From NCBI GenBank assembly GCA_947569705.1, contig CANOSP010000011.1:485-64484 (forward strand): a stretch of 64,000 nt of DNA, given 5' to 3'. Below are positions 1-64,000 of this stretch, in pieces. Position 1 is the stretch's first letter. Each line of letters begins with the position of its first letter. The position numbers and the translations under genes are program-made. This DNA comes from an uncultured Erysipelotrichaceae bacterium. GTDB taxonomy: Bacteria; Bacillota_I; Bacilli_A; Erysipelotrichales; Erysipelotrichaceae. The notes beneath the pieces were generated by a model, which worked only from the letters and a program-made list of their open reading frames with translations, was not told the DNA's origin and did not search any database.

Positions 1-3000
1 TCCGGTTCATCTCCTTCATCAAATACCATTGTATCATATTGGAAATCTCCATCCACATTTTTATCAGGCTTCCATTCAGTGATTTCTTTAATGTTTTCAT
101 CTGCTTTTCCGTCTCCATCGGTATCCACATTGACATCCGGTTTACCGTCACCGTCACTGTCGATGCTTATATCAGGAATACCATCACCATTACTGTCAAT
201 ATTGATGTCCGGCACATTATCACCGTCTAAATCTATATTGATATCCGGTCTGCCGTCTTCATCTGAATCAATGTTAATAGATGGTTTTATTTCTTTTCCG
301 ACCGAATCATAAGTGAAATTAATTTGTTTATAATCCTTGATCGGTTTCCATGAATGCATTATAGCGATATTCGTCATTGGTTTTTGAGCATCTTTAGAAA
401 TATTGATATGAGGTTTAAAATCACCTTGATTATCAATATTGATATTCGGAATTCCATCATCGTCAGTATCCACATTAATCACTGCTTTTACACTTGTGCC
501 TGTGCAGTATTCCTCAGGGAATCCGTTATCAATATCTTGTTTCACACACTTGGTTGGTTTCCAATCCGTTTTCTTTAGAATCACTAAGTTAAGATCAGGT
601 TTACCATCATGATCGGTGTCGATGTTCAACTCAGGCTTCCCATCCCCGTTACTATCAATATTTAAGTCGGGGATACCATCACCGTCACGATCTCCGTTAA
701 TCACAATCCATTTACTTTCATCGTTTGTATCTTTCCACTTAATGTTTAAATCAGGACAACCGTCACCATCAGGATCATTGAAATCAGGTTTGCCGTCACC
801 ATCCACATCGACATCAATTTTCTTCAGTTCTAGTTCATGACAGCTTTCGGTATTTGTATTACCTGCATTGTCCGTGGCAATAACACAAACTTTATATTTG
901 CCTGTTGTTTCACTGATGGTAATGCTTGCCTTTTCTTTAGTGACACTTAATTTGCCCTCTTTCATCAGTTCTTCACCTGAGCGAGCAACGGTATCCAGCT
1001 TATATACCTTATAGCTGATTTCCTTTGTGCCGCTGACTTTTAGATTATCTTTCGCATCACTTGTGGTAATCTCAAATGCCGTTCCCGGTTTAAAGAAGAT
1101 GCCGCCGCTGATTTTATTAATAATATCCTGTAACTTATTATTCGTATCCTTTGCCTTAATACCTTTTACTTTTGGCGCAGTTTTATCGATCTTGACGAGT
1201 TCTTCTTTTTCCTTAGTGATCGCTCCGCTTTCCTTCTTCATCCAAAAGCTTTGATTTGTTTCGCCTTCTTTGGATACTGTGACTTCATTCGGTTTCCATG
1301 TGCTTTGATCCAGTGACAAGTTGATATATTCGATATGATCGCTGATGATATTTACATCTTGATTCGTCCACTTGCCTGCATAGGCTGTATTGTTTCCGTC
1401 ATTGATTTCTAAATGATACCAATCATCTTCAATCACATCTTCATTCACTATCAATGTTCCGTCTTTATATTTAAAAGTGTAATTCGGATAAGCTCTGTTT
1501 AAGGCGGTTGCGTCTCCCTTGATCGCATATCCCCCTGCTTCACTGCTTGCTTTTGCGGTAGTGCTTAGCTTTATATCATTCTCTTGAATAATATCCTGCG
1601 TTCCGTTCCATGAGACTAATTTAGATCTAAAATCTTGATAGGTCAGAACAGGATTTGCTTCACCTTTTAATCTGTCCTTATTATCAACGATAATTTCAAT
1701 ACTTTTCGGCAGCACTTGTACACTGACGAGTTTACTCAATGGTTTCTCTGAATCGGCAGTTCGCGTTACTTTGATGTTGATGCTGACATTGCCGCTTGCC
1801 TTTAATGCATCAAACTCCGCACTGTTTCCGTTAATCGTTGGGTTCGAAATATATGTGGTATTATCTACTTCAAACTGATACTGCACATTCGTACTGCTTG
1901 AATCATCCTGAAGACTGCTGATAGTGAAGTGATCTCCGTAGATAATTCTTCCCATATTCGTTACCGCCAGTTCACTTTCTTTTGAACCCAGTATGTGTAA
2001 AGTTCCGTCTGCCTCTGCTTTCTCATAATTGCGGTTTCCTTGTTTTAATACATGAAGCTGTATATCCTTGCCTTCTTCTTCCGAATAGCTGTAATGGATT
2101 GTTTTTCCGTCATTCGTATATGCGATATTATTATCAACACTTGTATCAACAGAGATATAATACTTCATATCCGGAACACTTGCTCCGCCCTCATTGCTTG
2201 AAATATCCTGTTCTAAAATAATCGGATCTACGGAACCGTCACCATTTGCCACATAGGTGACTTCTTTGAAGGAGATCGTTTGTTGTGCCTTTGTAATATT
2301 GATCGGCAATTCAATTATTTTATCACTGAAATTGCCGCTTGGATCATGACTTACCGCTTCGACAATCACTCTGCCGATTTGACTCGGAGTCAGTGTCGCG
2401 TTCAGTACAGTCACCGATCCATTCGCATCGACTGCTATTACATCGGTAGGACTTCCCGCTTTTAAACGATACGTTACACTGCTTCCGGTCGGATTTCCTG
2501 CCGTATATAATTGAAAACTCTTGCCTTTCGCATATACTTCACTGTATGCCGCATAAGCATCACCCGTTTTAGTTAATTCATTTCCTGCTTCATCCGTATA
2601 GATGAAATTTTGCGCTCCGGCTGTAACTGTGAATTCCAGTTCTGCGATCGCATTTGCTTGTCCGCTGATTCCTTGCTTTTCGGCAACGATGATTGTTGTT
2701 CCTACTGAATGAATCGTTACTGCGCCGGTACTTTCATTTACTTCTATGATTCCGGTTGAACCACCCTTAATGCGGTACTTCACCGGGTTCGGATTGGTGC
2801 TTCCCTTTACCGTCGCATATACCTTTACGCCTGTATCGGTTAAAGACACACTCTTTTTCGTAATCATATTCACTGCCGCACTTGTTTCATAGAAATACAG
2901 CGGTTCCGCATCAGCTTCCTCTACCTTTACCGTTACCTCTAAATCCTTAGAACTCCAATGATCAGATACAGTTACTGTAAAATGATATTCCCCTACCGAT

Positions 3001-5180
3001 AACTTGCCTTTGGTGGTTATATCACCCGTACTTGCATTCACCGCAAAGAAATTGGCATTTCCTCCGGGTTTCAATCCATAAGTATACTCATAATTACTGC
3101 CGCCGATTGTCGTAGGAGTACCGGGCATACCGGTGATTTTAGCAACCTTACCGTTCATTTGAACATTTGCCTGATTAGCGGTAAAGGTCGGAATCGTATT
3201 ATCCTTAGAACCACTCGCCGGATTTACGACACCGTTTACCTCTTTATAAATAATAATTTCTTTCTTTGTCGTTGCCGGGAGATAGTTATCATTACCGCTG
3301 CTCGGATCATCAGCAGCTGTCGCGCTGATTTCTACCTTACCGAAGTCGCCGTTTCCCTTGTAAGTAATTCTGCCCGTATCAGCATCTATATCAATTAAGC
3401 CAAAATCACCGCCGGTCACCTCATAAGTTATTTTAGGACCCTTTGGATTTGCCGTCGCTGTTTCGCTCCACGCTGTTCCTGCTTCAGCGATTGATTTTGT
3501 CGTTTGTGCTTGATCATCAAAACTTACCGTCAAGTTTGTTTTCGCTACAACAAGTGTAGTGCATACCTTAGAATCAGATGTTTCCGGAACAGGATCTCCG
3601 TACATATCCACCGCAGACACACAAAACTTATGATTTCCTGCTTTTAAGCTGCCGTTGACAACATCAGGTCCGTTACTTTTGATTTTAACATTCAATGATG
3701 TACCGGTAGAAGCACCGCTGCTGTTTAAACCGTCAATTTCAAAGTTTTGATAAGTATTATCACCGTTTGATTCTACTGTATAAGTAAGCGGCATTAAGCC
3801 TTGTCGATTCACGATAATGGTACCTATTGTCTGCCCTGCATTAACATTCTTGCTGAACTCATATTCCTTTCCGCTGCTCGCACCACTTTGCGGCTGCTTG
3901 GTATAAGTCAATTTATGAGATTCTATAATCTCTAACGGCATAATGTTAGAAATCGCAGAGCTTTCCACAGGCAGTTGTGAAGAAGCTTCATATTCTTCAT
4001 TGATAACAGCTAATTGATACTTTCCGACAGCCACTCCTGTGAGATCTAACGAATATTCATTCAATCCGCTTTTCGTCAAATCACCTAACTTATAATACTT
4101 TATCTCTGTGGCAGCTTCATTGTATAAAAGAATGGATAATCTTGTATTAGTTCCTGTATTTGCATCAACCGATAAAGTAATTGTACTGTCTTTCACTACC
4201 TTTTGTGTTGTCTGTGCTTTATATTTGATATTATTCAAACTTGCCGTTAAATTAGAAACAATTCTTAATTTATTAGGATTCAGTTCATTTTTTAAATTCA
4301 AATTCACCGTATCAACTTCATAGCTATGCCAATTACCGTCTGTATAAGAAGTGTTAGCCGCAAAATTAATTTTAGTACGATCGATTGTTGCGAAAGGTCT
4401 CAGACCTAATGTATTAATAGTAGCCTGATTTTGCGGCCAACGCTTTGCCGCAATACTGTCTATCATATTTGTAACAGAATTTAAAACCTCACCGGTATCT
4501 AACACGGTCATGTTCCCTCTGTCAGCATTGCCGACAGAATTTCCGATATTCACTTGTCGTATATTGAAATAACCATTTTTCGTAGAGTCATCAGCGGAAT
4601 TTGGAAATCTTCCCGCACCGTCCAGCCAATAGCCAAAATCATTTTGATTCGTATCTTTATAGGCACGATCATTGGTAGTTAAGCCGAGTGTACCGCCGTT
4701 CATGACAGCACCGACGGTCGGTAAAAACGGAGCTAAATTCAAAATAGGAGTTTCTTTTGAAGTAAGTTGAATTTTAGCAACTTCTTCCTTAAGCGGTGTA
4801 ACAGGACAATAAGGGATATAATAAATATTTTTATTAAAATACTTCAAGCAATATTTTTCACGCATTGCCGGATCTGTTTGAATGGTCGTTGATATTTTAT
4901 TAGGGTTATTACTTTCGTCATCCTCTTTTGATAAAATCGCCATATTAGTAATCGGCTTACTGCTCATAATCACATAATCATCTGTGTCTTTACCAATATC
5001 CCATATGATTTCATTACCGTTATATTCACCCAGGACTATTTTTTGCCCGCTTTGAAGATTAAAGGACGGTGCAGACTGTGCATGTAAAGTAGCCACCACT
5101 CCGATATTATTTACATACATATATGTTATCAATACAGTGCCTAATAAGAACAAAGAGGTCGCTAATATCTTTTTCCACAT
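1..5180 (-). CDS. Giant surface/adhesin-like protein, paralog 1 (runs off the left edge; absent from the ORF track)
   Basis: Manual translation from ATG 5180 (RBS AAAGGA): MWKKILATSLFLLGTVLITYMYVNN... signal/TM segment, DUF6273-like head (LGEYNGNEIIWDIG...YWL...GLRPFATID), Ig/cadherin-like and MBG-like stalk, DxDGDG repeats. The frame at position 3 (..DGDFQYDTMVFDEGDEP) matches the 5180 start and the C-terminal region of 7320-13457. Not every codon was checked. Confidence 0.85.
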   Translation of the reverse strand, partial: MWKKILATSLFLLGTVLITYMYVNNIGVVATLHAQSAPSFNLQSGQKIVLGEYNGNEIIWDIGKDTDDYVIMSSKPITNMAILSKEDDESNNPNKISTTIQTDPAMREKYCLKYFNKNIYYIPYCPVTPLKEEVAKIQLTSKETPILNLAPFLPTVGAVMNGGTLGLTTNDRAYKDTNQNDFGYWLDGAGRFPNSADDSTKNGYFNIRQVNIGNSVGNADRGNMTVLDTGEVLNSVTNMIDSIAAKRWPQNQATINTLGLRPFATIDRTKINFAANTSYTDGNWHSYEVDTVNLNLKNELNPNKLRIVSNLTASLNNIKYKAQTTQKVVKDSTITLSVDANTGTNTRLSILLYNEAATEIKYYKLGDLTKSGLNEYSLDLTGVAVGKYQLAVINEEYEASSQLPVESSAISNIMPLEIIESHKLTYTKQPQSGASSGKEYEFSKNVNAGQTIGTIIVNRQGLMPLTYTVESNGDNTYQNFEIDGLNSSGASTGTSLNVKIKSNGPDVVNGSLKAGNHKFCVSAVDMYGDPVPETSDSKVCTTLVVAKTNLTVSFDDQAQTTKSIAEAGTAWSETATANPKGPKITYEVTGGDFGLIDIDADTGRITYKGNGDFGKVEISATAADDPSSGNDNYLPATTKKEIIIYKEVNGVVNPASGSKDNTIPTFTANQANVQMNGKVAKITGMPGTPTTIGGSNYEYTYGLKPGGNANFFAVNASTGDITTKGKLSVGEYHFTVTVSDHWSSKDLEVTVKVEEADAEPLYFYETSAAVNMITKKSVSLTDTGVKVYATVKGSTNPNPVKYRIKGGSTGIIEVNESTGAVTIHSVGTTIIVAEKQGISGQANAIAELEFTVTAGAQNFIYTDEAGNELTKTGDAYAAYSEVYAKGKSFQLYTAGNPTGSSVTYRLKAGSPTDVIAVDANGSVTVLNATLTPSQIGRVIVEAVSHDPSGNFSDKIIELPINITKAQQTISFKEVTYVANGDGSVDPIILEQDISSNEGGASVPDMKYYISVDTSVDNNIAYTNDGKTIHYSYSEEEGKDIQLHVLKQGNRNYEKAEADGTLHILGSKESELAVTNMGRIIYGDHFTISSLQDDSSSTNVQYQFEVDNTTYISNPTINGNSAEFDALKASGNVSINIKVTRTADSEKPLSKLVSVQVLPKSIEIIVDNKDRLKGEANPVLTYQDFRSKLVSWNGTQDIIQENDIKLSTTAKASSEAGGYAIKGDATALNRAYPNYTFKYKDGTLIVNEDVIEDDWYHLEINDGNNTAYAGKWTNQDVNIISDHIEYINLSLDQSTWKPNEVTVSKEGETNQSFWMKKESGAITKEKEELVKIDKTAPKVKGIKAKDTNNKLQDIINKISGGIFFKPGTAFEITTSDAKDNLKVSGTKEISYKVYKLDTVARSGEELMKEGKLSVTKEKASITISETTGKYKVCVIATDNAGNTNTESCHELELKKIDVDVDGDGKPDFNDPDGDGCPDLNIKWKDTNDESKWIVINGDRDGDGIPDLNIDSNGDGKPELNIDTDHDGKPDLNLVILKKTDWKPTKCVKQDIDNGFPEEYCTGTSVKAVINVDTDDDGIPNINIDNQGDFKPHINISKDAQKPMTNIAIMHSWKPIKDYKQINFTYDSVGKEIKPSINIDSDEDGRPDINIDLDGDNVPDINIDSNGDGIPDISIDSDGDGKPDVNVDTDGDGKADENIKEITEWKPDKNVDGDFQYDTMVFDEGDEP

Positions 5181-5445
5181 ATCACTCATATCCTTTCTAT
5201 CAAATATTTATATAAATAAAGTTAAAGTATAAGCAGCTTCCCATTTGCTGCTTTACAATTTCTGTATATACAAAACATAAAACCCATAAAATCATAAACA
5301 AAAAAAGCGGTGTTATACGGTTATAACATATACTCTTCCACCCAAACGACGATATCAAATTCAAAAAGGATTAAAAATATACAAAAAAAATATCAATTTT
5401 TTAGAACATCAAAATCAACCCAAATAAAACTGTTTTTCGGCCGCA

Positions 5446-6492
5446 TCAAAGCTGATTGAAACTGTTCTCTACAAGCTCTTTAAAAGGCATATTCCAATAA
5501 TAAGTATAAAGCAGTTCATAATACGTTCCACCGTATTGCTTTAAGGAATCATGAACCGCAAAAAGTTGGTTCAGCTGTTCTTGACTCAGCTTTTTAATGT
5601 CATCTTCACAATGCGCATAATTTAATAAAATTTCATAAGCTTCTCTCGGAGTATGAATCGGTATATTCTCAAAATATAAATCTGAAAATAATGCTTTACC
5701 GTCAATACGTTCTTGATCAGAACGATAATTCTCAGTTAATTGATAACCTCCGTACAAAGTACCTCCGCACATTAATACAATCATTGCGATTTTCACATAG
5801 GGCAGTGCATAAGAAAACATATGCAATGGATAAGAAAACCACGTTTGATAAGAAACCGGCGCCAGTGAGGCACATGCCGTTACTAACAGTGCTTCTATAG
5901 AAGATGCTCTGAAAGACAGTTTAATATCATTTTCCTTTTCGTATTGCTCAATCGCTTCTTTGAGATATTTTTTGCCGTAAAGCAATCGACTTTTCACTGT
6001 TCCCAAAGGGCAATGAAGCAATTCGGAAATTTCTTTATTATTTAACTGAACAAAGAAATATAAAATCAGCACTTCTCGATACTGCGGTTTTAACTCTAAC
6101 AAGCATCTTTGAAGAATCTGCATATCCGTAGAATAATGATTCATATATTCAGGACAATATTCCATTCGATCTTCTGTTTCATTGCTTAATATTTCAAGCT
6201 GAGAATCACTCATTTGCTGATCTCTTTTTCTTCTTAGCATTGTTATGGTTTTAGAATGTGCAATTTTTCCGATCCAAGCTTTAAACTGCGTCGGATCTTT
6301 TAACGCTGATATTGATCGCTGTACCTGTACAAAAGTTTCCTGTACTATTTCTTCCGCATCCGCATGATTTTTTGTCAGTTGAAAAGCAATATAATAAACC
6401 AGACGACGATAACGGTTGTATAGTTCATTAAAAGCTGTTTCATCATTTTCCTGTAAACGAAGGACCAGTTGCGTCAGTGTTGATTTTTTCAT
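5446..6492 (-). CDS. ECF-type RNA polymerase sigma factor with C-terminal TM segment and extra domain
   Basis: Region 2 (AFNELYNRY..DAEEIVQETFVQV..FKAWI..IA) and region 4 (YREVLILYFF..LNNKEISELLHCPLGTVKSRL). Hydrophobic IAMIVLMCGGTLYGGY follows. Start set at ATG 6492 after AAAGGA (ORF track start 6507). Confidence 0.9.
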   Translation of the reverse strand: MKKSTLTQLVLRLQENDETAFNELYNRYRRLVYYIAFQLTKNHADAEEIVQETFVQVQRSISALKDPTQFKAWIGKIAHSKTITMLRRKRDQQMSDSQLEILSNETEDRMEYCPEYMNHYSTDMQILQRCLLELKPQYREVLILYFFVQLNNKEISELLHCPLGTVKSRLLYGKKYLKEAIEQYEKENDIKLSFRASSIEALLVTACASLAPVSYQTWFSYPLHMFSYALPYVKIAMIVLMCGGTLYGGYQLTENYRSDQERIDGKALFSDLYFENIPIHTPREAYEILLNYAHCEDDIKKLSQEQLNQLFAVHDSLKQYGGTYYELLYTYYWNMPFKELVENSFNQL

Positions 6493-6650
6493 ACAAATTC
6501 CTTTCATAACAATTTACTTTATTTTAAAATAACATTTTTATCATTTTTTGTAAATATGTAAATTCTGTAAGAATAATAGAAATCCTCTGAAAAACTGTAA
6601 AACAAATAAAAAAATTTGCTTTTTACAAAACAACATGTGATTTTAAATTT

Positions 6651-6676
6651 AAAAAAAACAGAGATAGTTCCCTGTT
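6651..6676 (-). terminator. Intrinsic terminator after 6688-7200
   Basis: AACAGGGA-ACTA-TCTCTGTT followed by a T run on the minus strand. Confidence 0.65.
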
Positions 6677-6687
6677 AAAATGTAAAA

Positions 6688-7200
6688 TTAATCCGCGATA
6701 TTTTTTATTTTTGTATCATGACGAAGACTCGTCATCATATGAGTAATACCGATATATGCCGTTGCGTCGATTATGATTGCTTTTTTACTTGCTTTGGGAT
6801 GGATTTTCCACAGTGCGACAACCTTACGATTTCCTTCCTTAAAAAGAAAGTGTTTCTTAACCTCTACGATCGCATTAATATCATCATAAGCAAGCCGTTT
6901 TTTACGCATATTTAAGAATGTGTAATCGATTAAACCGTATTCGTAAAATTCAATTTTGTCAAGCAAAGTAGATAATTGAAATAAAGCAAGAAACGCAAAA
7001 ACAAGAAGCAGTATAACTGCAATCACATCCTCTGATACTTCAATTGATAAAAAGATGGCAACGATAAAGATTATCATAACAATTGTAAAAATTATCGGCA
7101 TCATTTTTTTACTTTCCCCAACCATCTTTAAGGAACCGAAATCTTGATCTGTTCCGCTGATTCCATCTTGTTGAGTAGACAGTTTTCTTTTATATTCCAT
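6688..7200 (-). CDS. Hypothetical membrane protein (2 TM plus soluble C-terminal domain)
   Basis: 170 aa ORF with RBS GAGGT and two hydrophobic stretches. Confidence 0.7.
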   Translation of the reverse strand: MEYKRKLSTQQDGISGTDQDFGSLKMVGESKKMMPIIFTIVMIIFIVAIFLSIEVSEDVIAVILLLVFAFLALFQLSTLLDKIEFYEYGLIDYTFLNMRKKRLAYDDINAIVEVKKHFLFKEGNRKVVALWKIHPKASKKAIIIDATAYIGITHMMTSLRHDTKIKNIAD

Positions 7201-7292
7201 AAGTTAAACCTCATTTCTCTAATAGTTTATCATTTTTCAGCGTAAGTATCAATGATGAGACTGAATGATGTTAAAACATTTACAAACAAGCG

Positions 7293-7317
7293 AAAAAGAG
7301 CGGAGCTTAATCCGCCC
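7293..7317 (-). terminator. Intrinsic terminator after surface protein 2
   Basis: GGGCGGA-TTAAGC-TCCGCTC-TTTTT just after the stop codon. Confidence 0.7.
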
Positions 7318-7319
7318 TG

Positions 7320-10300
7320 TTATTCAGATAAATGACTTGTTTTTCTTTTGTATAACAGATAGAAAGTGATTCCAAACGAGAATAAACACAGACCGCTGTA
7401 CATCATTAAATTAGTTGCGTCACCTGTATTTGCTCCGCCCATGCTTGTAACGGGATTATACATGCCTTTTACGGATGTATCGAGTTTATCCGCTTGAGGT
7501 TCATCGTTCTTAGGCACAGTAGGATCATTTGGTTCTTCCGGTTCTTCAGGGTTTTCAGGATCTTCCGGTTCATTAGGTTCACTGAAATCCATAATATCAT
7601 ACGGATAATCTCCTTGAATGGTTTTGTTTGGTTTCCACTCTGTTATTTCTTGGATATTATCTTCCGGGACACCGTCACCGTCCTTGTCAATATTAATATC
7701 CGCAACGCCGTCTCCGTCACTATCGATATTAGTGTTAGGAATTCCGTCGTCATCCGTATCAATATTAAGATCAGGGATACCATCTCCGTCTATATCTACA
7801 TTCACATCAGGAAAGCCGTTGCCGTCAGTGTCAATATTCCAAACCGGCTTGATTTTTTCCGTATCGTAGAGGAATTTATTTGATGTATAATCCTGATTTG
7901 GTTTCCATGTATCATGTTCCGCTACATTTAACATAAAGCCGACTTTTTGGATATTAATATCCGGCTTCATATCGCCGTCGGTATCGATATCAATATCAGG
8001 AATTCTATCCCCATCGGTGTCAATGTTGATTAATGGTTTTACACTTGTACCGGTACAGTATTCTTCTAAGATTCCGTTATCAACATCTTGTTTCACACAC
8101 TTGGTCGGTTTCCAATCTGATTTTTTAAGAATCACTAAATTAAGATCAGGTTTGCCGTCATTGTCTGTATCAATATTCAAGTCAGGTTTCCCATCCCCGT
8201 CACTGTCAATATTCAAGTCAGGGATACCATCATAATCTCTGTCACCGTTAATCACAGTCCATTTCTTTGTATCATTTGGATCTTTCCACTTGATATTTAG
8301 ATCAGGACATCCATCACCATCCGGATCATTGAAATCAGGCTTACCGTCACCGTCCACATCGACATCGATCTTTTTGATGTTTAGGTCTGAGCACTTTTCT
8401 TCGGATTCATTCGTCGCATTGTCTATCGTTGTTGCACACACTCGATAGTTTCCGATATTGTTAATCTTGAAGCTCAGTATCTTATTCGTTCCCGGTTTTG
8501 CACTCTTTTCTTCTATCGGTGTTGTGCTTGTCATCATGCCTTGCGCATCTAATTCATAGACCTGATAGCTGACTTCCTTGACTTCACTCACCTTTACCGT
8601 TGCTCTTGTGTTTGGCTGAGGATCTTCTGTTTTGATCTCTACCTGCACTCCCGGTTTAAAGTAATGTCCTAAGGTGATTTCATTTAAGATATTGGATACT
8701 CCGTCTTGATTTACAGGATAGCCTGTGATACTTACAATCTTCGGTTTCATCATATCTATCTTTACATGATCTTGAAGCTTTTCACTGATCGCTCCTTTAT
8801 GCAAACTTGTACCGCTCGGATCGATTCTGAAGTAGATGTCTGTTTCATTGTCATCTTCTTTGTTTATTGTAAAGCGCTGCTTGTTCGCATTCGTAAATGT
8901 CACTGTATCTGATATTTGGTCATACACTCCTGCACTTGCCGTGGTGTTCGCTGTATCAATCACTACATCGACTAGATAGTTATGCCACTTATCTGATGTT
9001 ACTGTATTTCCGTCCGGATCCTCTAAATGATACCAACTGTCACTTGGTTCATCTTGTTTGATTGTCAAGCTTCCTGATTCAAGCTTGATTTCATAATGCT
9101 TCGTATTTCCGTTCAATTCATTTGTGCCATAGCTTCCGCTGATGTCATACTTTCCTGTTGTTTTTGTATCTTTAATTGCTTTGCCGTTTTGTTTTGCACT
9201 TGTATTCTTAGGAATCGGAAAATCATTCATACTGTCAGTAAATGCAAATGCATTCGTACTAGGCTGTTTGAATTTGTATGTCGGGAAGGCTTCTCCCACA
9301 TAGATTTCTTCATCCTCATAGGTTAAGGTGATTGGTTTCTTTTTTACAATGATAATCTGTTCTCCATAGTCTCCGCCGATCGCATTACAATCATCCACTG
9401 CCGGATCAAATGCATCCTTTGTCTGACATACCTTTATGATTACCTGTCCGCTTCCGATTGCCGTTATCGGCTGACTTGTTTTCGTATTCACCGCTGCCGT
9501 ATTAACATCAAGTATACTTGTATCATCGACATAGAAATACACAGGTACTCCATTCTTATAGCCACTTGTTATTTTTGCCTCTATGTTTGTATCTCCATAG
9601 GTCATGCCGGGGGCATACAGATTTAAACTTGTCGGCGGTCGATCTGTTGTTTCCAATATCGTTGTGGCTTGTTTACTGTTATAGTTTCGATCCTCAGGGG
9701 ATGTGGCTGTTAAGGTTGCGGTACCTGCTTTCCCTAAGGTTTTGAAGCTTTGATCTTGTCCGCTGATCGGTGGTTGTGCTTCGGCAATCGTATTATCACT
9801 GCTTGATAACAATACATCTCCCTGACTCAGCTTGCCGTTATAGGTTGGCTGGATCGTTGCCGGTGTTTTCCCAATCGTCCATTTCGGTGTATTCACAAAG
9901 GCAAAGTCCTTTTGTTCTGCTTTTTCAATGACGATCTTCGCATAGATGCATTGTGCCGCATAACCGTCATGTGCATTCATACATGCTTTTACATATGCAT
10001 CGCCGCCGTTTCCGTAATCTCCGTCCGGATCACTGGCATTGATGATATTGAAATGATTCAAGTTATTATGATCAATCACATCTTCATCTACACTGATTCC
10101 TGTTGATTCAGCGATCGTTACTTCGCTGTATGTGGAATCAATATTCGTCTTTACATCGATTGTTCCGTTTTGTTCATACGTCTTTTTATACACCGGTACA
10201 TTCTTTGTTCCATACGTATCGCTGAGTGCCAACTTCGTTCCTGCGATAGGATCAATAAAGTAGAAATCTGCCTGTGCATCCACTATCACAATAATCACAT

Positions 10301-13300
10301 CAACTGTTCTTGTGTTTTTATTATTATCAGTCACATCAACTTGAATATAATACTTATTCCCTGTACCGTGATTGCTTAAATCATTTGCGGTAATGTCCTG
10401 ATTCAGTGTGATATATCCGGTTGAGGTTACGGTAAAGAGGCTTGCGTCAGCATTTTGATTCCCGTTGTTCGTACTTTTCTTATAAGTGCTTCCCGAAACA
10501 CTGACTTGTGCCATTGCGGTTCCTTGTTTTGCCGTTCCGCCGTTTGGATCGGCACTTGTATTCAGTGCTTTCTTTAAAGTCGCATCAGGTGTATAAGTGA
10601 CTCCTGTGGTACCGCCGTTTTCAATACTTCCTGTCACCTCAATATTGCCCGGCACATACACTTGAATCACTCTGCCTGTTTGCGTTGTGGCTGTTTCATA
10701 GTTATCATCACCGTTTAAGGTTCCGGTTAATGTCGCACTTCCCGCATCACTCGCGTTGCTTGTCGGACATACCTGCCCTTGTGCGTTGATTGTAAAAGGT
10801 GCATTCAAACTCGTATTGCTTGAAGTATATTGAATCGTTTCGCCGCTTTTTGAATACGTTGAAGTAACACTTGCCGGTACACTCACACAGGCACCGCCCA
10901 CCGCTAGCTTTAACATACTTGTATCAGGAAATGCGATTGTCTGCGGATATTTATTAACATTTACAATCAAATCAGTATCTACTCCTGTTGTACCGTAAAT
11001 ACCACCGGTAATATGTGCTTTGATTTTCACATTGTTTAAAGTATTGGAATCACTTGCCTTCTTCACTGTCGCCTGGACAGTACTTGAACCGGAAATACTG
11101 ATTACATCATTGGGATCCGGATTCAATGAATAGGTAATCACGGTATTCGTTAATGCCCCGTTCGTTGTTTCGATCAGCTTAGTATTAAAGGTACCGCCGT
11201 TGTTTGGCTCTCCGCTTGGATCATACGTTATCGTATACGTATTGCCCGGGATAATACTTCCTGATTTTTGCGGTTCTTCCCAACCGACTCCTGATAGAGA
11301 TGCCGCTTGAATCGTAATCGTTTTCGTAGCTGTTGTTGTTTGTTTGTTCGGTGAAGTACTATCCTTTACTTCAACCACAATCGTATAGCTACCCGGTGTT
11401 AAACCGTTCGCACCGACACTTGTATTAACATACACATTGCCGTTAGAATCAACGTGGAAGGACCCATTATTACCCTGACCGCTCGGAAGCGTATAGGTAA
11501 ACGGTGCCGTACCGCCGCTCACATCAATATGAGCGATCTTATTTGCGGAAGTATAACTTGTCGGTGGCTTAGCCGCACTGCTTCCCGCAGTAATATTAGT
11601 TTTATCCTCCACATAGTTCGCTGTAATACCTAATTGGAATGTGATTGTTTTAGTTGTAGTAGCTGCTTCATAATTATCTGTCGCATCAACCTTTGCCTGA
11701 ATCACAACACTTCCCGTCGCATTCGCCGCAAATACAATATCGGCATTATCACCTGCATTTGATGAAGTAAACGGCAAACCGCTTGATATGATGTTTCCGT
11801 TTCCTGACACAAAGGAATATTCAATCTTAACATCATTATTAGCTAAATCATTATTTGTATGAGTCGCATGTTCACTGTGGGTTGTTGTACCGGTGGTGCT
11901 GCCTGAAACATAAGTCGTTCCTTTATCATCTTGATCAAAAATAATTGTCGGTTGCGTCTTGGCAACATCAAATGTGGTACAAACCCTTGAGTTACTCGTT
12001 GCAGGATCCGGGTCTTTGTACGCATCCTTTGCGGCAATACAAAATTTATAAGTCCCTGCTTTTAACCCGCCGTTCACTAAATCAGGCGCATTGCTTTTTA
12101 TTTTTATATCCAGTGACGTACTGCCTGATGAATCATTTGCATCCAAACCGTCAATCTCAAAATTTTGATGCGTATTGTCACCGTTCGACTCTATTGTATA
12201 AGTAAGAGGCATAACACCTTTCGGACTTACATCGATCATCCCGACTTTTTGTCCTGCATTCACATTCTTACTGAATTCATAATCCCCTGCCGTCGCTCCG
12301 CTTTGCGGATCCTTCGTATAAGCTAATTTATGCGGCTCTACAATCTCGATTCCCATCATTTGCGAAATCGGTGAGGACTTTGCGGCTCTGCCGGTAGATG
12401 CATCAAAATGCTCATTTGCGACAGCTATTTTATATTTCCCTACCGGTATTCCCGTTAAATCAAACTCTTTGGTATTTAAGGCTTTATAATAAAGCAGCTG
12501 ATTTCCCGCATCGTTAAACACAAAAACGGATAATGTATCATTGGCAGTTGCATCTAATTGAATTTTGGCATTTTTAACTACTTGTTTATCTGCAATAGAA
12601 TTCCCTTTATATTGCATATCACTAAAAGTAACTTGATAGCTTGGATCCGCATATCTGATTTTCAGTACTCCGCTTCGCGGATTACTTTTTAATACATTTT
12701 TTCCGATCGTATGATCCAATGCATAAAGTATATTAGGACTTTTTAAATGCGAAAAAACCGAAAGTTCAAGATTTTGCCACTCTTTCCCTATATACGCCCA
12801 TTCATAAGAAATATACGCCGGATAAGCTGTCGCATTGGTTGACGAAGACGAATACGCTTGCACAACCGAACTGTCCCTTCTGAAATATGCACTTTGCCAT
12901 GCTTTGTTATGCTTAATATATGCCTTCTCCGATATAATACATACCTCAGGCAAATCATCCAATCCAAGACTTCCCGAAGTAAAATCATCGATTCCGGGAA
13001 CATAACCATGTTGTAAATTACCCACTTTACCTGAAACTGCCAATACTTCCGTACTCTCAAATTCATTACCCGATAAACTAGCTGTATAAGCGTCATCATA
13101 GGATTTCGCCGTAAGGTATCCTTGCGAATGTGATTTTCCTGCCACATCGGTATAAAAATCACACATATCTATTTCGCCGCCTTTTCTCGGTACCGTATTA
13201 TTCGTATTACTGTTACAGTTTTGTACTGTTCCTATATAATGATGCATAGCATAATACCCGGTATTGTTTTTACTAACGGTCCAAACCGATTCTTCACCGC

Positions 13301-13457
13301 TCTCATTTGTTCCGACAATCACTTGTTCGCCCGGCTCTAAAACCTCTAAATTTCCGGCAGCAGACAGATTATTGTTATATTGAAGCACTGTAAAAGATGC
13401 GGAGAAAATTCCGATAGTCAGAAACAATAATAAGATCATTTTATTTCGCATATACAT
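7320..13457 (-). CDS. Giant cell-wall-anchored adhesin-like protein, paralog 2 (2045 aa)
   Basis: N-terminal signal/TM, variable head, Ig/cadherin-like repeats, MBG-like domain (KKKPITLTYED..ESGSLTI), many DxDGDGxPD Ca-binding-like repeats, EPxxPE linker, GANTGD + TM + basic tail sorting signal. Confidence 0.9.
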   Translation of the reverse strand: MYMRNKMILLLFLTIGIFSASFTVLQYNNNLSAAGNLEVLEPGEQVIVGTNESGEESVWTVSKNNTGYYAMHHYIGTVQNCNSNTNNTVPRKGGEIDMCDFYTDVAGKSHSQGYLTAKSYDDAYTASLSGNEFESTEVLAVSGKVGNLQHGYVPGIDDFTSGSLGLDDLPEVCIISEKAYIKHNKAWQSAYFRRDSSVVQAYSSSSTNATAYPAYISYEWAYIGKEWQNLELSVFSHLKSPNILYALDHTIGKNVLKSNPRSGVLKIRYADPSYQVTFSDMQYKGNSIADKQVVKNAKIQLDATANDTLSVFVFNDAGNQLLYYKALNTKEFDLTGIPVGKYKIAVANEHFDASTGRAAKSSPISQMMGIEIVEPHKLAYTKDPQSGATAGDYEFSKNVNAGQKVGMIDVSPKGVMPLTYTIESNGDNTHQNFEIDGLDANDSSGSTSLDIKIKSNAPDLVNGGLKAGTYKFCIAAKDAYKDPDPATSNSRVCTTFDVAKTQPTIIFDQDDKGTTYVSGSTTGTTTHSEHATHTNNDLANNDVKIEYSFVSGNGNIISSGLPFTSSNAGDNADIVFAANATGSVVIQAKVDATDNYEAATTTKTITFQLGITANYVEDKTNITAGSSAAKPPTSYTSANKIAHIDVSGGTAPFTYTLPSGQGNNGSFHVDSNGNVYVNTSVGANGLTPGSYTIVVEVKDSTSPNKQTTTATKTITIQAASLSGVGWEEPQKSGSIIPGNTYTITYDPSGEPNNGGTFNTKLIETTNGALTNTVITYSLNPDPNDVISISGSSTVQATVKKASDSNTLNNVKIKAHITGGIYGTTGVDTDLIVNVNKYPQTIAFPDTSMLKLAVGGACVSVPASVTSTYSKSGETIQYTSSNTSLNAPFTINAQGQVCPTSNASDAGSATLTGTLNGDDNYETATTQTGRVIQVYVPGNIEVTGSIENGGTTGVTYTPDATLKKALNTSADPNGGTAKQGTAMAQVSVSGSTYKKSTNNGNQNADASLFTVTSTGYITLNQDITANDLSNHGTGNKYYIQVDVTDNNKNTRTVDVIIVIVDAQADFYFIDPIAGTKLALSDTYGTKNVPVYKKTYEQNGTIDVKTNIDSTYSEVTIAESTGISVDEDVIDHNNLNHFNIINASDPDGDYGNGGDAYVKACMNAHDGYAAQCIYAKIVIEKAEQKDFAFVNTPKWTIGKTPATIQPTYNGKLSQGDVLLSSSDNTIAEAQPPISGQDQSFKTLGKAGTATLTATSPEDRNYNSKQATTILETTDRPPTSLNLYAPGMTYGDTNIEAKITSGYKNGVPVYFYVDDTSILDVNTAAVNTKTSQPITAIGSGQVIIKVCQTKDAFDPAVDDCNAIGGDYGEQIIIVKKKPITLTYEDEEIYVGEAFPTYKFKQPSTNAFAFTDSMNDFPIPKNTSAKQNGKAIKDTKTTGKYDISGSYGTNELNGNTKHYEIKLESGSLTIKQDEPSDSWYHLEDPDGNTVTSDKWHNYLVDVVIDTANTTASAGVYDQISDTVTFTNANKQRFTINKEDDNETDIYFRIDPSGTSLHKGAISEKLQDHVKIDMMKPKIVSITGYPVNQDGVSNILNEITLGHYFKPGVQVEIKTEDPQPNTRATVKVSEVKEVSYQVYELDAQGMMTSTTPIEEKSAKPGTNKILSFKINNIGNYRVCATTIDNATNESEEKCSDLNIKKIDVDVDGDGKPDFNDPDGDGCPDLNIKWKDPNDTKKWTVINGDRDYDGIPDLNIDSDGDGKPDLNIDTDNDGKPDLNLVILKKSDWKPTKCVKQDVDNGILEEYCTGTSVKPLINIDTDGDRIPDIDIDTDGDMKPDINIQKVGFMLNVAEHDTWKPNQDYTSNKFLYDTEKIKPVWNIDTDGNGFPDVNVDIDGDGIPDLNIDTDDDGIPNTNIDSDGDGVADINIDKDGDGVPEDNIQEITEWKPNKTIQGDYPYDIMDFSEPNEPEDPENPEEPEEPNDPTVPKNDEPQADKLDTSVKGMYNPVTSMGGANTGDATNLMMYSGLCLFSFGITFYLLYKRKTSHLSE

Positions 13458-13762
13458 CTTCCTTCCTCAAGTATGAAAAATCGGACTTTAGATACAGAAG
13501 CCCATATCAAAGAATCATAATCTATGGCTATTAACAGAAACATATATTTTAATATTTATAAGAAAAACAATGATATTAAAATATACCGCTAATACATATG
13601 AATGCCTTGGTATTTCCAAACCAACCAATTCGTACAAAGAAATCATTTCGATAAATAACCTCTTTTTGGGCGTATATGATTGAACATGTATATGAAAAAA
13701 CTGTTTTATTTACACATGATCCTTCAAATTTTCTCATTGTACAATACACGCAGGCTACACAC

Positions 13763-13792
13763 TAGACACACAAGGATCCGAAAACGTGCGCT
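13763..13792 (-). promoter_or_regulatory. Putative ECF sigma promoter upstream of surface protein 2
   Basis: Minus strand AGCGCACGTTTTC-GGATCCTTGTGT-GTCTA; 25/30 identical, with no gaps, to 14995-15024. Confidence 0.65.
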
Positions 13793-13878
13793 AAATATTA
13801 AAATATTTTCATTTATCAGTAAAAAACAAATGCGATGATATAAACTTTTATCAATATAAAATATGCAACAGAAAAGCT

Positions 13879-14871
13879 TCAGCGCTTTGCTTCCTCATAA
13901 GCCTGAATCCATCCGTCTTTATTTAACAGGTCGTAAAAGGGAGAATTATTTTGTCTCAGTTGTTTTACATACGGCAAAAGTTCATCTAACGCTGCTTGAT
14001 TCAACGCATTCAGTTCCTCAGAACAATGTGCCTTTTTTCTGATGATAAAATATGCATCTTGATCGGTGATCTCATGTCTGTATTCCTCATCTAAGACAAC
14101 ACCCTGATTCCATTGATAAAAAGAATATGTACTGACACCGAGAACTGCCGCAAAGCATAACGCCGCAATGCCGGATAACTGAATAGACGCACTGCGCTTA
14201 AAAAACGACAGTTTGCCTAAATTCCATTCGCAAGGCTTGGGGGCTTTACAATGAAAAGCATATAAAAGCAATAGTCCTGTAGGAAAACAGTAAAAAGATA
14301 GTTTTTCATGATGTTGAGATTCATATAAATGAATTTGCTTGCGCAATAACTGCTTACCGGTACGCAGTCTGCTCTTTACCGTTCCTTCCGGTATATCTAA
14401 AACTTTCGCAATCTCACTCATTTTAGCGTCATCATAATACTTTAAAATCAAGGTTTCGCGATAAATATACGGTATATTATCCAACAGCTTTAATACAATA
14501 TCCGCATTACTTTGCTTACGCACGATCACAGAAGGCAGTGAATCTTCACGATCATCGGCGATATCCAATGCCGCCAATGCATGTTCTTCCATATAAATTT
14601 CACGATTCTTACGAAACATATTCTTACAGCGATTGATTAAAATCTGCTTCATCCATACAATCACTACATCCGGATTCTTAAGATGAATAATATTTTGTTT
14701 GATATTAATAAAAGTATCCTGAACAACATCTTGTGCATCTGCTTCATTTTTTGTGAGCTTTAAAGCCATATAATAAAAGGCAGTATAAAAATCATGATAT
14801 AATTTCGCAAATGCTTCCTCATTACCGGTTTGAATTTCTCTGATAAGCTGCGGTAAATCTTCACGCTTCAT
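13879..14871 (-). CDS. ECF-type sigma factor with C-terminal TM segment and extra domain (paralog of 5446-6492)
   Basis: AFAKLYHDF..DAQDVVQDTF (region 2), YRETLILKYY..MSEIAKVLDIPEGTVKSRL (region 4), TM IAALCFAAVLGVSTYSFY. Start set at ATG 14871 after AAAGGAG (ORF track start 14895). Confidence 0.9.
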   Translation of the reverse strand: MKREDLPQLIREIQTGNEEAFAKLYHDFYTAFYYMALKLTKNEADAQDVVQDTFINIKQNIIHLKNPDVVIVWMKQILINRCKNMFRKNREIYMEEHALAALDIADDREDSLPSVIVRKQSNADIVLKLLDNIPYIYRETLILKYYDDAKMSEIAKVLDIPEGTVKSRLRTGKQLLRKQIHLYESQHHEKLSFYCFPTGLLLLYAFHCKAPKPCEWNLGKLSFFKRSASIQLSGIAALCFAAVLGVSTYSFYQWNQGVVLDEEYRHEITDQDAYFIIRKKAHCSEELNALNQAALDELLPYVKQLRQNNSPFYDLLNKDGWIQAYEEAKR

Positions 14872-14994
14872 GATTATTACTCCTTTATCTTTCATATATA
14901 TTAAATTATTACATAAACAAACATTTTTATCAATAAATTATCATAATATTTTTTAATTTGCATTTTCTTAAAATGATAAAAAGTGATCATTAAA

Positions 14995-15024
14995 TAGACA
15001 CATAAAGAATAGAAAACGTGCGCT
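14995..15024 (-). promoter_or_regulatory. Putative ECF autoregulatory promoter upstream of the sigma gene
   Basis: Minus strand AGCGCACGTTTTC-TATTCTTTATGT-GTCTA; same motif and spacing as 13763-13792. Confidence 0.65.
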
Positions 15025-15190
15025 GATTTGTAAACAAAATAATGCAAAATTTTGCGAAATAAGCTTTGTTTAGATTGATTAAATTGTCGTTCATTTCAGA
15101 AAAAAACACTTCATAAAAATAACAACAGTAAGATTCTCAGACTATCGTTTTTGTTAAAAACATGTTATACTAACATACAGGAAAAGGAAG

Positions 15191-16897
15191 ATGTATATGG
15201 AAAAAAACTGGATTAATGAAGCAATATTTTATCATATTTATCCGCTGGGATTTTGCGGGGCTCCTAAATATGCGCATGAACAAACAACATGCCAAAATCG
15301 CATAAAAAAACTCATTGATTGGATTCCTCATCTGCAGGAAATGAAAATCAATGCCTTATATTTAGGGCCGATATTCGCCTCTTATGAGCATGGATACGAT
15401 ACAAGTGATTATCGCTTAATCGATCCGCGTTTAGGCAGTAATGAGGACTTCATGGCTGTATGCGATGCACTTCATGAAGCAGGCATCAAGATTATTTTAG
15501 ACGGTGTATTCAATCATGTCGGAAGAACCTTTTGGGCATTTCAGGATGTACAGGAAAAAAGAGAAGGATCACAATATCGTGATTGGTTTCATAATATAAA
15601 TTTCAATAACCGCTCCCCTTATGATGATCCGTTTTCCTATGAGGCATGGGAAGGACACTACAACTTAGTGAAATTAAATCTGCGCAATGAGGCAACTGTT
15701 CAATATTTATTAGACAGCGTCGGTATGTGGATGGAGGCTTTTCATATTGACGGTTTGCGCTTGGATGCGGCTGACTGTATCGATAAACAATTCTTTCAGC
15801 GTTTAAAAGCTTATACAAAAGAGCGCAATGCTGATTTTTGGCTGATGGGCGAAATTATTCACGGAGACTATTCATTATGGGCTAATCCGGAATTGTTAGA
15901 TTCGGTCACAAACTATGAATGCTACAAAGGATTATATTCTGCGCATAATACAAAAAATTATTTTGAGATTGCATATTCCTTAAATCGTCAATTCGGTAAC
16001 GGCGGCATCTATAAGAATTTGAACCTCTATAACTTCGTGGATAATCATGATGTAAATCGTCTTGCCTCTACGCTTCAAAACAGCGCAGATCTTAAAAATG
16101 TTTATACGCTATTATACACGATGCCGGGTGTTGCCAGTATTTACTACGGCAGTGAATTCGCTATTGAAGGTAAAAAACAAAACGGCAGTGATGATATGCT
16201 GAGGCCGGAATTGTCACTTACCCAATTTTCAAAGGATCATCCGCTGTATCTCCACCTTTGTAAACTCGGTGAAATCCGCACTGCTTACAAGCCGCTGCAA
16301 TACGGTAATTATGAGCAGGTAACAGTACGCAATGAACAATTTATCTTCAAGCGCACTTTGAATGAAGAGACGCTGTTTATCGCGCTCAATGTGGCAGATC
16401 AAGCAATTACGCTTCCGTTTGCGAAAGGAGAACAGGCTTATGATCTGTTCAAAGACAAGATGCTGCAGGCAGAGAACGGTGAACTGAGCATTACCTTGAA
16501 TCCTCATGAAGCGACAATCTTGTATATAGGAACGAATTACCCTACGGTGAAAAACGCAACAAAGAAAAAAACAGTTAAAGCAAAAGCTGATACATTCTCT
16601 GTCAAAAATAAAGAACAAAAACCAAAAGCTGAAAAACAGGACATGAAACCTACCGATGTCAATCATACCGCAAAAGAAATCTCAAAGCAGATACAACCCG
16701 GGGTATATCGTCACTTTAAAGGTAATCAATATGCAGTATTATATATCGCAAAGAACAGTGAAACATCAGAAGCGATGGTCGTCTATCGCCAGTTATACGG
16801 AGATAGTGAGGTTTGGGTACGCCCGTTGTCAATGTTCACGGAAACAGTGCAGTTTAACGGCGAAGCAATTCCGCGATTCACTTATCTTCATAAATAA
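15191..16897 (+). CDS. GH13 alpha-amylase/neopullulanase-like enzyme fused to a C-terminal DUF1653-like domain
   Basis: DGVFNH, GLRLDAAD, GEIIH and FVDNHD GH13 motifs. The tail GVYRHFKGNQY..VVYRQLYG..WVRPLSMF is the DUF1653 signature. Confidence 0.85.
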   Translation: MYMEKNWINEAIFYHIYPLGFCGAPKYAHEQTTCQNRIKKLIDWIPHLQEMKINALYLGPIFASYEHGYDTSDYRLIDPRLGSNEDFMAVCDALHEAGIKIILDGVFNHVGRTFWAFQDVQEKREGSQYRDWFHNINFNNRSPYDDPFSYEAWEGHYNLVKLNLRNEATVQYLLDSVGMWMEAFHIDGLRLDAADCIDKQFFQRLKAYTKERNADFWLMGEIIHGDYSLWANPELLDSVTNYECYKGLYSAHNTKNYFEIAYSLNRQFGNGGIYKNLNLYNFVDNHDVNRLASTLQNSADLKNVYTLLYTMPGVASIYYGSEFAIEGKKQNGSDDMLRPELSLTQFSKDHPLYLHLCKLGEIRTAYKPLQYGNYEQVTVRNEQFIFKRTLNEETLFIALNVADQAITLPFAKGEQAYDLFKDKMLQAENGELSITLNPHEATILYIGTNYPTVKNATKKKTVKAKADTFSVKNKEQKPKAEKQDMKPTDVNHTAKEISKQIQPGVYRHFKGNQYAVLYIAKNSETSEAMVVYRQLYGDSEVWVRPLSMFTETVQFNGEAIPRFTYLHK

Positions 16898-16920
16898 AAA
16901 AGCACACACGTGCTTTTTTT
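16896..16920. terminator. Bidirectional terminator between GH13 and PTS IIA
   Basis: AAAAAAGCAC-ACAC-GTGCTTTTTT between convergent genes. Confidence 0.7.
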
Positions 16921-17004
16921 ATGCTTACTTTTCACTTTATCAAATCATATAGTTTTTATCAGTATGACAAAAACAAATATTAAAGAGTCTTAATGAAAAA
17001 AGGA

Positions 17005-17325
17005 CTATAATTTTAATTGGTATATCGCTCGATGCAGGGTAATAAATTCTTCACACAGGATTTTAAAGGTCTCTGCGCTCATTAATTGATCTTCTGCGTG
17101 TGCCAATAACAATGTCATCGGCATATCAATTCCCGATGCTTCTTCCTGAAGCAGTTTGGTATGAGACTCTTGTCCCTGCTGGAATATTTCATCTCCCTTT
17201 TTGATAAACTCATTTGCTTTAATAAACTCACCCTTTGAGGCTAATTGGATCGCTTCCACATACATAGAACGAGCGGCTCCTACTGATGAAATAATTCTCA
17301 TGCTGATTAATTCGATATGTTTCAT
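17005..17325 (-). CDS. PTS lactose/cellobiose-family IIA
   Basis: IISSVGAARS..LLAHAEDQLM motif. Confidence 0.9.
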   Translation of the reverse strand: MKHIELISMRIISSVGAARSMYVEAIQLASKGEFIKANEFIKKGDEIFQQGQESHTKLLQEEASGIDMPMTLLLAHAEDQLMSAETFKILCEEFITLHRAIYQLKL

Positions 17326-17326
17326 G

Positions 17327-17629
17327 TTATTTTCCTCGCATTCGTATCAGTACATTTTCTAATACTTTTTTCCCATCCAAATTACCGTAACTGTTTAAAT
17401 CCATTACCATAACCGGCTTCCCTTCTGCCATTCCGTCAATTTTCTGAAACAGATAGCGCACTTGCGGTCCTAACAGGATAATATCAGCCTTGGGTATATG
17501 ATCCTTAGCCAATCCTTCTCCTACTGCCCATATTGTCGCATTTATATGCTTAGATGCGGCAGCTTCCTTCATCCGTTTCATCATCATGCTCGTAGACATA
17601 CCCGCTGAGCATATCAACAAAATATTCAC
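17327..17629 (-). CDS. PTS lactose/cellobiose-family IIB
   Basis: ILLICSAGMSTS..ILLGPQVRY. Confidence 0.9.
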   Translation of the reverse strand: MNILLICSAGMSTSMMMKRMKEAAASKHINATIWAVGEGLAKDHIPKADIILLGPQVRYLFQKIDGMAEGKPVMVMDLNSYGNLDGKKVLENVLIRMRGK

Positions 17630-17727
17630 GTTTTCTACCTCTTATCTTTCCTCTTTCCTTTATTATATAACAGATTCTCGTTAAAGTATATTGAATAATG
17701 AATTTATCTGTTTATTTTTTTATAAAT

Positions 17728-17741
17728 TGACAGCGTTTACT
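17728..17741 (-). promoter_or_regulatory. Possible cre (CcpA) site upstream of the PTS IIB/IIA genes
   Basis: AGTAAACGCTGTCA matches TGWAANCGNTNWCA at 13/14 positions. Confidence 0.4.
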
Positions 17742-17964
17742 CTCTTTAAATGATAAATCACGGTTAAAATTCAGTTTTAATGACACCGAAATTCATGATC
17801 TTGTATGCGAAAGTGAAAGTTCGATATTTCATGATGATTTTAAATCGTTTAATTCAGCTTTATTTTTCAAAATAATGATAAGAAACATTGAACTTATCCT
17901 AGCTTTAAGGTATGATATACATACGAAAAAAAGATAAATTCGTGATTGGAAAGGAATTGAGAAA

Positions 17965-19431
17965 ATGAAAAAAATCAGAACAAGATTTGCGCCGAGTCCT
18001 ACAGGCTATATGCATATCGGCAATCTTCGTACCGCACTGTTTGAATACTTGATTGCGAAGCATGAAAACGGTGATTTCTTATTAAGAATCGAGGATACCG
18101 ATCAAGAGCGAAAAGTAGAAGGCGCAGTAGATATTATTTATGAGACAATGCGTGAAGTAGGACTTCATCATGATGAAGGACCGGATATCGGCGGTGACTT
18201 CGGTCCGTATGTTCAATCAGAGCGTTTACCGATGTATAAAGAATACGCCGATCGTTTGGTTGAATTAGGCGGTGCTCATTATTGTTTCTGTTCAGAGGAA
18301 GCAGTAGAAAAGCAGCGTAAAGAATGTGAGCTTATCAATAAGGCATTCAAATACGATGATCCTTGTAAACACATTTCTTTGGAAGAAGCCAGAAAACGTA
18401 TTGAAAGCGGAGAACCCTATGTCGTAAGGCAAACGATTCGCCATGACGGCGCCACTTATTTCGATGATGAAGTTTACGGCAGAATCGAAGTAGACAATGA
18501 TATTTTAGATGAATCGGTTCTGTTAAAGAGTGATGGATATCCGACGTATAATTTCGCTAATATTATTGATGATCATACTATGGGTATTACTCATGTTGTA
18601 AGAGGAAACGAATACTTAAGCAGTACTCCGAAGTATAATTTGGTTTATCAAGCATATGGTTGGGATATTCCTACTTATGTTCATGTTCCGCCGGTGATGA
18701 AGGATGATCATCAAAAGCTCAGCAAACGCAACGGAGATGCCTCATTTCAAGATTTGGTCAAAAAAGGTTATTTGCCGCAGGCAATCCTAAATTACATCGC
18801 ACTGCTCGGATGGGCGCCGGAAAGCGAACAGGAGATCTATACCTTACAGGAACTGATTGAGATATTTGACATTAAGCGAATTTCTAAGTCTCCGGCAATC
18901 TTTGACATCAATAAACTTACATGGATGAACGGCATGTATTTGCGTGCCATGAGTTTAGATGAATTTCATGAGTTGGCACTGCCTTATTATGACGGAGTCA
19001 TTCAAAGCGATGTTGATTTAAAGGCTGTTTCTAAAATATTGCAACAGCGCGTTGAAGTTTTGACACAGATACCGGAAATGATAGATTTCATTGATGCTCT
19101 GCCGGAATATGATATTGAGATGTATATTCATAAAAAAATGAAGACGACTTATGAAATCGCCTTAAAGGCATTACAGGCAAGTGAAAAAGCTTTAGCTGAT
19201 CTAAATGATTGGAGCAGTGAAGAAAGCGTACATGAAGTGCTGTTGGCACTGCCTGCACAGCTGGAAATGAAAAACGGGCAAGTATTATGGCCGGTCCGCA
19301 CAGCACTCAGCGGTAAACAGTTTACACCGGGCGGTGCGATTGAAATCGCTCATATCTTGGGAAAAGATGAAGCGTTGCGACGTATTGCCGTCGGTATTCA
19401 AAAACTCGAAGCTGCTGTTCATGAATCTTAA
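17965..19431 (+). CDS. gltX: Glutamate--tRNA ligase
   Basis: [15 protein letters not shown] (HIGH), LRIEDTD, KLSKR. Confidence 0.97.
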
Positions 19432-19499
19432 GCAATTCAATCTTTGCTTAAAAATGCTTTAACAAAGAAAGGTTGTTAAGGCTTGTTAAAAAACGCATA

Positions 19500-19536
19500 A
19501 AAGACGATGATATAAAACAAATCATCGCCTTTTTTA
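19500..19536 (+). terminator. Terminator between gltX and the aminopeptidase
   Basis: AAAGACGATGAT..ATCATCGCCTTT plus T run. Confidence 0.6.
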
Positions 19537-19572
19537 TTTTTTGTGAATGAATATTCATTCAATTAAGCATGA

Positions 19573-20952
19573 TTATTGTGCATGCTTTAAGAATGCTTTA
19601 TATGCATTGGTAGCTTCATAAATATCTGCCTTTGAGGCAATTTCCCACGGAGCGTGCATATTATGAAGCGCAATTCCGCTGTCAATAACATCCATATCGT
19701 ATTGCGCCAAAATATATGCGATTGTGCCGCCGCCGCCTTGATCTACCTTACCAAGCTCTGCGGTTTGGAAATGTACATTTTCTTTCTCCATAATCGCACG
19801 CAGCTGTCCCACATATTCCGCACTTGCATCATTGGATCCTGCTTTACCGCGTGATCCGGTATATTTATTAAAGACAATTCCTTTTCCGAAGTAAGCTGAA
19901 TTATTCTTTTCCATAACACCGGCATAATTAGGATCATAAGCAGCGGATACATCACTTGATAACATTTTACTGTTTTTCAATGCACGACGTACTTTCAACT
20001 CACTGTAATCACCGATACGATCCATAATTTCCGCTACGGTATTCTCAAAGAATTTTGACTGCATTCCGGTTGCCCCGATGCTTCCGACTTCCTCTTTATC
20101 CACAAGTAAGCAAACCGCAGTGCGCTTAATATCGTTTTCTTCCAAAATAGCACGTAGTGAGGTATAAGCACAAATACGATCATCATGACCATATCCCATA
20201 ACCATACTGGAATCCAGCCCGTAATCTCTTGCTTTTCCTGCCGGTACAACCTCTAACTCTGCCGATAAGAAGTCATCTTCTTCCATCTCATAACGCTCTT
20301 TTAAAAGCTTTAGAATATTCGCTTTTACAGCATCTTTTTCAGTGTCAGCCAACGGAATCGATCCTACCGTAAGATTAAGATCTTCACCTTCAATTACATG
20401 TGCAGCGGTTTTGCTCATTTGATCCTTTGCCAAATGGATTAACAGATCGCTGATTCCGACAACCGGATCATTTTCATCTTCACCGATACATACATTAATT
20501 ACACTTCCGTCTTTCTTCGCTACAACACCATGAATTGCCAACGGAATTGTGACCCATTGATAATTCTTAATACCACCGTAATAGTGTGTATCTAATAAAG
20601 CAATTTCATTATCCTCATATAAAGGCACTTGTTTAATATCCAAGCGCGGAGAATCCACATGAGCCCCGAGTATATTCATACCGTTTTCCATCGGTTCTTC
20701 ACCGATATGAAACAGAGCCAATGTTTTTCCCATATTATTCGCAAAAACCTTATCATGTGCCTTAAGCTGTTTTCCTTCCTTGATAATAACCTCAAGATCA
20801 ACGTATCCGCATTGTTTTGCCAAACGAATCGCTTCACTCACACACTCTCTTTCTGTTTTACAATCAGAGATATATTTCTTATAATCATCAGCCAGCGCAA
20901 AGACTTCTTTTTTCTTTGCGTCATCATAGCTATTCCATGCATTTTTACGCAT
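19573..20952 (-). CDS. M18 family aminopeptidase
   Basis: GAHVDSPRLD, GHDDRIC, DKEEVGS, HNMHAPWE. Start set at MRKNAW after AAAGGA (ORF track start 20976). Confidence 0.9.
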   Translation of the reverse strand: MRKNAWNSYDDAKKKEVFALADDYKKYISDCKTERECVSEAIRLAKQCGYVDLEVIIKEGKQLKAHDKVFANNMGKTLALFHIGEEPMENGMNILGAHVDSPRLDIKQVPLYEDNEIALLDTHYYGGIKNYQWVTIPLAIHGVVAKKDGSVINVCIGEDENDPVVGISDLLIHLAKDQMSKTAAHVIEGEDLNLTVGSIPLADTEKDAVKANILKLLKERYEMEEDDFLSAELEVVPAGKARDYGLDSSMVMGYGHDDRICAYTSLRAILEENDIKRTAVCLLVDKEEVGSIGATGMQSKFFENTVAEIMDRIGDYSELKVRRALKNSKMLSSDVSAAYDPNYAGVMEKNNSAYFGKGIVFNKYTGSRGKAGSNDASAEYVGQLRAIMEKENVHFQTAELGKVDQGGGGTIAYILAQYDMDVIDSGIALHNMHAPWEIASKADIYEATNAYKAFLKHAQ

Positions 20953-21109
20953 TTCGCCACATCCTTTCTGCGTCATTAATTATATGCCATATACAGTAAA
21001 AATACAAGGCAGAAGCCGTGAATCCATGAAATACATCGCTCTTATAAAGAAAGAAAAAAACACCCTGTCAGTCAATGTTAGACAACAGAGTGTTAATTTT
21101 CTGAAAATC

Positions 21110-22129
21110 TTATGCTAATTCAGAGAAGTATTTAATTGTACGAACCATCTGGCTTGTATAAGAGTTTTCGTTATCATACCAAGATACAACCTGTACCTGA
21201 GTATTTCCGTCTTCCATTTCGATTGCCATTGTCTGAGTCGCATCGAATAAAGAACCGTAACGCATACCGATAATATCGCTTGATACGATTTCATCAGTGT
21301 TGTAACCGAATGATTCGGTAGCTGCTGCTTTCATAGCTGCATTTACATCATCAACGCTTACTTTACCCTTTACTACAGCTACTAAAATTGTAGTTGATCC
21401 TGTAGGAGTAGGCACACGCTGTGCAGAACCGATTAATTTACCGTTCAATTCAGGAATAACCAAACCGATTGCTTTGGCAGCACCTGTAGAGTTAGGAACG
21501 ATATTTACTGCAGCTGCACGAGAACGACGTAAGTCACCTTTACGCTGAGGTCCGTCTAATGTCATCTGATCACCTGTATAAGCATGGACAGTTGTCATGA
21601 TACCGCTCTGGATCGGTGCTAAATCATTTAATGCTTTAGCCATCGGAGCCAAGCAGTTTGTTGTACAAGAAGCCGCAGAAATCACTGTATCTTCAGGTTT
21701 CAATGTTTCATGGTTTACATTATAAACAACTGTCGGTAAATCTTTTCCTGCCGGTGCAGAAATAACAACTTTACGAGCACCTGCTTCAATATGTGCAGAA
21801 GCTTTTTCTTTAGATGTATAGAAACCTGTACATTCTAATACAACATCTACGCCTAATTTTCCCCATGGAAGATTTTTAGCATCTGCTTCAGCGTAGATGG
21901 TAATTTCCTTACCATCAACCGTAATTGAATTTTCACCTGCTACAACTGAATCTGCTTTTTCGTATCTTCCCTGAGAAGAATCGTATTTTAATAAGTGTGC
22001 AAGCATTTTAGGACTTGTTAAGTCATTGATCGCAACAACCTCATATCCCTCTGCACCAAACATCTGTCTGAACGCTAAACGTCCGATGCGTCCAAAACCA
22101 TTAATCGCAACTTTTACTGTCATCTTCAA
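21110..22129 (-). CDS. gap: Type I glyceraldehyde-3-phosphate dehydrogenase
   Basis: [23 protein letters not shown]. Confidence 0.98.
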
Positions 22130-22430
22130 AGTCCTCCTTTTTTCATCTTATATTATAAAGTTTTCCCATAAAAAAGTCAATTATGAGAGATTCACTTTGC
22201 ATATTTTTTCCATAAGCAGTCTTACTATGAAACAATAAGATAAAACTTCATTGATGCAGTTGAAAATTCTTTTTACTGTCACTTGCTTAACGGCTGATTA
22301 TTTTGCATAAAACAGCGATAAATGACGAACGATTCGCTTATAAAATAAAGTTTTAGGGTTTCCTATCACATATTCTGCACATTGGTTATGAAATCAGGTA
22401 TTCGGAGCATAATCATATTGTGAAAAAGGA

Positions 22431-23009
22431 GTGATACCTATGGTGATAGTCCCAACTATTATTGAACGTAATGCCAGTGTTGAAAGAGTTTATGATTTAT
22501 ATTCCTGCTTGTTAAAAGAGCGTATTATTATTTTAACCGGAGAAATTGATGACACGATGTCCTCAAGTATTTGTGCACAATTGTTATACTTAGCCTCTAC
22601 AAGCTCAGATCCGATATTAATGTATATCAATTCTCCCGGCGGCAGTGTCAGTGCCGGTTTAGCAATTTTAGATACGATGAATTATGTACAATGTGAAGTA
22701 TCTACAATTTGTATGGGAATGTGTGCCAGTATGGCAGCTGTACTGTTAAGCGCCGGTGCGAAAGGAAAACGCTGCTCTCTTTCCAATGCCGAAGTGATGA
22801 TCCATCAGCCGCTGGGCGGTATGCAGGGACAGGCAAAGGATATGGAAATTGCCGCTAACCATATAATTAAAATGAAAGATCGCCTGAATCATATTTTGGC
22901 AGAGAACTGTGGAAAATCAGCTTCGGAAATTGCCGACGCATGTGATCGTGATAATTATATGAATGCCGAAGAAGCCGTGTCTTTCGGTATCATTGATAAA
23001 ATTATATAA
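22431..23009 (+). CDS. clpP: ATP-dependent Clp protease proteolytic subunit
   Basis: YINSPGGSV, ASMAAVLL (Ser), MIHQP (His), RDNYM (Asp). Confidence 0.93.
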   Translation: MIPMVIVPTIIERNASVERVYDLYSCLLKERIIILTGEIDDTMSSSICAQLLYLASTSSDPILMYINSPGGSVSAGLAILDTMNYVQCEVSTICMGMCASMAAVLLSAGAKGKRCSLSNAEVMIHQPLGGMQGQAKDMEIAANHIIKMKDRLNHILAENCGKSASEIADACDRDNYMNAEEAVSFGIIDKII

Positions 23010-23173
23010 TCTCTTAAGGTCTCTTTGACCTTATATACATAGCTTGGACACATTTATTAATATCTTGAGAACTAATGTTTATAGATTTGCTTATAATCAG
23101 TTAGTGGTTAAACAAAAAAAACGATTAATAACATGATACATTATCAATCGCTTCCGTATTTTAAATCATCCGT

Positions 23174-23866
23174 TTATCTTTTTCTTCGCGGCCTTTCCGG
23201 CATCTGATAACCCATTTCTTTTAATGCGTCCAGTTCCTTTAGAACTTCAATACGATAAATATCACGCTTTTGCAATATATCTTTTGCCGCATCAAACCAC
23301 TGTAATGCTTCTTCATATGCTTCCAAACGCTTTTTTTGAACAGCTACCAAGTAAGCACAAGTGCCTAAAGGAAAACCATAGTAATCCTTATTATCCATTG
23401 CCGCAATGATTTCATCACAAAGATCATTCTGATCATTTAATAATACATCACGGGTCCAGTCGCAATAGCGAATCAACTTCGCATTTTCGCATTGATGAAT
23501 GCGATTCAGAATTTCAAGCGCCATATCGTTGTTGCCCTGATGAATAAAAGTATGATAATACAACGCTAAATATTGTTCATCGTTTGCTTTTTCATATCTT
23601 TTCTTCATCATTTCCCGTAAATGCGCAGTCAATGCGGCTTCATCTTTCGCTAAATAATATACACGAGCTTGGTATAAATCTCGTAAATATTCATTAAGTA
23701 ATCGCATTGCCTGCGGCTTGTTCAACAGCATCTGAACCTTTTCAAAATCAGCTTGCTTTAATGCTTTATTTAACTTATTTAAATAACTGCTTCGAAGTAA
23801 CAAAAATAACACTCCGCATAGGAATAAGGCAACGATGATGATAATCGTTATTTGGTTCACAAGCAT
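23174..23866 (-). CDS. Hypothetical protein with N-terminal TM anchor and helical, TPR-like body
   Basis: 230 aa ORF with a hydrophobic N-terminus, downstream of the PTS IID gene. Confidence 0.7.
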   Translation of the reverse strand: MLVNQITIIIIVALFLCGVLFLLLRSSYLNKLNKALKQADFEKVQMLLNKPQAMRLLNEYLRDLYQARVYYLAKDEAALTAHLREMMKKRYEKANDEQYLALYYHTFIHQGNNDMALEILNRIHQCENAKLIRYCDWTRDVLLNDQNDLCDEIIAAMDNKDYYGFPLGTCAYLVAVQKKRLEAYEEALQWFDAAKDILQKRDIYRIEVLKELDALKEMGYQMPERPRRKR

Positions 23867-23976
23867 TCCACCTATCTATTCATAGCTTATATTAAGGAAA
23901 AGCGCTGCTGCTTCCACAACAACGCTTTATTATTCAGAAAGATGATAGAGAGAAAATCATCTATTGTCCGTGTATC

Positions 23977-24882
23977 TTATTTAATGACATTCCAAGGTAC
24001 CGGTACAAGCGGAGTATATTCGCCTGCCCAAATACCGAAGATTGCACCTACAATACCGATAACCAAGAATAAGCCGATCAGCTTAACAGGAGTGAATCCT
24101 TTTTTCTTGATTAAGAAGTAGCACATTAATGTGAACAGTAACGGAATTAAGCAAGGAACGATTTTATCCAAGTATTCCTGGATGTTGATGAATACATCAA
24201 CCATAGTTCCGTCTTCTGCGGCAGTCTGTCCGTTAGGGATAGAGATACCGAGTTTTGTACCGCCACCGTAGTTAGCGATCAATGCACCAATGATGAATAC
24301 ACCTAATACAGATGCTGCATGAGTAAATTCTTTAGCGTAAGAAGTCATCATTCCTACAGCCTTAGTACCCATGTTGTAAGACCAGTACATCAAACCGTAA
24401 CGAAGTGCCATTTCAGCACCGAATGCGATAATGAAGTAAAGAATCGGTCCTAAGATGCTGCCGTCGATTGCCATGTTAGCTGTCATACCGGCAGTGATTG
24501 GAATTAATGTCATCCAGAATAATGCATCACCGATACCACCCAACGGAGCGGCAGTGGAGATACGTACGGAACGAATTGTCGGGATATCCAACTTCTGCTG
24601 TTCCATAGATAAGATCATACCCATAACGAATGTTACGGCGAATGGGTGAGTGTTTAAGAAGTCCATGTTATGAGTCATGGATGCTGCTAAGTCTTCTTTG
24701 TTTGTATGAATTTTCTGAAGACCAGGCAAGATTGACCATAACCAACCTGCAGCCTGCATACGCTCATAGTTGAACGCTGCCTGTAACTGGCAAGAACGCC
24801 AAACCATTTTATTTAAGGTTTTATTGTCAAGTCTAGCGGCAGGCGTAGTATCTTTATAGTTTAACAATTCATTAGATGCCAT
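23977..24882 (-). CDS. PTS mannose/GalNAc-family IID (AgaD/E-like)
   Basis: FNYERMQ, FLNTHPF, APLGGIGD. Confidence 0.92.
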   Translation of the reverse strand: MASNELLNYKDTTPAARLDNKTLNKMVWRSCQLQAAFNYERMQAAGWLWSILPGLQKIHTNKEDLAASMTHNMDFLNTHPFAVTFVMGMILSMEQQKLDIPTIRSVRISTAAPLGGIGDALFWMTLIPITAGMTANMAIDGSILGPILYFIIAFGAEMALRYGLMYWSYNMGTKAVGMMTSYAKEFTHAASVLGVFIIGALIANYGGGTKLGISIPNGQTAAEDGTMVDVFINIQEYLDKIVPCLIPLLFTLMCYFLIKKKGFTPVKLIGLFLVIGIVGAIFGIWAGEYTPLVPVPWNVIK

Positions 24883-25669
24883 CGCTCATACCTCCGTTTC
24901 CTGCATTTTTAGTCAATGAGCTTGTCTTGAAGTCCATCAATGCTAACATAATACCGATAAATGCAACCAAGATCAATGCTGCAGATGCAGTTGCAGCGAT
25001 GTTACCGAATACTAATGCAAGTGCAAAACCTGCAAGCAGGTAGCCCCACATATCGTTTGCGAACATAATTTTCAATAAGATACCGAAACCTACGAAACGC
25101 ATCATAGCACCGGCAGCGGATAAACCACCCATCAACCAGCTTGCATTATCGCTCAAGCTCTGCAGTGTTTCAGACATAGCTGTACCACCTACATAAGCAA
25201 GAACAGTGATAACTGCAAATAAAGAACCTAAGATTAACATAGAAATGTTCAATACATTAGTAATTCCTTTAGGGTTAGCTTCCTCAGCTGCTTTATCAGC
25301 CTTAGCCATTAAACCTGACATGATTGTAAATGTCAAAGTAACTACATACTGACCGAAAGTAGCGAAGATCATACAAGCACCAAGTGCAGCGTTTGTATCC
25401 ATGTTTGCTTTAACAGCGAAGATCATGGCAACGATACCACCAAGCACGGCGTTAGGTGGCTGAGCACCACCGACAGGCATGTTACCGATCATCATCAGCT
25501 CATAAGTACCACCAACAACTAAGCCGGTTTCCATATCGCCTAATACCAAACCGATAATAGGACAAGCAATGATAGGACGGTAAACAATTTCTGTTAATGA
25601 GAACTGGTCAATCGCGAAGAAGAATGTAAGGATTGCCAGTAACACACATTCAACAATATTGAAATCCAT
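24872..25669 (-). CDS. PTS mannose/GalNAc-family IIC (AgaC/W-like)
   Basis: RPIIACPIIGLVLGD, GNMPVGGAQPPN. Confidence 0.92.
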   Translation of the reverse strand: MDFNIVECVLLAILTFFFAIDQFSLTEIVYRPIIACPIIGLVLGDMETGLVVGGTYELMMIGNMPVGGAQPPNAVLGGIVAMIFAVKANMDTNAALGACMIFATFGQYVVTLTFTIMSGLMAKADKAAEEANPKGITNVLNISMLILGSLFAVITVLAYVGGTAMSETLQSLSDNASWLMGGLSAAGAMMRFVGFGILLKIMFANDMWGYLLAGFALALVFGNIAATASAALILVAFIGIMLALMDFKTSSLTKNAGNGGMSDGI

Positions 25670-25706
25670 AAATTTGTTTCTCCTTTCCTAAGAATAAATT
25701 TTGATA

Positions 25707-26183
25707 TTACTTAAACAATTTGTCTACAGGTTCTGCTGCAATATCCGGAACACGTCTGATTTCCAGCTCTACACCGAGATCCTGCAATTTTTTGAAACAT
25801 GCGACATCGTCGTCATTTACCGCAACACTTGTTGCAACCTGACGTTTTCCCTCTGCCATATGCATATTTCCGATATTGACTTTTTTAATTGGTACTCCGC
25901 CTTCAACAAGACGCAATACATCTTGCGGGCAGTCGCAAATAATTGCAATGTGCTGCTGTGGGGAAGCCTTGCTGATAATTGCACAAGTTTTCTCAATTGA
26001 GAAAAAACGTGTTTGTGCATAAGCAGGTGCTGCCATGTTCATCAAACCTTGGCGCATTTCATTCACCGCAACATCGTCATTAGCTACTAATAATAAATTA
26101 GCACCAACAGAACCGCACCACTGCGTTGCTACCTGACCGTGAATCAGACGAGCATCAATTCTTGTTAAAACAATATCTGGCAT
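25707..26183 (-). CDS. PTS mannose/GalNAc-family IIB (AgaB/V-like)
   Basis: RIDARLIHGQVA with the phospho-His; VNIGNMH. Confidence 0.93.
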   Translation of the reverse strand: MPDIVLTRIDARLIHGQVATQWCGSVGANLLLVANDDVAVNEMRQGLMNMAAPAYAQTRFFSIEKTCAIISKASPQQHIAIICDCPQDVLRLVEGGVPIKKVNIGNMHMAEGKRQVATSVAVNDDDVACFKKLQDLGVELEIRRVPDIAAEPVDKLFK

Positions 26184-26286
26184 TTCTCTCTCTCCTTTCT
26201 GCCGTAAATGAACTTAGATTGTGAGTCGCCCCATACGTAACCCCTTTCAGTTCATTGCTATTCTATGACAAAATTTTCTGATTTTC

Positions 26287-26320
26287 TTTGCACTTTTTAC
26301 GATTTCATTTGCACTTTTTA
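26287..26320 (-). promoter_or_regulatory. Putative AraC-family binding site upstream of the IIB-IIC-IID operon
   Basis: Direct repeat TTTGCACTTTTTA (+ strand) at 26287 and 26308, period 21 bp, next to a likely -35 upstream of TAGAAT; adjacent to the AraC gene. Confidence 0.55.
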
Positions 26321-26665
26321 GTATATTCGCCTATTTTTATTTTGCAAAATTTGTACTAAATCAATTATATACCAATAATAGCAAAAATTATACATGAAGA
26401 AAATTAATAAGCTGAAATGTGATAAACAACGCTGTTTTTGAATGAATTTTCCGCATGATTTCACATTATAAATTAAGAAATAAACTGCCATTCTATCTTA
26501 CCCGTTCTGATTATAAGAAAGACTACAATTCATTATAATAAAACATTTGCATTTTCTTTGTACTTTGCATATAATAAAGCTAACATTGTTAAGACAGAAA
26601 TGAACAATTCAAAAAACTAAAATCATAAGTTTCTTAATCTATAACTATTAAAAAGAGGTGAAAGT

Positions 26666-27838
26666 ATGTTCAATAAAACAACAAGCTACATATTCTCTCG
26701 TTATGGTGAAATTATCAGTGATCTTACAAAGAAGCAGTCATCAAAACTAAGCAATACCACCTTTAGAATCAAAGACAAAAGTATTGACAGCTTCCTTATA
26801 TATAATCAAGATGCATATGTAAAGGTATCCTCCGGAATCGTCATGCTTGTTGTATCCGTCGACGAAGACGGTAAAGAATATGAGAAATTCGTAATTCATC
26901 GTGTCATAAAAATAAAGGCAGGTGTTAAGTTCAACTTTATCGCTATTTCGTCCAACGCCAGAATTGAATTATCGTGTGATAGCAAGACTAAAAAAGTTAC
27001 TGTTCCGCTGAAGCAAAAGCATCCTATTGAATATGAACCACTGATTCAAGCCTTTCAAATAAAAGAAATATATGCTTACTATTATCAAGTGCGCAATACA
27101 AATTACACATTTCCGGGCGAAAAACACAACTATTGGGAATTGACTTTTATCGATAACGGTGCCTTGCAAACAACAGTTGATGATGAAGAATATCAACTGA
27201 ATGAGATGGATCTGATTCTCTATGCCCCTGATCAATATCATACACAAAGTAATCATGCCGATCAATCATGTTCTTATTTAACGATTTTATTCGATATGGA
27301 TCTTAAAGATGAGTTTCTGATAACAAATCGCGTTTATCATGCACATCGAGAAATTCATCGCGCATTGAATGACTTTATCAAGGTTTCCAATAACGGAATG
27401 CTGTATGATAATGAATTAATGCTGTGTTACTTAAAAGAATTAATTATCAGAGTTCTGCAATACGACTTCTTAGATTCCTCACCGGTAGCTTCCAGTCCGA
27501 TGCAGCAGAAGTTTGAAAATGAATTGCTGAATGAAATCATCATTTTTATAAATGATAAAATTTATGAATCAATCACGATTGAAGACATTTGTGTAAAATT
27601 CTCGATTTCACGCTCCAGTCTGCAAACATTGTTTAAAAATAACCTTAATATAGCACCAAAACAGTATATCAGCAATTTAAAGCTGGCAAAAAGCAAGCTG
27701 CTGATTAAAGAAAGCATCTATACAATCAGTGAAATTTCTTCCATGCTCGGTTTTACAAGTATTCACTATTTCTCACGTAAATTCAAGCAGGTATTCGGCA
27801 TTACTCCGAGTGATTATGCCAAAACTATTTATAACTAG
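26666..27838 (+). CDS. AraC family regulator with tandem N-terminal cupin-like domains
   Basis: C-terminal double HTH (ITIEDICVKFSISRSSLQTLFK..TISEISSMLGFTSIHYFSRKFK). Confidence 0.92.
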   Translation: MFNKTTSYIFSRYGEIISDLTKKQSSKLSNTTFRIKDKSIDSFLIYNQDAYVKVSSGIVMLVVSVDEDGKEYEKFVIHRVIKIKAGVKFNFIAISSNARIELSCDSKTKKVTVPLKQKHPIEYEPLIQAFQIKEIYAYYYQVRNTNYTFPGEKHNYWELTFIDNGALQTTVDDEEYQLNEMDLILYAPDQYHTQSNHADQSCSYLTILFDMDLKDEFLITNRVYHAHREIHRALNDFIKVSNNGMLYDNELMLCYLKELIIRVLQYDFLDSSPVASSPMQQKFENELLNEIIIFINDKIYESITIEDICVKFSISRSSLQTLFKNNLNIAPKQYISNLKLAKSKLLIKESIYTISEISSMLGFTSIHYFSRKFKQVFGITPSDYAKTIYN

Positions 27839-27841
27839 GCG

Positions 27842-27877
27842 AAAGACAAGCTCTGTATAACAAAGCTTGTCTTTTTT
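27842..27877 (+). terminator. Terminator after the AraC gene
   Basis: AAAGACAAGCT..AGCTTGTCTTTTTT. Confidence 0.7.
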
Positions 27878-28045
27878 CATCACTGCTTGCTTTGACAAAT
27901 TTTATGAAGAAGATACTGTTTAAATAACAATGTTTTACTAAAAGTATACTGACTAGATATGAAAACAGTGTGAATCACATATAATAATTAAAAAAGACAG
28001 ATTCTGACATCATATACATGACGCTTCTTCTGTCTTTATTTACAT

Positions 28046-28327
28046 TTAGTCAACTAAAGCTGAAACCGCAAAACGGTTCACTTCCATAACTACACCTTTG
28101 GCAACTTCAACTTTCAGAAATTCACCGTCGATGCTTACAATTTTTCCTACAATGCCTGCAAACATTACCTTTTTACCGACTTTAATGCCTTCGGTCAGCG
28201 TTATGATTTCTTGACGTTTTCTTTTCATCATTCGTGCTGACATAAAATAGTAGATCAATGCAAATATTACAATTAATGTAGTAATCGTAATACAGCACCA
28301 TAGGATTACATTCCAATCAATAGTCAT
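28046..28327 (-). CDS. YajC-like small membrane protein in the PTS operon
   Basis: N-terminal TM, GIKVGKKVMFAGIVGKIVSIDG..VEVAKGV. Confidence 0.8.
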   Translation of the reverse strand: MTIDWNVILWCCITITTLIVIFALIYYFMSARMMKRKRQEIITLTEGIKVGKKVMFAGIVGKIVSIDGEFLKVEVAKGVVMEVNRFAVSALVD

Positions 28328-28341
28328 TAGTGGTTACCTTT

Positions 28342-28770
28342 CTAAATGCCGTCTTCGCTTGTTTCTTGAACAACCGGTTTAAATTCATAACGCAGAATTT
28401 GATCTTTACCTGTGTTTACGGCAGCTTCAGCCAAATCCTTCGCTGTCGCATCCGTCATGAATTTACGTGTCATGGAAATTTCCACAAGCATCGGCAAGTT
28501 GCTGCCGCCGACAACCTCAACATTACCTCTCGGGAAGCCGACTTCAACTGCTGTCTTAAACGGAGATCCGCCGACCAAATCAGATAATACCAAGATACCT
28601 TCGCAGTCTTTTAAAGCATCCATTGCTTTATTCAAATCATCACGAAGCTCATCTACTTCTTTTGTAAAATCTACATACTGATAATTTTCCTGTTCTCCTG
28701 CAATTAAATTCAAAGAACTGGTTAATCCGGAACCAAAGTTTCCGTGTCCTGTAACGATTAATCCGATCAT
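28342..28770 (-). CDS. PTS mannose/GalNAc-family IIA (AgaF-like)
   Basis: GLIVTGHGNFG, LVLSDLVGGSPF, GSNLPML. Confidence 0.92.
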   Translation of the reverse strand: MIGLIVTGHGNFGSGLTSSLNLIAGEQENYQYVDFTKEVDELRDDLNKAMDALKDCEGILVLSDLVGGSPFKTAVEVGFPRGNVEVVGGSNLPMLVEISMTRKFMTDATAKDLAEAAVNTGKDQILRYEFKPVVQETSEDGI

Positions 28771-28820
28771 CTTCTTTTTCTCCTTTTCAAATATATATTG
28801 TAATTGTTAATTAATAAGAA

Positions 28821-30038
28821 TTATGCTTCTTTCTTATAAGGATATAAGATAACGCCTTTTACAACGCGGTTTACCTCACCTGTAGGGCATGGATTATCCG
28901 GTGTAATGTCATAAGACAATGATTTAAACAACGCTAAAGTTTGAGCAAACAGAATGTATTCAAATGCCAAATACATATTGTCATGATCTTCCTTATTATC
29001 AAATACAAATAAGTAATCAGCCAAACCTTCCAATTCAGGATATGCATGTGCGGCAATAATCGCAATTTTATTTCCTTTACGCTGTCCGCTCATTTCTTTC
29101 AATAAATCCACTTCATACTGGCGAGAATAAGCATTGTCAGAAATATAAACAACAGTCAATGTATTATCATCAATAATAGATTTAGGTCCGTGACGGAAAC
29201 CTAACGGTGTATCATACATTGTACAAACTTTACCGGCAGTCAACTCTAACATTTTCAATGCTGATTCCTGAGCCATACCTTTCAATGCATTTGCACCTAA
29301 ATAAACGATACGGTTGAAATTATATTCATCGGCAATTTTCTTGCAGAAATCCCAGCTGTCAGCCAAAAATGCTTCCGAACGCTCAATAATATCGCCCAAT
29401 TCAGCTGCTGCTTCATCAATACGATCCAATGAGAAGCAAAGCAATGTTGCTAACATCATATTAGAATATGAAGAAGTCATTGCGAAGCTTTGATCATGCG
29501 TTTCATCAGTTAGATTGATCGCATAAGCGTTGCTTCTTGTTTCCGCTGCTTTTGATAAAGCACCGTTTTTGTTGCATGTAACAAACAAATGATACAGGTT
29601 ATCGCCGCATACCTCATCAGCTACATCTACCGCACCTACGGATTCCGGAGAATTTCCGCTGCGTCCAAAAGAGATCAACAAGGTTGGCTTTGTTTGAGAT
29701 AAATAGTTTTCCGGAGTTGCCACCAAATCAGTAGTTCCGTAAGATTTTGCCTTAAAGTTTGTTACCTTATTTAAATAGGAGAACAAAGCATTTCCGACAA
29801 ATTCACTTGTTCCGGCACCGGTTAAGATGATGTCATAATCATCATTATCAACCACATTCGCAATAAAAGCCTTTAAATCATTCTTTTGCTCTTTGATCTG
29901 CGCAATGGTCTTTTTCCATGTTGCAGGCTGCTGGTTAATTTCCGTAGCGGTAAATACGCCCTTAAGATTTTCCCATTCTGCTTTTTCTTTTCCAAAAATC
30001 ATGTTCCTTATCTCCTTTTCTATGGACTTCATATCCAT
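28821..30038 (-). CDS. agaS: AgaS-like double-SIS sugar-phosphate isomerase/deaminase
   Basis: TATEINQQP, LTGAGTSEFVG, SFGRSGNSPES, FAMTSS, GFRHGPKS, NPCPTGEVNRVVKGV. Confidence 0.88.
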   Translation of the reverse strand: MDMKSIEKEIRNMIFGKEKAEWENLKGVFTATEINQQPATWKKTIAQIKEQKNDLKAFIANVVDNDDYDIILTGAGTSEFVGNALFSYLNKVTNFKAKSYGTTDLVATPENYLSQTKPTLLISFGRSGNSPESVGAVDVADEVCGDNLYHLFVTCNKNGALSKAAETRSNAYAINLTDETHDQSFAMTSSYSNMMLATLLCFSLDRIDEAAAELGDIIERSEAFLADSWDFCKKIADEYNFNRIVYLGANALKGMAQESALKMLELTAGKVCTMYDTPLGFRHGPKSIIDDNTLTVVYISDNAYSRQYEVDLLKEMSGQRKGNKIAIIAAHAYPELEGLADYLFVFDNKEDHDNMYLAFEYILFAQTLALFKSLSYDITPDNPCPTGEVNRVVKGVILYPYKKEA

Positions 30039-30182
30039 TTTTTTACACGTTCATAATATCATAAGTTGCTAAAAAAAACAATGTCACAAAGCAATCTTGT
30101 TAATTAGTGCAAATATTTTAGTAATAAATCTACTTATTTTCCTAGACGGATAGCACAAATCCATATATAATTAAGGACAGAG

Positions 30183-30788
30183 GTGAAAACAATGGCAAAT
30201 AAAAGCTATCAGTACAATACAGACAGTGTGTCGGGCATCCATATTTATGAGGATGAAAAGGGCAGAAAAATTTATTACCAGCCCCGTAAAATGAGAGGGT
30301 ATGTCATCCAGGATGAGAATGTGAAGTCCTATCAAATTTATGCAAATCGCTTTATGATTCCGGTCTTAGCAGGATTAATTGCTTATATCGCATTGGGGGA
30401 CAGCGGTCTTCCGATTTATGTATGCGTACTTTTAGGAATCTTTGTGTTTGTGATTCTGCAATATCGTTTCCATAAAGTATTTTTGCCGGCACTCATTCAG
30501 CTGCAGCGATATATTCCGAGCAGTAAGCCGAGCATGACCGCGTCAATGGCAGAACAGGAAGGCTGGCGCTTATTAAGCAAGGCTGTTTTATATCCGGTGT
30601 TTGGTGCTTTAGTTATCGTTTTGTTTTATCAGCGTATGGGTGAGGCAGTGACAATGGATGCGAAAACGATCCTGCTGTTAAGCTTCGGCGGATTGATTTT
30701 GATTTTGAGCATTATCTACGGAATCTTTAATCTCAGAGCATTTCTGTATCGCCGCTCTCACAGCGCTCAATTAACGAAAACCAAATAG
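30183..30788 (+). CDS. Hypothetical membrane protein (about 4 TM)
   Basis: RBS GAGGT, several hydrophobic segments. Confidence 0.7.
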   Translation: MKTMANKSYQYNTDSVSGIHIYEDEKGRKIYYQPRKMRGYVIQDENVKSYQIYANRFMIPVLAGLIAYIALGDSGLPIYVCVLLGIFVFVILQYRFHKVFLPALIQLQRYIPSSKPSMTASMAEQEGWRLLSKAVLYPVFGALVIVLFYQRMGEAVTMDAKTILLLSFGGLILILSIIYGIFNLRAFLYRRSHSAQLTKTK

Positions 30789-30864
30789 CGAAAAGATTGA
30801 CCTTAGAAATTAAAATCAGTTATACTAAAACACTGTGCCGCAAAAGACACAGTGTTTTCATTTC

Positions 30865-31779
30865 TCAATAACATTCATTTAGGAAAATCGGCTTTTTCAA
30901 TTGCGCAAATGCTTCTTTCGGTGTACGCACCTTGCAGTTATACAGCTTATTGAATAAATCATAATTATTAATGCGTGCCATTGTGGTCGCACTTTTTTTA
31001 GGAATCGTCAACGGAAATAACCGCTCCAGTTTTTCCGATTGTGATACTGTTACCGTAATGTCCGGATAACCGTCGGATATAAATCGCAACAGCTTCATTA
31101 AAGCAACCGAATCTAAGTAAACAATCTCACTCACCTTAACCTCAACACTGTTTTCACGATATACCGCATAACCGCAAACCTCATGATCTTTATTACGATA
31201 TACACAAATATTGCCGTGATCCAACACAGAGCGTTTCAGAAATAAATCATAATAGTGAACATCACGCACATAGCTGCAGTCAAAATGACGGCTGTATTTC
31301 CGAAATACTTCCTCTAACTCTCTTGCGGTAATATGATGAGAAACACCGCTTGTCGATACTTTATCAAAGTAATGAGTATTGATCGTATATGTTTTAGATT
31401 CATAAACGGTTTCAAAACCAAACGGCTCATAAAGCTTAGGATTGAACGCTTCGATAAATGTAAGCAGATGATTATGACTGATTTCATCTAAAGCACTGTT
31501 CATTAAATAATGCATATGCCCTCTTCTGCGGTAATCAGGCAATGTCGCAACGCCGAGAATATAGGTACTTTTCAATTTTCTACCGTTAAAACAGGCGATA
31601 TGTTCATTCATCTGCAGTGATGCAATAATTCGCTCATCCTGAGGCAGATAAAGGCATTTCCCTTCATCGAAGACATGCTTAAAATAGTAGCTCAAATATG
31701 CTTTGCTCTTGGTCGGATATGCACTTTTCCATAATTCATATATTTCAGGTTTATTCGGTTTACCGGCTTCCTTAATCAC
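30865..31779 (-). CDS. GNAT family acetyltransferase (Eis-like N-terminal region)
   Basis: GVATLPDYRRRGHM acetyl-CoA-binding motif, YEPFGFE. Confidence 0.85.
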   Translation of the reverse strand: MIKEAGKPNKPEIYELWKSAYPTKSKAYLSYYFKHVFDEGKCLYLPQDERIIASLQMNEHIACFNGRKLKSTYILGVATLPDYRRRGHMHYLMNSALDEISHNHLLTFIEAFNPKLYEPFGFETVYESKTYTINTHYFDKVSTSGVSHHITARELEEVFRKYSRHFDCSYVRDVHYYDLFLKRSVLDHGNICVYRNKDHEVCGYAVYRENSVEVKVSEIVYLDSVALMKLLRFISDGYPDITVTVSQSEKLERLFPLTIPKKSATTMARINNYDLFNKLYNCKVRTPKEAFAQLKKPIFLNECY

Positions 31780-31788
31780 ATTATCATC

Positions 31789-32043
31789 CTATCTATCTTC
31801 ATCTATTTCGGTTTCTGTGTACTCCACATCGATAATATCGCAATCCTGTTTACGATTTCTGTTATCATAATAAGTAGTTTCTGAATAATAATAACCGTTA
31901 TTTTTTCTTTTGCGATATGCTAAGAAATTCATCACTCCTACTACGATCACCAACACTACGATGGCAGGCCATAAAAAAGAAAATAAAAGACCGATAAGAT
32001 TAATGATAATCACAAAAATGATAAAAGCGAATATAAATTCCAT
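31789..32043 (-). CDS. Small hypothetical membrane protein
   Basis: Two TM stretches, acidic DIIDVEYTE tail, RBS GAGG. Confidence 0.7.
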   Translation of the reverse strand: MEFIFAFIIFVIIINLIGLLFSFLWPAIVVLVIVVGVMNFLAYRKRKNNGYYYSETTYYDNRNRKQDCDIIDVEYTETEIDEDR

Positions 32044-32391
32044 AAGATAACCTCATTTCTCTATTTATTATAATATAAAAACTGATACTTTGAAATATTA
32101 AGTTGAAAAAAACAGTCGCAATCTTTGACAAAACAGTTTCAAACAGAAAGTAAACACGAAACTGATGATGTGATATATTCTGTAGTTTTACAAAAGATGC
32201 AGGAAAAGACTGTCGCACTCATCTATTTGATGTTTATTGCGGCAGTCTTTAAGAACAGTCAGATATAAAGATATACTCAAACAACAAGTAAGCATCTTGA
32301 ATTGCTGCTTGAGCAAAATTTCATTCAGCTTCTTATCTGCTAAATACTGAATTTGAATTGGGAAGCAAGCAGCTAAAGCATGAAAAGGCGA

Positions 32392-32841
32392 TTATTTTTC
32401 GTCACAGCAGTCATCATCATGATCATGATGACGTTTGCAGCGGCGATTTCTGCCGTAACCGTAATCATCATAATCAAAATCAAAGTCATAAATCGGTCCG
32501 TACAATGAATCAAAATCATCGCAGCACTCGTGATTCATATTGCGGCATTCACAACGATCCGGACGTTCACCACGGCAGTTCTTTAAACAGCTGCGATACT
32601 GTTCTACACAGCGATCCTCACAATCGGGACGAGGACATGGTTTCGGTGGACGCGGTTTGGGCGGGCATGGTCTGGGCGGACAGGTCGGCGGAGTACAAGG
32701 TCTCGGGCAACGACTTTCCTGACAACGATAATGATTTTTTTCACAACCGCAGGAACTTGCAGAATTAACACGAATTCTTTCCCCTGCCATACATGAATTA
32801 GATTGAGAGAAAGAACAGCCGCATGGTTTCGCATTACGCAT
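32392..32841 (-). CDS. Cys/Pro/Arg-rich protein, possibly spore coat/exosporium
   Basis: 149 aa, CPRPC/PPKP repeats, many Cys, RBS AAAGGAGGA. Confidence 0.65.
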   Translation of the reverse strand: MRNAKPCGCSFSQSNSCMAGERIRVNSASSCGCEKNHYRCQESRCPRPCTPPTCPPRPCPPKPRPPKPCPRPDCEDRCVEQYRSCLKNCRGERPDRCECRNMNHECCDDFDSLYGPIYDFDFDYDDYGYGRNRRCKRHHDHDDDCCDEK

Positions 32842-32949
32842 AAGATAATTCCTCCTTTATGAGATATTTGTTATCTCAATGTATCGTATGCGTTTGCACA
32901 ATATCCCTTATAGGCTAATCCATCGCTATAAAAGTTTTTCTTTATTTTC

Positions 32950-33765
32950 CTAATCACTCTCAAGCATTGCCTTCATCGTATCCATTGTCGTATAGGCATT
33001 CACAGAAAAACGCGGAAGCGCAAAAGCGTGGTCCGTCTTTGATGCTTTTCGATTTTCATGATAACCAAATGCCAATTTCACACTGTTTTCTTCCAAAACA
33101 GATATTATCTCATCATTATAATGTCCGAACGGATATGCAACAAATGAACAGTCTGTAATTGTTAATTGTTGTTCATAATCCTTTTGCAGCTGTTGTTTGG
33201 AAGCGCGATCAACCGCATATTCGTGATTATCATGATCATGCAGCTGATAAGTGTGGGAATAATATTCCACCGTTTCCTGATCCTTTAAATCTTCCTTACT
33301 CAAATAGGTTGACGCTTCATCTGCCTGTTTCACCAAAGATCCTACTACAAATGTAGTTCCTCGATAGCCGTATTCCTTCAATATCGGTGCTATGATTTCT
33401 TTCGATGAACGATAACCGTCATCAAATGTTAAAACTACAACTTTTTCAGGCTTTTCCCTTTTTCCGCATTTCCATTCATATAATTCCTGCATCGTCCATG
33501 TCGTATATCCTTGTTCATATAAATATGCAATTCTCTCGCGAAACATACTTTCGCTTTCGACCCACATATTATAAGGATACTCCTGTTGCTTCACTTCATC
33601 ACGAACAACATTGTGAAATCCGAGAATCGCAATCTTGTCATTGTTTCGTGTAAAGCAGATATGAAATAAGGTCGCGATCAAATAAACCGAAATAATAATC
33701 GGCAGGATTACTCGCTTATTCCTGTATCGGTCTAATATATTTTTTCGTGCTGGGATTGTTTTCAT
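32950..33765 (-). CDS. Polysaccharide deacetylase (CE4, IcaB/PgaB-like), membrane anchored
   Basis: ILGFHNV, LTFDDGY, YSHTYQLH, FVAYPFG, LPRF. Confidence 0.88.
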   Translation of the reverse strand: MKTIPARKNILDRYRNKRVILPIIISVYLIATLFHICFTRNNDKIAILGFHNVVRDEVKQQEYPYNMWVESESMFRERIAYLYEQGYTTWTMQELYEWKCGKREKPEKVVVLTFDDGYRSSKEIIAPILKEYGYRGTTFVVGSLVKQADEASTYLSKEDLKDQETVEYYSHTYQLHDHDNHEYAVDRASKQQLQKDYEQQLTITDCSFVAYPFGHYNDEIISVLEENSVKLAFGYHENRKASKTDHAFALPRFSVNAYTTMDTMKAMLESD

Positions 33766-33872
33766 AAAATAATGGTATCATATTTTTGAAAATCTAAAAA
33801 GACAAATAAAGATAAAATGCTTCTTTCCTATGTTATAATAACAGTAGATGTTCTATGAAAAGGAGAAGTCCG

Positions 33873-34091
33873 ATGAAAAAAAAGTCCTATATTTGCCCGA
33901 AATGCGGAAATGATCAATATGAAATGATTCAAGCTGATATAACCAGCGGAAAATTGGCTTATTTCTTCAGTATTGCAAACAAAAAATTCAACGCTGTCAG
34001 TTGTACGAAATGCGGATATACAGAATTTTATCGTTATGATGCAAAAATTCCGTTTGATCAAATAAATTGCGCTGATGATGAGAATGCTTAA
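33873..34091 (+). CDS. Zinc-ribbon protein
   Basis: CPKCG..CTKCGYTEFY; start after AAGGAG (ORF track start 33855). Confidence 0.8.
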   Translation: MKKKSYICPKCGNDQYEMIQADITSGKLAYFFSIANKKFNAVSCTKCGYTEFYRYDAKIPFDQINCADDENA

Positions 34092-34196
34092 GCTGTTTCA
34101 AAGCAAGAGAAAACAGATGCCGCACCGATGACATCTGTTTTGTTTTTATATAATCTCTGTGAAATTATAGTGTTTACAATAATTTTTAGTTATATT

Positions 34197-35645
34197 TTAT
34201 TGATTGACAATTTCTAAAATATTCGGATAATACGTATAACGATCATCTACATACTGGAAAGAGCTGTACGCAATGGATTTTGCTTTATTATAGTCAATAT
34301 CTTTATAAACAGAAGCATAACGATAATAGATATAATCTTTGATCTGATTATCACGTAAAATATATCCGTATAATTCATCACCCAACTGATAATCACCGTG
34401 CTTAATATATAAGTCGGCAACATCAATCTGGATACGCTGTTGCTCACTTTGATAAAGATCAGCGAATTGTGACAATACCGCATAAGCAAAGTTCTCATAA
34501 TATTTCACATCATCGTACTGCCAGCTTGGCAACAATGCATAAGCAAAAGTGAAGAAATGTTTGAAATAAGCATTTACATCAGCACCGATCAATTCACTTA
34601 AGGCTTCAGCTTCCGTGATTTCCTTACGCTGTCCGACCATCAATAGCTTTTCCGCAAGCTTAAACTCATCTAAGTATTCACCGGCATTCGCTTCGGCATC
34701 TTCACCCATTGTAAAATTCAATGCTTTCGTGATGGATTTTTTATATTCTTTGAAATCCGCTGCCTTGATATCCATAGTTTCTGCTACTTTATCCAAAGTC
34801 ACCGCCACTAAATCAATATCATAACCCAATTCTTTATAGTCATAATTACCGTCTTTAATATTATTGCCTTCAATGATATTTTTAGCCAATTTCTTTAAAT
34901 CAGCTTCATCTAACAACAAACGATAATAATCTTCATATTCATATTGTACCTGCATCTTTTGCATATCTTGGATACAATCTGCCAAAGAACGTACTGCATA
35001 TTGATCTAATTTTTCTTGATCAACCTTTTTAACGGTTTTCTTAGCTGCCTTTTTTGCCGGTGCTTTTTCCGCCTTTTTCGGTTCTGCTTGTACAGTCGCT
35101 TTAGATTCTTTTACCTTTTTCGCTGCTTGTTTTTCAGTTGCTTTACCACTCTTGGCACTTGCTTTATCGTCAGCTTTCACTTCTGCCTTCACAGCCTTTG
35201 CTTCCTTTGATTTCACTGCGGCACTTTTCACCGTTTTTTCTGTTTTTACGGTTTTGTCCGCTTTCATTTCAGCCGTTTTTTCAACGACTGCCGCGGCTGC
35301 TTTTTTCACCGGTTCGCTCTTGACCGGTTTCGCTACTTTTTCTGTCGCTTTTTTCACATCCGCAGCTTTCACTGCCTTTGTGCTTTCCTTTACAGCCGGT
35401 TTTGCTTCCTCGGTTTTCGCTTTTTTGTTTTCAGCCTTTACAGCCGGCTTTTCTGCCTTAGTATTTTTCACTTCATTTTTCACTGCAGCTTTTGCATCAA
35501 TTTTTGCTTCAACCGGTTTTATTGCTTTTTCGGCAACAGCGGTTTTAACTGCTTTTGCTTCTACAGCTTTTTCTGCTTTTTTCACTGTATCATGATTGGT
35601 TTTTACTTTCTTAACAGATACTGTTTTCGTACTCTTTTTACTCAT
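34197..35645 (-). CDS. Hypothetical protein with Lys/Ala-rich low-complexity N-terminal half and helical C-terminal domain
   Basis: Start MSKKSTK after AAAAGGAG (ORF track start 35762); AEK/KAVK repeats over about 210 aa. Confidence 0.8.
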   Translation of the reverse strand: MSKKSTKTVSVKKVKTNHDTVKKAEKAVEAKAVKTAVAEKAIKPVEAKIDAKAAVKNEVKNTKAEKPAVKAENKKAKTEEAKPAVKESTKAVKAADVKKATEKVAKPVKSEPVKKAAAAVVEKTAEMKADKTVKTEKTVKSAAVKSKEAKAVKAEVKADDKASAKSGKATEKQAAKKVKESKATVQAEPKKAEKAPAKKAAKKTVKKVDQEKLDQYAVRSLADCIQDMQKMQVQYEYEDYYRLLLDEADLKKLAKNIIEGNNIKDGNYDYKELGYDIDLVAVTLDKVAETMDIKAADFKEYKKSITKALNFTMGEDAEANAGEYLDEFKLAEKLLMVGQRKEITEAEALSELIGADVNAYFKHFFTFAYALLPSWQYDDVKYYENFAYAVLSQFADLYQSEQQRIQIDVADLYIKHGDYQLGDELYGYILRDNQIKDYIYYRYASVYKDIDYNKAKSIAYSSFQYVDDRYTYYPNILEIVNQ

Positions 35646-35922
35646 CTTGTTCTCCTTTTCATCTATAGAAAAATTCGATAGCCGCTTCCGTGTAACAGGA
35701 ATCGCTTGACGTATTATTGCATTCAAACACATGAACATCTTTATTATAGCATATTTTCGCAAGATAGGAAACTTTCCGGTTCACCTCACCTATTACATCT
35801 TTTTATAAAACAATGATCTTTGAATCATTGCCATAATAATTAAAGGCAAACTTTGCCATAATAAAATTGTTTTTTTATCAATTTAATGTATAATATTAAA
35901 CAGTAGAAAGGGTTGATATGCC

Positions 35923-36807
35923 GTGAATCGAAAATGTATGCTGATTTATAATCCTCATGCCGGTAAAGGCAAGGTGAAAAATGCCCTTCATACTATTATC
36001 GAAGGCTTTTTTCAGGAAGGCGATCTTGTGACGTGCTTTCCTACCGCTCATAAAGATCATGCTACAGAATTGATTCAAACCTACGGCAAAGATTTTGAAT
36101 TATTAATCTGTTGCGGCGGAGACGGTACCTTGAATGAAGTAATCAATGGTTTGCTGTCGCTGAAACAGCCGTTGCCGTTGGCATATATCCCCAGCGGAAC
36201 CGTCAATGATTTTGCGAACACATTAAAACTATCTGCGAATGCGCAAAAAGCTGTGACTGCTTTTAAAGAAGGAAATACATTCGCATGTGATATTTGTTCC
36301 TTCAACGATCGTTTCTTTACTTATGTGGCTGCTTTCGGTGCTTTTACCGAGGTATCCTATCGAACTCCGCAGGCAACCAAAAACCTATTGGGACGAGCCG
36401 CTTATTTCTTAGAAGGATTAAAACAATTCCCTAATATTACGACCTACCATATGCGAATAACAGCATCCGATCGCATCATCGATGATGATTTCGTATTCGG
36501 TGCTGTCACCAATGCTCGCTCAATCGCCGGCTTTCAATCGATCAATACAAAATATGCACAACTGGATGACGGTGAATTTGAAGTTTTACTGATTCGTATG
36601 CCGCAAAATCCGCTTGATTTACAAGTTATTATCACTGCGCTTCTGAAACAGGAAATCAATGAGAAATTCATGGAATTCTTTACTGCGCAGTCAATATTGA
36701 TCGAGAGCGATACGAAGGCAAACTGGACCTTAGACGGAGAAGAAGGCGGTAATCCGGAGTTAATCGAAATCACAATCAAAAACAAGGCTGTTACCTTTCT
36801 TTTATAG
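35923..36807 (+). CDS. Diacylglycerol/lipid kinase family (YegS/DAGK)
   Basis: YNPHAGKG, GGDGTLNEVING, PSGTVNDFA, LDGE. Confidence 0.92.
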   Translation: MNRKCMLIYNPHAGKGKVKNALHTIIEGFFQEGDLVTCFPTAHKDHATELIQTYGKDFELLICCGGDGTLNEVINGLLSLKQPLPLAYIPSGTVNDFANTLKLSANAQKAVTAFKEGNTFACDICSFNDRFFTYVAAFGAFTEVSYRTPQATKNLLGRAAYFLEGLKQFPNITTYHMRITASDRIIDDDFVFGAVTNARSIAGFQSINTKYAQLDDGEFEVLLIRMPQNPLDLQVIITALLKQEINEKFMEFFTAQSILIESDTKANWTLDGEEGGNPELIEITIKNKAVTFLL

Positions 36808-36817
36808 CCTTGTTTTT

Positions 36818-36955
36818 TTATCCGTTAAAATTCACTTTATCAAAAGCTGTTTTCTTTTGTTTCTTTTTCGTTGCTTTTTGAAAACCATTCTCTTGTTTCT
36901 GTAGTTGCTGCTTTTTTACTTGTGCCAAAAGTGCCGCACCTTTTCCTTGCTTCAT
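36818..36955 (-). CDS. Small basic 45-aa protein (below the ORF-track cutoff)
   Basis: GAGG-preceded ATG; MKQGKGAALLAQVKKQQLQKQENGFQKATKKKQKKTAFDKVNFNG*. Confidence 0.5.
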   Translation of the reverse strand: MKQGKGAALLAQVKKQQLQKQENGFQKATKKKQKKTAFDKVNFNG

Positions 36956-37108
36956 ACTCTCACATCCTCACCATTGCTTTTATATAACTTAAGATCATTT
37001 TTAGATTGATATAATCGTACCATAATTAAACGTAAAAATACAGACTTCATACAAAAATTATTTCCGGGGTAATAATTTATCATTTAATATTTTAAATTGA
37101 TCATTAGC

Positions 37109-37651
37109 TTAAGGCAGCACGGCATAGAGATCTTTACTGATAATATCGGAAAGCGGAATTGTCCCGACATTTCGTGAATCATAGGAATGCTCACGATTAT
37201 CTCCCATTACGAATACCTCATCCGCGCCGATCTGAATTTCATCGTAATCATTCGTTTTAACAGTATTACTTAAAAATCGCTGCGGACATGGCTTCTGATT
37301 GATATACAGGACATTGTCCTTAATTGAAAGTGTCTCATTCGGTAATCCGATGACTCGTTTTACCCATACTTCCCCATTTTCTCTTTGGATTAAAACAATA
37401 TCAAAGCGTGTTAATCCAAATACATGTCGAAATGCAATATTGGATAGTCCGATAGTACCGTCTTTTACGGTCGGATTCATGCTTTGCCCTTCTACATAGA
37501 CCGGCATCAGACACAGGTGTGATAATATGTAAGAAAAGATAAGAGCCTTAAAGATGATGGCTGTATAAGGGATTATATGAATTATTACAAAAGATTGTTT
37601 TATTTTTTTCATTGTGATCACCGTAGTAAGTATAGTAAATTTCAGGTGCAT
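37109..37651 (-). CDS. lepB: Signal peptidase I
   Basis: VEGQSMNPT (Ser), WVKRVIGLP (Lys), GDNREHSYDSR; start after AAAGGA (ORF track start 37810). Confidence 0.9.
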   Translation of the reverse strand: MHLKFTILTTVITMKKIKQSFVIIHIIPYTAIIFKALIFSYILSHLCLMPVYVEGQSMNPTVKDGTIGLSNIAFRHVFGLTRFDIVLIQRENGEVWVKRVIGLPNETLSIKDNVLYINQKPCPQRFLSNTVKTNDYDEIQIGADEVFVMGDNREHSYDSRNVGTIPLSDIISKDLYAVLP

Positions 37652-37727
37652 ACACTGTCCTTTTTTGTCTTTTGATATTGTTATTTTTATTCTGCTTTTT
37701 GTTGTGCTATAATACATACAAAGGAGT

Positions 37728-38987
37728 TTGAGTATGAATTCAGAGGAAAGAAAAGTATTTTTTGATGATGAAAAACGACATCTGTTGATATTTATAAAGT
37801 GGTTGATCATTGCCGTTTGCTGCGGATTATTAATCGGCGGAGTCGGTACAGCGTTCTCTTATTGTTTAAGCTATGTGACACAAAATCGGCTTCAATATCC
37901 AAAGCTGGTTCTGTTTCTGCCGTTCGGTGGTCTGTTAATTGTATGGCTGTATCGTATGAGCGGTGTAAGACAAAGCAAAGGCACAAATATGGTTATCAGT
38001 TCGGTACGCTCAACCGAAAAGGTGCCGATGAAAATGGCTCCGCTGATCTTTATTTCAACTGCTCTGACTCATTTGTTCGGCGGTTCTGCCGGTCGAGAGG
38101 GCGCGGCTTTACAGTTAGGCGGAAGCATAGCGGCACAAATCGGCAGATTCATAAAGCTTGATGAAAAGGATATGCATATCATTACCATGTGCGGAATGTC
38201 GGCAGCGTTTTCTGCCTTATTCGGCACCTCGATCACAGCGGCAATTTTTCCGTTAGAGGTTATCAGTGTCGGAATTATGTATTATGCCGCCTTGGTTCCC
38301 TGTGCGATTGCTTCCCTGATTGCATCGGCGCTGGCTGCTTCCTTAGGAGTGAAAGGTGAGCATTTTCTAATTGCGCAAATACCGAATTTAGATTTAGGTT
38401 TAATATGCAAGGTCGCGTTATTGGCGATTTTGTGTGCTTGTACAGCGCGTTTGTTATGTCATATTCTGCATTTCACCAATGAATTATTTCGCATGTATTT
38501 CCGTAATCAGTATGTACGTATCTTTTGCGGCGGCTGTATGATAATCGTGCTTTCCGTATTCTGCGGAAGTGAATATTTGGGTGCCGGTATGAATATCATT
38601 GAAAAAAGTATCGAAGGAGAAGTCATATGGCAAGCGGCTTTATTAAAAATTGTCTTTACTTCCGTCACCTTGGGATGCGGCTTTAAAGGCGGAGAAATTG
38701 TCCCCAGTTTCTTTATCGGTGCGACTCTCGGTGCCTGCCTAGGCGCATTGTTAAATATTCCGATCGGCTTTGCGGCGGCTATCGGTTTGATGAGCGTTTT
38801 CTGCGGAGTTACGAATTGCCCGATCACTTCTCTGTTTTTAAGCTTTGAACTTTTTGGTTTTGTCGGCACTGCTTATTTCTTATTGGCAGACACAATAGCC
38901 TATATGTTAAGCGGCTATGAAAGCTTATATCATGAACAAAAGATCATGTATTCTAAATTTTCACCACGCTTTATTGATAAGAAATAA
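37728..38987 (+). CDS. ClC family chloride channel/transporter
   Basis: GGSAGREGAALQ, GFKGGEIVP. Confidence 0.92.
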   Translation: MSMNSEERKVFFDDEKRHLLIFIKWLIIAVCCGLLIGGVGTAFSYCLSYVTQNRLQYPKLVLFLPFGGLLIVWLYRMSGVRQSKGTNMVISSVRSTEKVPMKMAPLIFISTALTHLFGGSAGREGAALQLGGSIAAQIGRFIKLDEKDMHIITMCGMSAAFSALFGTSITAAIFPLEVISVGIMYYAALVPCAIASLIASALAASLGVKGEHFLIAQIPNLDLGLICKVALLAILCACTARLLCHILHFTNELFRMYFRNQYVRIFCGGCMIIVLSVFCGSEYLGAGMNIIEKSIEGEVIWQAALLKIVFTSVTLGCGFKGGEIVPSFFIGATLGACLGALLNIPIGFAAAIGLMSVFCGVTNCPITSLFLSFELFGFVGTAYFLLADTIAYMLSGYESLYHEQKIMYSKFSPRFIDKK

Positions 38988-39011
38988 AGGGCATAGAAAA
39001 AGGAGCACATT

Positions 39012-39284
39012 ATGAAAATACAAACTTGTGTAATTCACGATATTGATTTTAAACCTTGTTCTTACAGCGATGCTTTACATGAAAGCCTGTTGCGTATGGG
39101 ACAAGGGTTTCCGATCCATGTAAAGCTGACAGACGGTGTGTATCGTTGTATTGACGGACATAAGCGCCTGAGCGCCATCAAAGACATACTGAAAAAAGCG
39201 CCTGATCACGCTTTAAAAAACATAAAAATCATAGTTATAAATAACGCTCGCACTCCAAGCGGTACAGCGAAAAACCATCATTAA
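39012..39284 (+). CDS. Stand-alone ParB/Srx N-terminal-like domain protein
   Basis: ESLLRMGQGFPIHV..YRCIDGHKRLSA; RBS AAGGAG. Confidence 0.7.
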   Translation: MKIQTCVIHDIDFKPCSYSDALHESLLRMGQGFPIHVKLTDGVYRCIDGHKRLSAIKDILKKAPDHALKNIKIIVINNARTPSGTAKNHH

Positions 39285-39528
39285 GTTGACTTGTTTCACT
39301 CGCCTATGCTTATGTTACTATATGTTATTCACCGTTTATTATTCATCATGGCTTTTCCCCTTTCCTGTCATTCAATCTCTTTCAGCATTTGTGTGTATAA
39401 CAATACATCGCAGTATATTACTTCTTATAAGCACATAAAAACGCAGTTTGGTTTCTGCGCTTTTTTATATGAGATTTATTCTTTATTTAAATCTGAGTTT
39501 CGTCTGTTCTTAAAGTATATCTGAAAGA

Positions 39529-40894
39529 TTAATTAAAAAAGTTATAAAGACCTAGAACAAAAACGATGAATACGATGACAGGCAAAACATAGGTCATATA
39601 AGATCGCATATAGTTTTTGATTTTTAAGCCTTTGCCTGTATTTGCCTCATCTACAAACTTATTCCAGCCCCAGCCGTTTTTACGGACACAAAAAAGTACA
39701 AAGATCAATGAGCCGATTGGCAGAATTATATTACTTACCAAAAAGTCCTCAAGATCCATAATAGTTGAACCGTCACCGAACGGTTGAATACCGTTTAACA
39801 TGTTAAATTCTAATGCACACGGCAGTGAAAGCACAAACATCATAATGCCGTTTACCATGCAAGTTTTTCTTCTGCTCCATCCGGTAATATCCATCGTCGA
39901 GGCAATGATTCCCTCGAATACAGCAAAAATTGTTGAAAGCAACGCGAACGATATAAAGATAAAAAACAGACTGCCCCATAAACATATTGTTAAATATATT
40001 CGGCAATGTAATAAAAATCAGGCTAGGTCCGCTGTCAGGCTGAACACCGTTTGCGAAGCAAGCAGGAAAAATAATCAATCCCGAAACGATTGCGACAAAT
40101 GTATCAAGAAATGCGACATTAACTGCCTCTCCCATAAGGGCTCTTTTTTTGCCGATATAACTTCCGAATATAGCCATTGCGCCGATACCTAAGCTAAGGG
40201 TAAAAAACGCTTGATTCATTGCCGCAACGATTACATTGACAATACCGGCATCTAGCATTTTTTGAAAATCAGGTACAAGATAGAACGCTAAACCTTCTTC
40301 TCCCCCGCTCATAAATATGCTGTTTACGGCAAGCACAAGCATAATGATAAGTAATGCAATCATCATAAATTTTGTGATTCGTTCTAACCCGTCTTTTAAA
40401 CCGAACGAACAAACGAGAAAACCGATAATGACGACGATTAACATAAATAATACCATCGAGTTACCGTCACCCAACATATTATTAAAGTAATTGCCGACTT
40501 CGGTAACCTCAAGACCTTCAAAGCTGCCGTTTGCCATTGCCAGAAAATACCTTAACATCCAGCCTGTTACGGTTGTATAAAACATCATCAAAAGATATAG
40601 CCCGATAACCGATAAATACCCGTGTAAGTGCCACTTTGATCCTTTCGGTTCCAGTTGCTGATAAAGCCTTGCAGGGCTCTTTTGACTTGCACGTCCCAGT
40701 GAAAACTCCATTGTCATTACCGGTATTCCTAAAATAAGCAGATAAAACAAATGAATCAGTACAAATATTCCGCCGCCGTATTGACCGGCAATATACGGAA
40801 ACTTCCATACATTTCCGATTCCTATGGCACATCCTGCACTTAATAAAATAAAACCCAATCTACTTCCGAGTTTCTCTCTTTCCATAATTTTCAT
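39529..40894 (-). pseudogene. Sodium-dependent transporter (SNF/NSS family), frameshifted near 39973-39983
   Basis: ORF 39803-40894 (GCAIGIGNVWKFPY, QAFFTLSLG) and ORF 39529-39942 (STIFAVFE..C-terminal TMs) are two frames of one gene. An assembly error is not excluded. Confidence 0.85.
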
Positions 40895-40960
40895 TACCTT
40901 TTTAATTATAACATAGACAGCCTTTTACTTCATATGTAGAACGTGTTAATATCAGCTTTT

Positions 40961-41554
40961 CTACTCTGAAACATCGATATTAAATTCTATTTGTCGGATT
41001 AAATCTCCGCAGTACTGATAATTTGATACTAGACATTTCTTTCCGCTTGGTTTTTGCAATCTCTGATGATCATATTTATCCGGCATTTCCAATGCACTAA
41101 TATATTGATCTATCACTTTTAAAACAGCTTCAATTCCTGAAATACCTGCGATAATCTGTGATTGTACCTGCACTGTTTTTTGCAATGTGCGCATACGCTT
41201 TTCATTCACTATATATCCTTTTATCATGTATTCTTTCAATATTACATTTGCCCATTTTCTAAATATCGTTGCTCTTTTTGATTTAATACGATAACCTACA
41301 GATAAAATCATATCTAAATTATAATGCTTTAAAGTTCTTTTTACTGTTCTATCCCTTTCTTTTTGAACAACCGAGAAATCCTCGGTAGTTGATTGTTTAT
41401 CTAATTCTTTTTCCTTGTAAATATTTTTTATATGTAATCCAATATCAAACAGCACACTCATTTGCTTCTGCGTTAGCCAAACTGTATCATTATCTGCACA
41501 TATAGAAACATCTAACTGCAATTCCCCAGCTTTAAAAATAACAATTTCATTCAT
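40961..41554 (-). pseudogene. Truncated RhuM-Fic paralog (Fic domain lost)
   Basis: DTVWLTQKQM..YNLDMILSVGYRIKS..FRKWA; the second half is nearly identical to 43561-44499; it shifts frame at FNIDV and ends before the Fic motif. Confidence 0.8.
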
Positions 41555-41755
41555 TTTTTATCAACCCCTTCTTTATTTTAAGTTGTCTCTTATGATTAAG
41601 ATTATAGCGTAAAAATAGTAAGAAAGCTTCTTATAAAAGTTAAATCATCAGTTCTTGTTAACTTGAAGTTATTATTCTTAAAAATATATATTATAATTTT
41701 TATGAATTTAAATCCTTAAATAATTTAATCCTTTCAATCTAAGTTATCAACTCTT

Positions 41756-41791
41756 TTATCTTCTCGCTAGCATTACGACACTTTCAATATG
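41756..41791 (-). repeat. rlmD 3'-end copy R5 (HIESVVMLARR*)
   Basis: CATATTGAAAGTGTCGTAATGCTAGCGAGAAGATAA; 30/36 identical to R2. Confidence 0.85.
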
Positions 41792-41853
41792 TATCGAATG
41801 TTTGTAATTGTAAAGAATGCTTCAAATCCTTGTTGAATTATCCTATAAAAATA

Positions 41854-42085
41854 TCAGCTTCCAATGCAGGATATAGACAATACATGTATGTTATTGTTTA
41901 AAGCATAGTTTTCTTTCGTATTACATAACAGGCAAGAAAAGCCAATCGAATACCTTGATTTTTCTAACTGTTTAAAAGCCTTTACACTATCTAAATGAAA
42001 ACTAACAAATCTATATACCTCGGCAGATTTTCCGATTTGTATTTAATGCTTCTTTAATTTTAGTATTTATTGTTCTTTCAATCAC
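41854..42085 (-). pseudogene. Internally deleted remnant of a possible AAA/DUF4143-type ATPase
   Basis: RBS AGGTG + GTG gives MIERTINTKIKEALNT..; another frame gives a C-terminal-like ..DSVKAFKQLEKS..CLLCNTKENYALNNNIHVLSISCIGS*. The family call is from recollection only. Confidence 0.4.
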
Positions 42086-42204
42086 TTTTATCACCTGCTT
42101 CTACTATACCATGATTTTATGCGATTTAAAGTACAAACTTAAATTCGCATAAAAAAATGCAAGTCATATTTGTAACCTACATCTCTATTCACTGATTTGA
42201 TTTT

Positions 42205-42272
42205 TTAACTTTTTTGCAACAGTACAATGGATTCCACATGGCTTGTTACTTTTAAATGAAGCAATTACAAGT
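42205..42272 (-). repeat. rlmD 3'-end copy R4 (HVESIVLLQKS*, 42205-42240) with conserved upstream arm
   Basis: CTTGTAATTGCTTCATTTAAAAGTAACAAGC|CATGTGGAATCCATTGTACTGTTGCAAAAAAGTTAA. Confidence 0.85.
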
Positions 42273-42318
42273 ATAGTTAAAACAAATGCGCTCATCAATT
42301 TTTTTATTAGAAATTCAG

Positions 42319-43371
42319 TTACCACTTTTCCATTAAATTAAATAACGCAACATTTTTATATATAACTTCTTTACCCACTTTCTCGCTAATAACAAAACCT
42401 TGCTCCTCTAAAAGTTTTAAATATTTATTAGCCGTAGATCGTGATATATTAAATTCATTTCTTAAAAATTCATTTTTGGTATAAAACTCATAATACAAAT
42501 ATTCAACGAGTTCTTTTGAATAGATTTTAGGTAATCGCTCTCTCATTAACATTGTTGTTTGCTCCATACTATGAATGATTTCATCTATAAAGCGAATGGT
42601 AAAATCTGATGTTGCCGCAATACCTTTTAACATATAGCGAACAAATATACGAATATTTTCTTCATTATTATTGCATTCTCTTAATAAAGTATAGTATTCA
42701 TCTTTATTGTGGATGATGTATCTGCTTAAATAAAGAACCGGATATGATAGTTTATTCATCATAACTAAAAATAAAACATTTAGAATCCTTCCTGTTCTCC
42801 CATTACCATCATAAAAAGGATGTATTGTTTCAAACTGATAATGAATCACTCCCATATTAATTAACGGATCATATTCATTATCTTGATTAATATATTTTTC
42901 TAAGTTAGACAGATAATCTAGAATTTCTACTTCTGATTGCGGCGGTGTATGAAGAATCTCACCTGTTCTTGTATTCTTTATCACTGTTCCGGGTAACTTT
43001 CTAATGCCACCTTTATCAGATTCAATACAGTTTTGAATATTAATTAGAGAACGAATACTTATGAAGTCATTCCTTTTTAATTCTTCAAAGCCTAAAGAAA
43101 TAGCCTTTCGATACCTTAAAACTTCTTTTGCATTTGCTGAAATTGAACTTTCACTCGTCATTTCCTTATATATTTCATCATATGTTGTTACAATATTCTC
43201 AATTTCAGATGAGTCCTTAGCTTCTCCTAATGTAATAGCATTTAATAAGATTTGTGGGTTCGGAAGTTGGTTTATGATGCCTTTTAATTCTCCGACTTTG
43301 TTATTTGCATTTGATAACAATTTCAATGTTTCAACATCATTTAAATCTATAGATAAAGGAAGTTTAAACAT
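42319..43371 (-). CDS. Class II Fic family protein (AMPylase-like) with C-terminal HTH
   Basis: Inhibitory SSEIEN motif, canonical HPFYDGNGRTGR, C-terminal ISRSTANKYLKLLEEQG. Confidence 0.92.
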   Translation of the reverse strand: MFKLPLSIDLNDVETLKLLSNANNKVGELKGIINQLPNPQILLNAITLGEAKDSSEIENIVTTYDEIYKEMTSESSISANAKEVLRYRKAISLGFEELKRNDFISIRSLINIQNCIESDKGGIRKLPGTVIKNTRTGEILHTPPQSEVEILDYLSNLEKYINQDNEYDPLINMGVIHYQFETIHPFYDGNGRTGRILNVLFLVMMNKLSYPVLYLSRYIIHNKDEYYTLLRECNNNEENIRIFVRYMLKGIAATSDFTIRFIDEIIHSMEQTTMLMRERLPKIYSKELVEYLYYEFYTKNEFLRNEFNISRSTANKYLKLLEEQGFVISEKVGKEVIYKNVALFNLMEKW

Positions 43372-43482
43372 TCAATCACCTCGTGCGTTCATTATAACAG
43401 TTTTTACACACGTTCACAACACGTGTTTAATTTTTTTGTTTTTTTATACACGTCAATGTTCCATATATCATAAAATAGTCTT

Positions 43483-43545
43483 TTATTTCTTCTCTATCTG
43501 AAACACACTTTCCACATGGCTTATAGCTTTTAAATTGAGCAATCA
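43483..43545 (-). repeat. rlmD 3'-end copy R3 (HVESVFQIEKK*, 43483-43518) with conserved upstream arm
   Basis: TGATTGCTCAATTTAAAAGCTATAAGC|CATGTGGAAAGTGTGTTTCAGATAGAGAAGAAATAA; 43511-43545 is 34/35 identical to 44653-44687. Confidence 0.85.
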
Positions 43546-43560
43546 TAGACATAGATAGCC

Positions 43561-44499
43561 TTAAGCGTTTTCTTTTTGTAAAAAATTCATTACCAATGCA
43601 ATCATAGTTTCTTTTTCTTCCGGTTTGGATTCTGCAATCATTAAAGTAATTGCGACTAATGCACTATCACTGATTATTTTAGTATTCCCAATAAATAATG
43701 ATTGATTTTTATGCAAAAAAGCTAAAAACAAAGCTGCAGCTATCCTCTTGCATCCATCCGCAAACGGATGATCCTTTATCATAAAATAAAGCAGATTGGC
43801 AGCTTTTTCTTCTAATGTCGGATATACTTCTTGTCCAAAAACCTCTTGATACACTGCTGCAAGTATTCCCTCTACCTTACCGCTCTCTTTTTCAACTCCG
43901 AATACAGCGGTATCAAATTTCATTTGCTTAATTAAATCACAGCAGTCCTGATAAGTCAATTTTACAAGACATTTCTTTCCGTTTGGTTTTTGCAATCGCT
44001 GATGATCATAACTATCCAGCATTTCTAACGCACTAATATACTGATCTATCACTTTTAAAACAGCTTCAGCTTCAATTCCTGAAATACCTGCGATAATCTG
44101 TGATTGTACCTGCACTGTTTTTTGCAATGCGTGCATACGCTTTTCATTCACTGCATATCCTTGAATCATATATTCCTTTAGAATCTTACTTGCCCATTTA
44201 CGAAAATAGACACCGCGTTTAGACTTTACTCTATACCCTACGGAAATTATAATATCTAAAGAATAAAACGGTACTCTTTGCTTAACACCCTCAACACGCA
44301 AAAATTGCGTGTTGTTATCTCTGTCTGCTTCATTTTCTTTAAACACATTATTGATGTGTTTTCTTATGGTCTTTTCGTCACGTTTAAAAAGATCAGCCAT
44401 TTGATTAGCGCTTAACCACACGGTATCTCTCTGCGATAAAATTGTTACGTTCAGCCTAAGCTCGCCATCTTCAAAGACCACAATATCACTAACATCCAT
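43561..44499 (-). CDS. RhuM-like N-terminal domain fused to a Fic/Doc domain
   Basis: DTVWLSANQMADLF..YSLDIIISVGYRVKS..FRKWA; Doc-type HPFADGCKRIA. Confidence 0.9.
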   Translation of the reverse strand: MDVSDIVVFEDGELRLNVTILSQRDTVWLSANQMADLFKRDEKTIRKHINNVFKENEADRDNNTQFLRVEGVKQRVPFYSLDIIISVGYRVKSKRGVYFRKWASKILKEYMIQGYAVNEKRMHALQKTVQVQSQIIAGISGIEAEAVLKVIDQYISALEMLDSYDHQRLQKPNGKKCLVKLTYQDCCDLIKQMKFDTAVFGVEKESGKVEGILAAVYQEVFGQEVYPTLEEKAANLLYFMIKDHPFADGCKRIAAALFLAFLHKNQSLFIGNTKIISDSALVAITLMIAESKPEEKETMIALVMNFLQKENA

Positions 44500-44624
44500 A
44501 AGGCAATCCTCCTACACATATGAATAAAATTATTCTCTATTATATCATGAAAATCTTCTGCAAAATCATAAATAAATATTAAAATATTTTTATAACAAAT
44601 GGCGTAAAAATTTTCCTTTCTCAT

Positions 44625-44692
44625 TTATCTTCTCACTAACATTACAACACTCTCCACATGGTTTATAGCTTTTAAATTGAGCAATCACAAGC
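44625..44692 (-). repeat. rlmD 3'-end copy R2 (HVESVVMLVRR*, 44625-44660) with conserved upstream arm
   Basis: CTTGTGATTGCTCAATTTAAAAGCTATAAAC|CATGTGGAGAGTGTTGTAATGTTAGTGAGAAGATAA. Confidence 0.88.
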
Positions 44693-44916
44693 ATGGTTAT
44701 CCCTACGCATGTTCTTTCTACTTCATATTTTTGTGTTAAATATTTTATTGGTTGATCTCTCCATTTTCTTCACTTTTTCTTTTTTATACATATGTTTATT
44801 GTCTTTCCATCTTGCTTACAAAGAGCATCGATTAAAATAGCATTTAACCATGCGGCTCATTGGTCAATACCCTCGGCACTTTAAAAATAACACAAATGTA
44901 TATTGCTATCTCTGAA

Positions 44917-46128
44917 CTATGCAATTAGATATATATTCTCATTATCAAAACAAATCTGCGCGGTATGATTATAAATCTGAATCATATCTTCCATTTTATC
45001 TACAAACACTTTAGTGCCCGGATTACAAGCAGCAGCAAACTCCTTTATCGCTTTCGTTTCCATTTCGATAGCATTTTTATGTAATTGAGCACCCTTGTTT
45101 TTTAAATACTCATCGACTTGGCCTTCCTTAACTAACGGAATGCTACCAATAATTTTACCAACTGTTTTACCAGCAATTCCAATGCCTTTTACAACATTTG
45201 TATCTAAGCCAACCTTACAAATTCCCTCAAGATATAAAGAACCATTTTTGAACTGTTCTCTGTATGTATCTGATAAGTTTTTTATCTCTTCTTTGACCTT
45301 AGCTATGTACTCCTCTTTAAAATTACCACTTAGCATAATTTCCATTAATGCTCCTAACGAGTAAGTGTACAATGACAATCTATAGTACTTGAACTTTTTC
45401 TCTAAATCAGATAATATTGAGTTTACTTTACTTTGCGCAACAACAAACTGTTTTGATGAAACAATATCAGTAACTTTCTTTTGAAAAGCAATCATATTCT
45501 TTCGAGCGCGATTCTGAATATCTAAAACTAATTTATGACTGCTTGCTACTGAAAGTTTATTGTCCCAATTATATTTATAATTAGTTATGATTTCCATTAA
45601 AGATTCAACATCTGCTTCTATCTGCGATTCGTTTTCTACTTCAAGAAATGTAAGTATTTCCTTTTGCGTTTCAGCAATCTCAGCAATATCCTTTTCTATC
45701 GAATATAATGCTACCGCCATCATCATTGTTGCCGGATTGAAAGCGGCTACTGACTGTGTTGTTGCGGTTAATGGACCGGCTTCTGCAAGCTGTACCATTT
45801 TTGATCCACCCTCAGCTGTTTTCATCGCCCCCCATGCATTACCATTTTTAGCAAGCTTTAAGTTATCTCCTGCCGCTGCATTTGCTATTCTGAAAAGGCC
45901 GTTTGTTGCAAAAGTTGTCGTCTGAGTAACCTTATTTAATGACGGAATTAGCGTTGATACAACAGCACCTAACGTAGACAATTTACCGATAGGAACACTT
46001 AATGCCTTATTGCTATTGATGGATGATCTCGCATCCTCTAAAAGATCATCTGTAAGTTCTACCAGTCCGTCTGCCCTCCCCTCTATATCTATCTTGTATG
46101 TATTATTTATTTTAATTACCTCACTCAT
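44917..46128 (-). CDS. Hypothetical protein (403 aa, hydrophobic segments and coiled coil)
   Basis: RBS GGAGGT; no recognisable catalytic motif. Confidence 0.75.
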   Translation of the reverse strand: MSEVIKINNTYKIDIEGRADGLVELTDDLLEDARSSINSNKALSVPIGKLSTLGAVVSTLIPSLNKVTQTTTFATNGLFRIANAAAGDNLKLAKNGNAWGAMKTAEGGSKMVQLAEAGPLTATTQSVAAFNPATMMMAVALYSIEKDIAEIAETQKEILTFLEVENESQIEADVESLMEIITNYKYNWDNKLSVASSHKLVLDIQNRARKNMIAFQKKVTDIVSSKQFVVAQSKVNSILSDLEKKFKYYRLSLYTYSLGALMEIMLSGNFKEEYIAKVKEEIKNLSDTYREQFKNGSLYLEGICKVGLDTNVVKGIGIAGKTVGKIIGSIPLVKEGQVDEYLKNKGAQLHKNAIEMETKAIKEFAAACNPGTKVFVDKMEDMIQIYNHTAQICFDNENIYLIA

Positions 46129-46182
46129 ACTCTACCTCCCAATATTTCATTTACACCTATACACTTTATTCTTAAAATGGAC

Positions 46183-46230
46183 TTATCTACGCTTTTGTTT
46201 CCTCACTATCAGAACCGCACTTTCCACATG
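46183..46230 (-). repeat. rlmD 3'-end copy R1 (HVESAVLIVRKQKRR*)
   Basis: CATGTGGAAAGTGCGGTTCTGATAGTGAGGAAACAAAAGCGTAGATAA, starting 17 bp after the RhuM stop. Confidence 0.8.
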
Positions 46231-46247
46231 ATGACCTTTGTCCGAAC

Positions 46248-47267
46248 TCAATTCTTACCCCTTTTCTTTACTGTACTGTGAATATTTTTAATACTTTCCA
46301 AATATTCTTCTTCTACCGGCGATAAGTTCTGTACCTGATATTTCTTATATTCTTCTGTTGCTTTTTCGATTGCCTGTGCATGACTAATCGTTCCGGCCCC
46401 TTGCAACACTTTTTCACCTGTAGTTTTTAAAACATTATCAAGGTGCTCCACATAATCTGCCATATACATAGGATTGTGGCGCATAGCTTGAATCTCCGCA
46501 AAATCAAAATATCCCGATATAATATTATTTAGGATCTTTAACTCTTCATCATTGAGATAATTTTTTGCAATACTGATATCTTTTAATACAGGAAAATCAC
46601 CAGAAAAACTTTTCAATCCCATAAAAGGCTGACTGGCGTCCGCACGCCCATATATAATTTCTGCTGCTGTATGCCCATGTGCTGCATAGTGTAATTTATT
46701 TTGTACCATTTTGAAAAATGCAATAGATTCACTACTCTTGGGATCATAATCAACACTTGTTGCATAAAGATCAAGTACTTGCCGGTACATAACTTTTTCA
46801 GATGAGCGTATATCCCGAATACGGTCTAATAACTCTTTCCAGTAAGTCCCGCCACCCAAATTTTTCAGCCGTTCATCATCCATTGTAAACCCTTTTATCA
46901 TGTACTCTTTTAATCGTTCAGTAGCCCACCGACGAAAATTTGTAGCAATTTTAGACTTTATTCTGTACCCAAGCGAAATAATCATATCAAGATTATAGTG
47001 TATTGTATTATAGTTTTTCCCGTCAGCCGCAGTTGTTCGGAATTTCCGAACAACTGCATTTTCCTCTAGCTCACCCTCTTCAAAGATGTGCTTAGTATGC
47101 TCACTGATATTAGATTTACTGGTTTGATAAAGTTCACATAATTGTGCCTGTGTAAGCCAAACGGTCTCGTTTTCAAATTTAACATCTATTTTTGTCTTTC
47201 CATCTTCCGTTTGATATATGATGATTTTGCTTCCTATAATATTTAAATTATCTTTATTGTCCACCAT
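46248..47267 (-). CDS. RhuM family (virulence RhuM) protein
   Basis: ETVWLTQAQLCELY, HYNLDMIISLGYRIKS, FRRWAT, RIRDIRSSEKVMY, QNKLHYAAHGHTAAE. Confidence 0.92.
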   Translation of the reverse strand: MVDNKDNLNIIGSKIIIYQTEDGKTKIDVKFENETVWLTQAQLCELYQTSKSNISEHTKHIFEEGELEENAVVRKFRTTAADGKNYNTIHYNLDMIISLGYRIKSKIATNFRRWATERLKEYMIKGFTMDDERLKNLGGGTYWKELLDRIRDIRSSEKVMYRQVLDLYATSVDYDPKSSESIAFFKMVQNKLHYAAHGHTAAEIIYGRADASQPFMGLKSFSGDFPVLKDISIAKNYLNDEELKILNNIISGYFDFAEIQAMRHNPMYMADYVEHLDNVLKTTGEKVLQGAGTISHAQAIEKATEEYKKYQVQNLSPVEEEYLESIKNIHSTVKKRGKN

Positions 47268-47295
47268 TATTTGGCTCCTTTCTGTCTTTTAATAT

Positions 47296-47777
47296 TTATA
47301 TATTTGTAAATAATCCTCTTAAGATTTTTTCGATTTGTTCAGATTCAACTTGCCTTTTTAAATAATCAATTTTTGTCTCGATATATTTTTTATGCTTAAT
47401 CCATTCTAACCCTATTAAACTTGGAAGTAATGATTCAAGATACTCAATCCTAGCAGAATACATAGGTACCGCACTCCCCGACAACTCCAAGAAGTAGGTG
47501 TTAATGGTATTCTTTTAAAATCTTCAAACAATAGATTATTCTCAAGTAATAGCAAAATATATTCCTTCTTTCTTTCGATTTCCAATTTCGATATAACTGA
47601 ATATAGGCAATACTTTTTTGTTTCATCATTAGAGAACAACTGAATGTATTGTCGAATCCACTCGTCTTGTCTTCTCCAACACATAATCCTTAATTTCCTC
47701 ATAGGTGGCTATACTCTCCGCGGCCGTCAAATCAATTCATCCATTTCTAATTCCACATTGACATGCTTCAATTTATA
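47296..47777 (-). pseudogene. Decayed RlmD C-terminal extension fused to a frameshifted C-terminal fragment of a larger protein
   Basis: After the rlmD stop: KHVNVELEMDEL/(D)LTAAESIATYEEIKDYVLEKT with a 1-nt frameshift. It then switches to ..DEWIRQYIQLF..LTPTSWS/SGSAVPMYSARIEYLESLLP..*, with a second frameshift at about 47485. Confidence 0.6.
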
Positions 47778-49106
47778 TTATTTAAGTTTGGAAAGCAACA
47801 CGACACTTTCAACATGCTGCGTCTGCGGAAACATATCCACCGGTTGTACCGCTGCCGCATGATAACCGTACTGTTTCAATCGTTCAATATCTCTCGCTTG
47901 TGTTGCGACATCACACGACACATAAACAATTCGTTGCGGCTCCATACTTGCAATGCTTTCCAATACCTGCTCATCACACCCCTTGCGCGGCGGATCTACA
48001 ATTACAACATCAATTTTCTGATTATTATCACTCAATTCCTTCGCATAAGCTTTCGCATCAGCGCAAATAAACTGTGCATTTTCAATATGATTGCGCTCAG
48101 CGTTTTCCTTTGCGTTCTCAATAGCTTCAGGAATAATTTCAATACCGATCACCTGCTTTGCCTGCTTCGCTAAACACAAGCCGATCGTTCCGACCCCGCA
48201 ATAACAGTCCAGAACCGTCTCATTCCCGCTCAACTGCGCAAACTGCATTACTATGCGATACAGCACCTCGGTCTGCTGCGGATTCACTTGATAAAAAGAT
48301 TTCATCGCAATACGAAAGGACAAATCAAAAATTCGATCACTGATATACGGATGACCGTACAATAAAATCTCTTCCTCGCCTAAAATCACATTATCATCGC
48401 GCTGATTAATATTTAACATAACGCTTTTTATCTGCGGAACTTGTTCACACAAAAGCTGCACTAACGGTTCCCAATCCATGCCGTTCGCATCAGAGGTGAT
48501 AAAAACTACCATAACTTCATCACTGCTTCTCGCATATTTAATCAATAAATGGCGAAGTCCGCCAAGCGAATGCTTTGAACTTAAAAACCCCTTCACAATC
48601 TGTAATACACGATTCATTACAGGATGCTGAATCATACACTCATCCATATCCACCGATTCATTGGAATGTAAACGATAAAAGCCGCAGACCACTCGATCAT
48701 TCTGTAACTGAAACGGCACCTGCGCTTTGTTGCGATAATTCAATCCGTTTTCCATCATCAAAACATCAGACACTTCAGTATCAATATGAGCGATGCGTCT
48801 CATTACACCTTCTACCTGCTCCTTTTTAAAGAACGCCTGATGTTTCAAAGACATATGCTGAAGCTGACAACCGCCGCATTTACCGGCAAGCGGACACAGC
48901 GGTTCAACACGCTCTTCGTTTTTTTTCAAAAGCTGCTTTACTCTTCCGTATCCAAACTGCTTCTTCACCATTGTCACAATGATTTCTGCTTCTTCACCCA
49001 AGATTAAATTTTTCACAAATAACGGAAATCCGTCAACCTTTACCACACCAAAACCTTGATAAGTATAGCTGACACAAGTTCCTTTCACAATATCATTCTT
49101 TTTCAT
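47778..49106 (-). CDS. rlmD: 23S rRNA (uracil-5-)-methyltransferase RlmD/RumA
   Basis: CGGCQLQH Fe-S motif, YRNKAQ, FYQVN, DCYCGVGTIG, VDPPRKG, YVSCD, DMFPQTQHVESV; start after GGAGG (ORF track start 49157). Confidence 0.95.
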   Translation of the reverse strand: MKKNDIVKGTCVSYTYQGFGVVKVDGFPLFVKNLILGEEAEIIVTMVKKQFGYGRVKQLLKKNEERVEPLCPLAGKCGGCQLQHMSLKHQAFFKKEQVEGVMRRIAHIDTEVSDVLMMENGLNYRNKAQVPFQLQNDRVVCGFYRLHSNESVDMDECMIQHPVMNRVLQIVKGFLSSKHSLGGLRHLLIKYARSSDEVMVVFITSDANGMDWEPLVQLLCEQVPQIKSVMLNINQRDDNVILGEEEILLYGHPYISDRIFDLSFRIAMKSFYQVNPQQTEVLYRIVMQFAQLSGNETVLDCYCGVGTIGLCLAKQAKQVIGIEIIPEAIENAKENAERNHIENAQFICADAKAYAKELSDNNQKIDVVIVDPPRKGCDEQVLESIASMEPQRIVYVSCDVATQARDIERLKQYGYHAAAVQPVDMFPQTQHVESVVLLSKLK

Positions 49107-49125
49107 AAGCCTCCAAGAAAAAGGG

Positions 49126-50094
49126 CTATTCGCCCTCTGTCTGTTGTTTATTATCATTCGTCGGCGGATTAGAAGTATCCGGATTCAAAATTTCCTCTGC
49201 ACTTTGTTTATCCTTAGGAGTACTCAATACATCATCGACAGGCTGCTCGGCAGAAGAATTCTTCACCTTGCTTAAATGAATCTGACTCTTTTTTTCTTCC
49301 TCATTTTTAGGAATATAATTATAAGCACTGATCTCCAAATCATACATCTTAACTACCTTGTCACCGTCTTTTTTATTAGTAAAATACTTATCGACAGGAA
49401 GTTTTTCATTCACTTTGGCATAAGCATCATTCATCAGCTTTTGGATTGCATCCTGCTTTAAATCATCTTTCGCATTGATATTGATTCTTAAGGTGGCAGA
49501 CTTCAAATTGATTTCGACTGCCTCTGCGCCCTCAAAAGTCAAGCTTGACTCTAATTCCTTTAAATCTTCTTCGGTAATTTTAGGATCCAAAGCATTTTTA
49601 AAGCGTGATCCCTCTACCGGTTCAGAAGAGTTCTCACGAGAACCTAAAAATATATACAATAAGATTAAGCAAGGAATCGCAATCACACCGATGGTTACCC
49701 ACAATAAATAATTAGGTTTTTTCGCTGCCCCTTTGGGATGCTTCACCGGTGATTGAGTTGACCGCTGCTTTTTCGTCGATGTCGACTGAGGTTTTGTCAA
49801 CTTGCTTTGTGATGACGACTTACTTTGAGATGTTGACTTGGACGCTTCTTTCTTCGGTGTAGAAGCATTGCCGACAGTCTTTACACTCTTTTTCTCATTC
49901 TCTTTATTTTCAGCTTCTTTTTGTTTTTTTGAGATTGGTTTATGTTCAACAGTGTTTTGCTTACTGTCAGTACTTTTAGAAGCCTCTTTTTGACGAGATT
50001 CATCTGCCCACTGCTTCATTGTTTCCATATCGCTGTCCAGACTGTTTTGTTCTGAACCTATCGCATGTCTTTTCTTCACTTCTTGTTCTTTCAT
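49126..50094 (-). CDS. Hypothetical single-pass membrane protein with Lys/Ser-rich N-terminus
   Basis: TM YLLWVTIGVIAIPCLILLYIFL; RBS GGAG. Confidence 0.75.
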   Translation of the reverse strand: MKEQEVKKRHAIGSEQNSLDSDMETMKQWADESRQKEASKSTDSKQNTVEHKPISKKQKEAENKENEKKSVKTVGNASTPKKEASKSTSQSKSSSQSKLTKPQSTSTKKQRSTQSPVKHPKGAAKKPNYLLWVTIGVIAIPCLILLYIFLGSRENSSEPVEGSRFKNALDPKITEEDLKELESSLTFEGAEAVEINLKSATLRININAKDDLKQDAIQKLMNDAYAKVNEKLPVDKYFTNKKDGDKVVKMYDLEISAYNYIPKNEEEKKSQIHLSKVKNSSAEQPVDDVLSTPKDKQSAEEILNPDTSNPPTNDNKQQTEGE

Positions 50095-50186
50095 GCTTAT
50101 CAACTCCTGACAATCTCTAAACTCTATTTTACTAAATTATTGACAGTTTGACTATAACTTTGTGTGTTTTTTATCTGATTTTTATT

Positions 50187-50209
50187 AAAAAAAGCCTTTG
50201 CGGCTTTTT
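50187..50209 (-). terminator. Terminator after the S-component gene
   Basis: AAAAAGCC-GCAAA-GGCTTTTTTT on the minus strand. Confidence 0.6.
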
Positions 50210-50223
50210 GAATTGATTCTTAA

Positions 50224-50844
50224 CTAAGCAGACTGCTTCAAAATAGGCTTTAATGCTTTATAAACCATTAAAGTAACCACTGCGGCTATAACGGCTTCTG
50301 CGATACCGTTACTGAAGACGACGCCCATAAGCACTGCCAACAGTGTATCAAACGATATGCTCAAAGCCTGTGCATATGCATGTCCGAAAAACAGATAGAT
50401 AAAACCGAGTACAAGCACTGTATTAATAATCGCTCCTGCCAAAGCAGACGCAATCACATTTACCGATTCGTTGACCTCGTGTTTTCGACAAAATGCAAAT
50501 ACACTGTAAGATACCAAACCAATACAAATACGCGGCACTACAGCGACAATCAGACTGGCATAATTACCGCTGATTCCGCCGATCGTAATAAACGGGGAAA
50601 AACAAAACGATGTAATACCGGGCGCAAATGTCGCATTCCAAACACTGCAGATACCGAAAATTAAGCCGAGTGCTGCCCCATACTTCCAACCCATTGTCAC
50701 TGCCGCAATAATAACCGGAATATGCATCAGCGTAGCTGACAGCGGTCCGATACGCAAAAAGCCGAGCGGGGTAAATAACAAAATCAGCTCAACTGCCAAA
50801 AAAAAGGCAAACAGGGTTAAATCTTTCGTTTTCTTTGTTCTCAT
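50224..50844 (-). CDS. ECF transporter S component, PanT-like
   Basis: FTPLGFLRIGPLSATLMHIPVII, PRICIG, NTVLVL. Confidence 0.85.
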   Translation of the reverse strand: MRTKKTKDLTLFAFFLAVELILLFTPLGFLRIGPLSATLMHIPVIIAAVTMGWKYGAALGLIFGICSVWNATFAPGITSFCFSPFITIGGISGNYASLIVAVVPRICIGLVSYSVFAFCRKHEVNESVNVIASALAGAIINTVLVLGFIYLFFGHAYAQALSISFDTLLAVLMGVVFSNGIAEAVIAAVVTLMVYKALKPILKQSA

Positions 50845-50971
50845 AATTTCCTCCTACTTTCGCTCTCATGGATGCGATGTGTCTTGAGAAAGCGCAAATT
50901 TGTGATAACGACCGTAAATTCATGTCCTAAGGATCACGATTTATTCTGTTATCAGTTATTGCGACATGTTT

Positions 50972-51000
50972 ATTATAAGCACTAAGGCATGAAAACGCAA
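50972..51000 (-). promoter_or_regulatory. Sigma-A-type promoter of the PanT-like gene
   Basis: TTGCGT-N17-TATAAT. Confidence 0.6.
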
Positions 51001-51202
51001 GTATTAGGAGATAAACGGATCATTCAAATAAATAAAAAACAGTCAGAATACCATTCATTCACAGCCGTTTTTACCGTAAAAAAGCTGCACTGTTCTCTTA
51101 ATTCATGTCTGCATTCTACACTCATTTCCTTTAATTGTACTAAAAAACGGCGAATCGATCACCCGCCGTTTGATACATATGATTTTAAATTCATATCGGC
51201 AA

Positions 51203-53080
51203 CTACAGCACACTGTGCACCTTGCTTAATACCGCCGTTGAATCATCCAAGCGTTGTCGTCTGCGAAGTACTTCCATCAAGTCTTCTATGGATGTTTTCG
51301 CATTTTCACAGCTGCGATTTTTCAGCCATTCATAGATTTCATCCATAAAAATACCGTCACTGATCATTAAGTATTCATCTCCGTCTTGTAAATCAGCCAC
51401 AAAGCAATCAGGTTCTATCGATGAAACTATTCCTACCGGCAAGGAACTGCCGTTTACTTCATAAAGTTCATGATTTCGGATCAGGAATGTCGGACAAGCC
51501 GCGGATTTAAAAATATAAGCCTTACCTGCCGCACAATCGAAACAAACCACATCCAATGTCGCATACGCATCACTTTGAAGCAGCTTATTAATGCATTTGA
51601 TCGCGTCTGCCTTAGGAATTCCGCTGACAACCATACGCTGAAACAGATTCGTAATCAATCGCGATGAGGTCGCCGCATGTTCACCGCTGCCCATGCCGTC
51701 GGAAATCATGGAAATGACCGTATTGCGATATCGGAATATCGAAAATGTATCGCCGCAGCTCTCATACATATTCTTTTGTGCATCGGCGTATGAATCGATT
51801 TGAAACGGCACCTGATTTTCCAATGTAATCACATGTGCACCTCTTGTAAAACGCTTATGATGAAGCTGTGTAATATTCAAATGTTCATGAGTCAGCACTT
51901 CTAACAACGGCAGCAAGGTCTGTTGGATCTCATTTTTCTTAATATTGCGGATTTCCAGTTCAATCGCCATATGCCCGTCTTCCTGTTGCTCGATTTCAAG
52001 CACATCCACCTCATACTGGTATCCTTCCAAAGCCTTTAAGATGCGTTGCTTTTGTGATTGTGTCGTATCAACCTTTTTTAAAGTATCTGCACAATACTTC
52101 AAAGCCTTTGCCATATCAGAAAGCATTTGAGCTTCTACATCGGATATTTGTTCATAGTAATCAGATAATGCCGTGAATATTCCGGAAAAATGATTAATTT
52201 GTTTATTTAGAATATGGGTCGAAGCTTGATTATTCGGCAGTTGTCGATGTCGCTCACTGTGAAACGGCAGTTTTTTTTCATCATAAAGAAACGATGTAAG
52301 CGATCCGATGAGAAACAGCGCGGTATTCGGTAATGATAAATCAAACCATAAAATCATTAATAGCAAGCCGCTGCATAACAAATATTTTTCCTGCTTCATA
52401 ATTGAAATCCACACCGTTGCCAAAACAATTACGGGTGATAATACAAGCGTAGGTGTCGCAACGGAAACTAAACCCATCAAGATGATCAGAACCAACGATT
52501 CACAAAAGAATGCTGCTGTAAATAAAAACGCCGCAAACAGCCACTCTCCTAACGCTCCGCCTAACCAATTTAAACTCAACAGCGCTAGAGTTACAAAAAA
52601 GATTCCGTAAATTTGTGAAGTTAAAACTAATTTTTTTTGTATCCAACCGATTTCACGATGATCAATCATTGCCAATAAATAAGCAAAAAAAGCGATACAC
52701 AATACTCTTAAATCGAAATGAAATGCATAGATTCCATACGGTATGCTTAAGCATGCGGCAATCAACGGTAAACGGCGATAGACATTTTGATCAAATAAAC
52801 GTAAACCATGGATCACTAAAAAAAATATAGTCATCCCCAGTGCATAAAAATAAGTGGTGATAAAACCGCAAAAGCAAGAACCCAGCAATATCGCAATGCT
52901 CGCAATACGGCATTCTTTTTCATCACGCATATAAAAATACGCAAGGTATAAAAAAGCAAATACATAGGCACAAAGTCCGTCATAGCATCCCAGTAAAAAT
53001 GCCCCGGTAAAAACCACAAATAAACGGGGATGATAAAAGCTCTCCGGTTTTGCCGAAGCAGATACTACTGTTTTTTCCAT
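51203..53080 (-). CDS. SpoIIE-like PP2C phosphatase with multi-TM N-terminus
   Basis: CGDTFS, ISDGMGSG, ATLDVVCFD, MISDGI, LDDSTAV. Confidence 0.85.
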   Translation of the reverse strand: MEKTVVSASAKPESFYHPRLFVVFTGAFLLGCYDGLCAYVFAFLYLAYFYMRDEKECRIASIAILLGSCFCGFITTYFYALGMTIFFLVIHGLRLFDQNVYRRLPLIAACLSIPYGIYAFHFDLRVLCIAFFAYLLAMIDHREIGWIQKKLVLTSQIYGIFFVTLALLSLNWLGGALGEWLFAAFLFTAAFFCESLVLIILMGLVSVATPTLVLSPVIVLATVWISIMKQEKYLLCSGLLLMILWFDLSLPNTALFLIGSLTSFLYDEKKLPFHSERHRQLPNNQASTHILNKQINHFSGIFTALSDYYEQISDVEAQMLSDMAKALKYCADTLKKVDTTQSQKQRILKALEGYQYEVDVLEIEQQEDGHMAIELEIRNIKKNEIQQTLLPLLEVLTHEHLNITQLHHKRFTRGAHVITLENQVPFQIDSYADAQKNMYESCGDTFSIFRYRNTVISMISDGMGSGEHAATSSRLITNLFQRMVVSGIPKADAIKCINKLLQSDAYATLDVVCFDCAAGKAYIFKSAACPTFLIRNHELYEVNGSSLPVGIVSSIEPDCFVADLQDGDEYLMISDGIFMDEIYEWLKNRSCENAKTSIEDLMEVLRRRQRLDDSTAVLSKVHSVL

Positions 53081-53760
53081 ACAAGATCACCTCTAGGCAA
53101 TATTGTATGGAAACAGACTCGGATATTTTGTCATATTGTGCTTTTTGCGTATAAAAAACACAGAGGGTGAATAAACTGTTAAGCTGTGCATGTCTGCCTT
53201 TTAAATAAACTTATGCCTCATTCAGCAACTTCTCCTTTTTCTTATCAACCACTGAGATTGCATTCATATTACGGTTGATAATGTATCTGCATTTGTAGTC
53301 GGCTGGAAGGATGCAAATATAACACCAAATAAACAAAATGATACAGAAGATGAGGAACAAAGCCAAGTCAACCATCCTTTCAAAAATACATCGGATAAGA
53401 AAAACTTGCAAGTGTAAATACCGGTGATGAAACAAAAATCACATTCCGGACCTGTCTTTTAATCGGGTCTTTCTTTACACTGACAATCCTTAACAGAAAA
53501 AAATTTGAAAACCATCATCAATAAGACAAAAAGCAACAATGAATGTCGTTTTTTTCTTTATCGATAATTTATCTATTCTTATTTTTATCATATCCCGTAA
53601 TTTTATATATTTCCCTTCCTTTAACACTTACTTTCAAGCATCACAAAAATGCAAAATTAGCTCTAAAAAAGTGCTTTTTACGTACTTGAGATATATTCAC
53701 TTTTCATTTATCCGAGTGTATAATAATATATGTAGAGAAAAGAAGGGAAAGCGATTTTTT

Positions 53761-55026
53761 ATGAAAAAGAATTATAGAAAAGCAGTGATTTTGTTCTTAG
53801 GTTTGATCGCTGCTACATTGGGTGCATACGGTGTGAATTATGCATTACACGCTGAGGTATTAACGAATTTCTATAGCATAGAATTTGTTGACCCTATAGA
53901 TCAAATAAACAGTTTAACGATAAAAACCGACGGTCGCGATAACACTGTTATGAAAGAAACAGGTTTTAATGACGGCCCTTTATCAATTCATTTTACAACA
54001 TACCATCTGGATTGTATCTCAACTTCATCACATCCCCATGACTTAGGACTGTTTTCTAAAGATTATGTATTTCACCCTAATTTTGTCACACTGTTTCCGG
54101 AACAGGCTGACATACCGATTCAAGTTCGTGCAGACTATGATCCTAATCACTGTATTGACCATACGGCAAGAATCAGAACTGAAACATATATAGAAAAACC
54201 CTCTTTTACTACTGATGAAACTGCAGTTGTCGCATTTGATTCTGAATATCCATATCATGTAGTTTATTATCGCATCAAAGATGAAGGAACTTGGCAACAA
54301 GCACCGGACGGAACCATCAATGTGAATGCAGAATCTAATCAACCGCAGGATGTTGAAATAGAGTATCGATTTGCCGGCTATTATGAGAATGAAATTCCGC
54401 CGACATTGGATGAATTGCAAGATCCCAAATATCTAAATAATGTGATTGTTCATTTTGAGGCAACCGCTGCCGGTGGTAATCCGGTTGATCCTAATCCTAT
54501 TGATCCGGGAGATGACAGTAACGATCCGACCGTTCCTGATCCCGATGATCCAGGAAATGATAACAACGATCCGACTGATCCTAATCCTGTTGATCCGGGA
54601 GATGACAATAACGATCCGACCGTTCCTGATCCCGATGATCCGAAAGATGATGACAACGATCCGACTGACCCCGATCCCGATGATCCGGTAGATAATGAAA
54701 ACGACCCGACCGTTCCTAATGACGATAATGACCCAACCGATACGAATGACCCTGATAATGAAGAACCTGAATCAGATGATTCAAACAACGATGATAATGA
54801 TGACAATGAATCTGATGATCCTGATAATACTGATGATGAAGGTTATCTCGATAATAACAATCCGGACTATCCAAATAACGATAATTCTAATAACGGGCAG
54901 CTACAAGATTATACGACCGGCGCCAACACCGGAGATTTTACAAATGCGTTATTATGGGTAACGGTTAGCGGTATCGGATGCTTCTGCATTGTATATCCAA
55001 TCCGAAAAAGAATGGGAGAAAAATAG
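53761..55026 (+). CDS. Cell-wall-anchored protein with Asp/Pro/Asn-rich stalk
   Basis: Start MKKNYRKAVILFLG after AAGGG (the ORF-track extension to 53539 looks spurious); GANTGD + TM + basic tail. Confidence 0.85.
   Translation: MKKNYRKAVILFLGLIAATLGAYGVNYALHAEVLTNFYSIEFVDPIDQINSLTIKTDGRDNTVMKETGFNDGPLSIHFTTYHLDCISTSSHPHDLGLFSKDYVFHPNFVTLFPEQADIPIQVRADYDPNHCIDHTARIRTETYIEKPSFTTDETAVVAFDSEYPYHVVYYRIKDEGTWQQAPDGTINVNAESNQPQDVEIEYRFAGYYENEIPPTLDELQDPKYLNNVIVHFEATAAGGNPVDPNPIDPGDDSNDPTVPDPDDPGNDNNDPTDPNPVDPGDDNNDPTVPDPDDPKDDDNDPTDPDPDDPVDNENDPTVPNDDNDPTDTNDPDNEEPESDDSNNDDNDDNESDDPDNTDDEGYLDNNNPDYPNNDNSNNGQLQDYTTGANTGDFTNALLWVTVSGIGCFCIVYPIRKRMGEK
54487..54720 (+). repeat. Intragenic tandem repeat, about 90-bp period (DPNPxDPGDDxNDPTVPDPDDP)
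   Basis: GATCCTAATCCT(A/G)TTGATCCGGGAGATGAC at 54487 and 54577, then a degenerate third unit. Confidence 0.8.
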
Positions 55027-55053
55027 AAACCGGAAATCGAAATCCGGTTTTTT
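55027..55053 (+). terminator. Terminator
   Basis: AAACCGGA-N8-TCCGGTTTTTT. Confidence 0.7.
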
Positions 55054-55245
55054 CTGACTGATAATACACCGATAACCTTATGTAATGATAAACTTTTATG
55101 TCTTTCCTTGAGCATATCTCTTTCTTTATTTCAGTCGACTGTTGAGTGGCTCTATTGTACAGAAAGAGGTATCTCTTTTGCATAAAAACTTTTTAAACAG
55201 CATTACAACACAACAAAAGGTATCCCATCAGGAATACCTTTTTTT

Positions 55246-56358
55246 CTATATCTCGTGTTCCGGCAGTTTTTCTTCCAGCTTTTCTTCAATTTCATCTTCT
55301 AAGGAAGGCTTTTTTAATGCTTTACGTACTACATCAATCACTGATAAGATCGGATGATATTGCGGGGAAATCATATGCGATATTTCCAAGAACAACTCCA
55401 CACCGATTGCCATCACAATGAGCGCAATCAAACCGAGGGATTTGTTAACAATATACAAATAAGCTGTCAGTCCGAATAAACCGGTAACCGCATATAAAAT
55501 TAATACCGTATTACGATGTCCGAAGCGTCGCATCAACACATGATGAAGATGGTTTTTATCTGCATCAGAGAAGCTTTTCCCTGAAAGTTTTCTTCGTATG
55601 ATTGCACTGATTGTATCCAAAATAGGAATTCCTAACAATAAAATCGGCAACCCGAGGGTAATCAAAGTTGAACTCTTAAAGCCTAGAAGTGAAATTGCCG
55701 AGATTACAAACCCTAAGAATAACGCACCGCAATCTCCCATAAAAATACTTGCAGGATGAGAATTATACAAAAGAAAACCCAGTGTACTGCCTGCCAATAT
55801 TAAGGATAGCATCATGATGTCCGAACGGCCTTCCAATAAGGAAAGCGTGGCGATTACAACAAGGATAATAACCGATATACCGCCTGCCAAACCATCTAAG
55901 CCATCGATCAGATTAACTGCATTCGTAATCCCGATTACCCAAACAAAAGTAACAAGCAGTGAAATCAAACCGAGATCGATAGAGATACCGAACGGCAAGC
56001 GAATTGCATCTAAAGTTACACCGCCGAATGATATGAGGATCAACGCAGCAGCACATTGAAATGCAAGCTTATACTTCGGTCTTAAATTTAACATATCATC
56101 GATTAAACCACCGATAAACATTACGCTGGCACCAATCAAAATACGATTCAAAGCATCATCAACTTTTACAAACATTGCCATAGTGATAATAAATGAAACA
56201 TAGATTGCAACACCGCCGATACGTGCAATTTTCTTTGTATGAATTGTTCGTTCATTCATTTCTGCATAGATATCTAATTGGTAAGCAATCTTTTTTAATA
56301 TCGGCGTCAATAAGGCCGACATCAGAAAAGGAATGAACAGATATTTCAACCATTCCAT
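55246..56358 (-). CDS. tagO: Undecaprenyl-phosphate GlcNAc-1-phosphate transferase (TagO/WecA, GT4/MraY family)
   Basis: ARIGGVAIY, GLIDD, NAVNLIDGLDGLA, IFMGDCG, DKNHLHH. Confidence 0.88.
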   Translation of the reverse strand: MEWLKYLFIPFLMSALLTPILKKIAYQLDIYAEMNERTIHTKKIARIGGVAIYVSFIITMAMFVKVDDALNRILIGASVMFIGGLIDDMLNLRPKYKLAFQCAAALILISFGGVTLDAIRLPFGISIDLGLISLLVTFVWVIGITNAVNLIDGLDGLAGGISVIILVVIATLSLLEGRSDIMMLSLILAGSTLGFLLYNSHPASIFMGDCGALFLGFVISAISLLGFKSSTLITLGLPILLLGIPILDTISAIIRRKLSGKSFSDADKNHLHHVLMRRFGHRNTVLILYAVTGLFGLTAYLYIVNKSLGLIALIVMAIGVELFLEISHMISPQYHPILSVIDVVRKALKKPSLEDEIEEKLEEKLPEHEI

Positions 56359-56379
56359 TTCCTACACCTCCTTGACTGC

Positions 56380-57372
56380 CTATTCTACAAGATGTAGATT
56401 TTCTAACATAACTCCGGTACCCTCCGCGACACAGCGAAGTGCATTATCTGCAACATATACAGGAATATGTAATTCATTACGTAATAATTCATCGATACCG
56501 TGAAGCAATGCCCCTCCGCCTGTCAATACAATACCGCGTGTTACGATGTCACTGGCAAGCTCCGGCGGTGTCTGTTCAAGCACCGTTTTGCACGCACGCA
56601 CAATTTCCTGCAACGACTCTCTGATGCTCTCCTCAATCTGCTCACTGGTAAGTGTTATTGTATGAGGCAAGCCCGTTACTAAGTCACGGCCGCTCACTTC
56701 AATGGAATCATGACGAGAGCCTTTCCATGCCGTTCCGACCTTTTTCTTAATTTCTTCAGCTGTACGATCGCCGATCAACAATTTCTTTTCTTCTTTCACA
56801 AACTTCAGAATATCCTTATCCAAAGTATCTCCGGCAATTTTCAATGAAGTAGAAGAAACAATCTCTCCTAAAGACAATACTGCGACATCGGTAGTACCGC
56901 CGCCTATATCAAGTACCATACAACCGCTCGGTTTAGATATATCCAATCCGGCTCCGACCGCTGCCACTTTCGGCTCCTCTTCAATATATACTTTCTTCGC
57001 TCCGGCACGATACGCACTATCACGAATCGCATTACGTTCAACCGATGTGATATTACTCGGGCAGCAAATTAAAATGGTCGGACGTTTAAACATCCCCTTT
57101 AATTCCAATTTCTTTAAAAAGAAATTCAACATAATCTCTGTAACTTCAAAATCAGCAATGACACCGTCCTTCATCGGTCTGATAGCCATCACACGCCCCG
57201 GAGTTCTTCCGAGCATATCTTTTGCATCTTGACCTGCAGCCAAGCATTTCTTTGTACTGGCATCTATTGCGACAACGCTGGGTTCATCAATTACGACACC
57301 CTCGCCTTTGACATATATTAATAAATTTGCGGTACCTAAATCAATACCAACCTCTTTTGAAAAAAAACTCAT
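56380..57372 (-). CDS. mreB: Rod shape-determining actin homolog MreB/Mbl
   Basis: GIDLGTAN, IRPMKDGVIADF, EEPKVAAVGAG, DIGGGTTD, LTGGGALL. Confidence 0.92.
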   Translation of the reverse strand: MSFFSKEVGIDLGTANLLIYVKGEGVVIDEPSVVAIDASTKKCLAAGQDAKDMLGRTPGRVMAIRPMKDGVIADFEVTEIMLNFFLKKLELKGMFKRPTILICCPSNITSVERNAIRDSAYRAGAKKVYIEEEPKVAAVGAGLDISKPSGCMVLDIGGGTTDVAVLSLGEIVSSTSLKIAGDTLDKDILKFVKEEKKLLIGDRTAEEIKKKVGTAWKGSRHDSIEVSGRDLVTGLPHTITLTSEQIEESIRESLQEIVRACKTVLEQTPPELASDIVTRGIVLTGGGALLHGIDELLRNELHIPVYVADNALRCVAEGTGVMLENLHLVE

Positions 57373-57581
57373 AGTCTAAATGACCTCCATTTCGCATTTA
57401 TAACATTATACCACACTTTTATGCATTTATATCATCAATCCATACTTTTCATCAGAACAATCATATCCGATGATACAAATCTTTTGCGGCGCATAATAAA
57501 GTCATTACATTCATGATTGTTTTCGTTTATTTTGATAAAAAAACAAGGCATAAACTTATCGCTATACCTTGTTTAGTTTAA

Positions 57582-60500
57582 TTAATTGTTTTCTTGTCTT
57601 TTACGTGTTACATATGCTGCAGAACCGACTAACAGTAACATCGTCCAAAGAATTGCCGTTCCGCTTTGTTCCGTCTTCGTTCCGGTATTCTTAATCGGAG
57701 AATTCGGTTTGATATTTTCACTCGGAACAGAAGCTGCCGTTGATACGATTGCATAATAAGAATTATGCGTTGTTTTAAATTTAATCGTATCGTTTTCAAT
57801 CCAGCTCGGAATAAATCTAATGTCACCGGAATCAGAGATATAAACAACTCTTAAATCTTTACCAAGCATCTCTTTATCGATTTTTATGCTCATAACCATT
57901 TGAACTGTACGATTGAATTCAACTTGCTCACCTTTACCGTTTACAAAATAAATATCAATCAATTTTTCAAAGTTATATTGCTTCAAGAAAGTCTTATCTT
58001 TGATTTTAGCACCCAACTGTTTCAGCATTTCTTGGTCAAAATGTTTAACAGCCAGTTTAATATCATCATCTAATTCAACATCCGTCACAACCGTTACATC
58101 ATCTTTGACAAAGACATTGTTACCCTGATCAGGTTTACTTGGTTCATCATGATTGTTTGGCTGATCCGGTTGATCAGGTTTATTCGGTTGATCCGGATTA
58201 TTTGGTTGATCAGGTTTATTCGGCTGATCCGGATTGTCCGGATTATCCGGTTGATCAGGATCATCAGGATTTGGTTTTTCATAGTTTTCCAATTTCTGAG
58301 CTGCCTTAACCAATGCATCTTTAGCTGCGTCAGCTTCGTCCTGTATTGCTTCACTGTCCTTATTTACCTGTTCTGCTTTCGTATATGCTTGCTTGAATGC
58401 ATCTGCTATATCCTTAGGATAATCCGCTAATTCTTTCAGTAAATACGCATACTTATTCATTGCTTGTTGTAACGCTGTTTTATCAGCAGTCTTAACTAAT
58501 GCGTTTTTCGCATCATTAATCATTTGAACCGCTTCCTCAACATCTGTCTTGGTTGCGTCTTCATCTGCCATTACAGCTTCACCGCTCGCAATCGCATCCT
58601 GTAAAGCCTGATAGCTTACCTTTGTGTAACCTTCTGCTTTAATAGCGCTTGCATCTTCAATCGCTTTTGCTAAAGCTAATTTATCAACCTTTTCTTTCAG
58701 AATATCCATTGCATTATTCAATGCTTCAACAGTAGCTTGAACATTCGCTTCTGTTGCGAATTCATCTTCGCTTACTTCTTTTGCATAATCTAACAACTCA
58801 CAGAATTCATTCCAGCTTTCATCAGTGTAATTACCCTGCTCCACTTGATCAAGTTCACTGATTAACTGATTTAATTCACTCTTATCCACTGATTGAGAAT
58901 CAATATCGGTTAATTTGATGTGATCTAACCAATGACTTCCGGCAGGGATACTGCTTACAAGATTGAACAGATACAGCTTACCTAAATCCTGAGGTGCAGC
59001 CACACGATAAGCATAATCTTTACCGATGCAGACTTCTGTTTCACCCGGCGGAGTTACGTATACACTGTAAGTAGACTTGCTCAAATCTACAGCGAAGCGT
59101 ACATGATAAGAGGTGTTTGGTTCATAAGTCAAGTCACTTTGTACAAAACCGACTGCCTTACCATTTACTTGGTTACCGTTATATGCACCGAATTTTCCAT
59201 CCTTGTACATACGCATCAGCATTGGAATTTGTGTATAAGAGGTATGATTTGAATCATAGGCCCCCAAACCAACCGGAATATCAACGATTCCTGTATCCTC
59301 AGTTGTTGTAACCATATCAAATTCTACATTTACCTTATCGGAAGTATTCTTACCGATTTGTCTTTGAGCGGTAGTTGCACCTGTAGTATCCGGAGACAAT
59401 GCAAGAAGTGCATCGATAGAAGGTCTTGGATTATCATCAAACGGCGCATATACCTCAAATTCATAAATACTTCCGCTATATACTTTATTGTTTCCGGAAT
59501 GTTTCCATCTTTCTTTTTGTACGTATTTTACATAACGCGCATCAACAGGCTCAATACTGATTTTCTCAATTGCAGGCACACCTGCAGCGGCAATTACCTG
59601 AGCATCATTTTTACGATAAACAGGTGTGAAGTTTTGTCCGTCAGTTGATACTTGAATTTCATATTTACCTACCTTGGATTCATAGTTGATTACAAGATCA
59701 CCGATATTGTATACATCACCGAGATCAACCAACAGCCATTGCTCATCTTGATCCTTCGCAAAGGATACACGAGAATCACTGCTGACAATACCGTCCACAG
59801 CCATTTCCGCAGTAAATTGTCCGTTATTTAATTCTAATCCTGATACACTGACAGTTTTCTTCAACGCTAAATTCTCTCTGACAATGCCCATCTTTTCCAA
59901 TACTTCATCCGCACTCAATGCACGATTATAAACAGACATTTTAGAAAGCGTACCTTTTGTATTTTCAAATACCTTTTCCACCGGCAATACAAATGTAGAA
60001 CTTTGCTGAGTTTTACCGGCAATCGTCGTATTAGTCAGCTTACCGTTTCCGATTTGCTTACCGTCAACATACAATGTCAGATTTTTATTATCACATACTA
60101 ATGCAAGTGCTATTTCCTTATCTGTTTTCGGTGTATAGTTGAAAGTAAATTCATACTGATCTCTTGCATAGCTTAACTTACCGAGCTTATTCACATAGAA
60201 TGTTCCGTCAGCTCCCGCAAACAGCGTTGCGTTATCAGTCAATTCATCTAACGTCAAATTCATAAATACAGAGTAAGGATAACCAATGCTGTCCATCGGC
60301 AAAGACAGATAGCCGGTACCGTCGAATTTCACTGCACCGTCAGCTGCAGAAGCCTTTGTCAAGCTTGCATCATAGCCGTTTGTACTATTGTCCTTAACTG
60401 TTGTTCCGTTTTCCTCAAAATCATATTCAGCAATTAAATCCGTATCAGATTCTACATAACGTCCCGGATTTGCATTCGGTACCTTATTTTGCAGCGCATC

Positions 60501-62774
60501 AATACGCTCTCTGAACTGTGCATAAGTCTGTCCGTTGTCGTCTTCTCCATACCATGTTTTTTCTGATACGAGTGACACAGCATCTTTAATACGATCATGA
60601 ATATCAAACCAAGAGAAGCCGGTTCTGAAAGATGTCATATCATTCCATAATGCGAAAGATGCACCCTTTGTCTGTGGATGTGCCACAGGCATAATTGCTT
60701 CACCGGATGGATTTCTTCCGGATTTAAAGTCATTTACTTCAAAATTTTCATAAAGCTTTTTCGTATCAAAGCGATCCGGATATCCGGCATTTGCCGCAGG
60801 TACGATATACAGCCATCCGCCGTAAGTGTTAATGACATCATAACCTGCATTATATGTTTCATGAACATCTGCCCAATACGGCGCCCATAAGTTCATTACA
60901 ATATCACTTGTTACCGGGGTAGTACCGTTGAAACCGTTTTTACCTAAAGAAGCCCATGCACGACTTTGATAGCCCTTTGCATTTACATATTTTGCGAAAT
61001 GATCGGTCCATTTACGCATTTGTTCACCATAAGCTTTATCATATTCATCCGTACCGATATGGAAGTTTTTACTTTGAATTACCGGATCGGGACCGTCTAA
61101 ATATTCATCAATCAGCTTTTCCAAGATTCTCGCATTGGCATTAAATGCTTCTTCAGTTCTTATATCCAAATATCCTGCTTTCCACATTACGACGCCTTCA
61201 ATATCCTTTAAAGCATCGGCATGATACGGTGAATCAAGTTCGGTAATTACATCGATTCCGTATAACTTCATGTCCTTCTGATACTGACGATATTCCTCTT
61301 GCGTGTAATAGCCATCTTTTGCGTTAATAGAAGGATATACTTTACTTTCCAAACGGAATGCGCTGTAGCCCGACTGTCCCCAATAATCATTAATATGAAT
61401 ATGTGCTTCATTCATTTTATAATAGGACATATAAATTGTCATTTCTTCAAGATATTCCAACGGAATATACATTCTGCCGACATCGATCATACCGGCACGT
61501 ACTTCATACTGCGGATAATCTCTTGTCAGACCTTTAGGCGCTGTATTGTCATTTTGATATAAAATCTGAGTAATTGAAGCAGCACCGTAAATCCAACCGT
61601 TTTCTGTATTCTGCGGTGCAGAAATAGTAACTACATCATCAATACTCATGTAGTAACCCTCTGTACCGAGTTCATCTGTTGTATAAGCAGCTGCGAATGA
61701 AATATCGCCCGTTTTCGGTGTGACACCCTTAATCACATTGATATCCATTCCCAACATATCCTTCAGATATGTTTTTAATACATCTGCCGCTGCCTTTTGA
61801 TTATCTGCGCTGTAGATAATCTGAGAGCTGCTTGTTAATTGGAAGCTTCCGGTTCCGCCGTTCCACTCTCTTAAGCCCGGTAAAACATTCGGTTTAGCGT
61901 TTGATCCCGTTACCGGATTGCTTCCCGGAATCGTAATTGCCGGTGCATCAACAGTAGATGTCGCAGTATCTGTTGCATCTGTTTTATTCGTTACACGATA
62001 CATCACTTTTACCGGCATAGCAGTAATCGGCTGATAAACAACATTTGCTGTACTTACAACTTGTGCATTATCTGTTCCGTATAATTCAATCTCATAATCC
62101 GCCGGCACTGTCGGAAGAACTAAAGAGTTTCCGTCAGGGGCCAATGTCGGTGCTGTATTTTGAATATCTTTAATTACTTCAGCCGCATTAGAAGGAACAT
62201 GATCATCGATTACATCATTTGAATATACTTCAAACTCATAAACGGAATAACCATATTTTGCGGTTTTCGGCTGTAAACACAACAATTTTACATAGCGTAT
62301 TCTCTCATTTAAATTGTCATGTACCATTTCACCGGCAGCACTTGTACCGCTTTCTACAAAATCAGTGAAGGTAGTACCATCCAAAGAACCCTGCAGCTTA
62401 TATTTTGTCGCAGTGGCACCCTCCCAATCAATCACAATTTTATTGACAGTGTACTCCTCACCGAGATCGACCATCATCCATTGTTCAATACTCGGATCCC
62501 ATTGTTCAGTAGGTGTTCCTGTGCCGACACGCTTTGAAGACCATCTGGAATCATTGTTCGTATCCGGATCTTCATCACCTTTACGCTTACCATCCACAGC
62601 CTTCATTGCCGTCTTTCCTGAATCAGGATATACGCTGGATTCTGTTGCCGTCTTATTTAAGGCCAAATTTTTTAGCTGCGCGGCTTTTACCGAAATACCC
62701 TGAGCCGGCAGTAAAGTAGCTACCATTAAAGCAGTCAAACAACTGATCATCAGCTTTCTAATCTGTTTCATCAC
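57582..62774 (-). CDS. Cell-wall-anchored GH20 beta-N-acetylhexosaminidase-like enzyme with CBM32(F5/8C), LamG-like and FIVAR domains
   Basis: MIDVGR, HIHIND, HIGTDEY catalytic DE pair, two F5/8C-like modules (NLALxK..W..VDLG), DKxALxxAI FIVAR repeats, PDQPN linker, KNTGT + TM + basic tail. Confidence 0.88.
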   Translation of the reverse strand: MMKQIRKLMISCLTALMVATLLPAQGISVKAAQLKNLALNKTATESSVYPDSGKTAMKAVDGKRKGDEDPDTNNDSRWSSKRVGTGTPTEQWDPSIEQWMMVDLGEEYTVNKIVIDWEGATATKYKLQGSLDGTTFTDFVESGTSAAGEMVHDNLNERIRYVKLLCLQPKTAKYGYSVYEFEVYSNDVIDDHVPSNAAEVIKDIQNTAPTLAPDGNSLVLPTVPADYEIELYGTDNAQVVSTANVVYQPITAMPVKVMYRVTNKTDATDTATSTVDAPAITIPGSNPVTGSNAKPNVLPGLREWNGGTGSFQLTSSSQIIYSADNQKAAADVLKTYLKDMLGMDINVIKGVTPKTGDISFAAAYTTDELGTEGYYMSIDDVVTISAPQNTENGWIYGAASITQILYQNDNTAPKGLTRDYPQYEVRAGMIDVGRMYIPLEYLEEMTIYMSYYKMNEAHIHINDYWGQSGYSAFRLESKVYPSINAKDGYYTQEEYRQYQKDMKLYGIDVITELDSPYHADALKDIEGVVMWKAGYLDIRTEEAFNANARILEKLIDEYLDGPDPVIQSKNFHIGTDEYDKAYGEQMRKWTDHFAKYVNAKGYQSRAWASLGKNGFNGTTPVTSDIVMNLWAPYWADVHETYNAGYDVINTYGGWLYIVPAANAGYPDRFDTKKLYENFEVNDFKSGRNPSGEAIMPVAHPQTKGASFALWNDMTSFRTGFSWFDIHDRIKDAVSLVSEKTWYGEDDNGQTYAQFRERIDALQNKVPNANPGRYVESDTDLIAEYDFEENGTTVKDNSTNGYDASLTKASAADGAVKFDGTGYLSLPMDSIGYPYSVFMNLTLDELTDNATLFAGADGTFYVNKLGKLSYARDQYEFTFNYTPKTDKEIALALVCDNKNLTLYVDGKQIGNGKLTNTTIAGKTQQSSTFVLPVEKVFENTKGTLSKMSVYNRALSADEVLEKMGIVRENLALKKTVSVSGLELNNGQFTAEMAVDGIVSSDSRVSFAKDQDEQWLLVDLGDVYNIGDLVINYESKVGKYEIQVSTDGQNFTPVYRKNDAQVIAAAGVPAIEKISIEPVDARYVKYVQKERWKHSGNNKVYSGSIYEFEVYAPFDDNPRPSIDALLALSPDTTGATTAQRQIGKNTSDKVNVEFDMVTTTEDTGIVDIPVGLGAYDSNHTSYTQIPMLMRMYKDGKFGAYNGNQVNGKAVGFVQSDLTYEPNTSYHVRFAVDLSKSTYSVYVTPPGETEVCIGKDYAYRVAAPQDLGKLYLFNLVSSIPAGSHWLDHIKLTDIDSQSVDKSELNQLISELDQVEQGNYTDESWNEFCELLDYAKEVSEDEFATEANVQATVEALNNAMDILKEKVDKLALAKAIEDASAIKAEGYTKVSYQALQDAIASGEAVMADEDATKTDVEEAVQMINDAKNALVKTADKTALQQAMNKYAYLLKELADYPKDIADAFKQAYTKAEQVNKDSEAIQDEADAAKDALVKAAQKLENYEKPNPDDPDQPDNPDNPDQPNKPDQPNNPDQPNKPDQPDQPNNHDEPSKPDQGNNVFVKDDVTVVTDVELDDDIKLAVKHFDQEMLKQLGAKIKDKTFLKQYNFEKLIDIYFVNGKGEQVEFNRTVQMVMSIKIDKEMLGKDLRVVYISDSGDIRFIPSWIENDTIKFKTTHNSYYAIVSTAASVPSENIKPNSPIKNTGTKTEQSGTAILWTMLLLVGSAAYVTRKRQENN
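58152..58275 (-). repeat. Low-complexity P-D/N-Q-P linker repeat within the GH20
   Basis: NPDDPDQPDNPDNPDQPNKPDQPNNPDQPNKPDQPDQPNN. Confidence 0.8.
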
Positions 62775-62845
62775 TTTTCTCCTTTCCTATTCATCGAAAT
62801 GAAACATTTCACTATTTTTTTGTTTATAAATGTAGACAATTATAG

Positions 62846-62874
62846 ACATACGTTTCTGATATAGAAATGTATGT
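62846..62874. promoter_or_regulatory. Palindromic operator candidate between the divergent GH20 and adhesin 3
   Basis: ACATACGTTTCT-GATAT-AGAAATGTATGT (12-bp arms, 1 mismatch). Confidence 0.45.
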
Positions 62875-62967
62875 TTTTTGTTTGTAAAGCATACGATTTT
62901 GGTTCTTTTTCCACTATTTCTTAAAGTCTACCTTTGTAGATATTGAGAAGGAAGGGAAAATGAAGTT

Positions 62968-64000
62968 ATGTGGAAGAAAATTGCGGTTGTGGCATTAGCA
63001 TTGATCGGAGGTATTTCGGTCGGATACTCATATGTCGCTGATAAATTGAGCGCTGCCTCTATGTTTAAATTAGACATAGGAACAAAAATCGCTTTTGGTG
63101 AACACGACGGTAATAACGGAATGGTTTGGGATGTAGGTGGCAACAATGACGGTCAATATACGTTATTAGCGACCCGTTCTTTTCAATATGGTGTAGAAGT
63201 TACCGGACTAAATCGGAATTATGTCAGAAGTGAAGGCGCAAGTGTTTCATTAAATACCTTAGAAACATCAGCGTGTAATAAACTGCCGGGACTTCCGAGA
63301 TTGGATGATCTTTCAAATGTATCTGCCAATGATGCATCTTATCGAAGCGGTGCATATTATTGGATTGATAATGATATTAAAATCAGCGGCAACACTACAG
63401 TGTATAATGTTGCACATCTTGGTTATGGTGAAGGACATAAAGCGCATAATGTAATTGACAATGCGACAGGTAACAGTTACGGAACTAATTTTATGGTAAT
63501 TGCCTTAAACGCTGCCGATCAAAGAGCATCCATTCGTCCTTTTACTTATTTGGATCAGGCAAAGATTGTGTTTGCGGCAGCACCGGGATTTCAGGACGGC
63601 AGCTGGCATCGCTATCAAATTCAAAAAGGGATTTGCAGTGATGAAGTGGAATCACCGATCACCCGAATCAGAATCCAATCATCCGCTATGAGTGCTAATT
63701 TACTGAATATCAGAAGTATTTACAACGATAAAGTGATCAGTAAAACTATTTTAAACAGCACTGTTAATTTAGAAGCTTCTGTTACCGGAGCCGGTGCAGT
63801 AGGTGTATTATTGTATGACAGCAGCGGTTCGGAAATAAAATATTACCGTTCGGTAGGGCCAATGACCGGCAAATATTTATCGCTTGATTTAAGCGGAATA
63901 CCGGTTGGAAAATATAAAGCAGCTATTCTAAATGAGGAAATTAATCCATCTACCGATCGTCCTTTGGCAAGCTCTGCAATTTCAGGTTTTTCAGATTTAG
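62968..64000 (+). CDS. Giant surface protein paralog 3 (runs off the right edge; absent from the ORF track)
   Basis: MWKKIAVVALALIGG..FGEHDGNNGMVWDVG..YYWI..SIRPFTYLDQAKIVFAA..DGSWHRY..IKYY..LDLSGIPVGKYK; open to the window end and clearly homologous to the other two. Confidence 0.85.
   Translation, partial: MWKKIAVVALALIGGISVGYSYVADKLSAASMFKLDIGTKIAFGEHDGNNGMVWDVGGNNDGQYTLLATRSFQYGVEVTGLNRNYVRSEGASVSLNTLETSACNKLPGLPRLDDLSNVSANDASYRSGAYYWIDNDIKISGNTTVYNVAHLGYGEGHKAHNVIDNATGNSYGTNFMVIALNAADQRASIRPFTYLDQAKIVFAAAPGFQDGSWHRYQIQKGICSDEVESPITRIRIQSSAMSANLLNIRSIYNDKVISKTILNSTVNLEASVTGAGAVGVLLYDSSGSEIKYYRSVGPMTGKYLSLDLSGIPVGKYKAAILNEEINPSTDRPLASSAISGFSDL

Follow-up and report, generated by a model that had tools for sequence, protein, structure and literature searches.

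Three junctions in an array of insertions behind the rlmD gene of an uncultured Erysipelotrichaceae bacterium share a conserved arm of ~32-45 bp, which, judged from comparisons between genomes, is the right-hand, element-side end of small, recombinase-less defence-gene cassettes at rlmD. At these junctions (R2, R3 and R4) the arm is collinear and lies immediately 5′ of CATGTGGA. As the initial annotation of the window (the whole stretch of 64,000 nucleotides that was analysed) had noticed, it adjoins the His codon, in the minus-strand reading, at 44660 (R2), 43518 (R3) and 42240 (R4).

Anatomy and mobility of the rlmD cassettes

The array contains six consecutive tails, each coding for an RlmD C-terminus. 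Its features, from rlmD outwards, are as follows.

47778..49157, minus strand: rlmD (RumA-family 23S rRNA U5-methyltransferase), the target gene; Pfam tRNA_U5-meth_tr and TRAM
47809..47816, minus strand: rlmD-proximal core CATGTTGA (His-Val-Glu codons), which holds the crossover region
47500..47777, minus strand: left end of cassette 1, a decayed ~110-aa extension; tblastn E 1e-8 to 1e-10
46248..47267, minus strand: cargo of cassette 1, RhuM (PADLOC candidate PDC-S05)
46231..46260, minus strand: R1 arm, of a different class, an integrase-gene 3′ relic with GGACAA at -19..-14
46183..46230, minus strand: R1 tail (HVESAVLIVRKQKRR-stop), replacement RlmD end from cassette 2
44917..46128, minus strand: cargo of cassette 2, a 403-aa ORF with no Pfam or PADLOC match
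44661..44705, minus strand: R2 arm, right end of cassette 2
44625..44660, minus strand: R2 core and tail (HVESVVMLVRR-stop), left end of cassette 3
43561..44499, minus strand: cargo of cassette 3, RhuM-N/Fic protein (PDC-S23); Pfam, PADLOC
43519..43563, minus strand: R3 arm, right end of cassette 3
43483..43518, minus strand: R3 core and tail (HVESVFQIEKK-stop), left end of cassette 4
42319..43371, minus strand: cargo of cassette 4, SoFic-type Fic; Pfam Fic_N/Fic/SoFic_C, PADLOC SoFic 2.5e-99
42241..42285, minus strand: R4 arm, right end of cassette 4
42205..42240, minus strand: R4 core and tail (HVESIVLLQKS-stop)
41792..42204, minus strand: cassette 5, a gene-less relic with the 3′ remnant of a DUF4143-type gene, 87.7% identical to genome G274
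41756..41791, minus strand: R5 core (CATATTGA) and tail (HIESVVMLARR-stop)
40961..41554, minus strand: truncated rhuM fragment beyond the array; Pfam

The present last codons of rlmD (HVESVVLLSKLK-stop) are supplied by cassette 1, and homology of the gene with that of a congener (G139) ends at 47801, within the tail. The ~110-aa extension at the left end of cassette 1, located by tblastn with the extensions from six family genomes as queries, is the sequence which serine-integrase elements fuse to RlmD; the copy here contains one stop and one frameshift. The gene of cassette 4 has a promoter-like site (TTGTGA-17-TATAAT at 43419-43391), and the rhuM fragment beyond the array shows 88-92% identity to part of the cassette-3 gene.

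Comparisons with other genomes revealed the anatomy of the cassettes, their mobility and the positions of their junctions. Over 1161 nt (window 43501-44660), cassette 3 with its tail, gene and arm shows 98.45% identity to a locus (L045) in G274, another species, which has a single cassette behind its rlmD; the two rlmD genes barely align. The homology begins at the His codon and stops 14 nt beyond the next His codon, and the R2 tail is the live rlmD end in G274. Similarly, a three-cassette block (window 46290-43479) is 99.1% identical to L171, from a lineage that matches at only 82% in the SNF flank, and its right break is at the R3 junction. The breaks in these cassette comparisons are located within the 8-14 nt core. 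The array order did not vary among the seven contigs of this species that we read, so that present-day activity of the cassettes is putative only.

In G274, L171 and L172 alike, the arm accompanies the cassette to its left. This bears out the earlier proposal that the arm is the cassette-side half of its site, although the further suggestion of a hybrid attR applies to the last junction only, the internal junctions consisting of an arm and the replacement tail of the next cassette.

Conservation and distribution of the arm

The in-register identity over positions -30..-1 is 29/30 for R2/R3, 24/30 for R2/R4 and 25/30 for R3/R4, and we likewise found the 34/35 identity previously reported between 43511-43545 and 44653-44687. 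All arm copies align collinearly and without gaps for 45 nt (alignment A3); an apparent 1-nt deletion in the R3 arm proved to be a run of substitutions in the same alignment. R2 is best conserved in its inner 32 nt (44661-44692). Within this inner part of the arm, the TTG, TTAAAA and AAGC positions are invariant. Conservation between R2 and R3 is maximal at -30..+9 (8-10/10) and fades outward, to 6-7/10 at -60 to -40 and to background beyond -70, where the upstream cargo is unrelated. With the stretch of rlmD that precedes the gene's own His codon, the arms share only 11-12/30, in agreement with the initial annotation. The accompanying description of the arm as non-coding holds except for the distal part of R3 (beyond -42), which runs into the final codons of the cassette-3 gene; the arm is thus not wholly non-coding.

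Within the 2.13-Mb genome, the core motif ATTGCTYMATTTAAAAG has three occurrences, all of them in the R2-R4 array. A nine-arm profile (nhmmer) recovered from the same genome R2-R4 and, on contig C3, one diverged copy that follows a second RumA paralogue, with E=0.075 for the match ranked after these; the genome holds four copies at two paralogues, at RumA/RlmD-tail junctions only. Further copies were found in genomes G274, G074 and G055 and in L170, L171 and L172. All of them lie at RlmD-tail junctions, so that the expectation that the arm always stands beside an RlmD-type tail was true in every case found. When a covariance model (model R1) was run over 150 family genomes, strong matches were confined to the genus and one weak match, in G055, was real. 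Searches with strict arm patterns in JGI metagenomes, GTDB representative genomes and, for two patterns, IMG/VR yielded nothing beyond chance or unrelated coding matches. In 400 family genomes, a 17-nt degenerate motif allowing one mismatch gave only noise, and blastn against phage and plasmid collections gave no match.

Junctions R1 and R5 had been described as lacking the arm, and this was upheld. R5 has 15/30 in register and no nhmmer match. The R1 arm, in contrast to R2-R4, resembles the gene 3′ ends of seven rlmD-targeting integrases (17-21/30 in register, versus 7-15/30 and no match for R2-R4), which places R1 in another recombinase class, as had been suspected. Going by this likeness, it is what remains of the 3′ end of a classical rlmD-targeting large serine integrase gene. 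No integrase genes were found in cassettes 2-4. A single array holds at least two end types, the integrase-gene relic at R1 and the R2-R4 arm; integrase-bearing elements at the rlmD site occur intact in this bacterial family.

Crossover position and candidate recombinase

The crossover probably lies somewhere in CATGTKGA, the site in rumA published for large serine recombinases, where a serine integrase crosses over at the GA in the Glu codon (PMC4120198). All junctions of the array have CATNTNGA in common, those of G055 have only TTGA in common, and one mini-cassette arm subtype brings CTTGT along. The last two observations put the break 3′ of nucleotide 5, in TKGA, and by these sequences the crossover is probably a few bases 3′ of the C|CATGT position proposed initially. 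One G074 junction, with GGTGTT after the arm, points in the opposite direction and fits a crossover 5′ of the core. We rejected SNP mapping as decisive evidence: L171 and the window are 99% identical, yet one tail differs at nt 6, 9 and 18, and such short-patch differences make the mapping unreliable.

We consider it rather probable, from the sequences compared, that the arm is the right attachment sequence of miniature, non-autonomous integrative cassettes that enter CATGTKGA with an enzyme acting in trans. Each cassette would comprise a replacement RlmD tail (so that rlmD stays intact), the arm and, between them, a single defence-type gene with a promoter of its own. Entry would be site-specific within CATGTKGA, which covers His-Val-Glu codons some ten codons before RumA-family genes end, and the incoming tail would restore a target-like site on which insertions stack. 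Stacking by restored sites would make every internal junction read arm(i) - core - tail(i+1).

The 98.5%-complete genome gave 0 matches to the large serine recombinase domain PF07508; it has two small serine recombinases only and eight tyrosine recombinase genes, none of the latter on the contig of the window (C11). With no recombinase in the cassettes or the window, and none of the large serine type in the genome, the enzyme would act in trans. The leading candidate, with somewhat less than an even chance, may be a serine recombinase of an rlmD-integrating ICE. Such an ICE, which encodes three serine recombinases (genes at 6807-10685 in L177) together with a MobL relaxase, a VirB4-like ATPase and a coupling protein, is present in the same arrays in G074 (a congener) and L172/L177 (a metagenome contig). 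Its right ends can be aligned with the arm family (alignment A4), but the likeness is weak and mosaic: in L172 the inner ACATAAGCCATGTGGA matches the arm family, and in G074 the outer AGGGATTATTGTAT..GCTTGATTTAAAGG matches a mini-cassette arm at 23/37 (hand count, alignment A4). Profile scores are weak (nhmmer E=2.7 for L172, no match for G074), and the left end is tail-like and decayed. The prediction that the arm would occur at the ends of recombinase-encoding elements failed in its strict form, as no near-identical arm was found at such an end and only this weak alignment was seen. G274 carries the arm but not the triplet ICE, and its single recombinase was rejected as a link, being unrelated to the triplet. 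In G074, 0 of 13 full-length serine recombinases were fused to an RlmD tail. By eye, no dyad symmetry was seen between arm and tail. We infer both that a recombinase binds the arm and which recombinase this is. An arm followed by a target-like tail resembles attR, and classical serine integrases need a directionality factor for attR x attB. The resemblance of the cassette site to attR thus poses a directionality problem, which counts against the serine-integrase account.

Alternative explanations and related systems

The arm might instead be a functionless relic of one ancestral RhuM/Fic cassette in an array that is now immobile, which we think unlikely. The distal arm (-43..-66, and to -110 in G055) derives from the final codons of RhuM/Fic family genes (..IALVMNFLQKE..), and the lack of a cognate recombinase in the genome, the unchanged array order in seven contigs and the visible decay of R5 and of the G074 ICE left junction point the same way. 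However, R2/R3 identity rises from ~65% to 97% in the inner 32 nt beside the core, the arm stands behind unrelated cargo at varying distances, and near-identical cassettes or blocks lie beside diverged flanks with breaks exactly at the junctions. In addition, RhuM/Fic genes elsewhere have no arm behind them; such homologues in other contexts led us to reject the arm as a general feature of that gene family. A signal for expression (terminator, promoter or 3′ UTR element) or a small-peptide gene is very improbable. R2 does contain TTGTGA-17-TATAAA, and two of its frames give peptide-like readings, ..IAQFKSYKPCG.. (in several copies) and ..YDCSI-stop. The R2 hexamers, however, are lost in R3 and R4, and a promoter scan was inconsistent at the arms, with counts equal to chance, so a promoter was rejected. 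DNA folds on both strands were no better than shuffles (z -0.02 to 0.85), so hairpin and terminator were rejected, and every candidate frame is stopped in at least one copy (G055, G074 and the copy on C3), so the small-ORF reading was dropped.

A site for a trans-acting tyrosine recombinase (integron-like, Xer-like or phage-type) is a quite improbable reading. It would suit a genome with eight tyrosine recombinase genes and zero large serine recombinases, a reversible system would give stacking without the attP/attB directionality problem, and the G274 homology, which stops after the 14-nt common core, is compatible with a 6-8 bp overlap region. Against this, the absence of a hairpin on either strand (z as above) means that the site is not attC-like, no tyrosine recombinase gene lies on the window's contig, and inverted core-type repeats around the core were not seen by eye. 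Furthermore, the TTGA that G055 junctions share is too short for a tyrosine overlap region, and the site is a documented serine-integrase site. Xer/dif-exploiting elements (IMEX, pdif modules) have a dif-like site of 28-31 bp with a conserved XerD arm; compared by eye with dif consensus sequences, the arm showed no resemblance. It is also doubtful that the R2-R4 arm belongs to a dedicated cassette-exchange system of gut Clostridia, in which a trans-acting recombinase would use a linear, non-hairpin site of ~45 bp and defence-gene cassettes would be shuffled, one at a time or as blocks, between RumA paralogues and between species. We know of no integrons in this phylum, and such a system, if true, would be a functional integron analogue there. 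Integrons and CALINs likewise consist of single-gene cassettes lined up on one strand next to a fixed anchor, with cassettes common to several genomes, but the present array has neither an IntI nor a folded attC, its cassettes bring promoters of their own and its anchor is the coding end of rlmD.

The favoured reading, of cassettes mobilized in trans at CATGTKGA, has closer relatives. ICEs and IMEs with a single large serine integrase (vanG elements, ICE-r and streptococcal ICEs) insert in rumA/rlmD at the Glu codon that lies ~10-11 codons before the 3′ end; they cross over at GA, accrete in tandem and exchange 3′ ends reciprocally (PMC4120198, PMC4701971). The array shares their target gene, probably their position in it, and their tandem accretion, and cassette 1 retains relics of both ends of such an element. 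The R2-R4 cassettes differ in being 1.1-1.5 kb long, with one gene and no integrase, in an arm that matches integrase 3′ ends at only 7-15/30, and in a left end that is a short RlmD tail and not a ~110-aa extension. In staphylococci, Ccr serine recombinases move SCC and pseudo-SCC composite islands, which lie at rlmH (orfX). In these islands as in the array, insertions follow one another into the 3′ end of an rRNA methyltransferase gene, the target being regenerated each time, and recombinase-less defence-gene cassettes stand beside recombinase-bearing ones; the target (rlmD), site sequence and host group differ, and trans-mobilization is putative here. CIMEs are cis-mobilizable, att-flanked ICE remnants without integration or transfer genes. 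The units here, which in G074 include 271-nt gene-less mini-cassettes, would resemble CIMEs in having att-like ends that may be related to the ends of the ICE found in such arrays, but the relation between arm and ICE end is weak and mosaic and the cassette cargo is diverse.

The arm and its cassette site are a variant of a known serine-recombinase hotspot. In Gram-positive bacteria, large elements with resistance genes are known to land in rlmD (rumA); here, the same site hosts defence cassettes that have one gene and no recombinase and that move between species, and it does so at two paralogues of one genome. A literature search found no published description of an R2-R4-type cassette family. 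The link between the ICE and the arm, if true, would provide a concrete pair of enzyme and substrate, and would account for the spread, among gut Clostridia, of small defence genes that carry no recombinase of their own.

Organization of the array and its arm

Five further copies of the last codons of rlmD lie downstream of the gene, each starting with His-Val/Ile-Glu on the minus strand. All five of these tails encode a plausible RlmD C terminus, and their DNA has diverged. The gene, the cargo between the tails and the sequence beyond them are as follows.

49157–47778, minus strand: rlmD (Pfam tRNA_U5-meth_tr and TRAM)
Array cargo, minus strand: RhuM, 339 aa
Array cargo, 44917–46128, minus strand: 403-aa ORF of unknown family
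Array cargo, minus strand: RhuM-N/Fic protein, 312 aa
Array cargo, minus strand: SoFic-type Fic protein, 350 aa
Array cargo, minus strand: gene-less relic
Distal to the array, minus strand: truncated rhuM, then a frameshifted SNF symporter gene

PADLOC called SoFic and the defence candidates PDC-S05 and PDC-S23 among the cargo; the 403-aa protein of cassette 2, which keeps company with defence-type cassettes, had no match in Pfam or PADLOC. The SNF-family symporter gene (39529–40894), split here into 363 and 137 aa, is unbroken (455 aa) in the related metagenomic contigs L171 and L172. In a congener, G139, the alignment to the window runs as far as 47801 and picks up again at 39283; the flanks are thus conserved, and the array has been inserted between them.

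The arm that the initial annotation described immediately 5′ of the His codon at three of the successive junctions behind rlmD (R2, R3 and R4 of R1–R5) is real: 43511–43545 and 44653–44687 are identical at 34 of 35 positions. The three junctions are collinear over 45 nt upstream of the His codon (alignment A3), with in-register matches of 24–29/30, versus 11–12/30 with the rlmD sequence at the same place. Counted upstream from the His codon, R2 and R3 are no more alike than background beyond −70; their identity is intermediate between −60 and −40 and near-complete from −30 to +9. R5 gave no significant arm match. The arm is restricted to RumA tails: its motif has three occurrences in the 2.13-Mb genome, always within this array, and BLAST, covariance-model and nhmmer profile searches of the genome added one diverged arm, on contig C3, where it follows a single cassette inserted at a second RumA paralogue (436 aa; L057 6188–8640, equivalent to C3:58187–60640). 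The C3 cassette (~1.1 kb) carries a gene of unknown family that is probably broken, and its tail and terminator are identical to one tail in the comparison genome G074. A third RumA paralogue, on C12 (tail at 41296), carries no insertion. Searches at the family level covered at most 150–400 genomes from a larger group, and scans of the sequence collections were confined to exact patterns.

Other readings of the arm were rejected. Folded as single strands, the junctions did no better than shuffles on either strand (z from −0.02 to 0.85), which excludes a terminator as well as an attC-like hairpin; by the tests that define one, the arm is not an integron attC. Promoter-like matches were at chance level, with none common to the arms, and of two frames that might encode a small peptide each is stopped in at least one copy. 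The distal arm (about −43 to −66; to −110 in G055) is what is left of the final codons of the RhuM/Fic gene family (..IALVMNFLQKE..). This family has more than 8000 homologues, and neither the arm nor rlmD follows it in other genomic contexts. The arm family therefore probably descends from a single RhuM/Fic cassette that later had its cargo replaced, the inner ~32 nt staying almost unchanged.

Movement of cassettes and position of the crossover

The congener G274 has a single cassette behind a diverged rlmD; over 1161 nt, this cassette and window 43501–44660 are 98.45% identical. The homology begins at the R2 His codon and stops 14 nt past the R3 His codon; the mobile unit is therefore tail, gene and arm, and in G274 the tail of this cassette serves as the functional end of rlmD. 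Blocks have moved as well. Logan contig L171 matches window 46290–43479 over 2812 nt at 99.1%, comprising the end of cassette 1 and cassettes 2 and 3, with other cassettes beyond in L171; the right break of the block is the R3 junction. Its SNF flank is only 82% identical to that of the window, which means that several cassettes moved, or were exchanged, as a block. Cassette 3 recurs in L172 (96.7% identical) in yet another cassette order, and L170 has a 93% variant of it followed by a different tail. By these comparisons, the arm belongs to the cassette side of the junctions, as initially proposed. The L172 counterpart of cassette 1 holds a 1247-aa nSTAND3-like NTPase gene (4599–8342) that the window lacks, so that cargo has turned over inside a single cassette.

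Single large serine integrases at rumA cross over at the GA of the Glu codon, 11th from the rumA end, and their integrase gene, having no stop, runs on into the rumA tail (PMC4120198; PMC4701971). Every junction here has CATNTNGA in common. The crossover had been placed at or near C|CATGT; the region stands, but the break probably lies a few bases downstream, 3′ of nt 5, because TTGA is all that the rlmD-side and distal junctions of G055 have in common, and because a mini-cassette arm subtype carries CTTGT along into two different right-hand contexts. A contrary case is one G074 junction with GGTGTT after the arm, identical to G074's own rlmD tail. In addition, nt 6, 9 and 18 of one tail differ between two copies that are 99% identical; tails therefore exchange short patches, and the crossover can be placed no finer than the region.

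Two classes of arm and a candidate enzyme

In this bacterial family, seven elements encode a serine integrase of 557–586 aa with an RlmD tail at the end of its reading frame, and the last 30 nt of the seven genes have GGACAA at −19 to −14 in common. The R1 arm matches these 3′ ends at 17–21/30, as highly as they match among themselves, whereas the R2–R4 arms score 7–15/30, which is background, and thus are not of the classical integrase-end class. This bears out the earlier suggestion that R1 may be used by another recombinase. The stretch just past the rlmD stop (47500–47777) is a decayed copy of a conserved ~110-aa extension (..ELDLTSAESKATYQEIKDYVLEK..) that, in other genomes, elements with a serine integrase fuse to RlmD at their left end. 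Because of this extension and the R1 match, cassette 1 is a gutted classical integrase element. At two further loci (L157 in G071 and L159 in G166), the gene for the serine integrase converges with rlmD and overlaps it at the core, the element having an orientation opposite to that of the other seven.

The organism's own genome encodes eight tyrosine recombinases, none on the window's contig, and two small serine recombinases; no large one was found in it. A candidate comes from the congener G074, where rlmD is followed, in order, by:

1st: gene-less mini-cassette, 271 nt
2nd: ~52-kb ICE with MobL relaxase, coupling protein, VirB4-like ATPase and three consecutive serine recombinase genes
3rd: three more mini-cassettes without genes; in two of them the end is a diverged but scorable arm of the R2–R4 family

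The mini-cassettes on G074 contig C12 (L149 419–1089; L110 ~14700–14900), stacked on both sides of the ICE, consist of tail, terminator-like hairpin and arm, and look like end-to-end deletion derivatives.

The recombinase triplet recurs, 97% identical, in metagenome contig L172/L177, 1 kb upstream of a junction with the tail of cassette 1, after which come relatives of cassettes 1 and 3. The right ends of the ICEs align with the arm family (alignment A4): the L172 end has the inner ACATAAGCCATGTGGA in common with it, as well as an outer AGGGATTACTGTATCTA block, and the G074 end agrees with one mini-cassette arm at 23/37 outer positions (hand count). By profile search this similarity is weak (E=2.7 genome-wide for L172, no match for G074), and it gains weight only because it is located exactly at junctions. 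At its left end, the ICE looks like a tail that has decayed. The third recombinase of the triplet is 25% identical to the classical rlmD integrase and so represents a separate clade. The triplet ICE was not found in G274, although G274 has the arm.

Related systems and a proposed mechanism for stacking

Among known systems, the rumA serine-integrase hotspot, the SCC and pseudo-SCC islands at rlmH, and CIMEs come closest, and the rlmD cassette arrangement resembles them in the way it works; a literature search found no description of this rlmD cassette family. In assemblies from this bacterial family, four contigs end within 100–400 nt of the rlmD tail (L114 in G129, L119 in G084, L133 in G156 and L137 in G068), which suggests repeat-induced assembly breaks at this site, so rlmD arrays may be under-counted.

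We favour the arm as the element-side half-site of non-autonomous cassettes, acted on in trans by a serine recombinase that an ICE supplies. The main objection is that arm plus target-like tail resembles attR, and classical serine integrases alone do not recombine attR with attB. A further objection is the same array order in 7/7 contigs of this species read. In the favoured mechanism, the recombinase from such an ICE, possibly still active today, would bind the arm and insert or excise cassettes at the RumA core. The incoming tail would restore both rlmD and a usable target, thereby allowing cassettes to stack.
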